Assembly (NCBI GenBank): GCA_016782645.1
Contig: JADHYC010000001.1
Location: 16,579-80,578, forward strand
Direction: 5' to 3'
DNA: 64,000 bases
Origin: Fidelibacterota bacterium
GTDB taxonomy: Bacteria; Fidelibacterota; UBA2242
Numbering within the stretch: the stretch's first letter is position 1; every line of letters begins with the position of its first letter. Position numbers and translations under genes: made by a program. This document shows positions 1 to 64,000 of this stretch, piece by piece. The notes under the pieces are model-generated. The model worked only from the letters and a program-made list of their open reading frames with translations, made no database searches and had not been told where the DNA came from.

Positions 1-260
1 AGCCGAGTCGTTTTGATCTTTATGGTTATGATACAATGATGGCTGTTTTATCTAATTTTGGAGCAGGAGAAATTACAAGAAAAGAAATTAGAAAAAAACT
101 TAGCCTAATGCCCACATATCATGGAATTTGCCGAAATATATCTTTTAAGGGAAATAGACCAAGGGTCAACTCGTGTGCATTTATTTTATCCTTTGATAAA
201 GGACTTATTCGACCTACTGCAATTATTGAAAATGGTGATTTAGTTACAATTGCTGAATAA
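1..260 (+). CDS. 3'-terminal fragment of a CDS that starts upstream of the window (frame open from nt 3; ends ...IIENGDLVTIAE*); function unknown
   Basis: Frame 3 has no stop between nt 3 and the TAA at 258-260. The listed 36..260 ORF is only the Met-initiated tail. I did not recognise a family. Confidence 0.3.
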   Translation, partial: PSRFDLYGYDTMMAVLSNFGAGEITRKEIRKKLSLMPTYHGICRNISFKGNRPRVNSCAFILSFDKGLIRPTAIIENGDLVTIAE

Positions 261-372
261 AGATAAACCAATATTCATCACGATATATCGGGGTCAAATC
301 GGTTTTGGGTTATAAGACAAAAAACAAATTAATACTCGCTTCTCCCGGTCGGAAATTGGTTTGTGTGGTCTT

Positions 373-1131
373 ATGAGAAATGGCATAGAAATTCTACAAT
401 CTTCATTATTGTTTCCTTACAGTGAGGTCTGTCATGGATTTAGTACTCGAACTGGTGGAGTGAGTAAGGGAAAATTTAAGTCATTAAATCTTGGTTTAAC
501 AGATGGGGATTTAAAAAATAATATTGAAAAAAATCATAGGCGGTTCTGCCGTGAATTAGGCTTTTTACCTGATAAATTGGTTCAGCTGGTTCAAGTACAT
601 AGTAATAATGTTGCTGTTGTTACTGAACCTGGAATAATTCCTCAAACTGACGCACTTGTCACTGATGTTGAAGATATATTTTTAAGTATAAAGACGGCAG
701 ATTGTGCTCCATTGATACTTTTTGATTCTGTCAGAAAAGTGGTGGGAGCCATACATGCCGGTTGGAAAGGGATTGTACAAAATATTATTTCTGAGACAAT
801 TAATGTTATGAAAAGAGTATATAAAACCAGGTCAGACCACGTTTTGACGGTTATAGGTCCGGCAATTCATGACTGCTGTTATGAAGTTAAAAGTGAAGTA
901 GCCGGTAAGTTTGATGTTTCAGAAATAATCGAAAGAAATGGCAAATTGTATTTAAACTCCGTATTAGCAATTAAGAATAGACTTATAAAATCAGGATTGC
1001 TTTTAGATAACATTCATGATATTGCTCTTTGTACTTCATGCAATGCTAACAAATTTTTTTCTTATAGACGTGACAGAGGGCAGACAGGAAGATTGATGAC
1101 AGTAATTGGTTTACAGAGAGATGAAATTTAG
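373..1131 (+). CDS. pgeF: Peptidoglycan editing factor / purine nucleoside phosphorylase YfiH (DUF152, laccase-domain) family
   Basis: Motifs HGFSTRTGGVS, SLNLG, VHSNNVAVV, TADCAPLILFD, AIHAGWKG and SYRRD are typical of YfiH/PgeF. The ORF opens with TTG at 361; the first ATG (MRNGIEIL) is at 373. Confidence 0.8.
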   Translation: MRNGIEILQSSLLFPYSEVCHGFSTRTGGVSKGKFKSLNLGLTDGDLKNNIEKNHRRFCRELGFLPDKLVQLVQVHSNNVAVVTEPGIIPQTDALVTDVEDIFLSIKTADCAPLILFDSVRKVVGAIHAGWKGIVQNIISETINVMKRVYKTRSDHVLTVIGPAIHDCCYEVKSEVAGKFDVSEIIERNGKLYLNSVLAIKNRLIKSGLLLDNIHDIALCTSCNANKFFSYRRDRGQTGRLMTVIGLQRDEI

Positions 1132-1329
1132 GAATGATTACACCATAGATGTATCCTCAGGAAATGATTAAATGTGTATGGAAGGGGGATACAAACCAAT
1201 TTTAATCCCGATTTATCAGGATTATACGAAAAGTGGGCTGGGAAAAAACCAATTTAGCCCTCTCCCGATGAATCGTGATCGGTTGGAAATTGGTTTGATT
1301 AATGACTATTATTGATTGGATGATATTTA

Positions 1330-1905
1330 ATGTATAATCTTTTTGATCTTGTTGTTGTAGTGGTAGTTGGTTTATTTGCATTTTTTGGATTGCGGAAGGG
1401 ATTAATAGAGGAAGCTATAAGGTTAATTGGACTTGTATTAGCATCATTTGCCGGAGTAAAGTACTACTATTTGGGAGTTGGATTAGTTAAAAGTATTTTT
1501 TCCTTTTCTGAAGGGGTTCAAACTGTTATAGGTTTTATTTTAATATTTTTGATAGTTTATCTTGCACTTCAAATTGTTAGTTCGATGTTGAAAAGAATTA
1601 TTAGGTCTCTGAATCTTGCTTGGGTGGATCGTACTGCTGGTCTTATTTTCGGTACACTCAAGGGAATTACTATAATGACTATTATTGTATGGATGATTTC
1701 TGTTTTTCCTGAATTGGGACTGGAAAAAAGGCTGAAAACCATTTCTCCAGCGTATATCTTACTGTTAGAGTTTAAATGTGGAATTGTTAAAACGTTCAAA
1801 GTTGAAGATGAGCTTGAAGCACTCAGGAATAGTCTCAGAAAGTTGTTTTTCCTTGATAATCACGAAGACATAAATGCTTTCGCTAAATCGAAGAAAGACG
1901 GATGA
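1330..1905 (+). CDS. cvpA: CvpA family membrane protein (colicin V production protein homolog)
   Basis: N-terminus MYNLFDLVVVVVVGLFAFFGLRKGLIEE and four predicted TM helices match the CvpA signature. ATG start at 1330. Confidence 0.7.
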   Translation: MYNLFDLVVVVVVGLFAFFGLRKGLIEEAIRLIGLVLASFAGVKYYYLGVGLVKSIFSFSEGVQTVIGFILIFLIVYLALQIVSSMLKRIIRSLNLAWVDRTAGLIFGTLKGITIMTIIVWMISVFPELGLEKRLKTISPAYILLLEFKCGIVKTFKVEDELEALRNSLRKLFFLDNHEDINAFAKSKKDG

Positions 1906-2097
1906 ATCCGCCTGTTTGGATACAGCTGTATTTCTGCCTGCCACTTCCGGCAATTGCCGGATGGCAGACGCGAGTATGTGGGTTTTTGTGCCTGTCCCGA
2001 TGGGGAGCGAAGCGATCTTTTATCGGGGATTAAGCGTGTCTCAAAGAGATCCCTAAATGGGATTGATTCTATTTCATTGTGTAGAGGAATTGTATTG
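1906..2097. other. GC-rich, hairpin-dense intergenic segment between cvpA and mutS2; candidate structured RNA or regulatory element (unclassified)
   Basis: Local G+C is far above the flanking DNA. Nested hairpins include ctgcca-cttCCGGCaattGCCGGa-tggcag, tcccgat[...]atcggga and atccc-taaat-gggat. Overlapping ORFs on both strands have no protein-like composition. Confidence 0.2.
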
Positions 2098-4506
2098 ATG
2101 GCCAATCCTTATCGAAAAAATACAGATTTCAATCCAAAGCAAAGTAAAAGAATAGAATTTAACACAAAAGATTCTCTCGGCTTTGATAAGATTCGTGACC
2201 TTATTAATAAAGAAACGGTTTCTGGAGCTGGCTATTTGAGAGTAGAAAAACTCAAACCGCTTTCCAATCTTAGCGAAATAATTGTTCAGCAGAACAGAAT
2301 ATCTGCTTTGAGGAATTTACTTGATGATAGTAATGACCTACCGATAGATAATTTTCACGATATACGTGAGGATTTGAAGAGATGCAAAGTAAGCGGTTCT
2401 TATTTCAGCGCAGAGACACTTCTTCATGTTAGCAATATACTAAGACAGTCCGATACTATCCGGCAATACTTTCGTGCCAACAAAGAGACTATGAAATCTC
2501 TTGAATTTCTTATAACTGGATTTAGTCCTTTGAACCCGATTTGTAGGTTAATAAATAGAATTGTAGATGAGGAGGCGAGGATACGGGACAGAGCCAGTCC
2601 GGAATTAGCAAAAATCAGAAGAGATGTGCAGCGTGAAGTGAGGCAACTTCATCGGGCGATTGCTCGATTAATGAATAAAGCGAAAAGCGAAGATTGGTTG
2701 CATGAGGAGAACCCGACAATTCGTGAGGGAAGATTAGTTCTACCGTTAAGAACGGAATATAAACGAAAAGTTCATGGAATAATTCACGGTCAGTCGGCAA
2801 CGGGGGCAACAACTTTTGTTGAACCTATGGAGGCAGTTGAAATTAATAACCGATTAAAGGAATTAGAACAGGAAGAAAAAGAAGAAGTGATAAAAATACT
2901 TCAGCAGATTAGTGGGGAGATAAGACCGTACTTTCCTGAATTGGAGCGGAATATTGTTATATTGATTGAACTGGATTTTATAAGGGCGTGTGCTAAGTTT
3001 TCCGAAAAGTTTAAATGTTCACCTCCCACAATATCAGAACAGGATAGAAAAATTGTATTAATTAATTCGAAGCATCCTCTGCTTTCATTGGTTAAGAAGG
3101 TTGTTCCGTTGAATCTCTCTCTTCCTGATGGTATAAGTTCAATGATTATTACCGGTCCTAATGCAGGCGGTAAAACTGTGGCAATGAAAACTGTTGGGCT
3201 TTTAAGTGTAATGGCGATGTCCGGACTGCATATTCCAGCTGATGAAGGAAGCCATATTCCTTTCTTTGATAAATTTCTTGTTGACATTGGTGATCTACAA
3301 TCAATAGAAAATGATCTCTCAACTTTCTCCTCACATGTCTCAAATCTAAAGGTATTTTTAGATGAATCTACGGATCAAAGTCTGGTTCTTGTTGATGAAT
3401 TGGGAACAGGAACAGAACCGGTCGAAGGTTCGGCACTTGGACAAGCAGTTCTTGAGAGATTAGTTGAAAAAAGAGCCTTTACTATTGTTACAACTCATCA
3501 TAATGCACTTAAAGCATTTGCAGATAAAAGTCCGAATGTAGTTAATGCTGCAATGGAATTTAGTACAGATACATTGAGTCCAACTTATCGTTTACGTTTA
3601 GGTTATCCTGGAAGCAGTTATGCACTTGAAATTTCTAAGCGCCTGGGTCTGTCCGATAAAGTGATAGACCGTGCCCGTAAAATTATGGGTAGAGATACAG
3701 TTAAACTTGAAAATCTTCTTCTTGAAGCTGAAAAACTAAAGACTAAACTTGAGGAAAAAAATAAAACCGTTGCTCAAAATAAAAAGACACTTGATAAAAT
3801 TGTTTCTGAATATGAATCCCGACTTGATTCCGTCAATCAGAAGTATGAAAAAATGGATAAGGAGCTTGCCGTAAAACTTGAAAAAATTGCTAATGAATCG
3901 CGATCTCGTATTGAATCAGCTGTTAAAGAAATACGTGAGAGAGATGCTGACCATGAATCAATAGTTCATGCGAGGAAAGTTATAGAAGAAATAAAGCAAA
4001 ATGCAATAATGCATAAAAAGGTTCAAAAGAGAGTTAGCTATTCAAAGGGACAGGGGGGAGAAATCACGGTAGGAAGCTGGGTGAAGGTGGAGAGTGTTGA
4101 TGAGCCGGGACAGGTGATAAATATTTCTGAAAAGAGTAATAGAGTTGCTGTTGAGATTGGCAGTAAAACCCTCTGGGTATCACATGATTCGATCAAACTG
4201 CTGGAAACCTTGGAAAAGAAAAAAGATATTTATGAATCTCCAGTAGCTATTAAAGCGGAGCAGGTGCCATCTCAGAAATTAGACCTGAGAGGAATGAGAG
4301 TTGATGAAGCGGAAAATGCTTTAATTAAGTATCTTGACCAGGTAATTTTATCAGGACTGAATGAGATTGAAATTATTCATGGAATGGGAACAGGAGTGCT
4401 TCAAAAAATGGTCTGGGATGTGTTGAAAAATTTCCCTGGAGTGCGTAAGTTTCATTTTGAAGATTTTGATAGGGGGGGCACAGGAGCTACAATAGTAAAG
4501 TTATGA
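2098..4506 (+). CDS. mutS2: Endonuclease MutS2 (MutS domain V ATPase plus C-terminal Smr domain)
   Basis: Walker A (GPNAGGKT), MutS signature region (STFSSHVSNL...VLVDELGTGTEP) and a C-terminal Smr domain (LDLRGMRVDEAENAL...IIHGMGTGVL). The ORF extends upstream to 1954, but the MutS2 N-terminus (FDKIRDLI) begins at ATG 2098. Confidence 0.9.
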   Translation: MANPYRKNTDFNPKQSKRIEFNTKDSLGFDKIRDLINKETVSGAGYLRVEKLKPLSNLSEIIVQQNRISALRNLLDDSNDLPIDNFHDIREDLKRCKVSGSYFSAETLLHVSNILRQSDTIRQYFRANKETMKSLEFLITGFSPLNPICRLINRIVDEEARIRDRASPELAKIRRDVQREVRQLHRAIARLMNKAKSEDWLHEENPTIREGRLVLPLRTEYKRKVHGIIHGQSATGATTFVEPMEAVEINNRLKELEQEEKEEVIKILQQISGEIRPYFPELERNIVILIELDFIRACAKFSEKFKCSPPTISEQDRKIVLINSKHPLLSLVKKVVPLNLSLPDGISSMIITGPNAGGKTVAMKTVGLLSVMAMSGLHIPADEGSHIPFFDKFLVDIGDLQSIENDLSTFSSHVSNLKVFLDESTDQSLVLVDELGTGTEPVEGSALGQAVLERLVEKRAFTIVTTHHNALKAFADKSPNVVNAAMEFSTDTLSPTYRLRLGYPGSSYALEISKRLGLSDKVIDRARKIMGRDTVKLENLLLEAEKLKTKLEEKNKTVAQNKKTLDKIVSEYESRLDSVNQKYEKMDKELAVKLEKIANESRSRIESAVKEIRERDADHESIVHARKVIEEIKQNAIMHKKVQKRVSYSKGQGGEITVGSWVKVESVDEPGQVINISEKSNRVAVEIGSKTLWVSHDSIKLLETLEKKKDIYESPVAIKAEQVPSQKLDLRGMRVDEAENALIKYLDQVILSGLNEIEIIHGMGTGVLQKMVWDVLKNFPGVRKFHFEDFDRGGTGATIVKL

Positions 4507-4626
4507 GTTTTACAAATGCAGATTGTAAATATCAAATTGCAAATTGCAAGGTTTCTTGGAGCAATATTAAGTTAATTTTTTATATTGAACTTTGTGTCTT
4601 TGTGACTTAGTGGCGATTGAGAAATA

Positions 4627-6453
4627 ATGGCAAGAATTCCTCTATTAACAGTAGAACAAATAAAAGCCAGAGCGGACATTCTTGATATCGTTTCTGAATT
4701 TGTACAATTGAAGCGGTGTGGGAGAAATTACTTCGGTTTGTGTCCTTTTCATGAAGAAAAAACACCTTCTTTTAGCGTTAATCCATCCATGGCTATTTTC
4801 CACTGCTTCGGATGCGGAAAGGGCGGTAACGCTATAAGTTTCATAATGGAATATGAAAAAATCGGCTATGTTGAAGCTCTTAAACGTCTTGCTGATAGAT
4901 ATGGAATTGAGATCGAATGGGAAGAAGGAGATACTTCTAGAAGAGGTGAAGCGGAATTACTTTATGAATTACATGATATAGCGAATAATTTTTACAATAG
5001 ACAGCTCTCCTCGGAAAAAGGGGCTGAGGCTCTAAAATATTTAATCGGTAGAGGGTTCAACAAATCTATTCTAAATCAATTTTCTATTGGTTTTGCTACT
5101 GACGAATGGGAAGGACTTTTTAAGCAATTGGATAAAAACCGCTTTACTCCAAATATTCTAGAAAAATCAGGTTTATTTGTTAGGAAAGATGGTAATAATT
5201 TCTACGACCGCTTTAGGAACAGGATAATATTTCCTATTAAAAATATTTCCGGCAGGGTGATAGCATTTGGTGGAAGAACGATGAACCCGGATGAGGACGC
5301 AAAATACATCAATTCACCTGAAACGCCTATCTATTTTAAAAGTGGTATTTTTTACGGGTTATCTGCTTCTAAAGAAGCTATCAGAAAATCAAATGAAGCA
5401 ATTCTTGTAGAGGGATACACCGACTTTTTACGTTTCTACACTTCTGGTATAACAAATGTAATTGCGGCTTCAGGAACCGCTCTAACATATCACCATGCGC
5501 ATATCCTGAAACGTTTCGCTTCAAAAGTTTCTCTCTGCTACGATGGTGATGAAGCGGGCAAGAAGGCAACTGAAAGGGCAGGATTTATTCTTCTCAGGGA
5601 GGGACTTGATGTTAGAGCGATTGTTCTTCCAGAGGGTGAAGACCCCGATTCACTTTTGAAAAACAGTGACATTTCTGCTTTTAAAAAGATTTATGATGGA
5701 GCGCTCGAATTTATCCAATTTTATATTGACCTGCATAAAGATTCAATGACTACACCGGCTTCAAAGGCACTGTTTGTTGAGCAAATGGTTGAAGAGTTGG
5801 CACAAATCAGGAATCCGGTGACAAGGGATTTCTTCATTAAAAAAGTAGCCGAACATTTAGGGTTGAAAGTAGATATTATTTACAGTCAGATTCGTTATTT
5901 CTATCGAAAGAAGGGAACTCAGAAAAGAGCTTTACCTCGATCTGAAGAGCAAGTAAAATATAAAATACAATTAAATACTGCTCCTGAAAAAGCAGAATAT
6001 GAACTTTTAAAGGTTTTTCTCTGTCAACAAAAAGACCTGCAGAAGATTATAATAAATAATATTAAGAAAAAGAATTTTAAGCATCCTGTTCTAAGTAAGT
6101 TGGCGAAGAAGATTATTGATATGATAAAATCAGGAGATGAGTTTGTTCCTTCAGATATTTTCAATTACGAATTGTCGGAAAAGGAAAAGCTATATCTGTC
6201 GAGACTTATTCTTGAATCAGAGTCACTGCAAACTGAAACTGATTTAAAGGATTTATATAATCTTGCAACTGATTGTATGATAGTGCTGCTGACAATAGAA
6301 GTGGATAAGGATATTCGTGAATTGAGAGAAAAAATAAAGGAAGCAGAGAAGAAGGGAAAAGAAACAGTTGATTTTGTTATAGAGTTATCAAAGCAGCGAA
6401 ATAGAAGACGTGAAATAGAAAAGCGACTGCACAAGATTGAAATCAGGGAATAA
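4627..6453 (+). CDS. dnaG: DNA primase DnaG
   Basis: CHC2 zinc finger (CPFHEEKTPSFSVN...FHCFGCGKGG), RNA polymerase domain and Toprim (ILVEGYTDFL...DGDEAG). Confidence 0.9.
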   Translation: MARIPLLTVEQIKARADILDIVSEFVQLKRCGRNYFGLCPFHEEKTPSFSVNPSMAIFHCFGCGKGGNAISFIMEYEKIGYVEALKRLADRYGIEIEWEEGDTSRRGEAELLYELHDIANNFYNRQLSSEKGAEALKYLIGRGFNKSILNQFSIGFATDEWEGLFKQLDKNRFTPNILEKSGLFVRKDGNNFYDRFRNRIIFPIKNISGRVIAFGGRTMNPDEDAKYINSPETPIYFKSGIFYGLSASKEAIRKSNEAILVEGYTDFLRFYTSGITNVIAASGTALTYHHAHILKRFASKVSLCYDGDEAGKKATERAGFILLREGLDVRAIVLPEGEDPDSLLKNSDISAFKKIYDGALEFIQFYIDLHKDSMTTPASKALFVEQMVEELAQIRNPVTRDFFIKKVAEHLGLKVDIIYSQIRYFYRKKGTQKRALPRSEEQVKYKIQLNTAPEKAEYELLKVFLCQQKDLQKIIINNIKKKNFKHPVLSKLAKKIIDMIKSGDEFVPSDIFNYELSEKEKLYLSRLILESESLQTETDLKDLYNLATDCMIVLLTIEVDKDIRELREKIKEAEKKGKETVDFVIELSKQRNRRREIEKRLHKIEIRE

Positions 6454-6492
6454 AACCGGGATAGAGTCATAAGCGCAATATTTATACTATCT

Positions 6493-7017
6493 ATGATATT
6501 TGTCTTCCTAACAGTATTTGTGGAATCTGTCAATTTGCTACTTCAACTAAAGGGTAAAATATTAAGTCGCTGGTTTGGTAAAAACGCTTTTGTAATACAT
6601 GCAGTAATCACTTTAGCTTTCTGGACTGTTGCATTTTGTTTCGTTTTTGCTTTACAATTTGAAAAACATCCGTATTTTCACAATAGCGATTTTCTGAAGT
6701 ATGCCGGATTTGCGTTGATGATTCCAGGATTAATCATGGCGGTTTGTGGATTCAAATTACTGGGATTGAAGCGTGCACTGTGCCTCAATTTTTTTAAAGA
6801 GAATGTACCGCTGATCGATCATCCATTGTATCATTATGTGAAGAATCCTTCTGATTACGGTTTCTGGTTGATGATGCTTGGTTTTGCGCTCTTTAGTCGA
6901 TCGCATTATAATCTGATCATTGCGCTTGAATTTATTGCCCTCATGATACCGCATATTTACCTGGAAAATGTGCCGCTAAAAGCAAAAAAAGGTAACATAC
7001 GAGATATTAGTATTTAA
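6493..7017 (+). CDS. Membrane methyltransferase family protein (isoprenylcysteine carboxyl methyltransferase / phospholipid methyltransferase-like)
   Basis: About four TM helices and the C-terminal motif DHPLYHYVKNPSDYGFWLMMLGFAL, which resembles the ICMT/PEMT consensus (..G.Y...RHP.Y.G..l..lG..l). Confidence 0.45.
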   Translation: MIFVFLTVFVESVNLLLQLKGKILSRWFGKNAFVIHAVITLAFWTVAFCFVFALQFEKHPYFHNSDFLKYAGFALMIPGLIMAVCGFKLLGLKRALCLNFFKENVPLIDHPLYHYVKNPSDYGFWLMMLGFALFSRSHYNLIIALEFIALMIPHIYLENVPLKAKKGNIRDISI

Positions 7018-7049
7018 CCCGGCTGCAAAACTCACGACTAAATATAAAC

Positions 7050-7091
7050 GCTCTACTATGAGGTAGGCTTATAGTAGAGCTTGTAAATTTT
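7050..7091 (+). terminator. Stem-loop downstream of the 6493..7017 gene (possible intrinsic terminator)
   Basis: gctctactat-[gaggtaggctt]-atagtagagc is a perfect 10-bp inverted repeat followed by ttgtaaatttt. The T-tract is weak. Confidence 0.35.
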
Positions 7092-7540
7092 AACGGTCTG
7101 CTGCCGTTTTTCTATTTATCTATTGCTTTTACAAATAATTGAAATAAATTATTAATACATTTAGGGGCAGTGCTAAAAAGAGGAGGAAAGGCAGCCGAAA
7201 AGTTTTTGGTGCCTAACTTTGAAATTTGGAGTTGTAATGAGACGAAAGCCCGATCACAGAATCTGCAAGCCATTTCTCGAGGAGGATTTTCAAAAGATTC
7301 TTTTCCTCTGGAGTTTTATATCGTACCAAACTTACAAAACAGTCAATAATGTAATAAGGCTATGTGTCCGAAACTCACATTCCGTCCTGAACATCACAAC
7401 TTAATTATTCCCTTCAATACCAATGACTTTATTGCAGGATATATCTACCGCTCGATAAAAAGAGCATCTTCAGTTCACGCCCGTTGGCTGCATGATGTTG
7501 GATTCACACTTGATTATAGGAAATTCAAATTCTTCACCTT

Positions 7541-7832
7541 CTCCCGGGGGGATGTTTGAATCGAACTAAAGTAGAATTGTCCCGCTTTCAGCGTGATCTC
7601 CGCTGCGTTTCGAAAATCTTCTTAGTTTGCTGTGGAATGTAGTGTAGCAGTACCGGCTTGGTGGGGAATCAAACTAAAGCGTCGAACACGTCAGTATCTG
7701 ATAGAATTGTCCCGACTTTGATGTGTGATAAATTCAAGTATTGTCACAGAAAAAGAGTTCTGCGAAACGGGGTTGAGCAATCCTGACTTGTCGAGGAATA
7801 TAACTAAAGCATCGAAGAGATCCCCGGGACAA
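7541..7832. repeat. Composite repeat element in a 1-kb non-coding gap: three direct copies of GAATNNAACTAAAG, two copies of TAGAATTGTCCCG(C/A)TTT, and GC-rich ends TCCCGGGG...CCCCGGGA in inverted orientation
   Basis: Read directly from the sequence: GAATCGAACTAAAG at 7558, GAATCAAACTAAAG at 7666 and GAATATAACTAAAG at 7796; tagaattgtcccg at 7572 and 7702; ctcccggggggat at 7541 and gatccccgggacaa at 7818-7832. Confidence 0.4.
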
Positions 7833-8032
7833 GGATTGAAACAATTTGAAATATAAAGGACTTAATTTCAGTAGTTAATTGAAGGCGTCTCTTTTTCAAA
7901 GCGTCTCATAAAGGAGCAGGGCACTTTTTACTATCAACTTATATATTCACCAGGTTGCATTATTTGTTTATGTTTTGTTACTTATGTTCGAATTATGGGA
8001 ATTAAGGAAAATATATTATTTGGAGTTTTCAA

Positions 8033-9064
8033 ATGAAGAAGTTTTTACTTTTTATAATGTTTATTTTTCTCATTAGTTGCGGTGGTGGAAAGGAAGCATT
8101 AGAAGAAGAGCAATCAGAAGAGCAAAAAGTTCAGGGCGAAGAGGCAGCAGTAAGTGATGTGCCTTCGATTGTTACGTCGAATTTACATTTTTTACCTTCT
8201 TATCAGGAGCATGGTGGTCCACATATTCTAATAGATTCTCTTAATATTGTCATACCAATTTCGGATGCTGATTTTATGGATATGGTAAGATTTTCAACCA
8301 GGGAGTATAAAAAGTTAAAAAGAGTCTCTACCGCAAAGCCACCTCAAAAAGGAAAAGCAGTCTCTTCAAAGAAATCGAAAAAGGGTAAGGTGGAACGGAA
8401 AATTAAACCGCCTAATAAAAAGGTTCTCGAGGTATCTTATTTACCAGCATGGGATATTTTAAACAATAAAGCAGTTTATTATGAGGGAAATATTGAGGTT
8501 AACCTTCCACCAAAAGTAAAAATATATAAGGATAAGAATAAAAAATTTCACTATATAGATTATTATGGAAAGGATTCCAAAGTTGCTATTTGTAAAGGGA
8601 TATTTTATTATGCAAAAAGTGGAGTTATTCTTGAACAACGTATCGAGTTTGCTGGGAAAGGAGAGTTGACCGATATCAGTCCCTACTATTTTGATTTACG
8701 GTTTAATCTTATAAAGTCTGAATGGATAGTAAAATGTTTGTATTCAAACGAGAATAAGCTAAAAAAGGTAATTGTCATGGACGATTTCGGTAACATATTC
8801 TATAGTTATAGATTTCAATATGTGGATACTAAAGACTTCAAGTTTACTGTAGTTAAGGTCTTCGATAAGGAAAATAAGAAAGCGGGAAGTTATGAACTGT
8901 TTTGTGATAAATGGGGTATGGTTGAAAAAAGGGTAGAATATGATGAAAACGGAAGGAGAAAAGGATATAAGTTATATACTTCCGATTTGGAAAAGAGAGA
9001 GATTATTGTAGATAGTTACGATAACGAGGGAAATCATATTGTAAGAATACGACAGAATTTATAA
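8033..9064 (+). CDS. Hypothetical lysine-rich lipoprotein
   Basis: Signal peptide plus lipobox (MKKFLLFIMFIFLISCGGG). No recognisable catalytic motif. Its stop overlaps the next gene's start (TAATG), so it is operonic. Confidence 0.5.
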   Translation: MKKFLLFIMFIFLISCGGGKEALEEEQSEEQKVQGEEAAVSDVPSIVTSNLHFLPSYQEHGGPHILIDSLNIVIPISDADFMDMVRFSTREYKKLKRVSTAKPPQKGKAVSSKKSKKGKVERKIKPPNKKVLEVSYLPAWDILNNKAVYYEGNIEVNLPPKVKIYKDKNKKFHYIDYYGKDSKVAICKGIFYYAKSGVILEQRIEFAGKGELTDISPYYFDLRFNLIKSEWIVKCLYSNENKLKKVIVMDDFGNIFYSYRFQYVDTKDFKFTVVKVFDKENKKAGSYELFCDKWGMVEKRVEYDENGRRKGYKLYTSDLEKREIIVDSYDNEGNHIVRIRQNL

Positions 9065-11244
9065 TGATAATAAAAAAAGTTGCTTATATATTCTTATCGC
9101 TTCTGATTGCTTTAATAGTATGTTTTTTTATTACTTGTGATAGTGAAGAGGACGTAGATACCGAGCCTCCAACTGTATCAATTACTTCTCCCCTTGACAG
9201 TCAAGCAGTATATGATGAATTTTCAATTAAGGTTTCCGCGGTAGATGATGAGGGAGTTAATTTGGTTGAGTTTTATATTGATGGAGCAATTCATCCAAAT
9301 GGTATTGATATTTCAAGTCCTTATCAATATTTATGGAATACAACAGACGAGCAAGATTCTTCATTTCATAATATATATGCTATTGCTTATGACTATTCAA
9401 ATAACTTGAGAATTTCTGACACTATTACATGTATTGTGGATAATAATGGAAGACCACCAGTTGCAGTTGATATATATGTCCCTACCGACATTAAAAAACA
9501 TTCAATGGTATTGAGATGGGAGCGGAGTATTGATAAGGATTTTAAGGAATATCGCTTATTTAGAAATATTTCAGATAAATGGGATTCAACCGCAACTCTT
9601 GTTTCTATTAAACCGGATATAGAGACTACTCATTTCAAAGATATTGGATTGAATGCAGATTCATCTATGGTTACACCGTGGGGTTTAGAAGAAAATAAGA
9701 CTTATTTCTATAAGTTGATAATCAGAGATACTCTTGATCTTGAGGGGGAATCTAATGTTGTTAGTGCCACAACAAAGATTCCAGAATCTGTCGTTCTAAA
9801 GGAAAGTTATCAATCTACCAAGTACTCCGCTACGATTAGCTGGTTTCCAACAAATGAAGATGTAAGATATTTCCGTATTCATCGTTCAAAGCTTGAAAAT
9901 ATGGGAAGTTCGATAGCAGATTCCGTTGGAATTGCAAATTCTTATGAATCTACCTTTATTGACACCGGACTCGCTGCTCTCTCAGTTTATCATTATCGAG
10001 TATTTCTTATTGATTCAGCCGGTTATTCGGTTGGAAGTAATATAATAAGAGTTCAAACAATCGGTATTCAGACAATTGAGTTAGAAACTCCAATAGAAAA
10101 GGATATTGCTAAATGTTCAATAACATTGGGATGGACAAAAAGCATTGAAGAAGATGACACGGATTATATTTTGTACAGGGCTAAACACTCCGGAGTTACT
10201 ATTCAGGATTCTCTTGTGGTTGTGATCAGTGATAAAGATATAACTGTTTATAATGATACTCAACTTGAGCAGGGAGAAATGTACTATTATGTTCTTTACT
10301 TGAAAGACAGCAGGGAGAATCAGAGTATAAGTAATGAAGTGAGTGCTACGACATTGAGTATTCAACCTTTACCTATATCAAGTATTGTAGTTGAGAAATA
10401 TGAGGCAACTCTTCAATGGGGAAAATATACTGATACTGATTTTGATCGGTTTATTTTATACAGAGGTTTAACTGCCGGATTTGATACGAGTTATGCGGAT
10501 GAGAGATTCCATTTTGATGATGTAGATTTGACACAATATACAGATACCGGACTGGATTTAAATACCAGTTATTTCTATAAATTTTTTGTATTTGATACTT
10601 TTGGTTATGGTGCTTTTAGTGAAGTACCCGTTCAAACAAAGAGTGTGCAATCAGTAGAGATCAAAGATGTTGAACCTGTCAATGATCAGTTTTTCAGATT
10701 GACCTATACAATGAATCGAGCAGATAAGGATTTTGATCACTATTCAATTTTCCGAAGTGACTCAACTCCAGATGTTGATCGAAATAGCCTTTTAGTAGGC
10801 ACGGTTTCGTCTCCTTCTGATACTGTTTTTGATGATTATATTCAAATGGAACAATTAAAGCAATATTTTTACCGAGTTTATGTATTTGATGAAAGGGGAA
10901 ATTCTTGCTCCGGTAGTAATGTAAAAGGAGATACATTGAATTCACCTCCTGACCCTGTAACGTTGTATTTTCAAAGTTCTACAAACACTACAATAGAGTT
11001 AAGATGGTCTAAAAATCAGAATGAGGATTTTTTAAGATTCGAACTTTATAGATGTTCTCATGATGATTTCACAAAAAATTCTACAGATGCAATAAAAATT
11101 GTAAGCCTGTATGATAAGGATTTAACAAGTTATATTGACCAAAACCTTCCAAGTGGAGTATTATATTACTACAGAATATACGTTTTTGATATTGGAGAAT
11201 TGTGCGTAGCAAGTAATATTGTTAGTGGATACACAATTCCGTAA
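9064..11244 (+). CDS. Secreted protein with about seven tandem fibronectin-III-like repeats
   Basis: N-terminal hydrophobic anchor/signal. The repeats share a W..S.D.DF..Y.L(F/Y)R signature: WERSIDKDFKEYRLFR, WFPTNEDVRYFRIHRS, WTKSIEEDDTDYILYRA, WGKYTDTDFDRFILYRG, MNRADKDFDHYSIFRS, WSKNQNEDFLRFELYRC. Confidence 0.55.
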   Translation: MIIKKVAYIFLSLLIALIVCFFITCDSEEDVDTEPPTVSITSPLDSQAVYDEFSIKVSAVDDEGVNLVEFYIDGAIHPNGIDISSPYQYLWNTTDEQDSSFHNIYAIAYDYSNNLRISDTITCIVDNNGRPPVAVDIYVPTDIKKHSMVLRWERSIDKDFKEYRLFRNISDKWDSTATLVSIKPDIETTHFKDIGLNADSSMVTPWGLEENKTYFYKLIIRDTLDLEGESNVVSATTKIPESVVLKESYQSTKYSATISWFPTNEDVRYFRIHRSKLENMGSSIADSVGIANSYESTFIDTGLAALSVYHYRVFLIDSAGYSVGSNIIRVQTIGIQTIELETPIEKDIAKCSITLGWTKSIEEDDTDYILYRAKHSGVTIQDSLVVVISDKDITVYNDTQLEQGEMYYYVLYLKDSRENQSISNEVSATTLSIQPLPISSIVVEKYEATLQWGKYTDTDFDRFILYRGLTAGFDTSYADERFHFDDVDLTQYTDTGLDLNTSYFYKFFVFDTFGYGAFSEVPVQTKSVQSVEIKDVEPVNDQFFRLTYTMNRADKDFDHYSIFRSDSTPDVDRNSLLVGTVSSPSDTVFDDYIQMEQLKQYFYRVYVFDERGNSCSGSNVKGDTLNSPPDPVTLYFQSSTNTTIELRWSKNQNEDFLRFELYRCSHDDFTKNSTDAIKIVSLYDKDLTSYIDQNLPSGVLYYYRIYVFDIGELCVASNIVSGYTIP

Positions 11245-11339
11245 ATGTTATTTATAATGAGAGTTTTAAAAGTAATTTCCCTTTTACTGGATGCCGGTCA
11301 CTAAAGAGAGGCAATGAAGTTTTTAGACATCCTGGAGTT

Positions 11340-12158
11340 GTGAAAGTTAGTATTAATGTGAAGATTATAAAAATTATTGTACGAATTAGTTTAGTCTTTA
11401 TAGTATCTATTCTTTTTATTATGTCCTGTGAAGAAGAACCTAAAACAGGTATAAATTCACTTCGATTTGAAGGTGATTATTATCTTGAGATTCCTAATTC
11501 TGCTTCTATTAAGTCTTTAGTAGCTGGAAAATATTTTACAATAGAGATGTGGGCAGCTGGAAACAGTAGTTCACCTGATATTGCAAGAACTCTGTTTATG
11601 GTTGGTAATAATGAAGGTGGTAATGAGATAGGAATTTATCAAGGACCTTATGATTCGAGTTTAGTCTGGGTTTATGTAGATGACAAATTATTTGGGTCTT
11701 TTAATATTCCCAATTTGGATTGGCGGGTTAAAAAGATACATTATTTAAGCCTTGTGAGAGTTGATAATTTTATTTCATTCTATTTTGATGGAACATTAAG
11801 AGGGATGAAATCGATTTCAGACCTTGATTTAGATATAGGTTCGAGTAATATGCTGATAGGAGCGGACTATGATCCGCCTGGTGTAAATAGTAATGAGGGT
11901 AACTTTTGGTATGGGTATATTGATGAGGTGCGAATTTGGAACAAAGACCTAATATCAACGGATGTGGAATTTCATTATAAGAATCCTGATAAACTTACAC
12001 AACACTACTCTAATGAAGGTTTGAATAATCTTGTTGGATTATGGCGGTTTAATAATGAGGAAAGTGAAGTTATGCCTGACGAAAGTGGCTCACAGAATGA
12101 TGCATATATTCGTGGTTATAATAGTATAGTATATTGGGATACGTTCGGAGTAGACTGA
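11340..12158 (+). CDS. Lipoprotein with a concanavalin-A-like / LamG (laminin G) domain
   Basis: Signal peptide plus lipobox (LVFIVSILFIMSCEE). The LamG-type motif YIDEVRIWNKDLISTD is present. The GTG start is at 11340; an alternative GTG lies at 11358. Confidence 0.55.
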   Translation: MKVSINVKIIKIIVRISLVFIVSILFIMSCEEEPKTGINSLRFEGDYYLEIPNSASIKSLVAGKYFTIEMWAAGNSSSPDIARTLFMVGNNEGGNEIGIYQGPYDSSLVWVYVDDKLFGSFNIPNLDWRVKKIHYLSLVRVDNFISFYFDGTLRGMKSISDLDLDIGSSNMLIGADYDPPGVNSNEGNFWYGYIDEVRIWNKDLISTDVEFHYKNPDKLTQHYSNEGLNNLVGLWRFNNEESEVMPDESGSQNDAYIRGYNSIVYWDTFGVD

Positions 12159-12166
12159 TTTCAATA

Positions 12167-12289
12167 GGCTACGAAGTACGACCCCGTAGCCAGATATTTC
12201 AATTCACATTACTCGTTCCGGGGCTGTACTCCGGAATGGAATCACGATTTAGATCGAGAGTTTTGGCTACAGAGCAGAGCCCTGTAGCC
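12167..12289. repeat. Three hairpins between convergent genes; hairpins 1 and 3 are copies of one 29-nt element carrying a compensatory base-pair change
   Basis: ggctacGaagtacgacccCgtagccag (12167-12193) versus ggctacAgagcagagcccTgtagccag (12265-12291); in the second copy the G-C pair is replaced by A-T. A central hairpin ttccggggctgtactccggaa lies at 12216-12236. Confidence 0.4.
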
Positions 12290-12365
12290 AGTAAAAATAC
12301 TATTTATAAGTTGAATTTTATCAATTATTATGTTCAGGAATTCAGTATATATTTTAAGAAGCTTA

Positions 12366-13598
12366 TTAGAAATAGTCTCTGTATCGACTTGTATTCTTTT
12401 TATTCCATTCCGGATGCTTTTTTAATTTATTTTTTACAAATCCTTTTGCTTTTTGAATGCGTTCTTGGATGTATTGTGACTCCCAATGTGATATATCGTA
12501 ATTGTTGGAGCTGTTAATTTTTATTTTTTTCAATACTTTTACAAAGGAAGTCGATTCATAGCCAGCACGGTAGGCATAAATCACCCCTAATTTATCCGCT
12601 TCGTATTCATATTCAATCTGTCGTGGAGCTGTACAATATTCATAAATATTAATTGCCATTTCTTCCAGTTCTTGGTCAGTTGGATCACTGCTATTAGATG
12701 TTTCTTCCTGAAGTTGATCAAATGCTCCTTCAGCAATTATCATTGTCTTTCGCTTTGATAATTCCTGGTAACCATGTTTGCAAACTATATGAGCAATTTC
12801 ATGTCCTAATACGCATGCAAGCTCAGCTTCGTTTTCAAGGATATTAAGGAAGCCTTTTGAAATAAAAACCATTCCATTTGGAGAAGCATATGCAGTGGGT
12901 CGTGAATCATTTAAGATGTAAAACTTCACAGGATAATCGTATAATTCACTATTTTCAAGTACGAGTGTACCCACTAGATTTAAATATTTCAGTTTTGTAA
13001 TATTATTATCAAGTCCTTTTCCGTTAGAAGCTATTTGGGCTGCTACTGCAAGTCCTAATTTTTCAAGGTTAAGAAATATTTCACACTCCTCATAATTTTT
13101 TTGAAATTTTTTATATCTGTTTCTGATTTTCTTCGAATTTCTTTCCTGGTAAGTCTCTTGTTTGAATTGGTAATATTCGTCCGGAGTAATGAATTGTGAT
13201 TGATATTGATCAAAAGCAAATTTGCTGCCTGCTTGATATTTGATGAATTTCTGAGCAAATCCTTTTATTGCTCCGCTTGCAGATGCTCTTGAGATCATTG
13301 TTGGTATTTCACCGAAAGGGCTTGACAACAGTGGATCAATTTTTTCTTCTTTTTGGGATTTTAGAGCATTTTTAGAAATCCAGCCCTCTTTATCACTGAA
13401 CTTTATATTTACCCATCCGGGTTGTTGATTTAGAATTGTAATAGTTGAACCTTTTTTAAGCATTCCCATTAATGGATAGTAACTACCAGGTCCTTCACGA
13501 AAGTGGCATTTATCTCTACTAATTACTTTTGTATTTTGGCTGAGTAGCAGTAGGGGAATGAGGAAAATTACTACGAGAATTAGAATTTGTTTTTTCAT
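12366..13598 (-). CDS. M48 family zinc metallopeptidase with an N-terminal bacterial SH3 (SH3b) domain and a signal peptide
   Basis: HEXXH in VLGHEIAHIVCKHG followed by a downstream Glu, as in M48/BepA-like peptidases. The N-terminal segment GSTITILNQQPGWVNIKFSDKEGWISKNAL is SH3b-like. Signal peptide MKKQILILVVIFLIPLLLLSQ. Confidence 0.7.
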   Translation of the reverse strand: MKKQILILVVIFLIPLLLLSQNTKVISRDKCHFREGPGSYYPLMGMLKKGSTITILNQQPGWVNIKFSDKEGWISKNALKSQKEEKIDPLLSSPFGEIPTMISRASASGAIKGFAQKFIKYQAGSKFAFDQYQSQFITPDEYYQFKQETYQERNSKKIRNRYKKFQKNYEECEIFLNLEKLGLAVAAQIASNGKGLDNNITKLKYLNLVGTLVLENSELYDYPVKFYILNDSRPTAYASPNGMVFISKGFLNILENEAELACVLGHEIAHIVCKHGYQELSKRKTMIIAEGAFDQLQEETSNSSDPTDQELEEMAINIYEYCTAPRQIEYEYEADKLGVIYAYRAGYESTSFVKVLKKIKINSSNNYDISHWESQYIQERIQKAKGFVKNKLKKHPEWNKKNTSRYRDYF

Positions 13599-13646
13599 GG
13601 GTTTTCCTCCTTTTTTTATTTTTTTGTTTAATGTTCTCGGTTCATT

Positions 13647-15806
13647 TTATTTTATGGTGATGTTGAAAATACCTTTGTCGTCTATAAGTTCTGGGTTTGA
13701 GATCAATTGTTGACACCTTTTATGAAAAACTTCTGCTACAGGGTCATCGTGTCTAATTTTAATTAATTTTTCAAATGCAATTGCTGCTAGTTTAAATTTT
13801 CTTTTTCGATACAGTTCTAATGCTTCTTTATGTAAAGACAGATATTTTTCAGTATTGTTGTCTAAATCCTCATTTTTTAATATAACAGTGTATATTCTCA
13901 ATGGCTTATCTCTACCTTTCACCCGAATAAAATCCAGCTCTCTACAAACGAATCTATCTTTTACAAGCCCGTATGTCGTTTCAGAAATAATGTTTTGAGT
14001 TCTGTATATTTTATTAACTCCTTCAAGGCGAGCAGAAAGGTTGACTGTATCTCCGATTGCAGTATAATCCATCCTGTGTGAAGAGCCAATGTTTCCAACC
14101 ACAAATCTCCCGCTATTAATTCCTATGCGTGTTATTAAGGGTATAGAGCGGTTTTTAGTTTCGATTTTAAGAGATGAAAGTTTATTGAACTCCAGTGCTG
14201 CATTGCAGGTGAAAAGAGCATGCTCTCTGTTTTCAATAGGAGCTCCAAATATCGCCATTATTCCATCACCTGTGTATTTATCCAGCATTCCGTTATTGTG
14301 AAAAATTATTTGTTCCACTTTTTCAAAATAGTCATTAAGAAATTCAACAATCTCAGGTGGTGAGAAGTGCTCGGAAATTCCAGTAAATCCCTGTAAATCT
14401 GTGAAAAGAACAGTGGCTTCAATCTCTTTTCCTCCCATTTCAAGTTTACCTGGATTTTGAGTTAAGTTTTCAACAACTGCAGGGTGTAAATATCTATTAA
14501 AAACCTTCTTGACCTGCCTCTTTTCACGCCCTTCTGTAAAGAAATTAGTTACAAGGACAATAATTACAGATAAGAGTATAGCTACCTCAGAAGAGACAAT
14601 TGGGGCAAACATTTTGTAATTCTGGAAAAGGATTACAGCAATCAGTAAAGGTAAAAAGAAAAAAACTAAAGAGATGACAGCTGATAGCCATATTTTTATT
14701 TTTTGCCAGATAAATGATAAGATAAAAAGCAATAGAGTGGAAATAATAACCCACAAGGTAATCGGAAACCTGGAGATAAAATTATCCCTTATAATATTTG
14801 AAAACACAGTAGCATAAATCTCAACGCCGGGGTAGGGTTCAATAGAACTAAAAGGTGTAGTTTTTAAGTCTAAAAGACCTGCAGCAGTAGCTCCGATAAA
14901 AACAGCCTTATTTTTAAAAGTTTCGGAAGGAATTAAAGGTTTTTCTCCACTTTTCCATTGGATATATGATTGTAGTAGTTGTGCGAAAGAGATGTATTTA
15001 AATGTGTTACCAGGTCCACCGGGACCATACCAGTAAATATTAAAAAAGCCGTCTTTGTTAAGTGGGATGCAGTGATTACCGGAAATTAAACATCTGCTTT
15101 TATTATCAAATTGGACCGTTTTAACACCATCGTAGATAAATGCTGCAGTTAATGCCATATATGGATAGATTTTACCGTCATATTTGAAAATTAGCGGTAC
15201 TTTTCTGCAGACCCCGTCACTGTCAGTGAAAAAATTAACTGCACCGGGATGAGCCATGGATTTTTGAAATTTGTAAATTGGTAAAGTTGCTCTTGGATAT
15301 GTTTTAATAATTTCAGAAGGTATATCGTATTCAAACTGAACTGAGAAAGTGTCTAATGCAGGTGCTATATTAAAATGTGTGGAATCTTCCATCTGGGATG
15401 CAAGAATTACACGTTCATTTTTTTTCATTTGAAAAGCAAAAAGTGAATCAGCGTATTCTGCTTCTACATTCAATCTATCAATATCCGGAGAAGAAAATAT
15501 AACGTCAAATGTTATGGTTTTGGCTTCGCAGTAGCCAAGATATTCCGTTGCAGCTGCATAAATATCTCTTGGCCAGGGCCATAATATTTTGAGTTGATTT
15601 TGAAAGTAATCTAAACTGTTTTGATCTATCGCTATAATAACTGCTTCGTCAATAAAGTTCTTCTTCTGAAAATCCCTAAAAAGAACATCATGTGCTTGAT
15701 TTTCCCATTGCTGGATTAATTGAATTTGTGCAATCAGTAGGGATAGTGCAACGCTTGTAAAAGCAATGAAAGCTGAGATGATAACTTTCCGGATATTGGA
15801 TTTCAT
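13647..15806 (-). CDS. CHASE2-sensor membrane adenylate/guanylate cyclase (class III) with a C-terminal TPR-like tail
   Basis: N-terminal TM helix plus a large periplasmic CHASE2-like region, then three TM helices. The cyclase core is VLFTDLQGFTGISE...KYTGDGIMAIFGAP...RIGINSGRFVVGNIGS...YTAIGDTVNLSARLE. Confidence 0.85.
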   Translation of the reverse strand: MKSNIRKVIISAFIAFTSVALSLLIAQIQLIQQWENQAHDVLFRDFQKKNFIDEAVIIAIDQNSLDYFQNQLKILWPWPRDIYAAATEYLGYCEAKTITFDVIFSSPDIDRLNVEAEYADSLFAFQMKKNERVILASQMEDSTHFNIAPALDTFSVQFEYDIPSEIIKTYPRATLPIYKFQKSMAHPGAVNFFTDSDGVCRKVPLIFKYDGKIYPYMALTAAFIYDGVKTVQFDNKSRCLISGNHCIPLNKDGFFNIYWYGPGGPGNTFKYISFAQLLQSYIQWKSGEKPLIPSETFKNKAVFIGATAAGLLDLKTTPFSSIEPYPGVEIYATVFSNIIRDNFISRFPITLWVIISTLLLFILSFIWQKIKIWLSAVISLVFFFLPLLIAVILFQNYKMFAPIVSSEVAILLSVIIVLVTNFFTEGREKRQVKKVFNRYLHPAVVENLTQNPGKLEMGGKEIEATVLFTDLQGFTGISEHFSPPEIVEFLNDYFEKVEQIIFHNNGMLDKYTGDGIMAIFGAPIENREHALFTCNAALEFNKLSSLKIETKNRSIPLITRIGINSGRFVVGNIGSSHRMDYTAIGDTVNLSARLEGVNKIYRTQNIISETTYGLVKDRFVCRELDFIRVKGRDKPLRIYTVILKNEDLDNNTEKYLSLHKEALELYRKRKFKLAAIAFEKLIKIRHDDPVAEVFHKRCQQLISNPELIDDKGIFNITIK

Positions 15807-15825
15807 TTTTCTATTATATTTTTAC

Positions 15826-17298
15826 TTAACCTTCCGAAGGTTCTGAACCTTTGGAAAGTTGAATTATCTTCCACTCAAAATTCCAATCCCATTTATCAAA
15901 GTAAAGATTTCCACCTTCCCATTCGACTTCTCCTCGCTGGGAATCAACTGTTTCAGATCGAGGATAAATTTTAACCGGGTAGAAATTCTGTGAATATGCG
16001 TCGTTAAAAATCAGGCGGTAGCTGTCCATACCATTAAGATAAAACCACTTTAGAATTACGTCATCGGTTTCACGGCAACCGTAAGTGACGTCCATGGGTA
16101 CCCATCCATACGGTTCAAAGTAGATTTCTCCCCAGTCGTGCATACTATCTTTAGGCGGTTGAAATTCCCATCCCGACTGCCATTTTGTGGGAATTCCATT
16201 CATGCGGCAAAGCGTCATAAAGAATAGGGTTTGCATACCACAATCTCCGTGGCGATTTTCATTAACATATTTTGGAATATTTTGAAATGTAGAATATTCT
16301 CTTGCTGATGCCCAGGGAATATTTATATCAACCCATTCAAAAAGTTTTTGTGCAATTCTGTATGGATTTGTTACAGTTCCAACAATTGTTTTCGATAATT
16401 CTTGAAGTTCTTCGGTAAACACTATATGTGGTGGAACTTCATTCAGGAATGGCTCTAACTCCTCTGTTTTGGGAACAGGAATAACTCTGCCTGGATCGAC
16501 TGGAACATAAACCCCGTGTGAAGTATATTGATATTCAACAAAAAATTCAGTCGGAGTGTCGCTTTCGGTAATTTTTTCAAAGTAAATAGTTCTCTGTTTT
16601 GTCTGGTCGTTATCTGCAAGAATGTATTTAGCAGGTTCAGTATTTAGCAGTTTTATATCTGTTTGACGGCTTTCAATTTTACGTGGGAAAGGTATCCAGC
16701 ACCGAAGTATTTTTCCATCTGGCATAACGTCTTTTTCAATTATAATGCTCTGTTTTATCTTAAGAGTTACAGGAGAAACATATCGATTGTCAGAAGATTT
16801 TACTTTTTTAATAATATTAGCAAGATGCTTGTCCAGTGGAAATTTTTCACTATTTTTATCGGTCTTCTCCTTTTCCACTTTTTCCTTAGTAGCCTTTACC
16901 TCTCTGTCAATTCTAAAGAGATTTGGTCCAGCGCTATTGAAATACTTTTTTTCACCATCTATGGTCATGAACTCAAGTGCATCTTCCTTTTCCCATTTCC
17001 TGAGATCTGATGCACTTACTTTAGGAATGTAAGTTTTTATGTATTCCAGAATATCTTTTTCATCCTTGGTGAAATCTTTTTTAATTCTATTCATTCTCTC
17101 AATTTCGAATAAAAGATTAATACGTTCCTGACCGGTTAAATCTTGATTAGATGCCAATTCTACACGAATAATTTGAGAGGCTTTTTTAAATTCCCCCTTT
17201 TCAATAAGTTCCCTGTAATTAACAAAGTTGGAGCATTGAAAAAGGGTGAAAGACATTATCCCCAAAAGGATAAAAAAGATAACTGTTTGTTTTTCCAT
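15826..17298 (-). CDS. Secreted transglutaminase-like cysteine-protease-fold protein
   Basis: Signal/lipobox (MSFTLFQCS). The transglutaminase core has the Cys-His-Asp triad context: HGDCGMQTLFFMTLCRMNGIPTKWQSGWEF ... HDWGEIYFEPYGWVPMD. Confidence 0.75.
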   Translation of the reverse strand: MEKQTVIFFILLGIMSFTLFQCSNFVNYRELIEKGEFKKASQIIRVELASNQDLTGQERINLLFEIERMNRIKKDFTKDEKDILEYIKTYIPKVSASDLRKWEKEDALEFMTIDGEKKYFNSAGPNLFRIDREVKATKEKVEKEKTDKNSEKFPLDKHLANIIKKVKSSDNRYVSPVTLKIKQSIIIEKDVMPDGKILRCWIPFPRKIESRQTDIKLLNTEPAKYILADNDQTKQRTIYFEKITESDTPTEFFVEYQYTSHGVYVPVDPGRVIPVPKTEELEPFLNEVPPHIVFTEELQELSKTIVGTVTNPYRIAQKLFEWVDINIPWASAREYSTFQNIPKYVNENRHGDCGMQTLFFMTLCRMNGIPTKWQSGWEFQPPKDSMHDWGEIYFEPYGWVPMDVTYGCRETDDVILKWFYLNGMDSYRLIFNDAYSQNFYPVKIYPRSETVDSQRGEVEWEGGNLYFDKWDWNFEWKIIQLSKGSEPSEG

Positions 17299-17515
17299 TT
17301 TTAGCTCCTCTTTTTTTTCTTCAATTCAGTAGCATGGTTACTTGAAAAGTTACGATATAGTGATTGTTTTGCAATGAAATTTATGACTTTGTGTAAGATT
17401 CAGAATAGGTTAAACTTGACTGATTTGTTATATAAGGAATTAGTGGCACGGCTTTTGAAATTTTAACAAAGAGATTTTTCTAAAAAATTGGATAATTGTT
17501 TGTATAGAGAGAATT

Positions 17516-19585
17516 ATGGGAAGAATAGAGAAACATCCGATTTTATCAATTCCCGAAAATAGAAAAAGTGTAAAATTCTTTTTCAATTGTAAAGAATTAT
17601 ATGGGTATGAAGGGGAGATTGTATCTTCATCACTTATTGCAAATGGCATTAAGGAATTTGCAATTCATCAAAAGAATGACGCACCACAAGGAATATTTTG
17701 TGCTAACGGTCAATGTTCTCACTGTACACTTATTATTGATAGCTTTCCACTAAAATCATGTGTTACACCATTGAAAGCAGGGATGGATATACATACTTTG
17801 AAACATCTTCCTGAATTGCCACCAGATAACCGTCCTCTTGAGCATTATAAGAAGAAAGAATTGAAGTATGATGTTCTTATAATTGGAGGAGGACCTTCCG
17901 GTCTAACGGCGACAATGGAATTAGCTAAATTGGGTTTTTCTATCGTTTTGGTTGATGATAAGGAGAGGTTGGGTGGAAAACTCCTTTTGCAAACTCACAA
18001 ATTTTTTGGTTCGATAGAAGATTGCTATGCAGGGACAAGAGGTATAGATATCGCTAGCAAACTCGAGAATGAAGTACGTGCTTTTTCTAATGTTACGATT
18101 TATAAAAATACATCAGTTGTAGGAATTTATAAGGATAAAAAGGCTGGCATTTTTATTAATAATAAAAACTATGATCTTGTTGATTTTGAGGGATTGGTTG
18201 TTTCAGCCGGAGCAAGGGAAAAATCCCTGATATTTCCGGGAAATAATTTACCGGGAGTTTATGGAGCAGGGGCATTTCAGACTCTCGTGAATCGTGATCT
18301 TGTTAGATCTGCCGAAAGAGTATTTATTGTCGGCAGTGGAAATGTTGGATTGATCGCTGCATATCATGCTTTGCAGGCAGGTATTCAGGTAGTGGGCATT
18401 TGTGATATTTTAGATGAAATTTCCGGCTATAAAGTTCATGCTGATAAAATCAAAAGAATGGGAGTTCCAATTTATTTAAATCATACAGCTCTTTCAGCCG
18501 AAGGTAATGGAAAAGTGGAGAAGGTCACAATAGCCGAAGTGGATAAAAATTTTAATCCTCTTCTCGAAACTGCAAAAACCTTTGAAGTAGATACGCTGCT
18601 AATCGCTGTAGGTCTTGTACCTGTGGATGAATTTTATGATATGGCAAATCAATTTGGTTTTAAAGTTGTCAAGGCTGGTGATGCCGAAGAAATTGCGGAA
18701 GCATCCTCTGCAATGTTTGGTGGACGGATTGCCGGTCTTGAGATGGCAAAGAAACTTGGCAAAGATATTACTATAGATGATAGTTTTTCTGAAAAGGCTG
18801 AAATATTAAAAAGTAACCCAGGGGAAATTTTTAGGAGAAAAGAGATAAGACTCAATGAGAATTTTCAACCGGTTATATTCTGTCAAGAAGAGATACCTTG
18901 CGATCCCTGTACATCAATTTGTCCTACACACTCTATTGAATTAGAGAAGATTTACGGTAACATAATGGATATTCCAAAATATGAGGGTAAATGTACAGGC
19001 TGTCAAATGTGTGTTGCAATTTGCCCGGGACTTGCTATAACTCTCGCAAGGAAAATTGATAATAAATATGCTGAGGTTATTCTTCCTCATGAGTTTATTC
19101 CTGACTTTAAAGTAGGAGATGAAATTCCACTGACTGATCAAGAAGGAAAATTTCTTGAAAATGGTAAAGTGTTAAAAGTATGCTTGAATAAAAAATTTCA
19201 AACATATATTATTACGGTCAAAACATCGCTTAAAAGTGGAGCGAATGTTGCTGGTATCCGTGTTCAGGATGAGCCTGTTACTGCACCTTTACCTGAACCC
19301 TCGTTTAGTTATTTACCTGAAAATGGAATTGTCTGTCAATGTGAAATGGTCTCTGTAAAAGAGATTGTTAACTATATAAAAGAGCATTACGTTAAAGATG
19401 TTAATCAACTGAAACAAATTCGAGTAGGAATGGGCGCCTGCGGAGGGAAGAATTGTTCAACTCTTCTTCCGAGTGTTTTTAAAATGGCAGGTGTGAATTG
19501 GGAAGAAGTTACACAAGGTACAAAGAGACCACTTACTGTTGAGATTCCCATGTTTGCTTTAATTAATGAAGAGGTCATTGAGTAA
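17516..19585 (+). CDS. Multi-cofactor flavoprotein oxidoreductase large subunit (sarcosine-oxidase-alpha / HcnB / proline-dehydrogenase-alpha-like): N-terminal 2Fe-2S, two Rossmann FAD/NAD(P) folds, 4Fe-4S ferredoxin and a BFD-like 2Fe-2S domain
   Basis: 2Fe-2S (CANGQCSHCTLI...KSC); FAD fold YDVLIIGGGPSGLTATMELAKLGFSIVLVDDKERLGGKL; second Rossmann RVFIVGSGNVGLIAA; 4Fe-4S (CTGCQMCVAICPG plus CDPCTSICP); BFD-like (CQCEMVSVKEI...GMGACGGKNCSTLL). Confidence 0.7.
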   Translation: MGRIEKHPILSIPENRKSVKFFFNCKELYGYEGEIVSSSLIANGIKEFAIHQKNDAPQGIFCANGQCSHCTLIIDSFPLKSCVTPLKAGMDIHTLKHLPELPPDNRPLEHYKKKELKYDVLIIGGGPSGLTATMELAKLGFSIVLVDDKERLGGKLLLQTHKFFGSIEDCYAGTRGIDIASKLENEVRAFSNVTIYKNTSVVGIYKDKKAGIFINNKNYDLVDFEGLVVSAGAREKSLIFPGNNLPGVYGAGAFQTLVNRDLVRSAERVFIVGSGNVGLIAAYHALQAGIQVVGICDILDEISGYKVHADKIKRMGVPIYLNHTALSAEGNGKVEKVTIAEVDKNFNPLLETAKTFEVDTLLIAVGLVPVDEFYDMANQFGFKVVKAGDAEEIAEASSAMFGGRIAGLEMAKKLGKDITIDDSFSEKAEILKSNPGEIFRRKEIRLNENFQPVIFCQEEIPCDPCTSICPTHSIELEKIYGNIMDIPKYEGKCTGCQMCVAICPGLAITLARKIDNKYAEVILPHEFIPDFKVGDEIPLTDQEGKFLENGKVLKVCLNKKFQTYIITVKTSLKSGANVAGIRVQDEPVTAPLPEPSFSYLPENGIVCQCEMVSVKEIVNYIKEHYVKDVNQLKQIRVGMGACGGKNCSTLLPSVFKMAGVNWEEVTQGTKRPLTVEIPMFALINEEVIE

Positions 19586-19589
19586 AAGA

Positions 19590-20738
19590 ATGAAAAAGTA
19601 TGATGTGGCTGTAATCGGTGCCGGTAGCGTTGGTCTTCCATTGAGTTTCTTTTTGGCTGAAAAAGGATTGAAAGTTTCTGTTTTCGAGAAAATGCCCTCA
19701 GAGGGTAGAGGACAAAATAAGACGGCGATAGGTGGAATAAGAGCGACCCATTCTGATCCGGCGAAGATTAAAATTTGCAAGCTATCTATTGAAATTGTAA
19801 GTAGGATGGAAAGAGAATATGATGTAGGTATAGATTGGATTGACGGTGGGTACCTCTTTCCTGTATATGATGAAAAAAATGAGGTAGCCCTGAAAGAATT
19901 ACTGAAATCTCAGAAAAAGTTTGATCTAAATATAAATTGGATATTACCTGATGATATTGAAAAATTGACTCCCGGGATAAACAGGGGAAATTTGCGTGGT
20001 GGGACTTACTCTCCTGAAGATGGTTCTGCATCTCCATTAAAATTAGCTGATGCTTTCTATATGCTTGCAAAAAATTCAGGAGCAGAGTTTCATTTTAATG
20101 AAGAAGTCACTTCAATGAGTTTGCAAAACGGCAGGATAACTCAACTCACAACTAATAAGGATAGATACTCTGCTGGTATTGTTATTAATACTGCAGGTGC
20201 AAGTGCAAAAGATATTGGCAAGATGGTTGGTCTTGATATTCCGGTCTACCCTGATTCACATGAGGCGGGAATTACAGAGCCGGTAAAGCGATTTTTTAAA
20301 CCGATGATTGTGGATATACGGCCCGATAAACAATCTGCCAACTACTATTTTTACCAGAATAAAGAAGGACAGGTTGTATTTTGTATTACGCCATATCCAA
20401 AAATCCCTGGAATAGATATTGATAATACCTCAGAGTTTCTTCCTCTTGTTATTAAAAGAATGGTTGAGCTTTATCCAAGGCTTAGAAACTTGAGAGTGCG
20501 TAGAACATGGCGAGGACTTTATCCTATGACACCTGATGGATTTCCGATTGTAGGATATACAAAAGAAGTAGATAATTTTTTACTTGTGGTCGGAATGTGC
20601 GGGCAGGGATTTATGATTGGTCCCGGGTTGGGAAAGATTATCTCTGAGATTATCGTTGATAAAACTAATAAGTATGATGATATATTAGAGCAGCTAACTC
20701 TTTACAGGAGTTTTTCAGGAGAGGAAATACTAAAATAG
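19590..20738 (+). CDS. FAD-dependent oxidoreductase small subunit (DAO family; sarcosine-oxidase-beta / DadA-like), partner of the upstream gene
   Basis: Dinucleotide-binding motif MKKYDVAVIGAGSVGLPLSFFLAEKGLKVSVFEK. DAO-family C-terminus GLYPMTPDGFPIVG. The listed ORF (19566) overlaps the upstream gene; the likely ATG is at 19590. Confidence 0.75.
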   Translation: MKKYDVAVIGAGSVGLPLSFFLAEKGLKVSVFEKMPSEGRGQNKTAIGGIRATHSDPAKIKICKLSIEIVSRMEREYDVGIDWIDGGYLFPVYDEKNEVALKELLKSQKKFDLNINWILPDDIEKLTPGINRGNLRGGTYSPEDGSASPLKLADAFYMLAKNSGAEFHFNEEVTSMSLQNGRITQLTTNKDRYSAGIVINTAGASAKDIGKMVGLDIPVYPDSHEAGITEPVKRFFKPMIVDIRPDKQSANYYFYQNKEGQVVFCITPYPKIPGIDIDNTSEFLPLVIKRMVELYPRLRNLRVRRTWRGLYPMTPDGFPIVGYTKEVDNFLLVVGMCGQGFMIGPGLGKIISEIIVDKTNKYDDILEQLTLYRSFSGEEILK

Positions 20739-20994
20739 GGTTTTGGAAGATTTAATCAAATAATTCACCCTGGCTTACCTTAGGTTTACCTTTAGAAGGA
20801 GAAAGTGCGAAAAACCTCGCTGTTTCTTAATAAGAATAAAACCATATAAGATATCCCATCCACCTTATGCTGCTATATATAAAAGATTTTCAATTTTTTA
20901 TGAATATATTATATATGAAAATACAGGATTAGAAAAATCCCTCTTTGAATTGTAAAAGTTGCTTAGTAATTTTTATAAAGGAGGTGAAGTAGTA

Positions 20995-21377
20995 ATGGTT
21001 CAGAATATAGATAAAAGAAAATGTTACCGGTTTGAAGTATCTGGCGGTAAAGTGAAATATAAAAAAGTTAAAGTATTCGATTTTCATAAAGGTTTTTCTA
21101 TAGATTGTAGGTTGATCAATTTAAGTAAAGGCGGGGCGAACTTTACTTGTGAAGAGATCATTCGTAAAGGCAAGAAATTGATTGTCAAATTATTAATTCC
21201 CGATTACGAGCCATTGGAATTACTTGGAAAGTAAGTTGGCAAAGATCCTCCAGAGATGATTACTATTTAACTATGGGAGTTGTGTTCATACCGTTTGGTA
21301 CAGGTACATATATGAATCCAAAAGAGGCGCTTGATGTTCTCAGACGGCTCGATGCGCAATATGTAAAGGATAGGTGA
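20995..21377 (+). pseudogene. PilZ-domain (c-di-GMP receptor) gene interrupted by an apparent +2 frame shift near 21230
   Basis: Frame A holds the RxxxR (RKCYRFEV) and D/NxSxGG (NLSKGGANF) PilZ motifs and ends at TAA 21232-21234. The expected C-terminal PilZ strand (YYLTMGVVFIPF...EALDVLRRLDAQYV) continues in the +2 frame to TGA at 21375-21377. AAGGAGG ribosome-binding site before ATG 20995. Confidence 0.5.
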
Positions 21378-21512
21378 AAAAGATAGTTAAACACATTTTT
21401 ACAATCAATATTTTGCAGTACTGGAATGAATCGAAAAAATTAAATAAAAGATGGTTGTTTTTAAGATAAATTATAATAATGATTTTGGAGGGAAATTCAT
21501 TTTATACAAAAT

Positions 21513-21871
21513 GTGAATAGGATACTTATTATTAATGATGATGAGCAAATCCGGGAGATAATAGGAGAAATGCTAAAATCTTTTAGATATGAATATGAAA
21601 TGGCCTGAAAGGTGAAAATATACATCTTTGGGAACGTATATTTGCTGTTGCAGATGTATTCGATGCACTTACAACGAAACGTCCTTATAAAGGGGCATTA
21701 GAAAATGAGGAAGCATTTGATATTTTGAGAAAGGGGCGAGATTTTCACTTTGATCTTAAAATCGTTGATTTATTTTTTAACCGACTGGATAAGATATTGA
21801 AGATTCAGAAAAAATATCAGGAAGGAAAAGTAGAAACTGAAATTTTGGATATTGATAGATTAAGATACTAG
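21513..21871 (+). pseudogene. Remnant of a response-regulator / HD-GYP phosphodiesterase gene: 31-aa receiver N-terminus fused out of frame to the last ~85 aa of an HD-GYP domain
   Basis: VNRILIINDDEQIREIIGEMLKSFRYEYEMA* is a receiver-domain start. From 21599 in another frame, NGLKGENIHLWERIFAVADVFDALTTKRPYKGALENEEAFDILRKGRDFHFDLKIVDLFFNRLD is the HD-GYP C-terminal signature. The middle of the gene is missing. Confidence 0.55.
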
Positions 21872-22211
21872 TTGAGAATATTTTTAAGTTTATTTGTAAT
21901 AGGGGTGGTAGTTATTTAAGTTTTAGTTCTTTTTGGAAGTTAGATTTTTCAAGGAGATATTTTCTATTTTTTCACATTCTTCTTAAATATATTGAACATG
22001 CAAAAATTAAAAAAACCATTGAGTTTTCATTTTCATATTTATCACATCTGTGATCTATATTAGAGTTGAGAGATTGAGTATGAATATGGGAAAAGTTAAG
22101 AGAATTTCGGTGTTAATGAGAAAAATTAAAATAGTTTAAAATTTAAACTTCAATAGTATGCAAAATAATTACAATACAATTCTAACTGTATCACTATAGA
22201 ATTATTATATT

Positions 22212-23399
22212 TTGGACGTTTTTGATAGAGGAATAATAGCAATCAGTGATTTCGTTGCAGATAAAAAAAAATTAGGATTAAGTATGGAAGATATAAAAGG
22301 AATTAGGTATGAAGAGTCTCTTAGGGCAATTTTCGAAGGTTCTGTCGATCCTATTTTTATAAAGGATTTGGAAGGTAGGTATGTCAGTATAAATAAAGCT
22401 TGTATAGAAATTTTTGGGATTCCTGAACAAGAAATTGTTGGAAGAACTGACTTTAACCTTTTCCCTAATAAGGTAGCGAATGAAATACAACAGGTAGATA
22501 AGAAGGTTTTTCAGGGTAAAGTTGTAAGAAAAGATGTTTCAAGGATCATTTGTGAGAAGAATTACGTTTTTGAAATTTCAAAAGTACCGCTTTATGATGA
22601 TGAAAGGAAAGTATATGGTCTCTTGGGAATTGCGAAAGATATTACTAGGAGAAAGTGCCTTGAAAATCGACAACCAGAGCTGGAGATTGAACTTTTAGAA
22701 GAAAAGAGATTGTCTTCAATAGGTCATTTAGCTTCAGGAATTGCACACAATTTAAGCAATCCTCTAACAGTTATTATTGGTAGAGCACAGCTATTAAAAA
22801 TGAAGATGCCGGATATTGAAGAACTTGATATTATTATTTCACAATCAAAAAGGATAAAAACGATTATAGATAACATGAATATAAAGAGTTGTCAGGAAAA
22901 AGATACCAGTAAAAAGCCTCTTGATTTGAATGAATTACTATCTATTGAGTTATTCTTTCTGGAAGCAGACCTATATTTCAAACATGAGATTCATAAGGAT
23001 TTTCAATTCCAGGATGTTCTGCCGTTGATAGAAGGGATATATGGCGATTTCTCTCAGGGTTTTATTAGCATTATCCGTTATTCAATTGACCTAATGCGTA
23101 ATTCAGTTGAGAAGAAATTAAAAGTAAAAACAAGAAGCGATAAAAATTTTATCTATATTGATATTTCAGATACTGGATGTGGTATTTCCAAAGAAGTTGC
23201 ATCTAAACTTTTCGCTCCAGAGGATGGTACAGTATCCTTTGAGTTAGGTAGTGAAGAAGAGAAACAAAAAGTTCTTCGATTGAGCCTTTATAGATCTTAT
23301 CGGATTCTTAAATCATACGGTATAGAAGTTGATGTTTGGAGTGAAATTGGAAAAGGAACTACCTTCATTATAAAGATTCCATACAGGGAAACTGTATAA
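22212..23399 (+). CDS. PAS-domain sensor histidine kinase
   Basis: PAS region (AIFEGSVDPIFIKDLEGRYVSINKACIEIFGIPEQEIVGRTDFNLFP). H-box LSSIGHLASGIAHNLSNPLTVIIGRAQLL. HATPase_c motifs (DTGCGISKEVASKLF, GKGTTFIIKIP). The true start may be the internal Met at about 22284. Confidence 0.8.
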   Translation: MDVFDRGIIAISDFVADKKKLGLSMEDIKGIRYEESLRAIFEGSVDPIFIKDLEGRYVSINKACIEIFGIPEQEIVGRTDFNLFPNKVANEIQQVDKKVFQGKVVRKDVSRIICEKNYVFEISKVPLYDDERKVYGLLGIAKDITRRKCLENRQPELEIELLEEKRLSSIGHLASGIAHNLSNPLTVIIGRAQLLKMKMPDIEELDIIISQSKRIKTIIDNMNIKSCQEKDTSKKPLDLNELLSIELFFLEADLYFKHEIHKDFQFQDVLPLIEGIYGDFSQGFISIIRYSIDLMRNSVEKKLKVKTRSDKNFIYIDISDTGCGISKEVASKLFAPEDGTVSFELGSEEEKQKVLRLSLYRSYRILKSYGIEVDVWSEIGKGTTFIIKIPYRETV

Positions 23400-23521
23400 T
23401 TGTAAATCCATAAAATATTTCGTTATTAATGTCTTATTTGATCGCATAATACTTTATCTTTTTACTTAATTATATTACAGTTGGAAAGTATACATTTATT
23501 CAATAGTGAAGGGAAATCCAA

Positions 23522-23965
23522 ATGAGTGAACAGAAATATAAAGAGTTGAAAACTCGTATTGTTGAGCTTGAAAAACAGTTAAAGGAAAGTAGAAATATTG
23601 TTAACAGGCTAACAGAGTCAGAGAAACATTATCTTTCCTTTTTTGAAAATAGTTCTGAAGGGATTTGGTGTTTTGAAGGGGACCCTATACAAATAAATCT
23701 TAATGAAGATGAAATTATAAACCGTATCTACTCTAATGCGCTAATGGTTGAGTGCAATGATACAATGGCAAGAATGTATGGATTTGAAAAGAGGGAAGAT
23801 ATTTTAGGGACACGACTTGAAAATCTCCTTGTTCCTACAGATGATAGGAATATAGATTATTTAAAAAGTTTTATACAAAATGGTTTTCGTCTGGTTGACG
23901 GTGAATCGCATGAGCCTGATGCTGAGGGTAAGGTTCATGTATTTCTAAACCAATCAAAATGTTAG
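23522..23965 (+). CDS. Stand-alone PAS-like domain protein with an N-terminal coiled coil
   Basis: N-terminal coiled coil (KELKTRIVELEKQLKESRN) followed by a PAS-like region (HYLSFFENSSEGIWCFE...). It overlaps the downstream receiver gene by 7 nt (ATGTTAG). Confidence 0.45.
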   Translation: MSEQKYKELKTRIVELEKQLKESRNIVNRLTESEKHYLSFFENSSEGIWCFEGDPIQINLNEDEIINRIYSNALMVECNDTMARMYGFEKREDILGTRLENLLVPTDDRNIDYLKSFIQNGFRLVDGESHEPDAEGKVHVFLNQSKC

Positions 23966-24333
23966 TTGTAGATGATGAATCTGCTGCAAGAGATTTGCTC
24001 TATGATATGTTAATAATGGAGAATCATGAGGTTTTTAAAGCAGCAGATGGAAAAGAAGCTCTGGAGATATTTAAAAGAGAAGGTGACATAAAAGTTATCC
24101 TTACAGATTTAGGAATGCCTGGGATTTCAGGATGGGAATTATCGGAACAGATAAAGAAGATTGATCCAAAGACAGTGGTTGTAATGATAACAGGCTGGGG
24201 ATTTCAAATAGATTCTGAGCGGGTGGCAAAATGTGGCATTGACCGAGCTATAGTAAAGCCTTTTCAGGTGGAACAGGTTTTTAATTTGGTAGCGGATTGT
24301 GTGAAAATAAGAAGGCAAAGAGAAAATGAGTAA
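23959..24333 (+). CDS. Single-domain response regulator (CheY-like receiver)
   Basis: MLVVDDESAARDLL...ADGKEALEIF...VILTDLGMPGISGWEL...AIVKPF has the acidic pocket DD, the phospho-acceptor D in LTDLGMP and the conserved K in VKPF. Confidence 0.8.
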   Translation: MLVVDDESAARDLLYDMLIMENHEVFKAADGKEALEIFKREGDIKVILTDLGMPGISGWELSEQIKKIDPKTVVVMITGWGFQIDSERVAKCGIDRAIVKPFQVEQVFNLVADCVKIRRQRENE

Positions 24334-24366
24334 GCTTATGACACAACTATCTATCGAAAGATTAAA

Positions 24367-26655
24367 ATGAATATGCACAAGTTACCTTTAGTTTTTATAG
24401 TTATTTTTACACTTGGATTAGCATCTCCAGTTAAGGCAGAAAAGTTCAGTCTGGTGAGAGTTCATATTACGTCTCCTCATGATGGTTTTTCATTAATGCA
24501 GATAGGGATTGATCTTGAAGGAGCAAATATAAAGCGAGGGAATTTTTGTGAGATTGTGCTTTCGGAAGAGCAGATTGAAACGCTACAAAAAGCTGATTTC
24601 AAAACAGAAGTGCTGATTGATGACCTAACAAAATATTATCAAGGTCGCTTTAATATGGAATTGATAAAGGGATTTGGTTTAGGCAGTATGGGAGGGTTTT
24701 ATACATTTGGTGAAGTTGTGCAGCAGTTGGAAGAAATGGTAACGCAATATCCGGATCTGATTACACAGAAACAGTGTATAAGTACTACTTATGAAGGGCG
24801 AGATATCTGGGTGGTTAAGATTTCAGATAATCCAAATATTGATGAACCTGATGAACCGGAAGTTTTGTACACTGCTCTTCATCACGCACGAGAGCCACAA
24901 AGCATGATGGTTTTGATTTATTACATGTGGTATTTACTTGAAAACTACGGAGAAGATGAAGCAGTAACATATCTTGTTGACAATCGCGAGCAGTGGTTTA
25001 TCCCAGTTTTTAATCCTGATGGCTATGTCTATAACGAGACTATTGAGCCAAACGGCGGTGGCTTGCATAGAAAGAACCGGTTTCCAAATGGTTGTTCAGG
25101 GACTGAAGTCGGCGTGGATTTAAACAGAAATTACGGTTATATGTGGGGCTATGATAATAGTGGTTCCAGTCCGTTTCCTTGTGATCAAACTTATAGAGGA
25201 ATCGAAGCATTTTCAGAATTGGAAACCCAGGCTATTAAAGATTTTTGTTTGAATCATGATTTTAAATTAGCTTTAAATTATCATACATATTCAAATCTAT
25301 TTATCCACCCTTTTGGTTATGAAGAAAGTATATATCCTCCAGAACCTGATCTTTCTACTTTTAGGGAGTATTTAAATGATATGTCAACATGGAATGGCTA
25401 CCAGGTTGGTACTACATATGAAACAATTGGATATATTACAAATGGTGATGCAAATGACTGGATGTATGGCGAATTGGGGATTTTTACTGCTACTCCGGAA
25501 GTAGGAAATTATTCAGATGGATTCTGGCCATCAACGGATCGCATTTTCCCTTTAGCTGAAGAGAATTTGAATCCAAATCTCTATTTAGCATGGATGGCAG
25601 GTTCCTGTTTTGAAGTTTCACAATTTGATTTAGGTTGTGAAGATTATCCCGATCCTGGAGAGGATCTGAGTATAGTCTTTAGTATTAAGAACAAAGGACT
25701 TCAAAATTCTAATGGAAATGTTTATATAGATATTTATTCGGACAGCCCATATTTGAATTTCGATATGACAATACTAAATCTTGGTGCTATTTCAAGTAGA
25801 GAAGTAGTTGCAAATATTGCTGATCCAATAAATACGTCTCTGGGTATATCTACTCCGATTGGAGAAAATATTAAGATATATTTTAATATTTATGATCTTG
25901 GTGGTTATTTTTTTTCCGATTCTATATCATTTAGAGTTGGCACACCCGCTGTTTTACTTTATGAAGATGCAGAAGGTGAACTTTTCCAATGGAATATTGG
26001 TGATGGATGGGGGAAAAGTGCAGAATATTACTACGGAGACTCCAGTTTGACTGATAGCCCTGATGGAGAATATCCTGATGATTGTAACAATGCTTTGACA
26101 TTGATCCAATCCTTTAATCTGACCGAATTATCCTCTGCTACTTTGCAATATTGGACTAAGTGGGCGGTAGAAGCAAATTGGGATTTTGGACAGGTAGAAA
26201 TTTCTCTAAATGGTGGAAGTACTTGGATACCATTGCGCGCACCGAAAATGTCTTTAGGTACTGGCCAGGGTGCTCAACCAGAAGGGGAGTTTGGATATGA
26301 TGGTGTCCAGAATGATTGGCTTCTGGAAAGTATTTCACTTAGTGAATGGATAGGTAATGAAAACATTAAGATCAGATTTGTTCTCAAAACAGATTCTGCA
26401 GTTACAGATGATGGGTGGTATTTGGATAATATTACAGTATTTGGTTATCCGGTGATTGCATATACTCCCGGTGATGTAAACAATGACGGTGTTATTAATG
26501 TTAGTGATATAGTGAGAATAGTAAATATTATTCTTAGTACTGGTAATGAACCAACAGAGCAGGAATTGTTGGCTGGTGATATTAATAGTGATGGAGATTT
26601 AAATGTTGTTGATATAGTGATGATTGTTATTTTAATTCTCAATCAAGGAGAATAA
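24367..26655 (+). CDS. Secreted M14 zinc carboxypeptidase with an N-terminal pro-domain, a MAM/choice-of-anchor-like beta-sandwich domain and a C-terminal type-I dockerin (two Ca-binding repeats); no T9SS sorting domain
   Basis: Signal peptide. M14 motifs HHAREPQS (HxxE), NPDGY, VDLNRNY and the third His in LNYHTYSNLFIHPFGY. MAM-like ...NGGSTWIPL...DDGWYLDNITVFG. Dockerin GDVNNDGVINVSDIVRIVNIIL...GDINSDGDLNVVDIVMIVILIL. Confidence 0.8.
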   Translation: MNMHKLPLVFIVIFTLGLASPVKAEKFSLVRVHITSPHDGFSLMQIGIDLEGANIKRGNFCEIVLSEEQIETLQKADFKTEVLIDDLTKYYQGRFNMELIKGFGLGSMGGFYTFGEVVQQLEEMVTQYPDLITQKQCISTTYEGRDIWVVKISDNPNIDEPDEPEVLYTALHHAREPQSMMVLIYYMWYLLENYGEDEAVTYLVDNREQWFIPVFNPDGYVYNETIEPNGGGLHRKNRFPNGCSGTEVGVDLNRNYGYMWGYDNSGSSPFPCDQTYRGIEAFSELETQAIKDFCLNHDFKLALNYHTYSNLFIHPFGYEESIYPPEPDLSTFREYLNDMSTWNGYQVGTTYETIGYITNGDANDWMYGELGIFTATPEVGNYSDGFWPSTDRIFPLAEENLNPNLYLAWMAGSCFEVSQFDLGCEDYPDPGEDLSIVFSIKNKGLQNSNGNVYIDIYSDSPYLNFDMTILNLGAISSREVVANIADPINTSLGISTPIGENIKIYFNIYDLGGYFFSDSISFRVGTPAVLLYEDAEGELFQWNIGDGWGKSAEYYYGDSSLTDSPDGEYPDDCNNALTLIQSFNLTELSSATLQYWTKWAVEANWDFGQVEISLNGGSTWIPLRAPKMSLGTGQGAQPEGEFGYDGVQNDWLLESISLSEWIGNENIKIRFVLKTDSAVTDDGWYLDNITVFGYPVIAYTPGDVNNDGVINVSDIVRIVNIILSTGNEPTEQELLAGDINSDGDLNVVDIVMIVILILNQGE

Positions 26656-26933
26656 AGCCTTTTTATATGGCAAATTTGGATGTCTTACTTGCTGAAAGGG
26701 TTGATGTGCCCTAAATCACGAAATTTATATTTTGTTTTTGATTTTTCGAAATAACTTCTTTATTGTGTTTAAAATCACAGTAATTATAGAAGCTTAAAAC
26801 TACTTTTGTCTGAGATGATATATAATGATATTCATAAGAAATGTATAGTAAGTTTCTTCTCCACAGAATGGCAAATCAAGAAGATTTACTCGGATTCTTT
26901 TCTTTTGGGAGTTTTTATAAAAAAAAATATTAA

Positions 26934-29900
26934 ATGAAGGAGGTTTTTATGAAGAAGATTGCGATTATCTTATTTTCTCTATTGTTTGTAGTTAGCATAG
27001 TATTTGGTGCTGATTCAGATTTGACATTAGAGAGAATTCAAAAGAGCAGAATGTTGAAGTCCGCCTTTTCTACAATAGGACAAGAGCAAAAAGTGAGTGT
27101 AGAAGAAAGGGCGATTCCGGGAATGGACAGAAGAGCGCATATAGGAAAAATGCATCCGGGAAAAATGCATTTAGGAAAAACAGGTAATGAGTCTATCCAA
27201 TCACAAAAATGGGTTATGCCAAAGAAGCTTTTTCAAGGTGGGAAGAATAGTCTCTCATCGGGGCTCTTAAAGGCATCTCAGTTTGAGGAATCTGATACTT
27301 TAGTAATTGATTTTATTGAAACCGATACTATTCAGTATATTCCTGGGGATATAATTGTTTTTCAAATTGTATCCTTTGATTCCGTTTTAATCGAACCGTA
27401 TGTTGACAATGGTGACGGTATTTTTAATTCTGATACTGATTTGCTAGTTGAAGGTCCAGATATGGAAGAAGAAATCTGGATTGTTGATGGGGATGAAGAT
27501 GATGAAACCCCACCCGGTGATGGTGTATGGCAAGTCACTTTTAACACGGGTGGACTTGAAGAAGGAAATTTTTTTGGTTTGCAGGGAATGACCCTTTTTA
27601 TTTCCGCTACAGAAAAGACGTCTCAGAATCAAGGACTGGGGGTTTGTTGTATCGAACGTCCTGATGAAAATACGAGTATTTCAGGTAGTGTTATGATTGA
27701 GGGAGACCCGATGGTTCCAGCTGCTGATATGATTGTTTTAGCATTTCAAAAAAATTGGTTTGGAGACGGAGATAATGGTTCACCGGATGTTGGATTTACG
27801 ACAATGACTGATGATACCGGTTACTACCTGATTGAAATTCCGGATACTTTGAGAGGAGAATTTGTAGTATTTGCATTTGATTTTTGGAATTTCTACCCGG
27901 GATATTTTGCCGATCCGGAAATGATGACATTACCCGTAATGGGTGATATACCGGATGTAAACTTTGTACTTAGGGAAGCATCCGAGACTATATATGGTTA
28001 TGTGACAGATGAAAATGATAATCCTGTGCCTGATATTCGGGTATATGCTAATACTGGACCTCATTATGTAGAAGATACTACAGATGTAAGTGGTTACTAC
28101 GTATTGCCTGTTTTCCCAGGTTGGTGGAGAGTAGAAGTTGAAGAAGATGATCTTATTGGTGATTATATGATACCCAATGAACAACATCTGGAAGTATTTG
28201 AGGACGGCGATCATCCTGCAGATTTTATCCTCTATTCCGTAGATGGTTATATTGAAGGTACAGTAACTTATCAAGATGGGAATCCGGCTCAGGGAATTGA
28301 AGTTGAAGCTGGTATCTATCTTGGTTGGGAAGAAGGGGAATATTGGACTTATTCGGAAACTGATGAATTTGGTAACTACACTTTAATGGTTAGTAAAGCT
28401 TTGCAAGGTAGAGAAATTTGGGATAATGGATATGATAGTACATATTCCTGGATTACTTCCTACTGGGTTTCTATCTGGGAAGAAGATGATATTGTTGTTC
28501 CAAGGGAATATTGGGATATCTTTGCAGACACAACAGGTCTTGATTTTACTATTTATATGTCCGATGCTATGTTAAGTGGGTATATTTATGATAGCGTTAC
28601 TGATTTTCCTCTCGGTGAGGCAGGAATTCATGCATTTAGTAAGGATTCAACAGATGGCGCTGTTCCCCCTATGGATGTTTGGGATTGGACTGAGGGAGAT
28701 GGCTATTATGAATTGCCTCTAATTGGTGGGGCTCCACCTGATGGGAAATTATGGAATATTGAAGTTTTTTGGCCACATGCGTGGATACCATCTGTCGTTG
28801 ATACATTAATAGTATTTTCGGGTAATAATTACACACAGGATTATTATATCAAACCGCCTGTAATGCAAGGACTTGTGGAAGGATATGTCTATGACAAAGA
28901 CGGAATTGGGATTAATAATGCCCGTGTTGAACTATATGGCCCTGATTATTTTGAGACATGGACAGATGAAGGTGGTTATTTTAGAATAGAAGACCTTAGA
29001 TTTGGTTGGTATAATGCAACAGCTTATGCTCCTGATTATGAACCCAACACGATATATGATATATGGGTTGGACCAGAACCAGTTTGGCTTAAATTCTGGA
29101 TGGGAAGCGCTGTTGGTAATATCTTTGTAAATGGTGTTGTTACAGATGCTGCTACAAATAATTCAATTCCTGGAGCTCTCGTCTTTGCTTTAGGAGAATT
29201 CTGGATGGCGGTTTCTGGGACTGATTCAACCGGGTATTATGAATTTTGGCTTAAACCTGGATTTTACGATTTCCAGGCAGGTGCAAATGGATTTCTTGCT
29301 GATTATCTTGAGGGTGTTGAAATTAATCAAGACACAACGATTAACTTCGAACTGGGTTATGCGACTATTGCGGACACTGCAAAAGGTAGTGTTGTGGATG
29401 ATGTAGGAATTCCTCTTAGGAATGTATTCATATACTGGGAATCTGATCCTTACCCACCTACATATATTGGTTACACATACACCGATTTTGATGGCAAATA
29501 TGAAATAGGCTTACCATCAGGTGACTATAATGTCATGTTTTGGAAAGAAGGTTTCAATGACGAATATCGATGGCTTGAAAATTTCCCGACCAACCAGTTA
29601 GAAGATCCTGTTGTTATGTGGCCTCATACCTGGGTTTTTGGTCCGGAGATTAAGTCTGTAGGTGATGTTCCCGATGATCACGGTAAGCAAGTTCGCCTAA
29701 CCTGGGAGAGAGCCGAAGGTTTAGAAGGTACTGTGATGGAATATCTAATCTGGAGAGCTATTGAGCCACCATCTGGTCCTGATCCGAATCCAGATCAATA
29801 TCATCCAAACTGGGATTATGTTGCATCAGTTTCCGTCCATCCTGCTATGGGTATGTACCACTATGTAGCACCAACTCTTTATGATAAGGTTGGAGATGAA

Positions 29901-30569
29901 ATTCGCTGGACAGCATTTATGGTTACTGCGATTGGTTGGGATGGATGGTCGTACTGGGATTCAAATATTAAAGCCGGTTTTTCTGAAGATAATCTTCCTC
30001 CGGAAACACCGACCAGTTTGACAGGATCACTCAGTGAAGGTAGTGTTGCTTTATTCTGGGAAGAAGTCGTAAATGAGCCAGTCCAATATTATACTATTTA
30101 CAGAAGACTGGAGAATGAACAGTTCGTTCCTATCGGCTATTCAACAGAACCAGAATATTCAGATACAGAACTGATTGGTTCGGAGGTGTATTATGCCGTA
30201 TCTGCAACTGATTATGGCTTAAATGAATCTCCAAAATCCAGTGAAATTAGTGTTACAATTACTGCTATTGATGGCGGTATTGAGATACCGGATGAGTTTG
30301 CCTTGAAACCGAATTATCCTAATCCGTTCAATCCGGAGACGACAATTGAATTTGCTTTGCCAGAAAATAGTAAAGTAACATTGACCGTCTATAATCTGAA
30401 GGGTCAGTTTATTAGAGAACTTGTTAGATCTGAATATAATGCTGGTTATCAGCGTGTTGTTTGGGATGCACGAGATCAATATGGAAATGCTGTCGGAAGT
30501 GGTGTGTATATTTATACAATAAAAGCGGATAATTTTACACAAACGAGGAAGATGGTTCTACTGAGATGA
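26934..30569 (+). CDS. Large secreted T9SS cargo protein with multiple carboxypeptidase-regulatory-like (CarbopepD_reg / Cna-B-like) beta-sandwich domains, an FN3-like domain and a type-A T9SS C-terminal sorting domain
   Basis: Signal peptide. Repeated GYV.D..G.P...A.V motifs (GYVTDENDNPVPDIRVYANTG, GYVYDKDGIGINNARVELYGP, GVVTDAATNNSIPGALVF, GSVVDDVGIPLRNVFIYWES). The T9SS sorting domain is LKPNYPNPFNPETTIEF...VYNLKGQFIRELV...GVYIYTIKADNFTQTRKMVLLR. N-terminal H/K repeat HIGKMHPGKMHLGKTG. Confidence 0.65.
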   Translation: MKEVFMKKIAIILFSLLFVVSIVFGADSDLTLERIQKSRMLKSAFSTIGQEQKVSVEERAIPGMDRRAHIGKMHPGKMHLGKTGNESIQSQKWVMPKKLFQGGKNSLSSGLLKASQFEESDTLVIDFIETDTIQYIPGDIIVFQIVSFDSVLIEPYVDNGDGIFNSDTDLLVEGPDMEEEIWIVDGDEDDETPPGDGVWQVTFNTGGLEEGNFFGLQGMTLFISATEKTSQNQGLGVCCIERPDENTSISGSVMIEGDPMVPAADMIVLAFQKNWFGDGDNGSPDVGFTTMTDDTGYYLIEIPDTLRGEFVVFAFDFWNFYPGYFADPEMMTLPVMGDIPDVNFVLREASETIYGYVTDENDNPVPDIRVYANTGPHYVEDTTDVSGYYVLPVFPGWWRVEVEEDDLIGDYMIPNEQHLEVFEDGDHPADFILYSVDGYIEGTVTYQDGNPAQGIEVEAGIYLGWEEGEYWTYSETDEFGNYTLMVSKALQGREIWDNGYDSTYSWITSYWVSIWEEDDIVVPREYWDIFADTTGLDFTIYMSDAMLSGYIYDSVTDFPLGEAGIHAFSKDSTDGAVPPMDVWDWTEGDGYYELPLIGGAPPDGKLWNIEVFWPHAWIPSVVDTLIVFSGNNYTQDYYIKPPVMQGLVEGYVYDKDGIGINNARVELYGPDYFETWTDEGGYFRIEDLRFGWYNATAYAPDYEPNTIYDIWVGPEPVWLKFWMGSAVGNIFVNGVVTDAATNNSIPGALVFALGEFWMAVSGTDSTGYYEFWLKPGFYDFQAGANGFLADYLEGVEINQDTTINFELGYATIADTAKGSVVDDVGIPLRNVFIYWESDPYPPTYIGYTYTDFDGKYEIGLPSGDYNVMFWKEGFNDEYRWLENFPTNQLEDPVVMWPHTWVFGPEIKSVGDVPDDHGKQVRLTWERAEGLEGTVMEYLIWRAIEPPSGPDPNPDQYHPNWDYVASVSVHPAMGMYHYVAPTLYDKVGDEIRWTAFMVTAIGWDGWSYWDSNIKAGFSEDNLPPETPTSLTGSLSEGSVALFWEEVVNEPVQYYTIYRRLENEQFVPIGYSTEPEYSDTELIGSEVYYAVSATDYGLNESPKSSEISVTITAIDGGIEIPDEFALKPNYPNPFNPETTIEFALPENSKVTLTVYNLKGQFIRELVRSEYNAGYQRVVWDARDQYGNAVGSGVYIYTIKADNFTQTRKMVLLR

Positions 30570-30593
30570 TTTATCGCTGAACAATATGTGAAT

Positions 30594-30621
30594 AAAGGGC
30601 AGGGAGACCTGCCCTTTTTAT
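30594..30621 (+). terminator. Rho-independent terminator after the 26934..30569 gene
   Basis: aaGGGCAGGGagaCCTGCCCtttttatt is a GC stem followed by a T-tract. Confidence 0.6.
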
Positions 30622-30796
30622 TGTGTGGATTTTAAAAATAATATGATTTATTAATTTACAATTGTATATAGTCTTATCTATTCTATCATGAGTGAAATCT
30701 TTAAAAATGTAATCTGGGTCAATAAATTAAGTAGTGCTAATTTTTCATCTTGTAAAACAGAATGAGATTTTATATTTTTGCGTCTGTTTAAGTTTA

Positions 30797-32377
30797 ATGG
30801 TGAAGATGAAAAATAGTATTACAAAGATGATATTTGTTACGAGTCTATTTCTTTTATGGGCTATTAATATCTATAGTTTTCAGGATGTGAGCCTGGTAAG
30901 AATAAAACTTTCTGAGCCTTCTGATATGACAATTCTGGTGAAGATGGGAATAGATATTGCTCGATTTAAAGCTCCTGGTGAGGTTGAAGCCTGGGTAACA
31001 GAAGTTGAATTTGAAAAAATTTCAACGGAGGGCTTTGATATAGAGTATATTCCGGATCTTGCAAAGATTTACGCCGATAGTCTTGAGAAAGCCACGCGTA
31101 ATACAAGTAACCCAATGGATGATTATCACAACTATGATGAGTTAACGACCTTTTTAAATAATACTGTCGATGATCATCCCAATATATGTCAGCTAATATC
31201 AATTGGAACAAGTGTTCAAGGAAGAGAACTTTGGTTCATGAAGATTACTGATAATCCAACAGTTGAAGAGTCGGAGCCAGAATTCAAATATATTGCAAAT
31301 ATGCATGGGAATGAACCTGTTGGCAGAGAGTTATGTCTTTATTTGATAGATTGGTTAACAGATAATTATGGGACTAATACCAGAGCGACATATCTTGTAG
31401 ATAATGCTGAAATCTGGATTATGCCATCAATGAATCCTGATGGTTTTGAACTTCACCAGCGGTACAATGTACAAGGTGTTGATCTTAATAGAGATTTTCC
31501 AGATAGAATTAGTGACCCTAATAATACCACTGATGGAAGAGCACCCGAAACTCAAGCGGTCATGAACTGGGCTTTTCAACATTCTCATATCCTTTCTGCA
31601 AATTTTCATACAGGAGCGCTTGTAACAAATTATCCTTATGATAGTAACGAAAGTGGAAATAATGTATATACAGCCTGTCCAGATGATGCGCTTTTTATTG
31701 ATGTTTCTTTATCTTATTCAATTCACAATTCCCCTATGTATAATAGTCCTTATTTTGATCAGGGGATAACTAATGGAGCAGATTGGTACGTTATATATGG
31801 TGGTATGCAGGATTGGAATTATGAGTGGCAGGGCGACTTTGAAGTAACTATAGAGCAATCAAATACTTTCTGGCCTCCGGCATCTCAACTTCCATCATAC
31901 TGGGCTGATAATCAGGAATCAATGATCAGTTATATAGAAAGTATGTTCAGGGGGATAAAGGGAATAGTAACTGATGCCTCAACCGGACTTCCTGTTGCAG
32001 CGTCAATAGAAATTGTGGGAATAGATCACAAAGTGTATACTGACCCGGATGTTGGTGATTATTACCGGATGGTTATGCCCGGAACTTATGATTTATTGGT
32101 TGAAACAGACGGATATGAGCCCCAGATAATTGAGAATGTTATAGTGAATGAGCAAGAACAAACTATCGTTGATATTCAATTTGGTATTACATGTATTCCT
32201 GGTGATGTGAATAATGACGGTGAGATTAATATTGCCGATATTGTAAAAATAGTTCAATTTATTTTGATACTGGATATACCAGATGATTATGAATTTTGTG
32301 CTGCGGATTGGAATTTTGATGGTGTTATTAATGTGCAGGATATTGTCGGAATTGTTCAGTATATTTTGAACCAATAA
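30797..32377 (+). CDS. Second secreted M14 zinc carboxypeptidase (paralog of 24367..26655) with a CarbopepD_reg-like domain and a C-terminal type-I dockerin; no T9SS sorting domain
   Basis: M14 motifs ANMHGNEPVGRE (HxxE), NPDGFE, VDLNRDFPD and ANFHTGALVTNYPYD. Dockerin GDVNNDGEINIADIVKIVQFIL...ADWNFDGVINVQDIVGIVQYIL. The ORF opens at 30734; the likely start is ATG 30797 or 30806 just before the signal peptide MKNSITKMIFVTSLFLLWAINIYSF. Confidence 0.8.
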   Translation: MVKMKNSITKMIFVTSLFLLWAINIYSFQDVSLVRIKLSEPSDMTILVKMGIDIARFKAPGEVEAWVTEVEFEKISTEGFDIEYIPDLAKIYADSLEKATRNTSNPMDDYHNYDELTTFLNNTVDDHPNICQLISIGTSVQGRELWFMKITDNPTVEESEPEFKYIANMHGNEPVGRELCLYLIDWLTDNYGTNTRATYLVDNAEIWIMPSMNPDGFELHQRYNVQGVDLNRDFPDRISDPNNTTDGRAPETQAVMNWAFQHSHILSANFHTGALVTNYPYDSNESGNNVYTACPDDALFIDVSLSYSIHNSPMYNSPYFDQGITNGADWYVIYGGMQDWNYEWQGDFEVTIEQSNTFWPPASQLPSYWADNQESMISYIESMFRGIKGIVTDASTGLPVAASIEIVGIDHKVYTDPDVGDYYRMVMPGTYDLLVETDGYEPQIIENVIVNEQEQTIVDIQFGITCIPGDVNNDGEINIADIVKIVQFILILDIPDDYEFCAADWNFDGVINVQDIVGIVQYILNQ

Positions 32378-32415
32378 TCATGTTATGTGAAATTCAGAAT
32401 CCCGGTAAAAGGTAA

Positions 32416-32703
32416 AAAATAACGAATAGAGAAATCTTTAAAAAGATTGTTCGGCTACTTAAAAATCAAGCAGTGAATAAGGTAGCTATTTTTAGTTCTT
32501 TTGTGAGAAGAGAAGAAGAACCAGGAAGCGATATAGATATTATCGTGGAATTTTCAGAAAGAAAAAGTCTTCATTAACTTGTAGGGATAGAAAGAGAGTT
32601 GTCTGAAGTACTGGGAATAAAAGTGGATTTGTTAACGGAAAAATCTATTAGTCCATACTTGATTGATACGATAAGGGAAGAGATGGAAGTAATTTACGGA
32701 TGA
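32416..32703 (+). pseudogene. Decayed MNT-type nucleotidyltransferase antitoxin gene (no start codon, in-frame TAA at 32575)
   Basis: ...VAIFSSFVRREEEPGSDIDIIVEFSERKSLH*LVGIERELSEVLGIKVDLLTEKSISPYLIDTIREEMEVIYG carries the nucleotidyltransferase GS..D.D motifs. It is interrupted by a stop and lacks an ATG after the upstream TAA at 32413. Confidence 0.55.
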
Positions 32704-32885
32704 AAAAGGACGATTTCATATATTTAAGGCACATGTTAGATGCCATTTCTAGAATGTAAAAGTATATTCACGGCACAGAATACGAAAGCTTTATGGAGAA
32801 TCATCTTATACAGGACGGAGTAATAAGGCAGGTATTATGTTCTGGCTTAGTCTGTTGCCGAGAAAAGAGAAGGAGTAGTCTGTGA
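32700..32885 (+). pseudogene. Decayed HepT-like (DUF86) toxin gene, partner of the MNT remnant (ATGA overlap; in-frame TAA after codon 19; 3' end truncated or diverged)
   Basis: MKKDDFIYLRHMLDAISRM*KYIHGTEYESFMENHLIQDGVIRQ... matches HepT N-terminal helices (cf. DFIYLRHILDAI...FEEFLENELIQDAVIRNLEIIGEA). It then diverges and runs into the next gene's start. Confidence 0.5.
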
Positions 32886-33550
32886 ATAATAAGCTAAAAA
32901 TTATGCTTCCAATTATTGCTCTTCTTTTTCTGTGGGGTTGTGCAGCTCATCCTACGATTAGTCCTGTTCCCTTAAAGCGTGGTGAAACCTACACCGGAAT
33001 CACTTTTTCTGTAGAAAACGTATTTCCTGTTTTTGTATATAGAAAGGGTTTATCTGATATCAGCGACGTAGGTTTTCGTGTTGGTTTACCTATTTATGGT
33101 AGCGGTGTAGATTATTCGAGAATAGTATTTCAGCGTGGAGATATCTATGATGTAATAAACATAGGTTTTTCCTGGACACCAAATTCGAATTTGGATTTGA
33201 CATATTATACAGTAAGAACCTTTCCCAAGAAACCCGGAAACGCTTTTTATACAGGTTTTAGAGGAATGTACATTCCTAATGGCATTAGTGATAGAGAGAG
33301 TGTTCGAGTTGGAATGTTGGTTGGTATTTCTATTGAAGAGAAATGGGGATTGGAGTTAGGTTATTTTCATGATTTTGATAAAGGACAGCCTATTGAATAT
33401 TTGTTTAACCTTGAACCTAAAAACGATCCACGTTATCCTGCAGTAACTGATTATGGTTTGCCGTCAGAAAATTCAAGATTGGTTGGTTTATCTTTGCAAC
33501 TTTCGTTGAATACGAAAGTTTTTTCAAAAAGGGACAGAAGCAATAAATAG
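32882..33550 (+). CDS. Hypothetical lipoprotein
   Basis: Signal plus lipobox (MLPIIALLFLWGCAAHP). It is Gly/aromatic-rich with alternating hydrophobic residues and a C-terminal Phe-containing tail, so it may be a small outer-membrane beta-barrel. GTG start at 32882, or ATG at 32903. Confidence 0.45.
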   Translation: MNNKLKIMLPIIALLFLWGCAAHPTISPVPLKRGETYTGITFSVENVFPVFVYRKGLSDISDVGFRVGLPIYGSGVDYSRIVFQRGDIYDVINIGFSWTPNSNLDLTYYTVRTFPKKPGNAFYTGFRGMYIPNGISDRESVRVGMLVGISIEEKWGLELGYFHDFDKGQPIEYLFNLEPKNDPRYPAVTDYGLPSENSRLVGLSLQLSLNTKVFSKRDRSNK

Positions 33551-33621
33551 AATTTTTATTGTAGATTATTAGCAATTGAAAAAATAGTAAATTACATTTG
33601 AATTAGGGAAGGTAGTAAGAA

Positions 33622-36600
33622 ATGAGAAAAAGAATTTTTCATCTGATAACACTTGTTATTCTTTTATGCTTTACAGTGGAAATGTCATTTGCTTCCGCTG
33701 AACTTGTTGTTAAAGGGGATTCTAAGCTTATTATTGAACTGGATCAAGTTTCCAGTGATGAAACAGCAGTTGAGCTTATAGAAAATAGTTATCAAAAAGT
33801 CGCTATGATTTATAAGTTTTCAAAAATCCAAAGTTTTAATGTTGTATCTGAAAAGGGGATATTTACGGAGATTATAATTCCAAAAGCTCATTATATTGGC
33901 AACATCGGTACACCAAAACTCCCGGCACTTAAAAAATTGATTGAAATCCCTTTTGGTGCTAAAGTATCTATTAATGTAAAAAGTTATTCAACAATTGAAT
34001 ACAAGTTAAGTAATTGTGGTATCAACAATCCACTCCTACCTGTTCAACCTTCACTACCTAAGAATATTGATCCTCGTTCCGTTGATTTTGTATATGATAT
34101 TGATTCATATACGGTTGATGAATTCAGACAATATGAAATAGCTACTGTCGAAGAGTTAGGTGTGCTCCGTGGTGTTCGTTTTGCCCGGGTAGTTGTTGCC
34201 CCTGTTCGTTATAACCCTGTAAAGGGAGTTATTAAAGTATATAATAATATTGAGGTTGAGATTAACTTTTCAGGCAGCGATATTGATCTGACTGAATACA
34301 TTAAAGCTTCTACTTATTCACCGTATTTTGAAGCAATATACAGAAAGATTATTAATTATAAAGAAAGAGAACACGGTTATCCAGATCACCCGGATTTAAC
34401 TAAATATCCTGTAAAATATTTAATTGTTGCCGATAGAATGTTTGAAAGTCAATTAGAACCTTTTATCGAATGGAAATCACAGAAAGGATTTACAGTAATT
34501 GTCACTTATACTGATGTTATTGGTACTTCATATAGTAATATTCAAACATGGATTCATAATCAATATAATTCTGGAACTCCTGCAGATCCGGCTCCAAGTT
34601 TCGTACTATTTGTTGGAGACACACCGCAAATTCCTGCAGAAACAGGTTCTTCCAGTGGAAAAGCCACAGATTTGTACTATTGTAGTGTAGACGGTGACTA
34701 TTTTCCTGAAATGTATTATGGAAGATTTTCTGCGACTACCGCCGATCAACTGCAACCTCAGGTTGACAGGACACTATATTATGAGAAATATCAATTCTCT
34801 GATCCATCATTTTTAGATAATGTTACATTGATTGCAGGAGTAGATCCGTATTGGAATCCAAATGTTGGTCAACCGACAGTTTTATACGGTACAGAAAATT
34901 ACTTTAATGTATTGCATGGGTTTAATGATGTTCATGTATATCTTGACTCTTATTCCGGATGCTACGAAACAATTAATGATGGGATCAGCTTAATCAATTA
35001 CACCGCACATGGCAGTCAAACATCCTGGGGAAATCCCGGTATGTCACAATCTGACGTTAATGCATTAACAAATGATGGAAAATATCCATTGGCTATTGGT
35101 AACTGCTGTTTATCAGGGGATTTTGGCTATTCGGAATGCTTTGGCGAAACATGGCTAAGAGCAACAAATAATACAACTGGTGAGCCAACTGGTGCAATAG
35201 GATATATTGCATCAGCTCCTTCTTCTTATTGGTTTGAAGATTTTTATTGGGCAGTAGGCGCTTTTCCAATAATAGGAGACAATAATGGCTATGTCCCTCC
35301 TTATGATTCGACTTCATGGGGTGCCTATGATGCTCCGTTTGTAAGTGATTATGTTACCCAGGATGCTTTAAACTTCGTTGGTAATCTTGCGGTTACAGAG
35401 GCTGATATTCAGGGATATCCAACTCATGTTACAGGTTCAAGTGCACTCTATTACTGGCAAGCATATAATCTGCTTGGAGATCCGTCAGTCGTTGTATATA
35501 TGACTCAGGGTGAAAATAATAATGTAAGTTTTGACGGTTTATTACCAATTGGTTCAACAAGTTTTACCGTTAATGCTGAGCCTGGCTCCTATGTAGGTAT
35601 TTCGATGAATGGAGTTTTACATGGTGCTGGTTTAATAGGTGAATATGGGACGGCTAATATACCGATAACCCCGTTTACTGTTGCAGGCACCGCTGATATT
35701 ATTGTAACAAAACCTCAGTATAAGCCAGTTTTTACTACTGTATTAGTTGCTACACCTGCAGTGGTTGGTATTAATCCTGATTCAATTTCTATTAATGTTT
35801 CAACAGAAGTAACCATTTCTGTTTATGAAGAAGATGGAACTACTCCCATTTCAGATGTAGATGTCTGGATTGAAGGATGGGGTGTTGATTCTGAGATTTT
35901 AAGTGGTACGACGAGTGGTTTGGGTGAATTAAGTTTTTCAATAACCCCTCCTTATGGAGAACGACTCAGAGTGATTGGTAAAAGACCGGTTGACAATTAC
36001 TTGCTTTTTACCAAATATATATATGTGACCGATGGTATAGATTTAACAAATGCAAATATTACTCCTAGCGTTGCATCAATTGGGCTTTTTGGTTTATTAA
36101 CACCCTATTATGAAGGACTGATTACTTCTACATGTGATGAAGCTGAAACAGTACTTTTTGCAAGAGGCTGTGGTGTGGATACATCAGTTGTGGCAACAGA
36201 GGTAAATGTAATTCCCGATGAAGTTGGTATAATTTCCGCCGCAATAGCAAAAAGCGGATATAATGTGTATGAAGAAGATATATTAGTTGAAACTGTATAT
36301 GGAACACTAAGCGGAATTGTTCGCGATGAATCCGAACAGGGAGTTCCGGAAGCAGCAATAAAAGGATTTTTACAATCAAATCCGGAAACACCTGCATTTA
36401 CTGCTATTACAAATTCGCTAGGCCAATTTACAATAGAAGGCGAACTGGAAATCGGTTATTACCAGGTTGAGATAGAAAAGTTTGGTTTAGTGCCATATTC
36501 AGAGGAACATTTTCTTCAGTATGGAGCAAACAGCTGGTTCCTTGATTTAACTGGTGCACCCAGCGGCACTGTTTCCGGCACTGTTACCGAAGCAGGCACG

Positions 36601-39075
36601 GGAGTAGCTTTAAATGCCACGGTGAATATTTACAGAGAAGAAAATGAAGAGTGGATTTTACATACTTCAGTAAATACGGTAGCAACAAGCGGTGGAATTT
36701 ATTCTGTTGATCTGCCTTATTATACCTATCTATTTAAAACTACTTCAGCTCATCATGTCCCGAAAACCTTAACAGTTCTTGTAAACAGTGCTTCTCAGAC
36801 AGTTGATTTTGCGCTTGATCCCACAGCTGGAAATATTCTTGTTATTGATGATGATTCAGGGAAAAGAAATATAAACAAAGTAGTTGACGCTGACGGAAAT
36901 TTGATTTCCGAAGAAACTGAAGTTGTTTTTTCGGAAAAGGGACAGTCAGCTAATGAAATTTCTCAAGCATTAATAAGTCTGGGATATTATGTAACTATTG
37001 AAAATGCCGGTTCAAGCAATCCTGATACATGGCTGGATTATGATTTAGTTATTTCATCTTCCGGAGCAAATAGTGACCCTGTCAATGATGATACTTATCG
37101 TACAAATCTTAAACAATATGTAGCAGAAGGCGGAAAACTGCTTATAGAAGGTGGTGAGATCGGCTATGATATGTGTAGTTATTCAGGAGACACAGAATTT
37201 GCAACAAACGTGCTGCATGTAAGTGATTGGAAAGCGGATAATGCCGGTGCTTTTAACCAGGAACTTCCCGATCATGCGATTTCTTCAATTCCAAATAGTA
37301 TTCCTGTATGTCTATACATTGATTATAATAGTTACGGAGACGAAGACGCGTGTACGCCTACTTCGGATGCTTATATTGTTTATAGTAATAATGAAAATTC
37401 AGCACACGCCGGAATCATTGTTTATGATGATAATGAAGTAGATATTAGCGCCCAGACAGTATTTTATACCTTTGCATATCCAAAATTATCTACTGCTGAA
37501 AACAGGGAAGATCTGCTTGAAAATACAGTGCTTTATTTACTTACACCTGAAATACAGGGTTCCGGTGTCTTAACCGGTACTGTTGACCTTATTGATTCTG
37601 ATAATGATGGCGGTGCTATAGTGGAAATTCTCGGAACAAATTTCGAAACAACAACAGATGTAAGCGGAGATTATGTGATCAATGATATTTATCCGGGAAC
37701 TTTTTCAGTAAAGGCATCTAAATTCGGATATACAGTCCAATATATAACAGAAGTGGTAATTGCCAATGATAGTACTACTGAAAATGTTGATTTCTTTTTA
37801 CAGCAGCTGCTTGTGGTCTTCTTTGATGATTTTGAAAATGGGACTTCTCAATGGAATTTGGAAGAGTCATGGGGATTGACAGAGAGTAGTTATTTTTCTG
37901 CTACTCATAGTTTAACAGATAGTCCGGAAGGAAATTATATAGGTAATTCTGCAGGTTGGTCAGCGTCAATGGCAGTACCGATTAATATGGAGGAATGTAC
38001 ACAGGGATTATTGAGGTTCTGGCATAAATATGAATTAGGAGCCGGAGATATGGCGAATGTGGAAGTGAGTGGAGACGGATCGTTTTGGGAAATTGTAAAA
38101 ACTTTTTCCGGAATACAGGAGGATTGGGAACAGGTAAATCTAAATTTATACTCTTATACAGGTTATGACTTTTTATGGGTAAGATTCAGGATGTCTGCCA
38201 ATGCAATGGATAATCTTGACGGATGGTATATTGATAATGTTGAGGTGATGCTTGATGCTGGTTCAGCTTTGGTCAAAGGGGATATTAATCAAGATGGGAA
38301 TATTGATGTTGCGGATATAGTCAAAGAGGTAAATTTTATTCTTAATACTGGTGAGCCGCCAACTCCGGTAGAGTTCTGGTGTGCCGATATGAATGGAGAT
38401 CACCAGATCAATGTTCTTGATATTGTTGAATTAGTAAATATCATTCTGAATGAAAAAAGTATGGCCAAAAGAGCCGGTAAATCCGCTACAAAATGTGAGA
38501 TTATTCGCAGAGGAGATGTGCTTTATTATAATTCGGATGGTGATGTAGCTGGCTTAGAACTCCACTTAATTGGAGGCAATAAAAACTCTATTACAGTTTT
38601 TCCTGAATTAGTAATCGAAAGTGCAGTTTCACAGAAAAATGATCAGACAGTTGTTCTGCTGTATAGTATGGATGAGAAAGTGCTGCCTGCAGGTGAGAAT
38701 GCACTGATGACTATTTCAGAAGGAATGAAAGTAAAATCGGTTATTGTATCAGATATTTTAGGGAAAAAAGTTGAAACTTATGTTAGAGAATTACCAACCC
38801 AATTTAGTTTATATCAGAATTATCCGAATCCCTTTAACCCGACTACGAAGATTGCTTTTGATATACCAAAATCCACTTATGTAACATTAACGATTTATGA
38901 TATTTTGGGAAGGACAATTAAAGTGCTTATAGATCAGGAATTTAAATCCGGAAGTTACGAGGCTATCTGGGACGGGAGAAATAGATATGGTGTTCAAGTA
39001 GCGTCCGGGATTTATTTCTATTCGATTGAGTCTACCGATTTTAACAAGATAAAAAAGATGATTCTTGTCAGGTAG
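33622..39075 (+). CDS. Peptidase C25 (gingipain-like) family cysteine protease, 1817 aa, carrying Ig/CarbopepD-like domains, a MAM-like domain, a type-I dockerin, a cohesin-like module and a T9SS C-terminal sorting domain
   Basis: C25 hallmarks FVLFVGDTPQIP, KATDLYYCSVDGDYFPEMYYGRFS and the catalytic His/Cys region YTAHGSQTSWGNPG...PLAIGNCCLSGDF. MAM-like ...DGWYIDNVEVM. Dockerin GDINQDGNIDVADIVKEVNFIL...ADMNGDHQINVLDIVELVNIIL. T9SS sorting domain LYQNYPNPFNPTTKIAF...IYDILGRTIKVL...GIYFYSIESTDFNKIKKMILVR. Confidence 0.8.
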   Translation: MRKRIFHLITLVILLCFTVEMSFASAELVVKGDSKLIIELDQVSSDETAVELIENSYQKVAMIYKFSKIQSFNVVSEKGIFTEIIIPKAHYIGNIGTPKLPALKKLIEIPFGAKVSINVKSYSTIEYKLSNCGINNPLLPVQPSLPKNIDPRSVDFVYDIDSYTVDEFRQYEIATVEELGVLRGVRFARVVVAPVRYNPVKGVIKVYNNIEVEINFSGSDIDLTEYIKASTYSPYFEAIYRKIINYKEREHGYPDHPDLTKYPVKYLIVADRMFESQLEPFIEWKSQKGFTVIVTYTDVIGTSYSNIQTWIHNQYNSGTPADPAPSFVLFVGDTPQIPAETGSSSGKATDLYYCSVDGDYFPEMYYGRFSATTADQLQPQVDRTLYYEKYQFSDPSFLDNVTLIAGVDPYWNPNVGQPTVLYGTENYFNVLHGFNDVHVYLDSYSGCYETINDGISLINYTAHGSQTSWGNPGMSQSDVNALTNDGKYPLAIGNCCLSGDFGYSECFGETWLRATNNTTGEPTGAIGYIASAPSSYWFEDFYWAVGAFPIIGDNNGYVPPYDSTSWGAYDAPFVSDYVTQDALNFVGNLAVTEADIQGYPTHVTGSSALYYWQAYNLLGDPSVVVYMTQGENNNVSFDGLLPIGSTSFTVNAEPGSYVGISMNGVLHGAGLIGEYGTANIPITPFTVAGTADIIVTKPQYKPVFTTVLVATPAVVGINPDSISINVSTEVTISVYEEDGTTPISDVDVWIEGWGVDSEILSGTTSGLGELSFSITPPYGERLRVIGKRPVDNYLLFTKYIYVTDGIDLTNANITPSVASIGLFGLLTPYYEGLITSTCDEAETVLFARGCGVDTSVVATEVNVIPDEVGIISAAIAKSGYNVYEEDILVETVYGTLSGIVRDESEQGVPEAAIKGFLQSNPETPAFTAITNSLGQFTIEGELEIGYYQVEIEKFGLVPYSEEHFLQYGANSWFLDLTGAPSGTVSGTVTEAGTGVALNATVNIYREENEEWILHTSVNTVATSGGIYSVDLPYYTYLFKTTSAHHVPKTLTVLVNSASQTVDFALDPTAGNILVIDDDSGKRNINKVVDADGNLISEETEVVFSEKGQSANEISQALISLGYYVTIENAGSSNPDTWLDYDLVISSSGANSDPVNDDTYRTNLKQYVAEGGKLLIEGGEIGYDMCSYSGDTEFATNVLHVSDWKADNAGAFNQELPDHAISSIPNSIPVCLYIDYNSYGDEDACTPTSDAYIVYSNNENSAHAGIIVYDDNEVDISAQTVFYTFAYPKLSTAENREDLLENTVLYLLTPEIQGSGVLTGTVDLIDSDNDGGAIVEILGTNFETTTDVSGDYVINDIYPGTFSVKASKFGYTVQYITEVVIANDSTTENVDFFLQQLLVVFFDDFENGTSQWNLEESWGLTESSYFSATHSLTDSPEGNYIGNSAGWSASMAVPINMEECTQGLLRFWHKYELGAGDMANVEVSGDGSFWEIVKTFSGIQEDWEQVNLNLYSYTGYDFLWVRFRMSANAMDNLDGWYIDNVEVMLDAGSALVKGDINQDGNIDVADIVKEVNFILNTGEPPTPVEFWCADMNGDHQINVLDIVELVNIILNEKSMAKRAGKSATKCEIIRRGDVLYYNSDGDVAGLELHLIGGNKNSITVFPELVIESAVSQKNDQTVVLLYSMDEKVLPAGENALMTISEGMKVKSVIVSDILGKKVETYVRELPTQFSLYQNYPNPFNPTTKIAFDIPKSTYVTLTIYDILGRTIKVLIDQEFKSGSYEAIWDGRNRYGVQVASGIYFYSIESTDFNKIKKMILVR

Positions 39076-39087
39076 TTATTGTAAACT

Positions 39088-39114
39088 TGCGAAGGTTTGA
39101 AACCTTCGCAAGGT
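39088..39114 (+). terminator. Perfect inverted repeat downstream of the C25 gene (possible terminator)
   Basis: cTTGCGAAGGTTtgaAACCTTCGCAAg followed by gtttggagaatttt. The T-tract is modest. Confidence 0.4.
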
Positions 39115-39341
39115 TTGGAGAATTTTGATAAAAAAATCTTGACATAATCAGGTTATTGGTTAAATTATTTTTTAAATTGGTTAATGAAAATAAATGTAAA
39201 GAAGTTCTTAGAGTATAAAAGTTGAACAACATCCATTTCTTACTGTTTTATAAATTGTAAAGGGAGAGGGAAAGTTTTTAAGTTATTAGAGGGATTTGAA
39301 TTTAAATTTAAACAAAAAAACATATTATGTAAGGAGGACTT

Positions 39342-42300
39342 ATGTGTAAGAGGTCTTTGTTAGTTGTATTTTTAATTTTTGTTTTGTTGTTGAGTTTTGG
39401 CTTTGCGGAGAATAGTGTTTCCAATAATGTGGTTAAGAAGTCAGCAGAAGTTGAGATTGTTCTTAACAAATATTTCGGCGGAGAAGAGCTTACTATTAGT
39501 GAAAAACAGATGATTGCTCCTTTCATTGAAATTAATCATAATCATCTAACTAGAAACCTTAGATCAAAAGAGGTTGTTTTAAGTGAGGACTTCTCAGGTG
39601 GAGTTTTACCTACTGGATGGACCGTTTTGGAAGGTTCTTTAAGTAATGTTGATTGGGATTTCAGTGCTCTAGATGCTACATGTGATTGTAGTAGTTACGG
39701 TGATTATGCACAGGATACATTGATTTCTCCAACAATTGATTGTTCATCATATTTAGGTCTTCGATTAAATTTTTACCAAGATTATGATGCATATTCTTAT
39801 GGAGATGTTACGACTCAAGTATTAATTTCAAATGATGGTGGAGCAACATGGATTGTTCTTTTGGATTATACAGGTATAGATCATTTAGCTGAAAACGTAG
39901 GTCCGGTTGATATTAGTACTTATGCCGATGGAGAGGCAAATGTAAAAATTGCATTTGCATATGAATCTGATTTTGGATACCATTGGACTATTGATGATAT
40001 AGTTATTGATACTCCTCCTACCGAGCCTATTATGGTTCTCAGCACCTATTCCATTGATTTTGGGAATGTTGGAGCGGAGGTTGGAAAAGAAACTGTTTCT
40101 GAGAAAGTGTATGTATCTAACAATGGCGGTGGAACGTTAAATATCACTGGTTTTACTTTAAGCTCTGCTGACCTGTCTGTTGATTCTACTTCTTTAACTG
40201 TAGAACCCGGTGTTACCGATTCTTTTGTTGTTTCTTTTGCTTCTTCCACAGCAGGTGTTTTCAATGGAAAAGTTACAATTGCAAGTAATGATGCTGTAAG
40301 CACAGATACAATAGCAGTTACAGCCACGGTAATACCAGCTGGTTATGTAGTAGAAAGTTTTGAAGATGACTTTCCGCCTCAAGGCTGGGATAGAGTTGGT
40401 TATACTTCCAGTTACTTAGATGGGTGGTATGAAAATACTTCTTCTTCTTATGTCTATGATGGTTCAAAATCTGTAAAAGCTAAAGGTCAAAATAGCTGGT
40501 TATTTACTCCTAAGCTTACCATTTCTACTGGTGATTTTATCACCTTTTACTATCGTTCAGAAAGTTCGAGTTACCCGGCAGGTTTGAAACTCAGAATATC
40601 AACAGGCTCGGATCAGATGGATACAACAGGATATACAGCAGTTCTATGGGAAGATGATAATGTTGATGAAACTGAATATCAGAAAGTTACATACACTTTT
40701 GATGCCACTTATGATGGACAGGATGTTTACCTTGCTTTTCAGAGAAATTGGGCTACTTCTAATTATTACTATACTTATGTTGATTATGTCACTCATCCAC
40801 CAATCTACTATCCCGAAGTTTCTTCAATTCTAATATCAGAGATTGTGGTTACCCCAACAGCAGGAGAGTTTGTTGAGATATATAATTCTAATATATATGA
40901 AGTCGATTTATCCAATTATTACTTAACAGATGCAACCTATGCAAGTGGTGGAGCCTACTATTACAATATCGTAACTGGTTCCAATTATGGTGGTGGTAGC
41001 TCCGCGGATTTCCATGCTCGGTTCCCGGATGGTGCTACTATTGCTGCGGAAGCATATCAGACTATTTCAATGGCAGGAAGCGAAGATTTCCTTGCTGAAT
41101 ATGGTGTAGATCCTGATTATGAGTTATATGAAGATGGTGCATCTGCCGATGCTATTCCCGATATGCGTGAGGCAGTAGCTGGAAGTATTAATAATCAGGG
41201 TGGATTGACCAATGGCGATGAAGTTGTTATTTTGTACTATTGGGATGGTGAAAGCGATCTGGTTATGGATTCCGATTATCTACTGTGGGATGATGGTGCA
41301 GAGGTACCTAATGAAGCTGTTGATAAGACTGGAGTAACTATTGACGGACCTGATGCCGATACAGATGTTTCAGCTTATTTAGATGATACTCCTATCGCAA
41401 GTCAGGATTTTGGAGTAAGCCCGGGCTACGGCTTTTCACTTCACAGAATAGATTATACCGAGGGTCTTGAAGCACAGGCAGATGGTAATGGAATTACAGG
41501 GAGCGATGAAACGAGCGAGAACACGAGTGCAACTTTTGCTATAAGCCTTCCTACTCCGGGAGCAGATGCGCAGCTTGATATATATGAACCTAATGATATT
41601 CTTAGTGCTGCAACTGCTATTACAGTACCGGATACGATAGTCGGACCGGAAATTAATCCTGATGGCGATGTTGATTGGTTCTCTTTTGCGGCTGATTCAG
41701 GTAGTTATTTAATCCTTGATTTATTTATTGATGGCTTCTCAAGTTTGGATGGCGAAATTGCCCTATTTTATAGTGATAGTGTAAAATTGGAATCCGCTGA
41801 CTCGTATGGTAGTGGTAGTGATGAAGAAATAGAATATTTTGTTGATTCCACAGGCACCTATTATGTTGCTGTTGCTCATTATTCTGATTTAAAAGATGAT
41901 CGTGCTTATACAGGAGCATACGCATTAGGAGTAAGTGTGGAAACAGAGTATGATCCCTGTGCGGATTATCCTGATCTAAATGAGCCGAATAATGACGTTG
42001 CAAATGCAACAGTAGTTTATGCAGATGATTCTCTTGCAGCAGCACTTTGTCCGACTGAAGACCTTGATTATTACTCTATCACAATTTCTGATGATGGATT
42101 ACTCTATGCAGAAACTCATCCAGGCGCAGCAGGAGACTATGGTACTGACACATATATGTACTTATTAGGCTCAGATGGAACTACTGTGTTAGATGAAGAT
42201 GACGATGCTGGCGATGGATTTACATCCTATGTCGAAGCGGAAGTTACTGCCGGTACGTATTATGTTCTTGTTGAAGTTTCTTCATATGCTGCTGGAGATG

Positions 42301-45300
42301 TGTTTGATTATGGCGTTTCATTTGGGCTTTATATACCACCGGAAGTTTATCCGCCGGCGAATTTTACGGCTTATCCCGGTGACTCGAAGGTATATCTTGA
42401 CTGGGATAGACCTGTCCCTGGTAAAGGTGGGAATTATTCCAGGTTCTCTACTCCGATTGAAAGAGATAGAATGTCTCTCAATATGAACTATGAACCTAAA
42501 AAATCTAAAGATATTACCGGGTCTGCCATTAACGTAGTTGGTGGTTATATACCAGGGGAAACTCAGGATTTACAATTCGCTATTAATATAGTTTCACCCG
42601 ATTATGAATGGTCTGACTCAGTCAGTATGACATTCCCTGCCGGTTTCACTGTAAATTCTGCAAGTGACATTGATGGAGAAGTCTACAACGGCACAGATGG
42701 ATCACTCGTTGAATGGGGCGATAATGATAACAGTTCGGGAGGAATAGTAACAGGAACTACACTTTTTACTGTAAATGTAACCGTTGACGCTGGTGTAACA
42801 GGTGAACAAACAATTAATTATCATATCAGTGGAGACGAATATGGTGCAGTACCTAACTTTGTTGATGGTTCTTTATTAATTAATGAAGGTGGTGGATGCG
42901 AAGATGATGAGTATGAAGATAATGATGATTATCTAAATCCTGCTGCAATGATACCTGGTTTATACGAAGATCTTATGCTGTGCTATATGGATGCCGATTG
43001 GTATTCAGTAATGGTTCCAGCCTATGGTTCAATAACTGTTACTACAGAAGATACAGTTGGATTATTTGACCTGCTTCTTTTCAATCTTGAAATTGATGCC
43101 AGCTATGCTATTGATTATATGATAGACAGTACTGAGATGATTGTATCGTATGTATCTATACTGGATCATGAATCGGAATTTCTTGTCGCTGTAAGAGATT
43201 ATGATTGGAATTTTGGTTCAATGGCTCAAGGTCCTTATGATATGAATATTGTGGTGGAAGAAGCTGAAGTATACACATACGATATCTATTCTGTTGACAA
43301 AACATTAATTGGAAGCACAACAGAGACGGAATATCTTGTAACTGAATTGACTAATGGTGTAGAATATTGTTTCTATGGCAAAACTGTTAATGAAGCAGAA
43401 ATTGAAAGTCCACCATCTGATACAGCATGTGCAACTCCTGAACCAGCTTTACTATGCCCGCCTGTCGGACTTACTGCTGTTCCGGGAGATACATCAGTTT
43501 ACCTTTCCTGGTCAGAGCCGGAACCACCGATGCCGCCGTGTTGGGATTTTGAGATTGATGCTTTACCCTTTGATCATATCTGGTCGAATATAGGTGCAAC
43601 GGATGATTTTGATGTGGACCTCAGTGACGGAGCTGATATTGCATACAAACTGACATTAGACATTCAGACTACACTTGATATTACGCTTTGTGATGCTGTT
43701 ACTGATTATGATACTAAGCTTCAAATTTTCTACGATTGCGAAACTCCATCTGAATTTTATGACGATGATGGTGATTATGATTGTCCTGAAGCGATAGTAT
43801 CTACTAATCCTTCTGAATTAATAGGGATAGTTCTTGATCCGGGCACCTATTTAATTGTTGTTGATGGCTTTTCTGGGTATGAGGGGAACTATGGTATTCA
43901 TGTATCTGAATCGGTAGCAGAAAAATATGTCTTTGATGCGGAAGCGGCAAGACAGTATGAATTAGATAAACTTAGTTCGATGGGACTTTCTGAAGATTTG
44001 ATGCTGCTAGATAAACAGGAAAATCCATGTGGTACATTGCTCGGTTATAAGGTTTATAATTCAGCTGGCGATTCTCTAACCTATTCAACAGTAACTAATG
44101 CATTGATAACCGGTTTGACTAATGATGTAGAATATTGCTTCTATGTGACTGCCGATTATGAGGAAGGTGAATCTTTGCCGAGTGATACAGTATGTGCCAC
44201 ACCGGAAGAACTTGTTCCTCTCCCTCCTGTTAACCTTACAGCAACTCCTTTTGATGAGGAAGTTAGACTGGATTGGGAAGAACCGGGTACAGCACCTCTA
44301 ATTTATTTTGAATGTTTTGAAACATGTGATGGTCCCGTTGGCTGGGGTATGATTATTGAGAATGTAGTTGATAATGGAACTGGTGGTTGGCTCCGAGTTG
44401 ATGACGGAACAACATACGGATGTGGTACGGGAATGAACAATTGTGGAGATGATACTGAAGGACATTGTGTATTTGCTGCCTGGAGTGCTGAAGGTAGTGC
44501 AGTTACTTCCAGATTAATATCACCTCTTATTGACTTAACGAGTGAAACTGCTGCCAACCTGACATTCGAATCTGCATACAATTACCCGGGTGATGCTGAT
44601 TCACCAAATGAGGTTGAGGTTTCGATAGATGGTGGGACAACATGGACGACTGTTTATACTGAAGATCCAACCGTTATTGGTACATGGCATATGGTTCAAG
44701 TTGATTTAAGTACATATGCCGGTTCGCAGATAAACCTCGGCTTTAAATATATTAGCACTGCTGGAAATGCAGAAGGATGGTTTATTGATGATATTGCTGT
44801 AAGAGGTGCATTGGGAAGAACCTTTGCATACAATTTCAGATATAATACGATTGTTGAAAGTAACAAGGATAAGGTTGCAAGCAACATATTATTAACTTCC
44901 GGTAATAAGGAGATTTCCGGAAGTAATATTGTATCGGAAACGGGAGAATATTTTCCAGATGCTACTGATGACCTCTGGTTTACAATTAATCAATCCAGCT
45001 CTGATGTAGAGTTCATTGATGGATTCTCTATGACATTTCCTTCCGGTGTAGTTGTAAACTTTGCCAGTGCGACCGATGGCGGAACTCCATGGAATGGAGA
45101 AACCGGAGATGGTGCAACCATAACCTGGGGTGATATGTCAGGTGGTTCCGGTTGGGGAACAATTGTTGGTTCGGAAGACTTTTCAGTTAATCTATCCACA
45201 GCAGGATTTTCCGGTCCAATGGTTATAGATTATACTTTAGTAGGTGATGGCTACGGAACTGCACCACATACAATTGACGGTCAATTAACACTTTATGAAC

Positions 45301-47570
45301 ATACTTTTATACCTGGTGAACTTCTTGGATATAATGTGTTTGTAAATGATGTACAGCATAATACCGAAATCGTCCGTGGTTTGAAATATATGGTTACCGA
45401 TCTTACTAATGAAGTAATGTATACACTTGGAGTTTCTGCTGAATACTATCCAGGTGTTCATAGTGATACAATTGAAGTAGAGGCTGCACCTATTTATATG
45501 TTTGGTGAAATAACCGGAGTAGTATATAATCCAAATGATGTTCCAATTGAAAATGCTGTTGTTTCCTGTATGGGATTAACTGATACAACTGGCACTGATG
45601 GAGTATATTTACTTGAGAATCTAATTCCAGGTCCCAATGTTGTGAAGGCTACTGCTGATGGATTTGATAAGATGGCAATTGAGGTGGAAATTATTGCACA
45701 GGCAGACCCTGTTGTTGTCGATTTTCATATGATTCCTGCTTTGGGCAGACCTGGAGGATTATTTACCGCTGAAGGTGATTCAAGAGTAGACCTACAATGG
45801 TTTTCTCCTGGAGCTGTAGGTGATGAACTTGTTGAAGGTTTTGAAGCCGCTGTATTTCCTCCAGAAGGTTGGACGCAGATTATTACTCATCCAACTACCA
45901 CATGGCAACAGTACACTGATGAATATGCTTATGAGGGCATTTATAGTGCTGGAACCTGGTGGGATTACGGTCACCAGGATGAATGGCTTATTACGCCAGA
46001 GTTGACCATTGGTTATAGAACGACATTAACATTCTGGTCCTATGCACATGAAGGTTCCCCGAATGATGATCACTATTATGTGAAAGTTTCCACAGATGGT
46101 GGATCAAACTGGATACCAGTATTTGATCTCAGTACTCTTCCTCCAATGGGTGAACTTGAATTTAATGAGTGGGAATATCCTTATACTGTTGATCTCAGTG
46201 ATTTTGCAGGTGAAGATGTAATGATTGCATGGCATGCCGAAGACCCACCAGATAATGATGGACTCTGGTTTATCTGGATGATTGATGCGATCTATATTGG
46301 CTCTGAAAAAGGTGAAATATTCTACTTTAATACAGGACTATGCGGTATTACACCTCCTGGTGTATTAGCAAAGAAAGATGCAAAACATGTACCTACGGAT
46401 GTGGAAAGCAACTATACTCAAACTATAATACACACTCCGCTTAACAAGTTAATTGCAAGCAAAGAAGACACTCTGCTTGGATATAATGTTTACCGTATAG
46501 GAGAAATTGAGGATACTTTACTTACACCAACAATGATTGCAGACACTTTCTATACTGATCTTTTTGTTATGAATTATGTTGAATATAGCTATTACGTAAA
46601 AGCGATTTGGGATACTGATGACTGGGGAGATGTTGAATCCAAGCCTTCTAATATTGCTTCTGCAACACCCTGGAAATTGGGAGATCCTAATTTTGATGAT
46701 AATATAAACGTTGCTGATATAGTATTGCTTGTAAACTTTATTTTGATGATTGATGAACCTACTGCAGATCAATTTCGTGCTGCTGATGTCAATTTTGATG
46801 ATAATTTAAATATTCTTGATATCATCATATTGATAGATATAATGCTTGGAAGAAGCACCGCAAAAGAAGTTAATGATCCCGGTATAACTGCTGATTTGAT
46901 TCTGCCTGATATAGCACCAATACATGAAAAAACCGGTAAAGTTGATCTGGGTATTGACTTTGATGGTACTGCTTACGGTTTACAGTTTACGGTCCGTTAT
47001 AATCCTGATTTAATGACCATAGGGAATCCGGTAATTAATGCTAATGAGAAATTGTCGATAGTGAAAAATCAGGTTGAAAAGGGTGAAATGATTGTTCTTG
47101 CTTATAGCATGAATGGAGAAAAAATCAACTTTAATGTTGAAAACTTATTTACTATTCCTGTTGAATTTGTTAGTAAGGGCTATCGTGGAAAAGCATCAAT
47201 CGAAATTGATGATGTAATTCTTGCCGGTCCAAGTGGAGCTGAGATATTAATGGATAAGAATTCTGGTTCTGTTACTTTAGCTGTGGTACCTGTTAAATAT
47301 GCTTTACATCAGAACTATCCAAACCCATTCAACCCGACAACTACTATTAACTATGATCTTCCTAAAAATGCTCATGTTGAGATAGTTATCTATAATATGC
47401 TTGGTCAAAATATTCGTAAGCTGGTTAATGATGATAAACCGTTTGGTTATCATTCAGTTGTCTGGGATGGAATGACGGATGCTGGTGAATCTGTTTCATC
47501 CGGATTATACATATACCGTATTATTTCTGGTGATTTCCATAAGGTAAAGAAAATGGTATTATTGAAATAA
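39342..47570 (+). CDS. Giant (2742 aa) secreted multidomain T9SS cargo protein: four MAM/choice-of-anchor-like domains, a lamin-tail domain, three pre-peptidase C-terminal (PPC) domains, FN3 domains, a CarbopepD_reg domain, a type-I dockerin, a cohesin-like module and a T9SS C-terminal sorting domain
   Basis: Signal peptide. Lamin-tail domain (ILISEIVVTPTAGEFVEIYNSNIYEVDLSNYYLTDA). PPC motifs (YEPNDILSAATAI...GDVDWFSF; NEPNNDVANATVV...DLDYYSI; EDNDDYLNPAAM...DADWYSV). MAM-like ends (HWTIDDIVID; EGWFIDDIAVRG; WMIDAIYIGS). Dockerin GDPNFDDNINVADIVLLVNFIL...ADVNFDDNLNILDIIILIDIML. T9SS sorting domain LHQNYPNPFNPTTTINY...IYNMLGQNIRKL...GLYIYRIISGDFHKVKKMVLLK. Confidence 0.75.
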   Translation: MCKRSLLVVFLIFVLLLSFGFAENSVSNNVVKKSAEVEIVLNKYFGGEELTISEKQMIAPFIEINHNHLTRNLRSKEVVLSEDFSGGVLPTGWTVLEGSLSNVDWDFSALDATCDCSSYGDYAQDTLISPTIDCSSYLGLRLNFYQDYDAYSYGDVTTQVLISNDGGATWIVLLDYTGIDHLAENVGPVDISTYADGEANVKIAFAYESDFGYHWTIDDIVIDTPPTEPIMVLSTYSIDFGNVGAEVGKETVSEKVYVSNNGGGTLNITGFTLSSADLSVDSTSLTVEPGVTDSFVVSFASSTAGVFNGKVTIASNDAVSTDTIAVTATVIPAGYVVESFEDDFPPQGWDRVGYTSSYLDGWYENTSSSYVYDGSKSVKAKGQNSWLFTPKLTISTGDFITFYYRSESSSYPAGLKLRISTGSDQMDTTGYTAVLWEDDNVDETEYQKVTYTFDATYDGQDVYLAFQRNWATSNYYYTYVDYVTHPPIYYPEVSSILISEIVVTPTAGEFVEIYNSNIYEVDLSNYYLTDATYASGGAYYYNIVTGSNYGGGSSADFHARFPDGATIAAEAYQTISMAGSEDFLAEYGVDPDYELYEDGASADAIPDMREAVAGSINNQGGLTNGDEVVILYYWDGESDLVMDSDYLLWDDGAEVPNEAVDKTGVTIDGPDADTDVSAYLDDTPIASQDFGVSPGYGFSLHRIDYTEGLEAQADGNGITGSDETSENTSATFAISLPTPGADAQLDIYEPNDILSAATAITVPDTIVGPEINPDGDVDWFSFAADSGSYLILDLFIDGFSSLDGEIALFYSDSVKLESADSYGSGSDEEIEYFVDSTGTYYVAVAHYSDLKDDRAYTGAYALGVSVETEYDPCADYPDLNEPNNDVANATVVYADDSLAAALCPTEDLDYYSITISDDGLLYAETHPGAAGDYGTDTYMYLLGSDGTTVLDEDDDAGDGFTSYVEAEVTAGTYYVLVEVSSYAAGDVFDYGVSFGLYIPPEVYPPANFTAYPGDSKVYLDWDRPVPGKGGNYSRFSTPIERDRMSLNMNYEPKKSKDITGSAINVVGGYIPGETQDLQFAINIVSPDYEWSDSVSMTFPAGFTVNSASDIDGEVYNGTDGSLVEWGDNDNSSGGIVTGTTLFTVNVTVDAGVTGEQTINYHISGDEYGAVPNFVDGSLLINEGGGCEDDEYEDNDDYLNPAAMIPGLYEDLMLCYMDADWYSVMVPAYGSITVTTEDTVGLFDLLLFNLEIDASYAIDYMIDSTEMIVSYVSILDHESEFLVAVRDYDWNFGSMAQGPYDMNIVVEEAEVYTYDIYSVDKTLIGSTTETEYLVTELTNGVEYCFYGKTVNEAEIESPPSDTACATPEPALLCPPVGLTAVPGDTSVYLSWSEPEPPMPPCWDFEIDALPFDHIWSNIGATDDFDVDLSDGADIAYKLTLDIQTTLDITLCDAVTDYDTKLQIFYDCETPSEFYDDDGDYDCPEAIVSTNPSELIGIVLDPGTYLIVVDGFSGYEGNYGIHVSESVAEKYVFDAEAARQYELDKLSSMGLSEDLMLLDKQENPCGTLLGYKVYNSAGDSLTYSTVTNALITGLTNDVEYCFYVTADYEEGESLPSDTVCATPEELVPLPPVNLTATPFDEEVRLDWEEPGTAPLIYFECFETCDGPVGWGMIIENVVDNGTGGWLRVDDGTTYGCGTGMNNCGDDTEGHCVFAAWSAEGSAVTSRLISPLIDLTSETAANLTFESAYNYPGDADSPNEVEVSIDGGTTWTTVYTEDPTVIGTWHMVQVDLSTYAGSQINLGFKYISTAGNAEGWFIDDIAVRGALGRTFAYNFRYNTIVESNKDKVASNILLTSGNKEISGSNIVSETGEYFPDATDDLWFTINQSSSDVEFIDGFSMTFPSGVVVNFASATDGGTPWNGETGDGATITWGDMSGGSGWGTIVGSEDFSVNLSTAGFSGPMVIDYTLVGDGYGTAPHTIDGQLTLYEHTFIPGELLGYNVFVNDVQHNTEIVRGLKYMVTDLTNEVMYTLGVSAEYYPGVHSDTIEVEAAPIYMFGEITGVVYNPNDVPIENAVVSCMGLTDTTGTDGVYLLENLIPGPNVVKATADGFDKMAIEVEIIAQADPVVVDFHMIPALGRPGGLFTAEGDSRVDLQWFSPGAVGDELVEGFEAAVFPPEGWTQIITHPTTTWQQYTDEYAYEGIYSAGTWWDYGHQDEWLITPELTIGYRTTLTFWSYAHEGSPNDDHYYVKVSTDGGSNWIPVFDLSTLPPMGELEFNEWEYPYTVDLSDFAGEDVMIAWHAEDPPDNDGLWFIWMIDAIYIGSEKGEIFYFNTGLCGITPPGVLAKKDAKHVPTDVESNYTQTIIHTPLNKLIASKEDTLLGYNVYRIGEIEDTLLTPTMIADTFYTDLFVMNYVEYSYYVKAIWDTDDWGDVESKPSNIASATPWKLGDPNFDDNINVADIVLLVNFILMIDEPTADQFRAADVNFDDNLNILDIIILIDIMLGRSTAKEVNDPGITADLILPDIAPIHEKTGKVDLGIDFDGTAYGLQFTVRYNPDLMTIGNPVINANEKLSIVKNQVEKGEMIVLAYSMNGEKINFNVENLFTIPVEFVSKGYRGKASIEIDDVILAGPSGAEILMDKNSGSVTLAVVPVKYALHQNYPNPFNPTTTINYDLPKNAHVEIVIYNMLGQNIRKLVNDDKPFGYHSVVWDGMTDAGESVSSGLYIYRIISGDFHKVKKMVLLK

Positions 47571-47590
47571 GGTTAATTTTAGAATAGTTA

Positions 47591-47622
47591 AAAAAGCCCC
47601 GATTATTTCGGGGTTTTTTTTA
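47591..47622 (+). terminator. Rho-independent terminator after the giant gene
   Basis: aaaaaGCCCCGAttattTCGGGGttttttttt is a GC stem followed by a T9 tract. Confidence 0.7.
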
Positions 47623-47917
47623 TGAGGGCTTGAATGAGCGGATCAGTAACATTTCCTTTATAAGCGAAGTAGCCCACCTGAATGATGTCAGTCGGGCAGG
47701 GAGTTTTGCGCTACTTTCTAACCGATAACTTTCAGTTGTCTATTTGTTATTGTTTGTAGATTACTTGTCCATCGTATCCCGATTTATCGGGAGTAGATGG
47801 ATTGGTCCTTAGTCACTTTTCCGCCACAGGCGGATTAGGCACTTTTAACTTTTCACCGATCGAAACTTTAGAAGAATGAATTAGTATAACGGACAGTTAT
47901 TTATAGGAGGATCGAAA

Positions 47918-49435
47918 ATGAAAAAGAGTGTTGGTTTATTGCTAGGATCGGTTATTCTTATTATTATCGGTTATTATATTGGTACAGGGTTTTTAAAACC
48001 TGAACCTGAGCATGTTGTTCTTTATGAAAGTGCTCCCCAAGAGCAAAAGATGGCTGTTGTTCCTGCAGCGTTTATTAGTAATGGAACAGAAACATCCTCT
48101 TTACAAGCATTTAATGAAGCTTTTGTAAAAATTGCTAAAAATGTTAATCCTTCTGTTGTAACTATTACAACCGAAAAGGTGATTAAAACTCGTGTGAATC
48201 CTGTATTTCCAGGGTTTGGAGATGATGATTTTTTCAGAAAATTTTTTAATCTTCCTGAAGGTTGGAGTGAGAGAAAGGCAACAGCGCTGGGATCCGGTGT
48301 GATAGTTGATAAGAAAGGATATATCTTGACGAACAATCATGTTGTTGAAAAAGGCGAAAAGATAAAAGTTAAACTGAATGATAAAAAAGAATACAAAGCA
48401 GAAATCATTGGAACTGATCCACGAACAGATTTGGCAGTGATAAAGATTAAAGCAAAAGACCTAAAACCGGCAATTCTTGGAGATTCAGATGCTTTAAAAG
48501 TGGGAGAATGGGTTCTGGCAATTGGTTCCCCTTTTTCTGAAAATTTAGCACATACGGTAACCGCTGGTATTGTTAGTGCAAAAGGGAGAAGTAATATTAT
48601 TCCCGGTGCAAGTTATGAATCATTTATTCAAACGGATGCCGCGATTAATCCGGGCAATAGTGGAGGTGCATTGGTTAATATTCGTGGTGAATTAGTAGGG
48701 ATAAATACTGCTATTGCGACTAATGGTGCAGTTTCAGGCAATTTGGGTATTGGTTTTGCGATACCTATAAATTTGGCAAAAAGTGTTATGAGCGATCTGA
48801 TAGAGAAAGGGAAAGTTATCAGAGCATGGCTTGGTGTTAAGATTCAGCCGGTCGATGATCGTACCGCAAGAGCTATGAAAATCGATACAAGAGATGGAGC
48901 ACTTATTGCTGAAGTAGTAGAAGATAGTCCAGCTGAGGAATCAGGTATTAAGGTTGGTGATGTAATAATAGAATTTGATGGGAAGAAAGTTGAGGATCCA
49001 TCTCATTTACAGAATCTTGTTTCTAATTCTGAGATTGGAAAGATTAAAGATTTAGTAGTGATTAGAGGTAAAAAAGAACGAAAACTGAAAGTGAAACTTG
49101 GAGAACTCCCGGAATCTATTGAAACTGCAAGTAGAAGTACCGGTAAATCTTTTTCAGAGTTAGGTATTCAAGTAGAAGAACTTACACCTTATATAGCACA
49201 AGAATATGGCTATGATTCTGATGATGAAGGGGTTATTGTAACAAGAATTGATAGGGAGTCTGAAGCTGCAAGTGTTTTGCGTCCCGGTGATATTATTCAG
49301 AGGATCGGAGACAAAAAGATTATTGATATGTCTGATTATAAAAATGCCCTCGAAGATGTTTCTGGTGAGTTTATCTTAGTTTTAATAAAGCGGAAAAGTG
49401 ATACTTTCTTTGTGACATTGGAAGTTCCGAAGTAA
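47918..49435 (+). CDS. htrA: Periplasmic serine endoprotease HtrA/DegP/DegQ (S1C trypsin-like domain plus two PDZ domains)
   Basis: N-terminal TM/signal. Catalytic His (ILTNNHVV), Asp (DLAVIKI) and Ser (GNSGGALVN). Two PDZ-like regions follow (GVKIQPVDD...; GIQVEELT...). Confidence 0.9.
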   Translation: MKKSVGLLLGSVILIIIGYYIGTGFLKPEPEHVVLYESAPQEQKMAVVPAAFISNGTETSSLQAFNEAFVKIAKNVNPSVVTITTEKVIKTRVNPVFPGFGDDDFFRKFFNLPEGWSERKATALGSGVIVDKKGYILTNNHVVEKGEKIKVKLNDKKEYKAEIIGTDPRTDLAVIKIKAKDLKPAILGDSDALKVGEWVLAIGSPFSENLAHTVTAGIVSAKGRSNIIPGASYESFIQTDAAINPGNSGGALVNIRGELVGINTAIATNGAVSGNLGIGFAIPINLAKSVMSDLIEKGKVIRAWLGVKIQPVDDRTARAMKIDTRDGALIAEVVEDSPAEESGIKVGDVIIEFDGKKVEDPSHLQNLVSNSEIGKIKDLVVIRGKKERKLKVKLGELPESIETASRSTGKSFSELGIQVEELTPYIAQEYGYDSDDEGVIVTRIDRESEAASVLRPGDIIQRIGDKKIIDMSDYKNALEDVSGEFILVLIKRKSDTFFVTLEVPK

Positions 49436-49464
49436 AATTATCTTACTCGTTATTTTTTCATTTC

Positions 49465-49497
49465 AAGAGGCTTTTGAATAAGAAAGCCTCTTTTTAA
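49465..49497 (+). terminator. Rho-independent terminator after htrA
   Basis: aAGAGGCTTTtgaataagAAAGCCTCTttttaat. Confidence 0.65.
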
Positions 49498-49585
49498 TAT
49501 TTTCATTTCCGTCGGGAAGTTGTTCTATTTTGTTTGTTTTTGTTTGGAGCTAACTCTAAATTCATAAGTTGAATTGAGAGGTTGA

Positions 49586-50443
49586 ATGAAGGCAAAATTG
49601 GGGATTATCGGAGGTACAGGTTTCTACGAATTACAAGGATTAGAGATTAAACGGAAAGTTTCTCTTGAAACGCCTTTTGGTAGACCTTCTGATAAACTTA
49701 TTATAAGTGAAAAGGATGGTCAGGAAGTTATATTTTTGTCAAGGCATAGTAGAGGACATGTGCTAATACCATCGAATATAAATTACAGGGCAAACATTTA
49801 TGCAATGAAAATATTTGGTGTCACACATTTGGTTTCCGTATCTACAGTAGGAAGTTTTAAAGAAGAAATTAAACCCAGTTCCGTTGTATTTGTTGACCAA
49901 TTTTTTGACCGTACTAAAATATATATTCAAGATACGTTTTTTGATGATAATATTGCCGTACATATTGCTTTTGGTGATCCGGTTTGTCCTATTTTGCATA
50001 GTGCTCTCATAGATATTGCGACATCTGCCGGAGTAGATTTTACACCTCAAGGTATTTATTTGAATATAGATGGGCCGGCGTTTTCTACAAGAGCCGAGTC
50101 CATGATTTATCGTTCATGGGGAGTATCCGTTATCGGGATGACTAATATCTATGAAGCGAAATTGAGTAGAGAAGCGGAAATCCACTTTGGGACAATTGCT
50201 CAGGTTACGGACTTTGATAGCTGGTATGGGGAATCGGTAGATGTGACCGAAGTTTTTTCAAACCTCGGAAAAGCATTAGAAAGTACAACAAAAGTGCTAC
50301 AAGGATTAATTGAGAAATTCCCACTAAGTGATGGTGATTGTAACTGCGATTATGCTCTTGAAAATGCTATTGTAACTGACCGCTCTATTATATCAGATGA
50401 TGTTAGGAATAAATATGATCTATTCTTAAAAAAATATTTTTAG
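49586..50443 (+). CDS. mtnP: S-methyl-5'-thioadenosine phosphorylase (purine nucleoside phosphorylase family 2)
   Basis: N-terminus KLGIIGGTGFYEL...FGRPSD...FLSRHGRGH-like (here FLSRHSRGHVLIPSNINYRANIYAMK...THLVSVSTVGS) plus the C-terminal Cys cluster (CNCDYAL) typical of MTAP. Confidence 0.85.
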   Translation: MKAKLGIIGGTGFYELQGLEIKRKVSLETPFGRPSDKLIISEKDGQEVIFLSRHSRGHVLIPSNINYRANIYAMKIFGVTHLVSVSTVGSFKEEIKPSSVVFVDQFFDRTKIYIQDTFFDDNIAVHIAFGDPVCPILHSALIDIATSAGVDFTPQGIYLNIDGPAFSTRAESMIYRSWGVSVIGMTNIYEAKLSREAEIHFGTIAQVTDFDSWYGESVDVTEVFSNLGKALESTTKVLQGLIEKFPLSDGDCNCDYALENAIVTDRSIISDDVRNKYDLFLKKYF

Positions 50444-50450
50444 TAAAAAG

Positions 50451-50672
50451 ATGTCTCAATTTGGTAAAATAATTGTAATTGTGGGAGTATTTTTAGTAGT
50501 GATAGGACTTCTCCTAAGTTATGGTAAAAATATACCTATTTTAAATAAACTCGGGCATTTACCCGGTGATATTATTATCAAGAAAGAGAATTTCACATTA
50601 TACTTTCCCTGGGTTACCTGTTTGGTTTTGAGTTTAATTATGTATATTATTCTTAATTTACTTCGCAGATAG
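50451..50672 (+). CDS. DUF2905 family small membrane protein
   Basis: 73 aa with two TM helices. The pattern GKIIVIVGVFLVVIGLLL...LGHLPGDIIIKKENFTLYFPWVTCLVLSLIMYIILNL matches the DUF2905 consensus (LPGDI.i...nf.fyFPi). Confidence 0.6.
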   Translation: MSQFGKIIVIVGVFLVVIGLLLSYGKNIPILNKLGHLPGDIIIKKENFTLYFPWVTCLVLSLIMYIILNLLRR

Positions 50673-50684
50673 GAGGTCTTTTTA

Positions 50685-53600
50685 GTGATAAAGAAAGTTC
50701 TACCAAGTGTTGATTTTGTTGCTTTAGAACATGAAATACTGGAATTTTGGAAAAACAACAAAATCTTCAAAGAACTTATTAAAAAGAACTCCAATGGCCC
50801 CAGGTGGTCTTTTATAGATGGTCCTATAACTGCTAACAATCCAATGGGTGTACACCATGCGTGGGGAAGGACATATAAAGATATTTTCCATAGATATAAA
50901 GCGATGCATGGGTTTCGTACTCGATATCAGAACGGTTTTGATTGCCAGGGTCTTTGGGTAGAAGTGGAAGTTGAAAAAGAACTCGGTTTTAAATCAAAGA
51001 GAGATATTGAAAAATATGGAATTGAACGCTTTGTTAATAAATGTAAAGAACGAGTAGGGAAGTATTCTAAGATTCAAACCGAGCAATCTATTCGATTAGG
51101 GTATTGGATGGATTGGGAAAACTCGTACTATACTATGTCAGATGAGAATAACTATACCATCTGGCTGTTTCTGAAGCGGTGTCATGAAAATGGCTGGATT
51201 TATAAGGGACATGATGTTATGCCCTGGTGTACCAGGTGTGGTGCTGCATTATCTGAGCATGAGATTGCTACGGAAGGTTATAAAGAATTAACTCATACAA
51301 GTGTAACCTTAAGGTTTACGCTTTTAAATAGGGAAAAAGAGTATATTTTAGTTTGGACAACAACGCCCTGGACGCTTACTTCTAATACTGCTGCTGCAGT
51401 TCATCCTGATAAAAAATATCTTAAAGTAAGACAGGGCAATGAAATATATTATTTAATCGAGGGCAGGCAGGTAAAAGTCTTGAAAGGTGAGTATACAATT
51501 GAAGGTTCTATCCTTGGAAAAGAAATGCTTGGTTGGACATATAATGGCCCGTTTGATGATTTGCCCGTTCAATCTGATGTAAAACATATAATTATTCCAT
51601 GGGAAGAAATAAGTGAAACAGAGGGTACTGGGATTGTACATATTGCCCCAGGCTGTGGACAGGAGGATCATGAACTTAGTATAGAACACAACTTATCGGT
51701 TATAGCACCATTAGATGAATTTGGTAACTATATTAATAGTTTTGGATGGTTAACAGGGCAAAATGTAAATGATGTTCTTAGACCGATATTAAAAGACCTT
51801 AAAGAAAAGGGGATAAAATATTCTGAAGATGAGTATACGCACCGTTATCCTATTTGCTGGCGGCATGGAACTGAATTGGTTTTTAGGTTGGTTGATGAAT
51901 GGTTTATCGCAATGGATGGGGTTAGAGAGAAGATGATGGATGTTACTCGTAAAATTCGGTGGATTCCAGAGTATGGAATAAATCATGAGCTCGATTGGCT
52001 GCACAATATGCATGATTGGATGATTTCTAAGAAGAGATACTGGGGGTTGGCTTTACCTATTTTTGAGTGTAAGTCTTGTGGAAATATAACAGTAATTGGA
52101 AGTAAAGAAGAGCTAAAAGAACGTGCCGTTGAGGGCTGGAAGGAATTTGAAGGTAACTCACCTCACCGTCCATGGATTGATGCAGTGGAGATCAGTTGTG
52201 AGAAATGTGGTGCTAAAGTTAGTCGAGTACCGGATGTGGGAAATCCATGGCTGGATGCTGGAATCGTACCATATTCTACATTACATTATACAACGGATAA
52301 AGCTTACTGGCAGGAATGGTTCCCGGCAGAACTTATATGTGAATCGCTTCCCGGGCAATTCAGAAACTGGTTTTATTCATTGCTTGCTATGAGTACTGTA
52401 CTAGAAAATTGTGAACCTTCTAAAACGGTTTTCGGTCATGCACTTGTAAAGGATGAATATGGAAATGATATGCATAAGAGCACTGGCAATGCCATCTGGT
52501 TTGAAGATGCTGCTGAAAAGATGGGTGTGGATGTTATGCGTTGGTTGTATACAGCCCATAATCCGGTAAATAATCTTAATTTTGGTTATTCTATTGCAAA
52601 AGAGGTACGAAAACGTCTCATAACAATATGGAACTCTTATTCTTTCTTTGCTACTTATGCTGAACTTGATAAATATTCACCTGAAAGACACAAAGTAAAC
52701 AAAGAAGATCTTTCTGATCTGGACCTCTGGCTTCTTGCCCGACTCAATTTACTGTTCAAGGATGTTGAGTGTGAATATGGGAGTTATGCTGTTGAAAAGG
52801 CAATGAAACACATTGCTCTTTTTCTTGAAGATTTATCTAACTGGTATATCAGGAGAAGTAGACGGCGTTTCTGGAAATCCGATGATGATGCGGATAAATG
52901 GAGTGCTTATCAAACACTATATACTGCATTAAAAGGATTGATTCACATTTTAGCACCTGTAATTCCTTTCATTACTGAAGCGATTTATCAAAATCTCGTT
53001 AGAGGACTTGAGCCAGATGCCCCTATAAGCGTTCACCTTGGTAGGTTTCCTGAAGCCGATGAATCATATATTGATGAAGTTCTTTTAAAGAAAGTGAATT
53101 CGGTTGTAAGAATTGTTAGTTTAGGAAGAGCAGCAAGAAATAAAGCTAATCTCAAAGTTCGTCAGCCTTTGCAGAAAATAATTGTTAAATTACCTGATGA
53201 CCAAGAACCTGAAGCCTTGAAAGACCTTTCTAATCAGATACTTGAAGAACTTAATGTCAAATCGATAGAAATAGTGGAAGATGACAGCTTTTTAACAAAT
53301 TATATCATTAAGCCAAATTTTGCTGTATTAGGTTCTAAGTATGCAAAATATATTGGGGGAATTCGAAAAATAGTACAGAATTTGGAGCCTAGTGAGATTG
53401 CAAGGAAGTTGAAATGTGGTGGATTGGTTGAAATTAGTTTAAGTGACAAAAAGTTGTATTTATCAAATGAAGATCTTATTATTGAACGGAGAGATGCTGA
53501 AGGATATTCTGTTGCTATTGATTCTGATTATACTGTTGCAGTTGACACAAAATTAACTAAAGAACTAATAAGGGAAGGTATTGTTCGAGATTTTGTTAGA

Positions 53601-53828
53601 CATATACAAACGATGAGAAAGGAAGCTGATTTTCGGGTCGAAGACAGGATTATAGTAGCTTCTGGTTCTACAGAGACATTAAGTAAAGCACTAAGTGAAC
53701 ATCTTGACTATTTTAAAACTGAAACTCTGGCAATAGATGTTGAAAATACATATAAACCAGGTGAATTTGATAAAGAAGTTAAAATATGTGGAGATAAAAT
53801 CCATGTTGGAATTAGCCGTATAAAGTAA
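50685..53828 (+). CDS. ileS: Isoleucine--tRNA ligase (type 2 / eukaryote-like architecture), with divergent HIGH and KMSKS signature regions
   Basis: Class-Ia architecture: N-terminus ([16 protein letters not shown]...[23 protein letters not shown]), CP1 editing region and zinc knuckle (WCTRCGAAL), KMSKS-like [10 protein letters not shown], and an IleRS type-2 C-terminal domain (...[27 protein letters not shown]). Downstream synteny with a TraR/DksA gene is as in many FCB genomes. GTG start after AGGAGG. Confidence 0.8.
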   Translation: [1047 protein letters not shown]

Positions 53829-53850
53829 ATTCCCATTTAGAAGAGGAATC

Positions 53851-54246
53851 ATGACTAATAAAACACAAAAAAAGAGATGGAGTAAAAAAGAACTTGATTA
53901 TTTCAAGAATATTATATTGAAAAAAAGGGGAGAAACTGTTAGAGAAATAAAACGATTGGAAGTAGTAACGATAAAAGACAAGACCCGACAGGATAATACA
54001 ACTCTGGATTCTACTTATGCTTATCATATGGCAGATGTTGGTACGGATTCGCAAGAACGAGAAAAAGCATTCCTATGGCTTTCGAGAGAGAATAAATATT
54101 TAGGACATTTGAATGCTGCTTTGGTTCGTATCGAAAATAGAGTATATGGAATCTGTATTGAATGTAGAAAATTAATTCCTAAGGAACGTCTTGAAGAAGT
54201 TCCTCACACTCAACATTGTGTAACGTGTAAAAATAAGTCTAAATAG
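53851..54246 (+). CDS. TraR/DksA family C4-type zinc-finger protein
   Basis: C-terminal CxxC-(17)-CxxC (GICIECRKLIPKERLEEVPHTQHCVTCKNK) preceded by a coiled-coil region. This is the usual ileS neighbour. Confidence 0.7.
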   Translation: MTNKTQKKRWSKKELDYFKNIILKKRGETVREIKRLEVVTIKDKTRQDNTTLDSTYAYHMADVGTDSQEREKAFLWLSRENKYLGHLNAALVRIENRVYGICIECRKLIPKERLEEVPHTQHCVTCKNKSK

Positions 54247-54518
54247 ATTGTTTTTTATCTTTCGCTGAGAGATTGCTCTGGTTAAATTTCCATAAAATAT
54301 AGTGGATTATATAAATATATTTAGTTATTTTTTAAAAGATGATTATCTTATCCTAAGAAATGAAATAGAATAAAGTCTAGGTTGAACCCATAGTCGTTGT
54401 TACCTAATACTTGTTGGTAATTATTTAAATGAAAATAAAAAACCTTTTGGTTAAATCTCCACTATGATTAGAGAAGGGTTTTAAATGCAAAGGTGTTTTT
54501 ACTGGTATACTGTTTTAA

Positions 54519-55493
54519 TTGGATTCTAATATAAAAGAGATACTCAATTTTGTCGCTGATAAGGATTTTGGAGAACGGTTGGATGTATATTTATCAGAGA
54601 GAATTGGTAAGTTATCAAGATCTAAAATTTATAATTTGATAAGAAGAGGAAATATTTTAGTAAATGGTCTTACATCTAAGCCGGGTTATAATATCAAACA
54701 AAATGATGTTATTAAGGTTATGCTACTCGAACCTCCTCCTTCTGAAATCATTGGTGAGAAGATTCCGCTAACTATTTTATATGAGGATAAATACTACATT
54801 GCTGTTAATAAACCGGCAGGAATGGTAGTTCACCCTGGAGCTGGTCATTTTTTCGGGACATTAGTAAGTGCTTTGGTTAATTATACTAGTGAGTTGAGTT
54901 CGTTAGGCGGGAAACTAAGACCAGGTCTGGTTCACCGTCTTGATAAGGATACGTCAGGGATAGTTTTAGCTGCTAAAACAGACGAGGCTCATTGGAAACT
55001 CAGTAAATTGTTTGCAGATAGGTTAGTTTTCAAAGAATATCGTGCTTTTATTTGGGGTTTTCCGAAATCTGAAAGTGGTCTCATTAATGCTCCTATTGGA
55101 CGAAGTAGTAAAAATAGAAAAAAGTTTATTGTTTCGGATTCTGGCAGAAAAGCACGGACATGTTATCAGATTATTTCAAATTTCGGTATTATGTCCTCTA
55201 TAAAATTAATTCTTGAAACAGGGCGCACACATCAGGCGAGAGTTCATCTTAATTTTATAGGTCATCCTGTAGTTGGAGATTTGATATATCAAGGGGGATT
55301 AAGACACTTGCGGTGCCTTTCGAAAAAGGAGATTGATTTAGGTAAATTGGTGCTGTCAAAAGTCGAGCGCCAGATGCTTCATGCGTTTGGAATTCGATTT
55401 TGTCATCCGTTTACAGTTGAAAATATTGAAATTGAAGCGCCTTTGCCAGAGGATTTTATCGATGTTGAATCAACTCTCAGAAGTGGGTGTTAA
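54519..55493 (+). CDS. rluD: RluA-family 23S rRNA pseudouridine synthase (RluD-like) with an N-terminal S4 domain
   Basis: S4-like region RLDVYLSERIGKLSRSKIYNLIRRGNILVNG. Catalytic motif HRLDKDTSGIVLAAKT. TTG start at 54519. Confidence 0.8.
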   Translation: MDSNIKEILNFVADKDFGERLDVYLSERIGKLSRSKIYNLIRRGNILVNGLTSKPGYNIKQNDVIKVMLLEPPPSEIIGEKIPLTILYEDKYYIAVNKPAGMVVHPGAGHFFGTLVSALVNYTSELSSLGGKLRPGLVHRLDKDTSGIVLAAKTDEAHWKLSKLFADRLVFKEYRAFIWGFPKSESGLINAPIGRSSKNRKKFIVSDSGRKARTCYQIISNFGIMSSIKLILETGRTHQARVHLNFIGHPVVGDLIYQGGLRHLRCLSKKEIDLGKLVLSKVERQMLHAFGIRFCHPFTVENIEIEAPLPEDFIDVESTLRSGC

Positions 55494-56404
55494 TTGCGGT
55501 GACAGTAGAAGTATTAATTGATAAATTCTTAAGATATCTGAAGCAGGAAAGAGGGTATTCTGACTATACTGTAGAGGCTTATCAAAGTGATGTCAGGCAA
55601 TTTCTCGATTTCTATGCTGAATATTCCAATACTGTTCCTGTAAAAATATCAGAAGTTAATAAAATCGGGATCAGGCATTTTCTTGGAATGCTTTCTGAAT
55701 CCGGTTTGGAGATGAGCTCTATTTCTAGAAAGTTAGCTTCTCTTAAGGCGTTTTTCAAATTTCTTGCCAGGCAAGGTTATATTTCCGGTAATCCTGCCGC
55801 TATGGTTAAGTCTCCAAAAACAAAAAAGCACTTGCCGGTTGTACTATCAGAAGAGCAGGTATCAAAAGTAATGGAAATACCTGATGCAATTTCCTTTGTT
55901 GGGCTGAGAAATAGGCTGATATTGGAACTTTTATATAGCACCGGTATTCGATTAGGGGAACTTATTTCTTTAAATATTGGGGATGTGAATTTTAATAAAA
56001 TGACCATATGTGTCTTTGGAAAAGGTTCAAAAGAGCGTATTGTCCCATTTGGTAAAAAAGTGAAAACCGCTCTAGATAATTACCTTAAGATCAGGCAAAC
56101 TGTACTCGTAAGCGTAACTTTGGAAAGTCCGTTATTAGTTAGCACTCGAGATAGGAGAATAGCTCGTCAGACAGTTCAAAAGGCTGTTAGGAAACTTCTG
56201 GAAGAAGTATCGGAGCAAGAACACCTCAGTCCTCATGTTTTAAGACATTCTTTTGCTTCACATCTTCTTGACCATGGTGCCGATTTAAATGCAGTTAAAG
56301 ATTTATTAGGACATAACAGTTTATCAACTACTCAATTGTATACTCATATACAAATAGGTAAGATAAAGGAGGTATATAAACAAGCACATCCCCATGCTGA
56401 GTAA
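55487..56404 (+). CDS. Tyrosine recombinase XerC/XerD family
   Basis: N-terminal core-binding domain (IDKFLRYLKQERGYSDYTVEAYQSDVRQFLDF). The catalytic region has R...HVLRHSFASHLLDHGADLNAVKDLLGHNSLSTTQLYTH (R-H-R-Y). Housekeeping context. GTG start overlaps the rluD stop. Confidence 0.85.
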   Translation: MLIAVTVEVLIDKFLRYLKQERGYSDYTVEAYQSDVRQFLDFYAEYSNTVPVKISEVNKIGIRHFLGMLSESGLEMSSISRKLASLKAFFKFLARQGYISGNPAAMVKSPKTKKHLPVVLSEEQVSKVMEIPDAISFVGLRNRLILELLYSTGIRLGELISLNIGDVNFNKMTICVFGKGSKERIVPFGKKVKTALDNYLKIRQTVLVSVTLESPLLVSTRDRRIARQTVQKAVRKLLEEVSEQEHLSPHVLRHSFASHLLDHGADLNAVKDLLGHNSLSTTQLYTHIQIGKIKEVYKQAHPHAE

Positions 56405-56446
56405 ATAGGGAGAAATATTTAAAATATTAAAAAAAGGAGTGTTTTT

Positions 56447-56770
56447 ATGAAAATTGAATTGACAGCACGACATTATGAGGCATCTGATCGAGTAAAGAGA
56501 TATGTAGATGCTGAGGTTAATAAACTGGAGAAAATTCATAGTAAGATCGTGAACTGTAGAGTTATTTTAAATAGATCTAAAGAAGGTGAAATGGCAGAAA
56601 TTAATCTTCACATTTCAGGAAAAGATTTTGTGATTTCAGAGACATCAGGTGATATAATTAAATCAATAGATTTGGCTGTTACAAAGATGGAGCGTCAGCT
56701 TAAACGATTTAAAGGAAAGAGATATTCAAATGCAAGAGTTATTAACAGTCGGGAAAATTTACAAGGATAA
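56447..56770 (+). CDS. hpf: Ribosome hibernation promoting factor (short HPF/RaiA, sigma-54 modulation protein family)
   Basis: MKIELTARHYEASDRVKRYVDAEVNKLEKIHSKIVNCRVIL...AEINLHISGKDFV..E.S.D...SIDLAVTKMERQLKRFK is the canonical HPF fold sequence. Confidence 0.85.
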   Translation: MKIELTARHYEASDRVKRYVDAEVNKLEKIHSKIVNCRVILNRSKEGEMAEINLHISGKDFVISETSGDIIKSIDLAVTKMERQLKRFKGKRYSNARVINSRENLQG

Positions 56771-57710
56771 CCGTTCAAAGCTAAAACTAAAATGTGTCAA
56801 TGGAAAAATAGGTCATGATAGGGTAGTTTCTTCTCCAAAACTAAACCGCCCTGGATTGGAATTAACCGGGTTTTGGGAATATTTCGATAAAAGTAGAATT
56901 CAGTTGTTTGGAATGAAAGAAAAACATTATCTTAATTCTGTTAGTAAAGAATTTATCAAAGCGACTTTTAAGAAGTTGTTTGCTTCGGGGATACCGGCAG
57001 CTATTTTTGCTCATAGAACCCAACCATCGGAAATTATAATTGAATTAGCAAATAAATATGGCGTTGCTCTTTTTAAGACATCTATGCTGACAACGCAGTT
57101 TGGTTCGTTTTTAGTTTATTATCTTGATTGGAATCTGGCACCATCGACTACTGTACATGGATCTTTGGTGGATGTATATGGTATTGGTGTTTTGTTTACA
57201 GGGCGTAGTGGTATTGGAAAAAGCGAAATTGCTCTTGATCTAGTCGAGAGGGGGCACCGGCTTGTAGCTGATGATGTTGTGAAACTTACAAAGCGTGCCG
57301 ATAATTTTGTTATGGGATCGGGACTTCACTTACTCGAACATTATATAGAAGTGAGAGGAATTGGAATTGTTGATGTAAGAAGTATATTTGGAATAAGAGC
57401 TGTCCGTCAGCAAAAACGTGTAGAAGTTCAAGTGGAATTAGAAGACTGGGACAAGGAAGAAAATTATGAGCGTATTGGCGCTAATGAGAAGTATGTAAAC
57501 ATTTTGGATATAGATATTCCTCTTATAAAGTTGCCTATATATCCCGGAAAAAATATTACCGTTATTGCAGAAGTTATCGCGTTAAATCATTTACAGAAAT
57601 TTATGGGTAAAAATTCTGCTAAAGAATTTGAGAAAAAGTTAAAGGCGAGGATTAAAGAAAAAATCAGACAGGAGGAGTTACAAAAATATCTTAAACAGGA
57701 TTATGAATGA
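56730..57710 (+). CDS. hprK: HPr kinase/phosphorylase
   Basis: Walker A GVLFTGRSGIGKSEIALDLVERGHRLVADDVV and the downstream HprK signature (...IEVRGIGIVDV...). It overlaps the hpf 3' end. Confidence 0.9.
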   Translation: MQELLTVGKIYKDNRSKLKLKCVNGKIGHDRVVSSPKLNRPGLELTGFWEYFDKSRIQLFGMKEKHYLNSVSKEFIKATFKKLFASGIPAAIFAHRTQPSEIIIELANKYGVALFKTSMLTTQFGSFLVYYLDWNLAPSTTVHGSLVDVYGIGVLFTGRSGIGKSEIALDLVERGHRLVADDVVKLTKRADNFVMGSGLHLLEHYIEVRGIGIVDVRSIFGIRAVRQQKRVEVQVELEDWDKEENYERIGANEKYVNILDIDIPLIKLPIYPGKNITVIAEVIALNHLQKFMGKNSAKEFEKKLKARIKEKIRQEELQKYLKQDYE

Positions 57711-57727
57711 GAAAGGATTATTGATAG

Positions 57728-58702
57728 ATGAAGGCTATTATTCCTGCTGCAGGTATTGGTGAGAGGTTAAGACCACTTACTTTAACTCGACCGAAAGTGT
57801 TACTACCTGTTGCTGAAAAACCGATTTTAGGGCATATCCTTGATCGAATCATAGAATCGGGTATTGAAGATGTTACCTTAATTGTGGGATATATGGGTGA
57901 GCAAGTTATAGAATATGTGAAAAATTATTACGATCTTAATTTAGATTTTGTAGAACAGAAGGAGAGGAAGGGATTAGGTCATGCTGTATGGAAGGGACTT
58001 AATTCATCCGATAAGCCCGTTCTAATTTTACTGGGGGATACTATTCTCGATTTAAATTATTACAATTTTGCACAAAGCCAATATAATGTTATTGGCGTAA
58101 TGACTGTTGAAGATCCTCGAAGGTTTGGTATAGTGGAAGTTAAAGATGGATGGGTAGTAAAATTAGTGGAGAAACCTGAAAATCCACTTAGCAATTTAGC
58201 GATAGCTGGGATCTATCTTTTACAGAGTCAAGAAAGATTAAAGAAGGCTATAGAATACATTATTGAAAATGATATAACCACAAAAGGCGAATATCAGTTA
58301 ACTGATGCTCTTCAAGTAATGCTCTCCTGGAATGATAGAATGAAAACCGAGAATATAGAGGCATGTTATGATTGCGGAACTCGTGAAACACTTCTAGAAA
58401 CGAATAGACATCTTTTGGAAAAAATTGATTATAAAGCAAATAAGTATCCAAATTCTGTGATAATTCCACCAGTCTATATTCACCCCAAAGCAGATATAAG
58501 GAAAAGTATTGTAGGTCCGTATGTGAGTATTGGAAAGGGAGTTACTATTTGCGATTCTGTTATAGAGGATTCTATTATTAGTGATGGAGTTAATTTAAAG
58601 AATGTGTGCCTAAAGAATAGTCTCTTCGGTTTAAAATCTTCAATACATGGGAAGTGTCATATCGTAGATATAGGTGATGAGTGTTGCCAGAATTTGGGTT
58701 GA
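57728..58702 (+). CDS. Sugar-phosphate nucleotidyltransferase (NTP_transferase domain plus C-terminal left-handed beta-helix; G1P thymidylyl/uridylyltransferase-like)
   Basis: N-terminus MKAIIPAAGIGERLRPLTLTRPKVLLPVAEKPIL is the nucleotidyltransferase G-x-G-x-R-L motif. Hexapeptide-like repeats occur in the C-terminal third. Confidence 0.65.
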   Translation: MKAIIPAAGIGERLRPLTLTRPKVLLPVAEKPILGHILDRIIESGIEDVTLIVGYMGEQVIEYVKNYYDLNLDFVEQKERKGLGHAVWKGLNSSDKPVLILLGDTILDLNYYNFAQSQYNVIGVMTVEDPRRFGIVEVKDGWVVKLVEKPENPLSNLAIAGIYLLQSQERLKKAIEYIIENDITTKGEYQLTDALQVMLSWNDRMKTENIEACYDCGTRETLLETNRHLLEKIDYKANKYPNSVIIPPVYIHPKADIRKSIVGPYVSIGKGVTICDSVIEDSIISDGVNLKNVCLKNSLFGLKSSIHGKCHIVDIGDECCQNLG

Positions 58703-58759
58703 TTTTGTTAACGCTGTTCACTATGTTAGCAAACAAATTTAATTGAGAGGGAAGTTATT

Positions 58760-59920
58760 GTGAAGAAGTATAGTTTTACATCAGAATCGGTTACGGAAGG
58801 TCATCCTGACAAGATTTGTGACCAAATATCCGATGCTGTACTGGATGCTCTTATTGCAAAGGACCCCGATTGCCGTGTTGCCTGTGAGGCACTTACTACT
58901 ACAGGTATGGTTATGGTGGCTGGTGAAATCTCGACAACCACTTATGTTGATGTTCCAACAATTGTACGTAATACACTTAAAAGAATTGGTTATATAGATT
59001 CTGACTATGGTTTGGATGGCAGGAACTGTGCAGTTATTAGTTCTATCCATGAACAGAGTGAGAATATTGCTCTTGGTATAAATTCGACTGCTGATCGAGA
59101 ACAGGGTGCCGGGGACCAGGGAATGATGTTTGGATTTGCATGCGATGAGACACCGGAATTAATGCCTTTGCCCATTAGCTTAGCACATAAGATAACGATG
59201 CGGTTAGCGGAAGTAAGAAAGAAGGGTATTTTGCCCTGGGTAAGACCTGATGGAAAATCACAGGTTACTGTTGAATACGAAGATGATGTACCAAAGCGGG
59301 TTACAAGTGTTGTTATTGCAGTACATCATAATCCGGAAGTACCACACAAGCAAATTGTTTCTGATGTGAAGAAGTATGTAATAGTTCCAATATGTGAAAA
59401 ATATTTGACTCCAGAAACGAAGTTTTTTATTAATGCTACAGGAATTTTTGCGATAGGTGGTCCCGAGGCAGATACAGGTATTACGGGAAGAAAAATTATA
59501 GTTGATACCTATGGCGGAATGGGAAAACATGGCGGCGGTTGTTTTTCGGGGAAAGATCCATCGAAGGTTGACAGATCTGCATCTTATATGGCAAGATATG
59601 TTGCAAAAAATATTGTGGCTGCTAAACTGACGCATAAGTGCGAGGTGCAGTTAGCATATTCAATTGGAGTTGCCGAACCTTTATCTATTTATGTAGATAC
59701 ATTTGGTACTGGGACTGTTAGTGACGATAAATTGGCAAAAGCTGTTCGGGCTGTGTTTCCTCTCAAGCCGGCAGAGATTATACAATATTTAAATCTAAAA
59801 CGCCCTATATATTTTAAAACAGCCTCGTATGGACATTTTGGACGCGAAGAGAGTGAGTTCACGTGGGAAAAGACAGATAAAGTAGAAGAATTAATTAAAT
59901 ATTTTGAGGATATGAAATGA
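58760..59920 (+). CDS. metK: S-adenosylmethionine synthetase
   Basis: [40 protein letters not shown] and [19 protein letters not shown] are highly conserved MetK motifs. GTG start. Confidence 0.95.
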
Positions 59921-61170
59921 ATGGCAAAATTAAAGATATAAGTCTTGCAGATGCGGGGTATTTAAAAATAGAGTGGGCTGAGGCTCATATGCCTGTATTA
60001 ATGGCGCTTAAAAAGAGACACCAGGATTCTAAACCTTTAAAAGGGATGAGAATCAGCGGTTGTCTCCATGTTACAAAGGAAACAGCGGTTCTGGTACGCA
60101 CGCTTGTCGCCGCAGGTGCTCAGGTTGCCTGGAGCGGATGCAATCCATTGAGTACGCAGGATGATGTGGCAGCTGCTCTTTTTTCTGATAGTATTCCTAT
60201 CTGGGCATGGCATGGATTGTCCACTGAGGAATTTTATTGGTGCATAGAAAAAACAATCGAACAGAAACCCACTTTAACTCTTGATGATGGTGCTGATCTT
60301 GTTTTTACACTTCATAACAGACACCCTGAATTGGCAAAACAGCTGTATGGTGGTTCCGAAGAGACAACAACCGGCGTGCATCGTTTGAGGGCAATGGCTA
60401 ATGATGGAAAATTACTTTACCCTCTACTTGCTGTTAACGATGCAGAAACAAAGTGGGATTTTGATAATGTATATGGTACCGGTCAGTCATCTATTGACGG
60501 AATTTTAAGGGCTACATCTATCCTGTATGCTGGAAAGACATTCATTGTTGCCGGATATGGACATTGTGGAAGAGGTGCCGCAATGCGTGCCAAAGGAATG
60601 GGAGCGAATGTCATTGCTACCGAGGTAAAAGCAACAGCTGCTCTAAAAGCAATGTTAGATGGGTATAGAGTAATGCCAATGGATGAAGCAGTAAAAATAG
60701 GTGATATATTTATCACGGCTACCGGAATGAAAGAAGTCATTATTGGCAAGCATTTCGAGAAAATGAAGGACGGTGCTATTGTTTGTAATACAGGACATTA
60801 CGATTGTGAACTGAATTTAAAAGACCTGGCAAAAATGACAGCTTCCCGTAAGGAAGTTAGACCCAATTGTGTTCAATATACTTTAAAAAATGGACGGAAA
60901 ATATATGTACTGGGTGAAGGTAGATTAGTAAATCTCGTGGCTGCAGAGGGTCACCCGTCGGAAGTAATGGACATGTCTTTTGCCAATCAATTTATGGGGA
61001 TGATATGGCTGGCAAAGAATGGTCCCAAACTTGAAAAGAAAGTTTATGATATTTCTGAAGAGCAAGACCAGGAAATCGCTCGACTTAAATTACAGACAAT
61101 GGGCATTTCTATTGATACATTAACGGAAGAACAGATAAAATATAAAACGGCGTATGACGAAGGGACATAA
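59917..61170 (+). CDS. ahcY: Adenosylhomocysteinase
   Basis: SAH-hydrolase motifs: [19 protein letters not shown], the NAD fold [24 protein letters not shown] and the C-terminal [13 protein letters not shown]. It overlaps the metK stop by 4 nt. Confidence 0.95.
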
Positions 61171-61210
61171 ATGTTTGTTTAACTTCCGTGTTCATACCTG
61201 GAGCTGAGAA

Positions 61211-62917
61211 GTGAAGAGAAATTTTTTTATCTATCTAGGTTTGTTAGTTTTCTGGGGATTAATCGGATGTGAGTTCAAGATTCCCACAACTCCGCGCCTG
61301 CCTTCAAAATGGAACACAAAAGTTGTAATTCCATTGCTGTATAAAACTTACAGCTTATCCAGTTTAGTTTTTGACTCTTTAGCTGCCTCTTCCAATCCCA
61401 TTATGGCTGATACTGCAACAGGAAGATTAAGCTACCTTGTTAGTGATTCTTCTTCCGAAGATATAACTGTATTAGAATCGTTTTGTACTATAGCTTCACA
61501 TGAATTGTCAAAGGAAATTGATCTATCAAATGAAATAAAGATTAATCCTGACAGTACAGTTATCCAAATTAATATCCTAGCAAAGAAAAAAATCAATACA
61601 ACAAATAATCGTGTAAAATTTGGGTTATTGAATGCTGCAGGTAGTCCTGATTTCAATAGGATTATAGTAACTGCAAATCTGAGTGATACATTCTTTAATG
61701 ATATTCAGATTAAAATAATATGTCAAAATTTCAAGGATAATAATACAGGTACTCTGCGGACCGATTCACTTACCCTTTCCATTAACTCAACATTAGCTAC
61801 TAAGAATATAATAATTGACGGAGATTCTCTTATAGGCGCTTCTACAAATGGATATATAGATTCACTTGTATTTGCTATTGATATAAATATTGAGGATAAA
61901 CTTGGAGAACCACTTGATAGCATTTATCAATCTTTAACAATCGATGTTGATGTATTACCTCTGGAATTGGAATCCTTCAATGGGGAAGTAAACGCTTCTG
62001 GAGTTATTCCTACCGAGTTATTTATTAATAGTCCTCCTGGTGCTGAGAGTATTAATTTTAATTTAGCAACTATATCTTTTTCAATCACGGATAATAGCGG
62101 ACAGTTTGATAGATTGCTTATAGAAATTGTTGGAAAAAAGCAAGGGGAAGATAATACTGAAATTGACTCTCTATTTTTTCCTTTCCCTGATACTTGTGAA
62201 ATGGAATTAGGGCAAATTATATCTAATCTTCCAGACAGTATTATCATTTATGTCATTGGGATGCTTGAAGAAGGCAATTATACACCAGCTTCTTCGATCC
62301 TCCTTTCTGAAGGATTATCTGTAAAGTATAGTATTCAAGTTCCTTTTAATTTTACTCTTCCCACAGAAATGATTATTGCATCCGGTAGGCCGACTAGTTT
62401 TGTTATTAAGGATTCTTCAGTTAGAGCAAATATTATTCAAGTGCAACAAGGTGCAGAACTTGAGACAACTGTTGAGAACAGAACTCCATTTCAAGGGAAT
62501 ATCCTTCTGCTTTTAGGGAATTGTCAGTATTTCCCTTTTGACTCTACTGAAACACCATATGATGAAAACTATAAATGGAATGCTTTAGGTGATTCTCTTT
62601 TTTATAATGATACTGTCCATGTTGTAATTGATACTCTCGCAGTTTTAGAGATTCCTGCAGCTACTTTTAGTGGAGATTCGCTCATTGAAGCAGGAGTTCT
62701 GGAGGATCAAATTTCTTTTGCCGATTCAGCAGCTGTTTCACATTTTGCTGATACTTTAACTCATTATATTATGCCTCATTTCCTCTTTCTGAATCCAGAT
62801 ACATCAAACACAATTTTAAGAGACAATCAGTCAATTACGATTAGAAGCTATTTAAATCTGCTTCTTGATCCAGCTGCACTTACTCATCAAGGAGTTGATA
62901 CATCAGATACGCTATAG
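61211..62917 (+). CDS. Hypothetical lipoprotein (568 aa)
   Basis: Signal plus lipobox (YLGLLVFWGLIGCEFK). The sequence is Ser/Thr/Asn/Asp-rich with no recognisable motif. GTG start at 61211. Confidence 0.4.
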   Translation: MKRNFFIYLGLLVFWGLIGCEFKIPTTPRLPSKWNTKVVIPLLYKTYSLSSLVFDSLAASSNPIMADTATGRLSYLVSDSSSEDITVLESFCTIASHELSKEIDLSNEIKINPDSTVIQINILAKKKINTTNNRVKFGLLNAAGSPDFNRIIVTANLSDTFFNDIQIKIICQNFKDNNTGTLRTDSLTLSINSTLATKNIIIDGDSLIGASTNGYIDSLVFAIDINIEDKLGEPLDSIYQSLTIDVDVLPLELESFNGEVNASGVIPTELFINSPPGAESINFNLATISFSITDNSGQFDRLLIEIVGKKQGEDNTEIDSLFFPFPDTCEMELGQIISNLPDSIIIYVIGMLEEGNYTPASSILLSEGLSVKYSIQVPFNFTLPTEMIIASGRPTSFVIKDSSVRANIIQVQQGAELETTVENRTPFQGNILLLLGNCQYFPFDSTETPYDENYKWNALGDSLFYNDTVHVVIDTLAVLEIPAATFSGDSLIEAGVLEDQISFADSAAVSHFADTLTHYIMPHFLFLNPDTSNTILRDNQSITIRSYLNLLLDPAALTHQGVDTSDTL

Positions 62918-62993
62918 ATTACTTTAATTAGAATAGGTTTGTTAATTGAATGGAAATCAGACAATGTTAACACTATAACGTCATTTAGGAAAT

Positions 62994-64000
62994 ATGATAA
63001 GATATATAGTTCCAATTAGCAATTGTAAATACTACATTAGGCATATTGAATTTGTAAGTTCCTTATTAGGGTTAATTAGATATAAGACCTTTATCATATA
63101 TATAATTCTATTAATCGTATCTTCACAGGCAGGTTTTGCACAGAACTATATTAACCCACAGGCAATGGCTTTGGGTGATGCTTATTCCTCTGTTGCGAGA
63201 GGATATTTTAGTGTAGGATATAATCCCGCCAACCTTGCTTTTCCTTCAAAATATAAAACATATATTAATTTAGCAGGTCTTAATTATATTGTTACTAACA
63301 ATTTTGTTTCTTTAAAAACAAATGCAAAGTATGGTGGTAAGGATATAACAGCAAATGGGGAAAAGCTACAGAAAGAGTTAATTAGTGAGATACCTAATAA
63401 AGGTTGGCGTTATAATTCAGGGGTCAATATACCCTTACCATTGTTGAATTTTTCGACAGGAAATAAAGCCTTTACAGCAAATTTTCTTTATATCACTGAT
63501 TACTACATTTCGAAACCGGCTCTTGAAATTCTATTTGGAGGTATGAAAAAAGATACAGAATACAATTTGGATTTGCGTTGTGATGCAATGACAGCAATTG
63601 AATACGCCTATTCAATGGGGATACCTTATAATAATATGGCTTTAGGTTTTTCGTTAAAATATATACAGGGACTTGGCTATTATGGTTTGGATCCTAAAAG
63701 AAGTTCTGGAACGGTGTCAGTTGATACGATATTAAGTGGTTCAGGAGATTATTTTTTTAGAGAGGCTTATGGTGGAAGAGGATTCGCTATTGATCTTGGC
63801 ATTGCATTTCAAGAATTGAATGGCTGGAACATGGGCATTAGTGTATCGAATTTTGCAGCTTTAATGAAGTGGAATTATAACACATTATTCTCAGATATTG
63901 TTGGTACCAGTATGCTAAAATTTATGGGTGGTAGACTTAAAAGTGGAAACCCTGATATAGACCTTGATTTTGAAGGAGAATCGTATAACTATTCTTTTTT
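62994..64000 (+). CDS. 5' part of a FadL/TodX-family outer-membrane beta-barrel (possibly the T9SS-associated PorV/LptO type); CDS runs off the window end
   Basis: Signal peptide ...IIYIILLIVSSQAGFAQ followed by the FadL-family N-terminal signature NYINPQAMALGDAYSSVARGYFSVGYNPANLAF. The frame is open to nt 64000. The start codon is uncertain (ATG 62994, or a near-cognate start closer to the signal peptide). Confidence 0.45.
   Translation, partial: MIRYIVPISNCKYYIRHIEFVSSLLGLIRYKTFIIYIILLIVSSQAGFAQNYINPQAMALGDAYSSVARGYFSVGYNPANLAFPSKYKTYINLAGLNYIVTNNFVSLKTNAKYGGKDITANGEKLQKELISEIPNKGWRYNSGVNIPLPLLNFSTGNKAFTANFLYITDYYISKPALEILFGGMKKDTEYNLDLRCDAMTAIEYAYSMGIPYNNMALGFSLKYIQGLGYYGLDPKRSSGTVSVDTILSGSGDYFFREAYGGRGFAIDLGIAFQELNGWNMGISVSNFAALMKWNYNTLFSDIVGTSMLKFMGGRLKSGNPDIDLDFEGESYNYSF

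Follow-up and report, generated by a model that had tools for sequence, protein, structure and literature searches.

The open reading frame at positions 39342-47570 (forward strand, 2742 open codons) of the window, meaning the whole analysed stretch of 64,000 nucleotides, encodes a mosaic of surface-protein modules with no obvious catalytic domain, and raises the question of what such a protein does for its cell. A previous sequence-only reading had proposed an adhesin or a scaffold. With moderate confidence we regard the protein as both: a non-catalytic adhesin displayed through the type IX secretion system (T9SS), and a scaffold of a cohesin–dockerin peptidase assembly on the surface of an uncultured marine SAR406 bacterium. 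Its probable roles are to attach the cell to particles rich in protein and to assist in assembling the secreted peptidases encoded nearby. The analysis directly established the domains of the protein, the fold of its cohesin, its neighbourhood, the recurrence of its tail and the exchange of cassettes at strain level.

The open reading frame is a real gene. Its exact product is present in NCBI as MBL7134995.1, originating from a Candidatus Marinimicrobia (SAR406) MAG and named there a choice-of-anchor J protein. The following signals accompany the frame:

39139-39166, in the 266-nt intergenic region: sigma-70-like TTGACA/TAAATT pair, a candidate promoter from a consensus scan
39331-39337, forward: Shine-Dalgarno site AAGGAGG, read from the sequence, 4 nt before the ATG
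39342-39407, forward: putative signal peptide, aa 1-22 (MCKRSLLVVFLIFVLLLSFGFA/EN), recognized by inspection of the sequence
47597-47621, forward: intrinsic terminator, stem CCCCGATTATTTCGGGG followed by T8, from a terminator scan and the sequence

The promoter is treated as a candidate only, because promoter-like sites were not enriched in comparison to shuffled sequences. The signal peptide is near-identical in the orthologue P0001. The stem of the terminator spans 47597-47613, and the A-run preceding it makes the terminator bidirectional. The longest antisense open stretch within the gene is 116 codons. Two short antisense frames had previously been put down to codon bias: the one at 41725-42045 is indeed open but of low complexity, while the one at 40046-40382 contains stops in its implied frame.

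The C-terminal tail and the upstream peptidase genes

The C-terminal end of the protein consists of three adjoining domains:

46680-46853, forward: type I dockerin, aa 2447-2504 (PF00404, 26.7 bits, cutoff 22.9)
46860-47312, forward: cohesin, aa 2507-2657 (below the Pfam cutoff; family profile, AF2 model and Foldseek)
47316-47558, forward: T9SS type A C-terminal sorting domain of the FlgD_ig type, aa 2659-2739 (TIGR04183, PF13860)

The dockerin includes two Ca2+-loop repeats, DPNFDDNINVAD and DVNFDDNLNILD, both aligned to their counterparts in the other three dockerins of the cluster, and AF2 modelled the domain confidently (pLDDT of the helices 79-89). The sorting domain was supported by both TIGR04183 (35 bits, cutoff 23) and PF13860 (34.2 bits, cutoff 27) and ends at residue 2739 of 2742. 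The protein thus has both features of T9SS type A cargo, a sorting domain at the extreme C-terminus and an N-terminal Sec signal.

The Pfam Cohesin model (PF00963) covered positions 27-137 of its 139 in the cohesin region with 19.6 bits (E 1.1e-3), below the cutoff of 24.1 bits. A family profile built of the domain and its orthologues retrieved 228 proteins, multi-cohesin scaffoldins included, for instance P0016 with six Pfam cohesins and SLH (3.9e-27) and P0018 with six cohesins and a T9SS tail (2.9e-14); Pfam Cohesin was found at E ≤ 1e-5 in 21 of the 51 relatives bearing the tail. In the sequence-profile search of the PDB, the best 23 of the 32 matches were all cohesins, led by 3l8q (E 9.4e-8). 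The AF2 model is all-beta (pLDDT 84.9, pTM 0.78), and each of its top 50 Foldseek matches in the PDB is a cohesin, with query-normalised TM values of 0.51-0.73 (2jh2, E 1.5e-9). On the evidence of profile and model, the region is a genuine cohesin, its Ca2+-dependent binding to a dockerin being a prediction. The family profile found no second cohesin in the protein; having one cohesin only, the protein is not a multi-enzyme scaffoldin in the cellulosome sense and can hold at most one partner per molecule.

The tail of dockerin, cohesin and sorting domain recurs in 57 of the 149 related database representatives, and in these the cohesin always ends about 87-95 aa from the C-terminus. The heads of the relatives sharing the tail are mostly non-catalytic. 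Proteins of about 250 aa with a signal peptide, a cohesin and a sorting domain also exist as a class in the database.

Upstream of the gene lie four genes of the same strand:

24367-26655, forward: M14 carboxypeptidase with a MAM-like domain and a C-terminal dockerin (Pfam; own dockerin and CTD profiles)
26934-30569, forward: 1211-aa protein with four CarboxypepD_reg repeats and a T9SS sorting domain (Pfam, NCBIfam)
30734-32377, forward: M14 carboxypeptidase with CarboxypepD_reg and a C-terminal dockerin (Pfam; own dockerin and CTD profiles)
33622-39075, forward: 1817-aa Kgp-like C25 peptidase (Pfam; catalytic domain compared to Kgp)

In a span of 24 kb, one strand of the window thus encodes four dockerins and three sorting domains, along with a single full cohesin, and three dockerin-bearing peptidases are present within 15 kb upstream of the gene. 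The four dockerins are about 44-47% identical and have the same Ca2+-loop pattern with two intact repeats each. The dockerin and CTD profiles detected no sorting domain in either M14 carboxypeptidase. The C25 peptidase consists of a propeptide, the catalytic domain, CarboxypepD_reg domains, a MAM-like domain, a dockerin, a cohesin-like spacer and a T9SS sorting domain. Its catalytic domain matched that of Kgp (4tkx/4rbm; E 1.5e-112), the stretches containing His and Cys, AHGS and GNCC, being conserved, and its tail is 35% identical to that of the 2742-aa protein. The truncated spacer of about 95 aa was matched to the cohesin family by hhalign with 94.1% probability (E 1.2e-7). Peptidases only, and no glycoside hydrolases, were seen in the gene neighbourhood. 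Components of the T9SS machinery (PorK/L/M/N, SprA, PorU/V) were found neither in the window nor in about 10 kb upstream of it; NCBI has labelled other Marinimicrobia proteins as T9SS type A cargo (P0274). The idea of a scaffold is strengthened because the cohesin, missed in the sequence-only reading, occurs together with three dockerin-bearing peptidase genes immediately upstream.

From these features we infer how the protein would be secreted and anchored, how dockerins and cohesins would pair with one another, and which ligands it might hold. By analogy with the T9SS type A substrates of Porphyromonas and Flavobacterium, Sec would export the protein by means of its N-terminal signal peptide, and the type IX secretion system would recognize the sorting domain, which would be cleaved off while the protein becomes anchored on the external side of the outer membrane. 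The cohesin would then end up directly at the anchor point with the dockerin beside it, and a chain of beta-sandwich modules of about 2400 residues would project outward. The J and PPC modules, homologous to binding domains, and the LTD block described below would hold the cell on proteinaceous particles. Through the cohesin–dockerin pair, the protein would form non-covalent links with those products of the cluster that have a dockerin or a cohesin, and possibly also with further copies of itself, so that an endopeptidase, carboxypeptidases and a substrate-binding subunit would be kept together at the cell surface. Several points weigh against such an assembly: the partner specificity of dockerins and cohesins is not readable off the sequence, the M14 enzymes, having no sorting domain, would have to cross the outer membrane to reach a surface cohesin, the Pfam Cohesin model stays under its cutoff, and there is a single cohesin per chain.

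The mostly non-catalytic heads of the same-tail relatives fit general self-association or anchoring as well as they fit enzyme recruitment. Self-assembly could also be the only role of the tail: the dockerin of one molecule would bind the cohesin of the next, forming homo-oligomers, a surface coat or a fibril, and the peptidases, not being recruited, would rely on different carriers of cohesins, such as the class of small proteins with a cohesin and a sorting domain. The adjacent dockerin–cohesin pair of the 57 representatives argues for this explanation, as does Ruminococcus bromii Amy4 of the amylosome, whose cohesin binds its own dockerin, causing multimerisation (autoaggregation). However, the Amy4 cohesin binds the dockerins of other enzymes as well (Ze et al. 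2015, PMC4611034), and the two roles are thus not mutually exclusive. Furthermore, the four dockerins of the cluster share their loop pattern at the identity given above, the only full cohesin of the window is that of the 2742-aa protein, and in two of the enzymes the C-terminal dockerin is the sole anchor. We therefore consider self-assembly as the only role unlikely, yet the strongest of the alternatives.

In a more speculative reading, which we rate as unlikely, the tail would serve T9SS-bearing bacteria generally as a self-assembling device for anchoring, building in this SAR406 lineage a surface 'proteolysome' composed of the Kgp-like endopeptidase, the two carboxypeptidases and a strain-variable giant adhesin. 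The cohesins might capture the carboxypeptidases, possibly already in the periplasm, and these would be carried through the T9SS as passengers, while the giant adhesin would serve as an exchangeable substrate-targeting subunit. If this were true, the nesting of modules in FN3 domains, described in the next section, would be a way to swap binding modules with the stalk unbroken.

Modules of the head and middle

N-terminal to the dockerin, the protein was divided into the following modules:

39576-40007, forward: choice-of-anchor J domain J1 (MAM-like, gingipain-adhesin-like), aa 79-222 (NF038128, 36.7 bits, cutoff 30)
40026-40331, forward: choice-of-anchor D / HYDIN-VesB-type Ig domain, aa 229-330 (NF012200, PF22544)
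40353-40790, forward: choice-of-anchor J domain J2, aa 338-483 (NF038128, 48.2 bits)
40809-41591, forward: conserved LTD block of about 260 aa, aa 490-750 (PF00932), the start of a lineage-specific cassette
41586-42329, forward: PPC1, aa 749-866, and PPC2, aa 881-996 (PF04151), collagen-binding-domain-like
42333-43451, forward: apparent split FN3 domain a, strands A-B aa 998-1027 and C-G aa 1306-1370 (joined fn3 score)
43449-44213, forward: apparent split FN3 domain b, strands A-B aa 1370-1399 and C-G aa 1564-1624 (joined fn3 score)
44208-45497, forward: apparent split FN3 domain c, strands A-B aa 1623-1651 and C-G aa 1988-2052 (joined fn3 score)
45510-45731, forward: CarboxypepD_reg domain, aa 2057-2130 (PF13620, 34.6 bits, cutoff 32.3)
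45732-46676, forward: possible split FN3 domain d, aa 2131-2158 and 2382-2445 (resemblance to pairs a-c)

Pfam and NCBIfam detected every type of domain named in the sequence-only reading (LTD, PPC, MAM-like, FN3, dockerin and T9SS); in addition to the cohesin, that reading had missed the choice-of-anchor D and CarboxypepD_reg domains, a duplicated domain, here called X, and the splitting of the FN3 domains. The Ig domain reached 47.4 bits with NF012200 (cutoff 45) and 31.5 bits with PF22544 (cutoff 25.5). The lamin-tail assignment was corroborated by the LTD core, aa 494-637 (PF00932, 37.2 bits, cutoff 34.3), the strings quoted for it being found at aa 499 and 526. The count of four MAM-like domains was likewise correct, as J3 (56.3 bits, and 48.2 bits with PF20773) and J4 (81.5 bits) also exceed the NF038128 cutoff. 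The (W/I)(Y/F)IDD(I/V) motif proposed to cap each of them was matched strictly only once, by WFIDDI at aa 1813 in J3; J1 has WTIDDI and J4 WMIDAI, and J2 has none. A similar IEIDDV at aa 2620 is situated in the cohesin. Instead of the three PPC domains counted earlier, four PPC-like units were detected, of which PPC1 alone exceeded the Pfam cutoff (31.6 bits in the whole-protein scan, cutoff 25.9). Scanned by itself, PPC2 reached 23.1 bits (E 1.4e-4), and PPC3 and PPC4, as pieces scanned separately, gave weak PF04151 matches (E 0.054 and 0.025).

Three FN3 domains appear to be split by nested insertions of 165-340 aa, judging from the profile scores of the joined pieces. Domain a encloses X1 (aa 1054-1186) and PPC3 (aa 1189-1304), domain b, at the end of the lineage-specific cassette, encloses PPC4 (aa 1405-1524) and a linker, and domain c encloses J3 (aa 1679-1820) and X2 (aa 1854-1990). 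When the two pieces were joined, the fn3 score rose from 16.4 bits for the C-terminal piece alone to 26.7 bits in a (profile positions 2-78), and from 22.3 to 38.0 bits in b (positions 2-80), both pairs exceeding the Pfam cutoff of 25 bits for fn3 (PF00041) only once joined; in c the score rose from 14.4 to 21.6 bits, still short of the cutoff. A fourth split domain, d, enclosing J4 (aa 2163-2319) and an unassigned stretch of about 60 aa (aa 2320-2381), is possible by its resemblance to pairs a-c; its joined pieces gave no match to the fn3 profile.

The J and PPC modules have solved relatives among binding domains. The best solved relatives of the J profile are the adhesin domains of Kgp (3m1h, E 2.5e-6; 4itc, E 4.5e-6); Pfam Cleaved_Adhesin (PF07675) did not match the 2742-aa protein, and matched the relative P0015 (2.8e-16). 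For the PPC units, a profile built of all four and their relatives aligned over its full length with the collagen-binding domains of ColG and ColH, best with 5iku (E 3.4e-18), followed by 3jqw, 1nqd and 4hpk. The LTD block is 55-67% identical to the LTD blocks of more than 100 proteins of several phyla among the matches listed, many of them nucleases of the ExeM/NucH type. The statement that LTD and PPC domains usually accompany secreted proteases was thus half borne out: the PPC units do resemble substrate-binding domains of proteases, but this type of LTD occurs mostly with extracellular nucleases.

Strain variation, catalysis and assembly integrity

The mosaic nature of the protein is also evolutionary. 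The central cassette, aa ~489-1617, is missing from both orthologues, P0001 and P0002, of which P0002 is syntenic, with HtrA downstream; the tail and the neighbourhood are conserved. In comparison to a sister strain (L001), the flanks of the gene are 96% identical, while blastn found blocks of 72-94% identity within the gene and no DNA similarity between them, the similarity stopping at aa 488, after J2. The contig ends in two assemblies fall at or near the boundaries of these blocks, and in the sister strain an IS200-like gene adjoins the locus. Since the central region differs in a strain whose flanks are 96% identical, the gene is a hotspot of recombination, its middle part having been swapped between closely related strains.

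Such variation would also be expected if the protein served mainly as a rapidly diversifying protective or decoy coat under phage or grazer pressure, in which the homologies to binding domains would be incidental; the divergent blocks between near-identical flanks, the contig ends at their boundaries and the IS200-like gene are all consistent with it. However, adhesins tracking different substrates would be expected to diversify equally, and the exchanged blocks are whole binding modules that are present in other proteins, J2-LTD-PPC1 being collinear with P0291 at 55% identity. Together with the conserved tail and neighbourhood this makes a coat an improbable explanation.

We consider it very improbable that aa 2320-2381, the LTD block or one of the X domains hides an enzyme, possibly of nuclease-related function. 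In favour of an enzyme, conservation of the LTD block is extreme, some 90 columns being invariant across nine sequences from different phyla, and the block co-occurs with nuclease domains; D, E and, for the most part, H residues are conserved in X; and neither the block nor X has a solved relative that could be found by the searches made. On the other hand, neither Pfam nor NCBIfam matched any catalytic family when the whole protein and its unassigned pieces were scanned separately, and the protein is apparently non-enzymatic, as the sequence-only reading had suspected. The nucleases owe their activity to distinct domains, EEP or Endonuclease_1, that this protein lacks, and the LTD of ExeM is dispensable for DNA degradation in vivo (PMC6085458). 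X1 and X2 are 44% identical and only about 130 aa each, their profile matches just a few proteins, and X1 has Asn in place of the conserved His. The two intervals pointed out earlier as possible sites of a cryptic enzyme proved to have other contents: aa 650-1000 the end of the LTD block and two PPC domains, and aa 1700-2100 J3, X2, the C-terminal part of an FN3 domain and CarboxypepD_reg.

That the frame is an assembly chimera, fusing parts of different genes or strains, is extremely unlikely, even though the orthologues lack the central cassette, the ENA contigs end near nt 11, nt 65 (an inferred position) and nt 1437 of the gene, and the NCBI contig is the only one to cover the first ~447 codons, with collinear homologues in support: both P0001 and P0002 are collinear over the N-terminal 545 aa, the frame is intact with its Shine-Dalgarno site and terminator, no DNA repeats of at least 60 nt at high identity were found at the domain junctions, and no composition step was found along the gene. 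Within aa 448-2742, misassembly, the objection raised in advance by the sequence-only reading, is very unlikely, because two further ENA assemblies (coverage 13.9x and 26.3x) are 100.000% identical there, one over nt 1344-8229 (aa 448-2742) and the other over nt 1437-8229 (aa 479-2742), spanning every cassette junction.

Comparison with known systems

One of the closest known arrangements is that of Candidatus Stygibacter (Cloacimonadota), for which a cellulosome-like complex with a CTD-anchored cohesin scaffoldin and a dockerin-bearing C25 peptidase has been proposed in silico (Williams et al. 2021, PMC8542988). Both systems belong to uncultured bacteria of the FCB group and are purely in silico. 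They share enzymes with signal peptides and C-terminal dockerins, a gingipain-like C25 peptidase included, a very large non-catalytic cohesin carrier with a T9SS C-terminal domain for attachment to the surface of the cell itself, and polypeptides instead of cellulose as the presumed substrate. In Stygibacter the scaffoldin combines tandem cohesins with CBM2/CBM3 modules, whereas the SAR406 protein, of another phylum and with peptidases but no glycoside hydrolases around it, has one cohesin, its own dockerin just before it, and binding modules of protein type. Marinimicrobia and dockerins were mentioned together in none of the papers searched.

The gingipain–HagA system of Porphyromonas gingivalis resembles the SAR406 locus in the close homology of the C25 catalytic domain to Kgp, in the Kgp adhesin domains being the best solved relatives of the J modules, and in both being T9SS type A cargo. 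HagA is a non-catalytic repeat protein of about 2600 aa, composed of gingipain adhesin domains, which joins the gingipain catalytic domains non-covalently on the surface. The adhesin domains of P. gingivalis are made as a fusion with the protease, freed by proteolytic processing, and associate with no cohesin or dockerin, while at the SAR406 locus adhesin and peptidase are encoded by separate genes, both with dockerin/cohesin connectors. The SAR406 protein also has LTD, PPC and X modules, which HagA does not, and PF07675 matches only its relative P0015, not the protein itself.

For a polypeptide combining a cohesin with a dockerin, the best model from experiment is Amy4. It is a GH13 enzyme of a Gram-positive host, attached by means of a sortase-anchored scaffoldin, whereas the SAR406 carrier is apparently non-catalytic, has its pair directly before a T9SS sorting domain, and belongs to a host assumed to be diderm because sorting domains of the T9SS type are used. 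The closest solved structures to the modelled cohesin are those of Clostridium perfringens NagJ/GH84C and NanJ/GH33 (2jh2, TM 0.68-0.76, then 2w1n and 2vo8), which were also among the best sequence-profile matches. These too are single cohesins of large multi-modular secreted proteins, used for protein–protein assembly outside cellulose degradation, but sequence identity is about 15%, and their carriers are Firmicute enzymes with neither a T9SS domain nor an adjacent dockerin on the chain.

In clostridial collagenases, collagen-binding domains anchor the protease on an insoluble protein substrate, and the PPC profile aligned with both tandem and single domains of ColG and ColH. Here the PPC units are part of a non-catalytic protein, two of the four being nested in FN3 domains; marine substrates would differ, and collagen binding is a prediction from homology. 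Of the traits of cellulosome scaffoldins, the cluster has dockerin-bearing enzymes and a surface anchor on the cohesin carrier, in this case a T9SS sorting domain. In function, the SAR406 assembly would parallel the gingipain–HagA complex, made with connectors of the cellulosome type.

Domain architecture of the 2742-residue protein

Because of a Shine-Dalgarno sequence (AAGGAGG, 4 nt ahead of the ATG) and a terminator-like GC-rich hairpin with a run of eight T 27 nt past the stop codon, the large gene, 2742 open codons at 39342-47570 on the + strand, appears to be its own transcription unit. The candidate sites of a promoter scan were not enriched in comparison to shuffled sequence. The identical product in NCBI is MBL7134995.1, named 'choice-of-anchor J domain-containing protein'; the protein is already known as a deposited sequence, but described by this one domain name only.

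Pfam and NCBIfam bore out all the domains named in the sequence-only reading (lamin-tail, PPC, MAM-like, FN3, dockerin and T9SS sorting domains) and identified two that it had not listed.

Domains of the 2742-residue protein detected with Pfam/NCBIfam (residue positions)
79-222, 338-483, 1679-1820 and 2163-2319: choice-of-anchor J (MAM-like) domains J1 to J4, all four above the NCBIfam cutoff
229-330: choice-of-anchor D/HYDIN-type Ig domain, newly listed
494-637: lamin-tail domain (LTD)
2057-2130: CarboxypepD_reg domain, newly listed
2447-2504: Dockerin_1
2659-2739: T9SS type A sorting domain

A separate scan of the unassigned pieces added a second PPC domain (E 1.4e-4) and two weaker PPC-like units. 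Two copies of a domain of approximately 130 residues without family, X1 (1054-1186) and X2 (1854-1990), are 44% identical; their profile matched only the orthologues, the database proteins P0004 and P0015 and one Bacteroidetes MAG protein, and found no solved relative among PDB sequences. The motif (W/I)(Y/F)IDD(I/V), described earlier as capping each of the four MAM-like domains, is present in strict form in J3, which is the only one of the four to have it, and one loose match lies in the cohesin instead. Piecewise Pfam and NCBIfam searches of all unassigned stretches detected no cryptic catalytic domain. The original observation was thus confirmed with corrections, and its interpretation of the protein as an adhesin or scaffold was supported and sharpened.

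In profile searches, the nearest solved relatives of the J domains were the haemagglutinin/adhesin domains of Lys-gingipain Kgp, 3m1h (2.5e-6) and 4itc (4.5e-6), followed by the MAM-like domain of InhA. The PPC units matched the collagen-binding domains of ColG/ColH in full length, the best being 5iku at 3.4e-18. The LTD lies inside a block of approximately 260 residues (about 490-750; window 40809-41591), which is 55-67% identical to blocks in more than 100 proteins among the matches listed, from Acidobacteriota, Anaerolineae, Calditrichia, Marinimicrobia and others. Many of these carriers are extracellular nucleases of the ExeM/NucH type or have OB folds, and the block is often present as a tandem of two to three copies and often beside extracellular nuclease domains. 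Its conservation across phyla is unusually high, with approximately 90 invariant columns in nine sequences, including a GGNG..G.DETSE stretch. A profile of the block found no solved relative among PDB sequences, which makes it a good target for structure and ligand studies. ExeM does not need its LTD to degrade DNA in vivo (PMC6085458).

The Pfam fn3 matches start no earlier than profile position 26 or so, and short P..L.A.P....V.L.W..P stretches are found 165-340 residues upstream of each match. Each upstream stretch was joined in silico to its C-terminal piece and rescored with the fn3 profile, which raised the score of three of the pairs.

Scores of split FN3 pairs against the fn3 profile
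Pair a: C-terminal piece alone 16.4 bits, joined 26.7 bits, profile positions 2-78
Pair b: C-terminal piece alone 22.3 bits, joined 38.0 bits, profile positions 2-80
Pair c: C-terminal piece alone 14.4 bits, joined 21.6 bits, profile positions 2-69
Pair d: no fn3 match, C-terminal piece alone or joined

These scores suggest that X1 with PPC3, PPC4, and J3 with X2 may be nested inside FN3 domains, inserted in their B-C loops. If so, FN3 hosts for nested binding modules would be a neat architecture for modular exchange.

The cohesin and the recurrent C-terminal tail

The main addition to the earlier description of the protein is a cohesin, present in one copy per chain. When the piece was scanned separately, the Pfam Cohesin match was weak but near full-length (approximately residues 2543-2644). 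As the protein scores below the cutoff of Pfam's own model, membership of the family rests on profile and fold evidence. A profile of residues 2505-2655 and the orthologues gave 228 matches among 1.84 billion representative proteins, and accepted scaffoldins ranked among the top ones: P0016 with six Pfam cohesins and SLH repeats, P0018 with six cohesins and a T9SS tail, and P0020 with three cohesins, two dockerins and a T9SS tail. Among PDB sequences, a broader profile of the family had 32 matches, the best 23 all being cohesins and the few unrelated chains appearing only at E-values of at least 0.1. The AlphaFold model of the cohesin alone, built from an alignment of 21 sequences, had a pLDDT of 84.9; in an earlier AF2 run on the whole tail with five sequences the cohesin part remained below 50 and was uninformative. 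All of the top 50 Foldseek matches of the model in PDB were cohesin modules, the nearest being the non-cellulosomal cohesins of Clostridium perfringens glycoside hydrolases.

With our own dockerin and sorting-domain profiles, 57 of the 149 representative carriers were found to have a dockerin directly upstream and a T9SS sorting domain directly downstream of the cohesin, which in these 57 always ends approximately 87-95 residues before the C-terminus. Pfam agreed in a sample of 51 (FlgD_ig in 47, Dockerin_1 in 28 and Cohesin in 21). Most heads of the tail carriers consist of beta-sandwich or beta-helix modules that are not catalytic. In a second class, at least about a dozen proteins of approximately 240-260 residues, the whole chain is made up of a signal peptide, a single cohesin and a sorting domain (P0017, P0024, P0026, P0051, P0065, P0067, P0080, P0089, P0090, P0097 and others). 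They would offer proteins with a dockerin a minimal docking site on the surface. From the recurrence of the tail and from this small class, it seems that surface organisation by cohesin-dockerin assembly on T9SS-displayed proteins is widespread outside Firmicutes and has largely gone undescribed.

Strain-level variation and integrity of the assembly

A word-indexed homologue search of 5.8 billion proteins found only two full-length relatives, the orthologues P0001, located on locus L001 of a sister strain, and P0002, which is syntenic, with HtrA downstream. This search missed MBL7134995.1, the query's own entry, and its negatives for short or unusual queries do not equal absence. It was also empty for a 203-residue dockerin and cohesin query, although P0001 is 83% identical there, and an exhaustive profile search was used instead. 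Both orthologues share residues 1-545 and 1617-2742 and have other choice-of-anchor J/D repeats in place of the central LTD-PPC-X-PPC-FN3 cassette.

The DNA of L001 is 96% identical to the window over the upstream C25 peptidase gene and flank. Within the large gene, similarity at DNA level is limited to four blocks, with none detectable between them.

Blocks of the large gene conserved in L001
Nucleotides 1-71: 94%
Residues 217-488: 89%
Residues 2048-2131: 72%
Residues 2374-2742: 87%

The left part of the cassette was found elsewhere: P0291 is collinear with residues 335-866 (J2-LTD-PPC1; 55% identity) and P0301 with residues 493-866 (66% identity). Scans of species-representative genomes and of JGI metagenome contigs gave no further copy of the cassette version. 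An IS200/IS605-type Y1 transposase ORF (PF01797) is present between the C25 gene and the large gene in L001 (6405-6743), where the window has a mere 266-nt spacer (39076-39341); the mobile element adjoins the recombination hotspot.

A chimeric misassembly, earlier named as what would refute the mosaic, was not borne out over most of the gene, as two ENA assemblies are 100.000% identical to it over nucleotides 1344-8229 and 1437-8229. Repeat-mediated misassembly was rejected, no repeat of at least 60 nt at high identity being present, and no composition steps were found at the domain junctions. Codons 1-447 are supported by the NCBI contig and collinear homologues only. Contigs of these two assemblies end or start at nucleotides of approximately 11, approximately 65 (extrapolated from 11.9 kb of perfect collinearity, not directly observed) and 1437 of the gene (window positions of about 39352, 39406 and 40778), at or near boundaries of the L001 blocks (nucleotides 71 and 1465). 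This coincidence points to the presence of more than one allele of the N-terminal part in the population sampled, and strain exchange of the binding part is a likely cause of assembly breaks. Exchanged as it is between strains with 96% identical flanks, the binding part may be a marker of niche- or predator-driven microdiversity.

Peptidase neighbourhood and proposed surface assembly

The surroundings of the large gene are ordinary chromosomal genes, including MutS2, DnaG, IleRS, MetK and HprK, and an HtrA/DegQ gene lies downstream. The + strand holds 27 of the 30 window ORFs of at least 150 aa, and GC skew is positive in all 2-kb windows across the 64 kb, both of which fit one replichore with genes co-oriented with replication. 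tRNA and Rfam scans of the 64-kb window gave no match. A second small group of probable surface proteins is located at 8033-12158 (a 343-aa ORF without family, a 726-aa Big_7 and fn3 protein and a 272-aa Laminin_G_3 protein), in which our own profiles detected no dockerin, cohesin or sorting domain. At 61211-62917, a 568-aa ORF had no match in the Pfam search; the next gene after it in the ENA contig L026 has a faint DUF5723 match.

Four further secreted proteins are encoded within 24 kb of the large gene on the same strand.

24367-26655, +: M14 carboxypeptidase with a MAM-like domain and a terminal dockerin (Pfam)
26934-30569, +: CarboxypepD_reg repeat protein with a sorting domain
30734-32377, +: second M14 carboxypeptidase with a terminal dockerin (Pfam)
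33622-39075, +: C25 peptidase, 1817 aa (Pfam)

The C25 catalytic domain matched Kgp at E 1.5e-112, with conserved AHGS and GNCC stretches, which in Kgp contain the catalytic His and Cys. The tails of the C25 protein and the large protein are 35% identical. Between its dockerin and sorting domain, the C25 protein has a spacer of approximately 95 residues (C25 residues 1609-1733; window approximately 38446-38820), which hhalign matched to the C-terminal two thirds of the cohesin family with 94% probability (E 1.2e-7). Since the first 30 or so family positions are missing, the spacer is probably a truncated cohesin, possibly a non-functional one. The window has one full cohesin, that of the large protein, alongside three sorting domains and four dockerins, and in each dockerin the Ca2+-loop repeats are intact. 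Both M14 carboxypeptidases end in the dockerin and have no T9SS sorting domain; speculatively, they could ride out bound to a cohesin on T9SS cargo. T9SS machinery genes were not found in the window and approximately 10 kb upstream. Directly upstream of the C25 gene, at 32882-33550, lies a 222-aa ORF with a lipoprotein-like N-terminus (LFLWGC) and no Pfam family, which is possibly co-transcribed with the peptidase gene, as its DNA is 96% identical in L001.

The best-supported reading is that the large protein would be a non-catalytic adhesin displayed by T9SS. Through the cohesin-dockerin pair beside the membrane anchor, it may be linked to the cluster's peptidases with dockerins, to its own copies, or to both. 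Cohesin-dockerin connectors would then unite the giant binding protein with the Lys-gingipain-like endopeptidase and the two carboxypeptidases on the cell surface, with T9SS providing the attachment. Without such binding, the protein would be just another large T9SS adhesin with multiple domains. Members of SAR406/Marinimicrobia abound in the dark ocean and in oxygen-minimum zones. To our knowledge they have no cultured representative, and their attack on sinking protein-rich particles has, as far as we know, been inferred from gene lists only; the locus offers a concrete model for it. Its interest lies mainly in the recurrent tail, the strain-level exchange of the cassette and the possible nested FN3 architecture.

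Among known systems, the protein would belong with cohesin-dockerin surface assemblies on T9SS cargo. A precedent for one chain with both cohesin and dockerin is Amy4 of R. bromii; in experiments, its cohesin bound the dockerins of other enzymes as well as that of Amy4 itself (PMC4611034). A paper on Latescibacteria (PMC4454575) does not mention cohesins. Of the published systems, the nearest is the cellulosome-like complex proposed in silico for Candidatus Stygibacter (Cloacimonadota), in which C25 and other enzymes carry dockerins and a scaffoldin with multiple cohesins is anchored by a CTD (PMC8542988). The closest functional analogy to the proposed assembly is the gingipain-HagA surface complex.

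Follow-up and report, generated by a model that had tools for sequence, protein, structure and literature searches.

We identified, within a 64-kb window from a Marinimicrobia-like bacterium (the whole stretch of DNA analysed, 64,000 nucleotides), a gene cluster that includes two M14 carboxypeptidases, a gingipain-like C25 peptidase and a giant surface protein, the last two of which end in the same series of modules (Table 1). Upstream of these modules, the C25 protein contains a propeptide, a C25 catalytic domain, a C25 Ig-like domain, three CarboxypepD_reg domains and a MAM-like region; and the giant protein contains MAM-like, choice-of-anchor J/D, LTD, PPC and CarboxypepD_reg domains, with no catalytic domain detected by domain searches. 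Identification of the C25 protein as the T9SS sortase PorU (full-length NF033707 or NF052324) was rejected, since it gave only a fragment match, scoring 34.9 bits (cut-off 450); and no genes of the T9SS machinery (SprA, PorU, PorV and others) were found within the window. The lipoprotein-like ORF may be a member of the system, and the second M14 carboxypeptidase has a syntenic orthologue in another locus (L081).

Table 1. Features of the gene cluster, with coordinates in the window (Ca, calcium; CTD, C-terminal sorting domain).
Feature	Position	Strand	Evidence or remarks
M14 carboxypeptidase (M14a), MAM-like domain, C-terminal dockerin (26470-26652), Sec signal peptide, no sorting domain	24367..26655	+	Candidate cohesin client
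T9SS cargo, 1211 aa, without dockerin or cohesin	26934..30569	+	TIGR04183 41.5 bits (cut-off 23)
Second M14 carboxypeptidase (M14b), CarboxypepD_reg, C-terminal dockerin (32201-32374), no sorting domain	30734..32377	+	Candidate client
Lipoprotein-like ORF, 222 aa, family unassigned	32882..33550	+	Conserved between M14-dockerin and C25 genes
Gingipain-like C25 peptidase gene, 1817 aa	33622..39075	+	Domain matches
C25 dockerin, aa 1553-1610	38278..38451	+	Pfam Dockerin_1 27.4-35.3 bits (cut-off 22.9)
C25 dockerin-cohesin linker, ~12 aa	38452..38487	+	Only 17% identity between orthologues
C25 cohesin module, compact and divergent, aa 1623-1723, ~100 aa	38488..38790	+	
C25 T9SS type A CTD, aa 1724-1817	38791..39072	+	TIGR04183 39 bits (cut-off 23)
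Giant surface protein gene, 2742 aa	39342..47570	+	Signal peptide present
Giant dockerin, aa 2447-2503, two Ca-loop/helix repeats	46680..46850	+	Pfam Dockerin_1 26.7-30.8 bits (cut-off 22.9); alignment of four window dockerins
Giant dockerin-cohesin linker, ~10 aa	46851..46880	+	Spacing constrained across family
Giant cohesin module, aa 2514-2646, 9-strand beta-sandwich	46881..47279	+	Pfam Cohesin E 8e-4; 80 homologues; PDB profile matches; AF2; Foldseek
Giant T9SS type A CTD, aa 2647-2742	47280..47567	+	TIGR04183 42.4 bits (cut-off 23); Por_Secre_tail/FlgD_ig

Each tail consists of a two-repeat dockerin, a linker of 8-12 residues, a cohesin-fold module and a T9SS type A sorting domain, in this order. 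The original prediction, made from the letters of the window, had placed both copies correctly (46680 is the first codon of the giant dockerin, aa 2447, and 47567 the last sense codon; the C25 copy lies at 38278-39072), and the peptide stretches it quoted are present in both proteins. It had also named a dockerin and a sorting signal in both tails, and both assignments hold: Pfam Dockerin_1 (PF00404; cut-off 22.9) matches the dockerins of the C25 protein (27.4 bits) and the giant protein (26.7), as well as those of M14a (36.3) and M14b (35.6), and both CTDs exceed the cut-off of the NCBIfam model for the T9SS type A sorting domain (TIGR04183/PF18962). An alignment of the four dockerins in the window needs no internal gap beyond one residue; 19 of its positions are invariant, among them those of both Ca loops and of the helix starts (DIV/DII), and both Ca-binding loops (D-x-N-x-D-x-x-x-N/D-x-x-D) can be seen in each sequence. 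A family HMM applied to 195 window ORFs revealed only two cohesins, both single, and no multi-cohesin scaffoldin. A hidden cohesin in the 1211-aa cargo was also considered and rejected (the best sliding-window hhalign probability reached 41.6%, in a segment overlapping the CTD, and hmmsearch gave E = 1.6).

The middle modules had been proposed to be homologous to each other and cohesin-like. The homology is not detectable pairwise (BLASTP E = 0.22) and holds at the profile level; because the BLASTP comparison was not significant, we accepted it only after the profile tests. The C25 module alone matched a profile built from 49 sequences of the giant-module family with an hhalign probability of 90.7% (P = 1.2e-6), a score attained by none of 200 shuffles; and a three-sequence profile, made from the C25 module and two orthologues taken from contigs of the giant's homologues, raised this to 98.1% (P = 6.7e-14). 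Both motif pairings of the original prediction are recovered in the HMM alignment of the two modules.

The cohesin reading is supported by profile and fold searches. Singly, the giant module scores 17.7-20 bits against Pfam Cohesin (PF00963; E = 8e-4 to 4e-3), under the gathering threshold of 24.1, and the C25 module shows no match whatever; in phmmer searches of the PDB, the former gave a marginal match to the cohesin 2vo8 (E = 0.25) and the latter noise only. At the family level, Pfam Cohesin matches 41 of the 50 sequences in the giant-module alignment at E < 0.01 (the best at 4.4e-16), and its cut-off is exceeded by relatives that share the tail (66 bits in P0033, 44 in P0009 and 38 in P0074); searched against the PDB, the family profile returned cohesins as all of its top 22 matches (best E = 8.7e-7). 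The AF2 model of the giant module (pLDDT 92.3) is a nine-stranded flattened beta-sandwich superposable on solved cohesins, and its top 50 Foldseek matches are all cohesins; the AF2 models of both modules were built from alignments of cohesin-family sequences. The columns conserved in the family (GxQF..YDP, VL..S..G, IP and VILA.P.G) fall in predicted strands 3, 6, 7, and 8; in solved cohesins, the dockerin-binding sheet is made of strands 8-3-6-5. Deletions around strands 4-5 and 7-8 make the C25 module shorter, and it evolves faster (31-44% identity between orthologues, compared to 57-62% for the dockerin and 53-56% for the CTD), so its socket may be altered or lost.

Homologues of the giant module were recovered by exhaustive phmmer search; word-indexed searches returned none when started from either module alone and a single protein when started from the alignment of 50 sequences, and all 14 loci from a metagenome scan with the C25 dockerin and module matched the dockerin only. 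The dockerin-cohesin-CTD tail is found in 44 of the 80 cluster representatives retrieved with the giant's module. Dockerin and cohesin are always adjacent, in constant order, and a median of 32 aa (interquartile range 32-35) separates the last Ca loop from the cohesin start across the family. The tail is found, for example, in a GDSL lipase with a PA14 domain (P0074). Other relatives divide the modules differently: 13 of the 80 representatives have the module without a CTD; more than ten short proteins (P0005, P0043 and others) consist of a signal peptide, a cohesin and a CTD, with no dockerin of their own; and there are multi-cohesin relatives, including P0047 (which also has a CTD) and P0015, with six modules. 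Dockerin-only proteins include those of the two window M14 genes and the dockerin-terminal proteins of L081-L094. Gene linkage is conserved as well: M14-dockerin, lipoprotein and C25 genes are together in L081, and C25, giant and HtrA genes in L095 and L096. We found no description of a dockerin-cohesin-CTD tail in the literature, and no paper joining “Marinimicrobia” and “dockerin”.

From this analysis, we consider it fairly probable that the tail is a three-part surface-assembly device, composed of a dockerin plug, a cohesin socket and a T9SS sorting signal. As in Porphyromonas and Flavobacterium, the protein would be exported by Sec and then carried through the T9SS by its sorting domain, which the sortase would cut off, attaching the new C-terminus to the surface of the outer membrane; since that end comes directly after the cohesin, no other module would lie closer to the cell. 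By analogy with known cohesin-dockerin systems, the cohesin would act as a calcium-dependent socket for dockerins in trans, a use supported by the existence of dockerin-less cohesin-CTD relatives, multi-cohesin-CTD relatives and dockerin-only proteins. The likeliest plugs would be those of the neighbouring carboxypeptidases M14a and M14b, whose dockerins are very similar and which, lacking a sorting domain, have nothing of their own to anchor them; the C25 and giant dockerins are further candidates. The outcome would be a cell-bound multi-peptidase assembly, in which the C25 endopeptidase and the M14 carboxypeptidases join the giant protein as a large, non-catalytic binding subunit, and it could extend as chains, since every anchored subunit bears both plug and socket.

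Alternatively, the short, fixed linker may be a sign of cis binding: the dockerin may bind the cohesin of its own chain, forming a closed, rigid two-domain stalk by the sorting domain with no intermolecular assembly, and the gain might be stability, a socket kept occupied in the periplasm, or cargo spaced from the membrane. The constant adjacency and order of the two modules, their narrowly constrained spacing and their joint presence in those 44 representatives fit such a clasp, but we regard it as unlikely, given that the dockerin-less cohesin-CTD relatives and the neighbouring dockerin-only enzymes both require partners in trans, and that a linker of 8-12 residues is perhaps too short for the dockerin to reach the binding face. 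Moreover, Amy4 of Ruminococcus bromii, in which a catalytic module is joined to a cohesin and a dockerin, forms multimers, and its cohesin accepts not only the Amy4 dockerin but also dockerins from other enzymes (PMC4611034). Improbable, too, in our judgment, is that the fold is kept without the function, the module being a mere spacer or “pedestal” in front of the sorting domain (comparable to the Ig-like domain that precedes the gingipain CTD) and the dockerin an unrelated calcium-binding or glycan-binding module. Both window modules are under the Pfam Cohesin cut-off, that of the C25 protein is truncated and fast-evolving, and a beta-sandwich domain of some kind precedes the CTD in many T9SS cargoes; yet the strong, ordered co-occurrence of dockerin and module is hard to explain if the two are unrelated, the conserved columns lie in predicted strands 3, 6, 7, and 8 where solved cohesins have their dockerin-binding sheet in strands 8-3-6-5, and the multi-cohesin relatives with a CTD resemble true scaffoldins.

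The M14 candidate clients have Sec signal peptides only, an observation that speaks against the assembly and raises the question of how dockerin-bearing enzymes without a sorting domain cross the outer membrane. One conceivable answer, to which we give little credence, is that the cohesin on T9SS cargo would, besides being a surface socket, act as an adaptor for export: the M14 enzymes would dock in the periplasm onto that of the C25 or giant protein and hitch-hike, as folded passengers, through the wide T9SS translocon. The M14 enzymes, with a Sec signal, no sorting domain and no evident outer-membrane route, would then reach the surface pre-assembled; if true, T9SS cargo would here be recruited in a new way, which would also explain why the plug-socket pair is directly beside the sorting signal. 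Finally, the module lies immediately before the CTD, and the two domains are alike in being beta-sandwiches, but it is barely credible that it is simply an Ig-like portion added N-terminally to the Por_Secre_tail sorting domain and unrelated to cohesins: the 1211-aa cargo (an internal control, since it has a CTD without the module) and most of 80 loci from another search match the CTD alone (query residues ~200-299), the 13 representatives above have the module but no CTD, and fold and profile searches return cohesins, not CTDs, contradicting a scenario that the original prediction had named as its own refutation.

A surface assembly of the proposed kind resembles several known systems in part. 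It shares with the classical clostridial cellulosome (CipA, type I cohesins, enzyme-borne dockerins) the two module families, two-repeat dockerins and the nine-strand cohesin fold (TM ~0.65 to 2ccl and 1ohz); in contrast, the window contains no CBM, no glycoside hydrolase and no multi-cohesin scaffoldin integrating several dockerin enzymes, as a cellulosome-like complex would have, and here, in a diderm organism, the cargo consists of peptidases and anchoring does not involve SLH or sortase. The best profile and structure matches to the giant module are the cohesins of Clostridium perfringens NagJ and NanJ (PDB 2jh2, 2ozn, 2w1n, and 2vo8), likewise single cohesins within large secreted enzymes; these are non-cellulosomal and join enzymes pairwise. 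They differ in belonging to Gram-positive toxin and glycosidase complexes, with partner dockerins on other proteins and no T9SS, and their identity to the giant module is only ~14-16%. Amy4 is similarly an enzyme, rather than a scaffoldin, that bears both cohesin and dockerin, and it self-assembles and forms mini-complexes; however, it belongs to a Gram-positive Firmicute and is anchored via a separate sortase-linked scaffoldin (not, as here, by a T9SS sorting domain of its own), its cargo is amylases rather than peptidases, its dockerin is C-terminal (here dockerin, cohesin and sorting domain follow one another), and its binding is experimental, whereas ours is predicted. A cellulosome-like system has been proposed in Ca. 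Stygibacter (Cloacimonadota), in which C25 and S8 peptidases with dockerins would sit on a cohesin scaffoldin anchored by its CTD (PMC8542988). It is similar in coming from a candidate phylum of the FCB group, in its dockerin-bearing gingipain-like C25, in cohesins tied to the cell by a T9SS-type CTD and in its predicted polypeptide degradation. There, tandem cohesins are on one 3755-aa non-catalytic scaffoldin and the enzymes have a dockerin only, whereas here every anchored protein combines a single dockerin and a single cohesin with a sorting domain of its own; both systems are predicted only.

Marinimicrobia (SAR406) and related bacteria, which are abundant and uncultured, degrade marine organic matter. 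The assembly, if true, would extend cohesin-dockerin organization from Gram-positive cellulosomes to T9SS surfaces, and the tail would serve as a compact tag (~300 aa) for surface display with self-assembly in Bacteroidota-like hosts. A conserved plug-socket-anchor tail would offer a concrete mechanism for cell-bound peptidase assemblies in diderm bacteria.

We found that the 2742-aa giant protein and the 1817-aa gingipain-like C25 peptidase end in the same three-part tail: a dockerin, a middle module, and a T9SS type A C-terminal sorting domain (CTD). The giant's tail lies exactly where the original prediction had placed it (46680 is the first codon of the dockerin, and 47567 the last sense codon), and its copy in the C25 peptidase spans 38278-39072. 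Both tails have a dockerin (Dockerin_1, above the Pfam cut-off) and a sorting domain (TIGR04183, 39 and 42.4 bits; NCBIfam cut-off 23), with 133 residues (giant) and about 100 (C25 peptidase) between the two. The tail observation is thus confirmed, and its interpretation as cohesin-bearing is supported by Pfam, PDB profile and Foldseek matches for the giant, and by hhalign for the C25 peptidase.

We utilized the giant's module as the query of an exhaustive phmmer search against 1.84 billion cluster representatives (E ≤ 1e-3), which returned 80 proteins. In an alignment of 50 sequences (49 trimmed modules, including the giant's, and the C25 module), 41 modules taken singly matched Pfam Cohesin (best E 4.4e-16); the giant's own match (E 8e-4, 20 bits) falls slightly below the 24.1-bit cut-off. 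The top PDB matches of the family profile are cohesins only: the NagJ cohesin (2jh2 and 2ozn, 8.7e-7), ScaB cohesins, the Archaeoglobus cohesin 2xdh, and 5nrk. AlphaFold2 folded the giant's module into a nine-strand sandwich (pLDDT 92.3, pTM 0.85), and each of its best 50 Foldseek matches in the PDB is a cohesin (E down to 1e-8, TM 0.73-0.77); both module models were built on alignments of cohesin-family sequences, and independent support comes, for the giant, from the Pfam and PDB signals of its single sequence and, for C25, from the hhalign statistics.

The two middle modules had also been claimed to be homologous to each other, which pairwise BLASTP does not bear out (E = 0.22) but profile comparisons do. 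Run over 195 window ORFs, the giant-module family HMM found the C25 module at the expected place, and only there (13.7 bits, E 3e-4), recovering the motif pairings proposed originally. The single C25 module aligned to the 49-sequence profile with an hhalign probability of 90.7% (P 1.2e-6, score 36.6), a score reached by none of 200 shuffled sequences (maximum 22.3, mean 11, sd 2.2), and an hhalign window slid along three long proteins picked out only the two modules. Adding the orthologues from loci L095 and L096 raised the probability to 98.1% (P 6.7e-14); since both recovered orthologues keep the shortness, the C25 module is not a remnant decayed in one genome. It is a compact, divergent cohesin.

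Whether the module is simply an Ig-like extension of the sorting domain can be answered from its distribution, which excludes this: a 1211-aa T9SS cargo of the same cluster has a CTD without the module, the whole tail as query recovered 80 loci, most of which match the CTD part alone, and 13 family representatives have the module without a CTD.

The window (GC 36%) is a chromosomal stretch with a secreted-protein cluster on one strand (24.3-47.6 kb), flanked by housekeeping genes (primase, MutS2, IleRS, SAM synthetase, and others); all six cluster proteins have Sec-type signal peptides.

Features of the window (window-relative positions)
Position	Feature
8033-9064	ORF, 343 aa
12366-17298	M48 peptidase with SH3 domain, CHASE2-adenylate/guanylate cyclase, transglutaminase-like protein (minus strand)
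24367-26655	M14 carboxypeptidase, dockerin at C-terminus
26934-30569	1211-aa protein, CarboxypepD_reg repeats and T9SS sorting domain
30734-32377	second M14 carboxypeptidase, dockerin at C-terminus
32882-33550	222-aa lipoprotein-like ORF
33622-39075	gingipain-like C25 peptidase, 1817 aa
39342-47570	giant protein, 2742 aa
55487-56404	XerC/XerD-type tyrosine recombinase (Phage_integrase and N-terminal SAM-like domain)
61211-62917	ORF, 568 aa

Upstream of its tail (39342-46679), the giant contains four choice-of-anchor J domains, one choice-of-anchor D domain, and lamin-tail, PPC, MAM/reelin-like, fn3 and CarboxypepD_reg domains. Nothing catalytic was detected among its domains, and its make-up resembles that of a very large protein of the binding or adhesin type. 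The 1211-aa cargo has four CarboxypepD_reg repeats and fn3-like domains, with neither dockerin nor cohesin, and its homologues occupy the same relative position in L015, L018, and L045. The N-terminus of the 222-aa ORF is lipobox-like (MLPIIALLFLWGC), and the ORF matches no family in Pfam or NCBIfam; a homologue (65% identity) lies between the M14-dockerin and C25 genes of the metagenome locus L081, and this conserved order suggests that the ORF may belong to the system. Outside the cluster, the 343-aa and 568-aa ORFs have no match in Pfam or NCBIfam, the recombinase, among housekeeping neighbours, probably acts as the chromosomal dimer resolvase instead of belonging to a mobile element, and the minus-strand trio may make up a signalling or envelope module that has nothing to do with the tail.

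The dockerin-cohesin-CTD order is present in 44 of the 80 representatives; 19 are cohesin-CTD (including some N-terminally truncated fragments), 13 cohesin only, and two dockerin-cohesin. More than 10 of the cohesin-CTD proteins are complete, about 250 aa long, and have signal peptides. Representatives P0033, P0034, P0009, and P0074 show the full order with cohesins above the Pfam threshold; P0074 is a GDSL lipase that also has a PA14 domain. Other relatives (P0047, P0015, P0029, P0063, P0069, P0046) take multi-cohesin, Coh-Doc-Coh-CTD (P0029, P0063, P0069) and (Doc-Coh)x2 forms; P0015 has six modules, and P0047 several cohesins with a CTD, so true T9SS-anchored scaffoldins appear to exist in related organisms. 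Named genomes with the full tail belong to Fidelibacterota, Neomarinimicrobiota/Marinimicrobia, Zixibacteria, one Bacteroidota MAG, and one "FCB group" MAG; tail-bearing genes are consecutive at two loci (two genes at one, three at the other). Synteny with the window is kept for giant-HtrA-IleRS (L001, L003), C25-giant-HtrA (L095, L096), and M14-dockerin-lipoprotein-C25 (L081), which puts the window near Marinimicrobia/Fidelibacterota.

The nearest structures to the module are non-cellulosomal cohesins of C. perfringens. The R. bromii enzyme Amy4 has both a cohesin, which binds its own and other dockerins, and a dockerin (PMC4611034); in Ca. Stygibacter (Cloacimonadota), dockerin-bearing enzymes, including a C25 peptidase, were proposed to sit on a CTD-anchored multi-cohesin scaffoldin (Williams et al., 2021; PMC8542988). 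Here, by contrast, the cargo proteins themselves carry the dockerin-cohesin-CTD cassette, which is compact, widely conserved across FCB candidate phyla, and linked to peptidases. In the literature searched, we found neither a description of this cassette nor a paper with Marinimicrobia and dockerin together.

The simplest model, drawn by analogy, is a cell-bound peptidase assembly held by cohesin-dockerin binding in trans, which we consider fairly probable. Binding in trans is suggested by the existence of dockerin-less cohesin-CTD proteins and of CTD-less dockerin-terminal enzymes. Two such enzymes, the M14 carboxypeptidases, are encoded a few kilobases upstream and are the most obvious candidate clients for the two cohesins. 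All four dockerins in the window resemble one another closely (19 invariant columns, both Ca loops included), making cross-recognition plausible. A clasp in cis, with the dockerin binding the cohesin of its own chain, is unlikely, although the short linker of fixed length favours it: the last Ca loop is a median of 32 residues from the cohesin start (interquartile range 32-35), a tight constraint leaving only about 8-12 residues of linker. That the cohesin fold serves only as a spacer is likewise improbable. The M14 enzymes have Sec-type signals only and no T9SS sorting domain, and every model of binding in trans needs them to cross the outer membrane of a diderm cell. More speculative, and very unlikely, is that they hitch-hike, docking on a cohesin in the periplasm and passing the translocon as passengers.

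In the cell-bound assembly, as in characterised T9SS cargo, loss of the CTD would leave a new C-terminus that becomes fixed at the cell surface; the cohesin would then lie closest to the membrane, and the dockerin next to it on the outer side. T9SS would anchor both the giant binding protein and the C25 endopeptidase in this way, each with a socket for an M14 carboxypeptidase or another tail-bearing protein; chains would be possible, since plug and socket are both on anchored subunits. We regard this predicted function of the tail as plausible.
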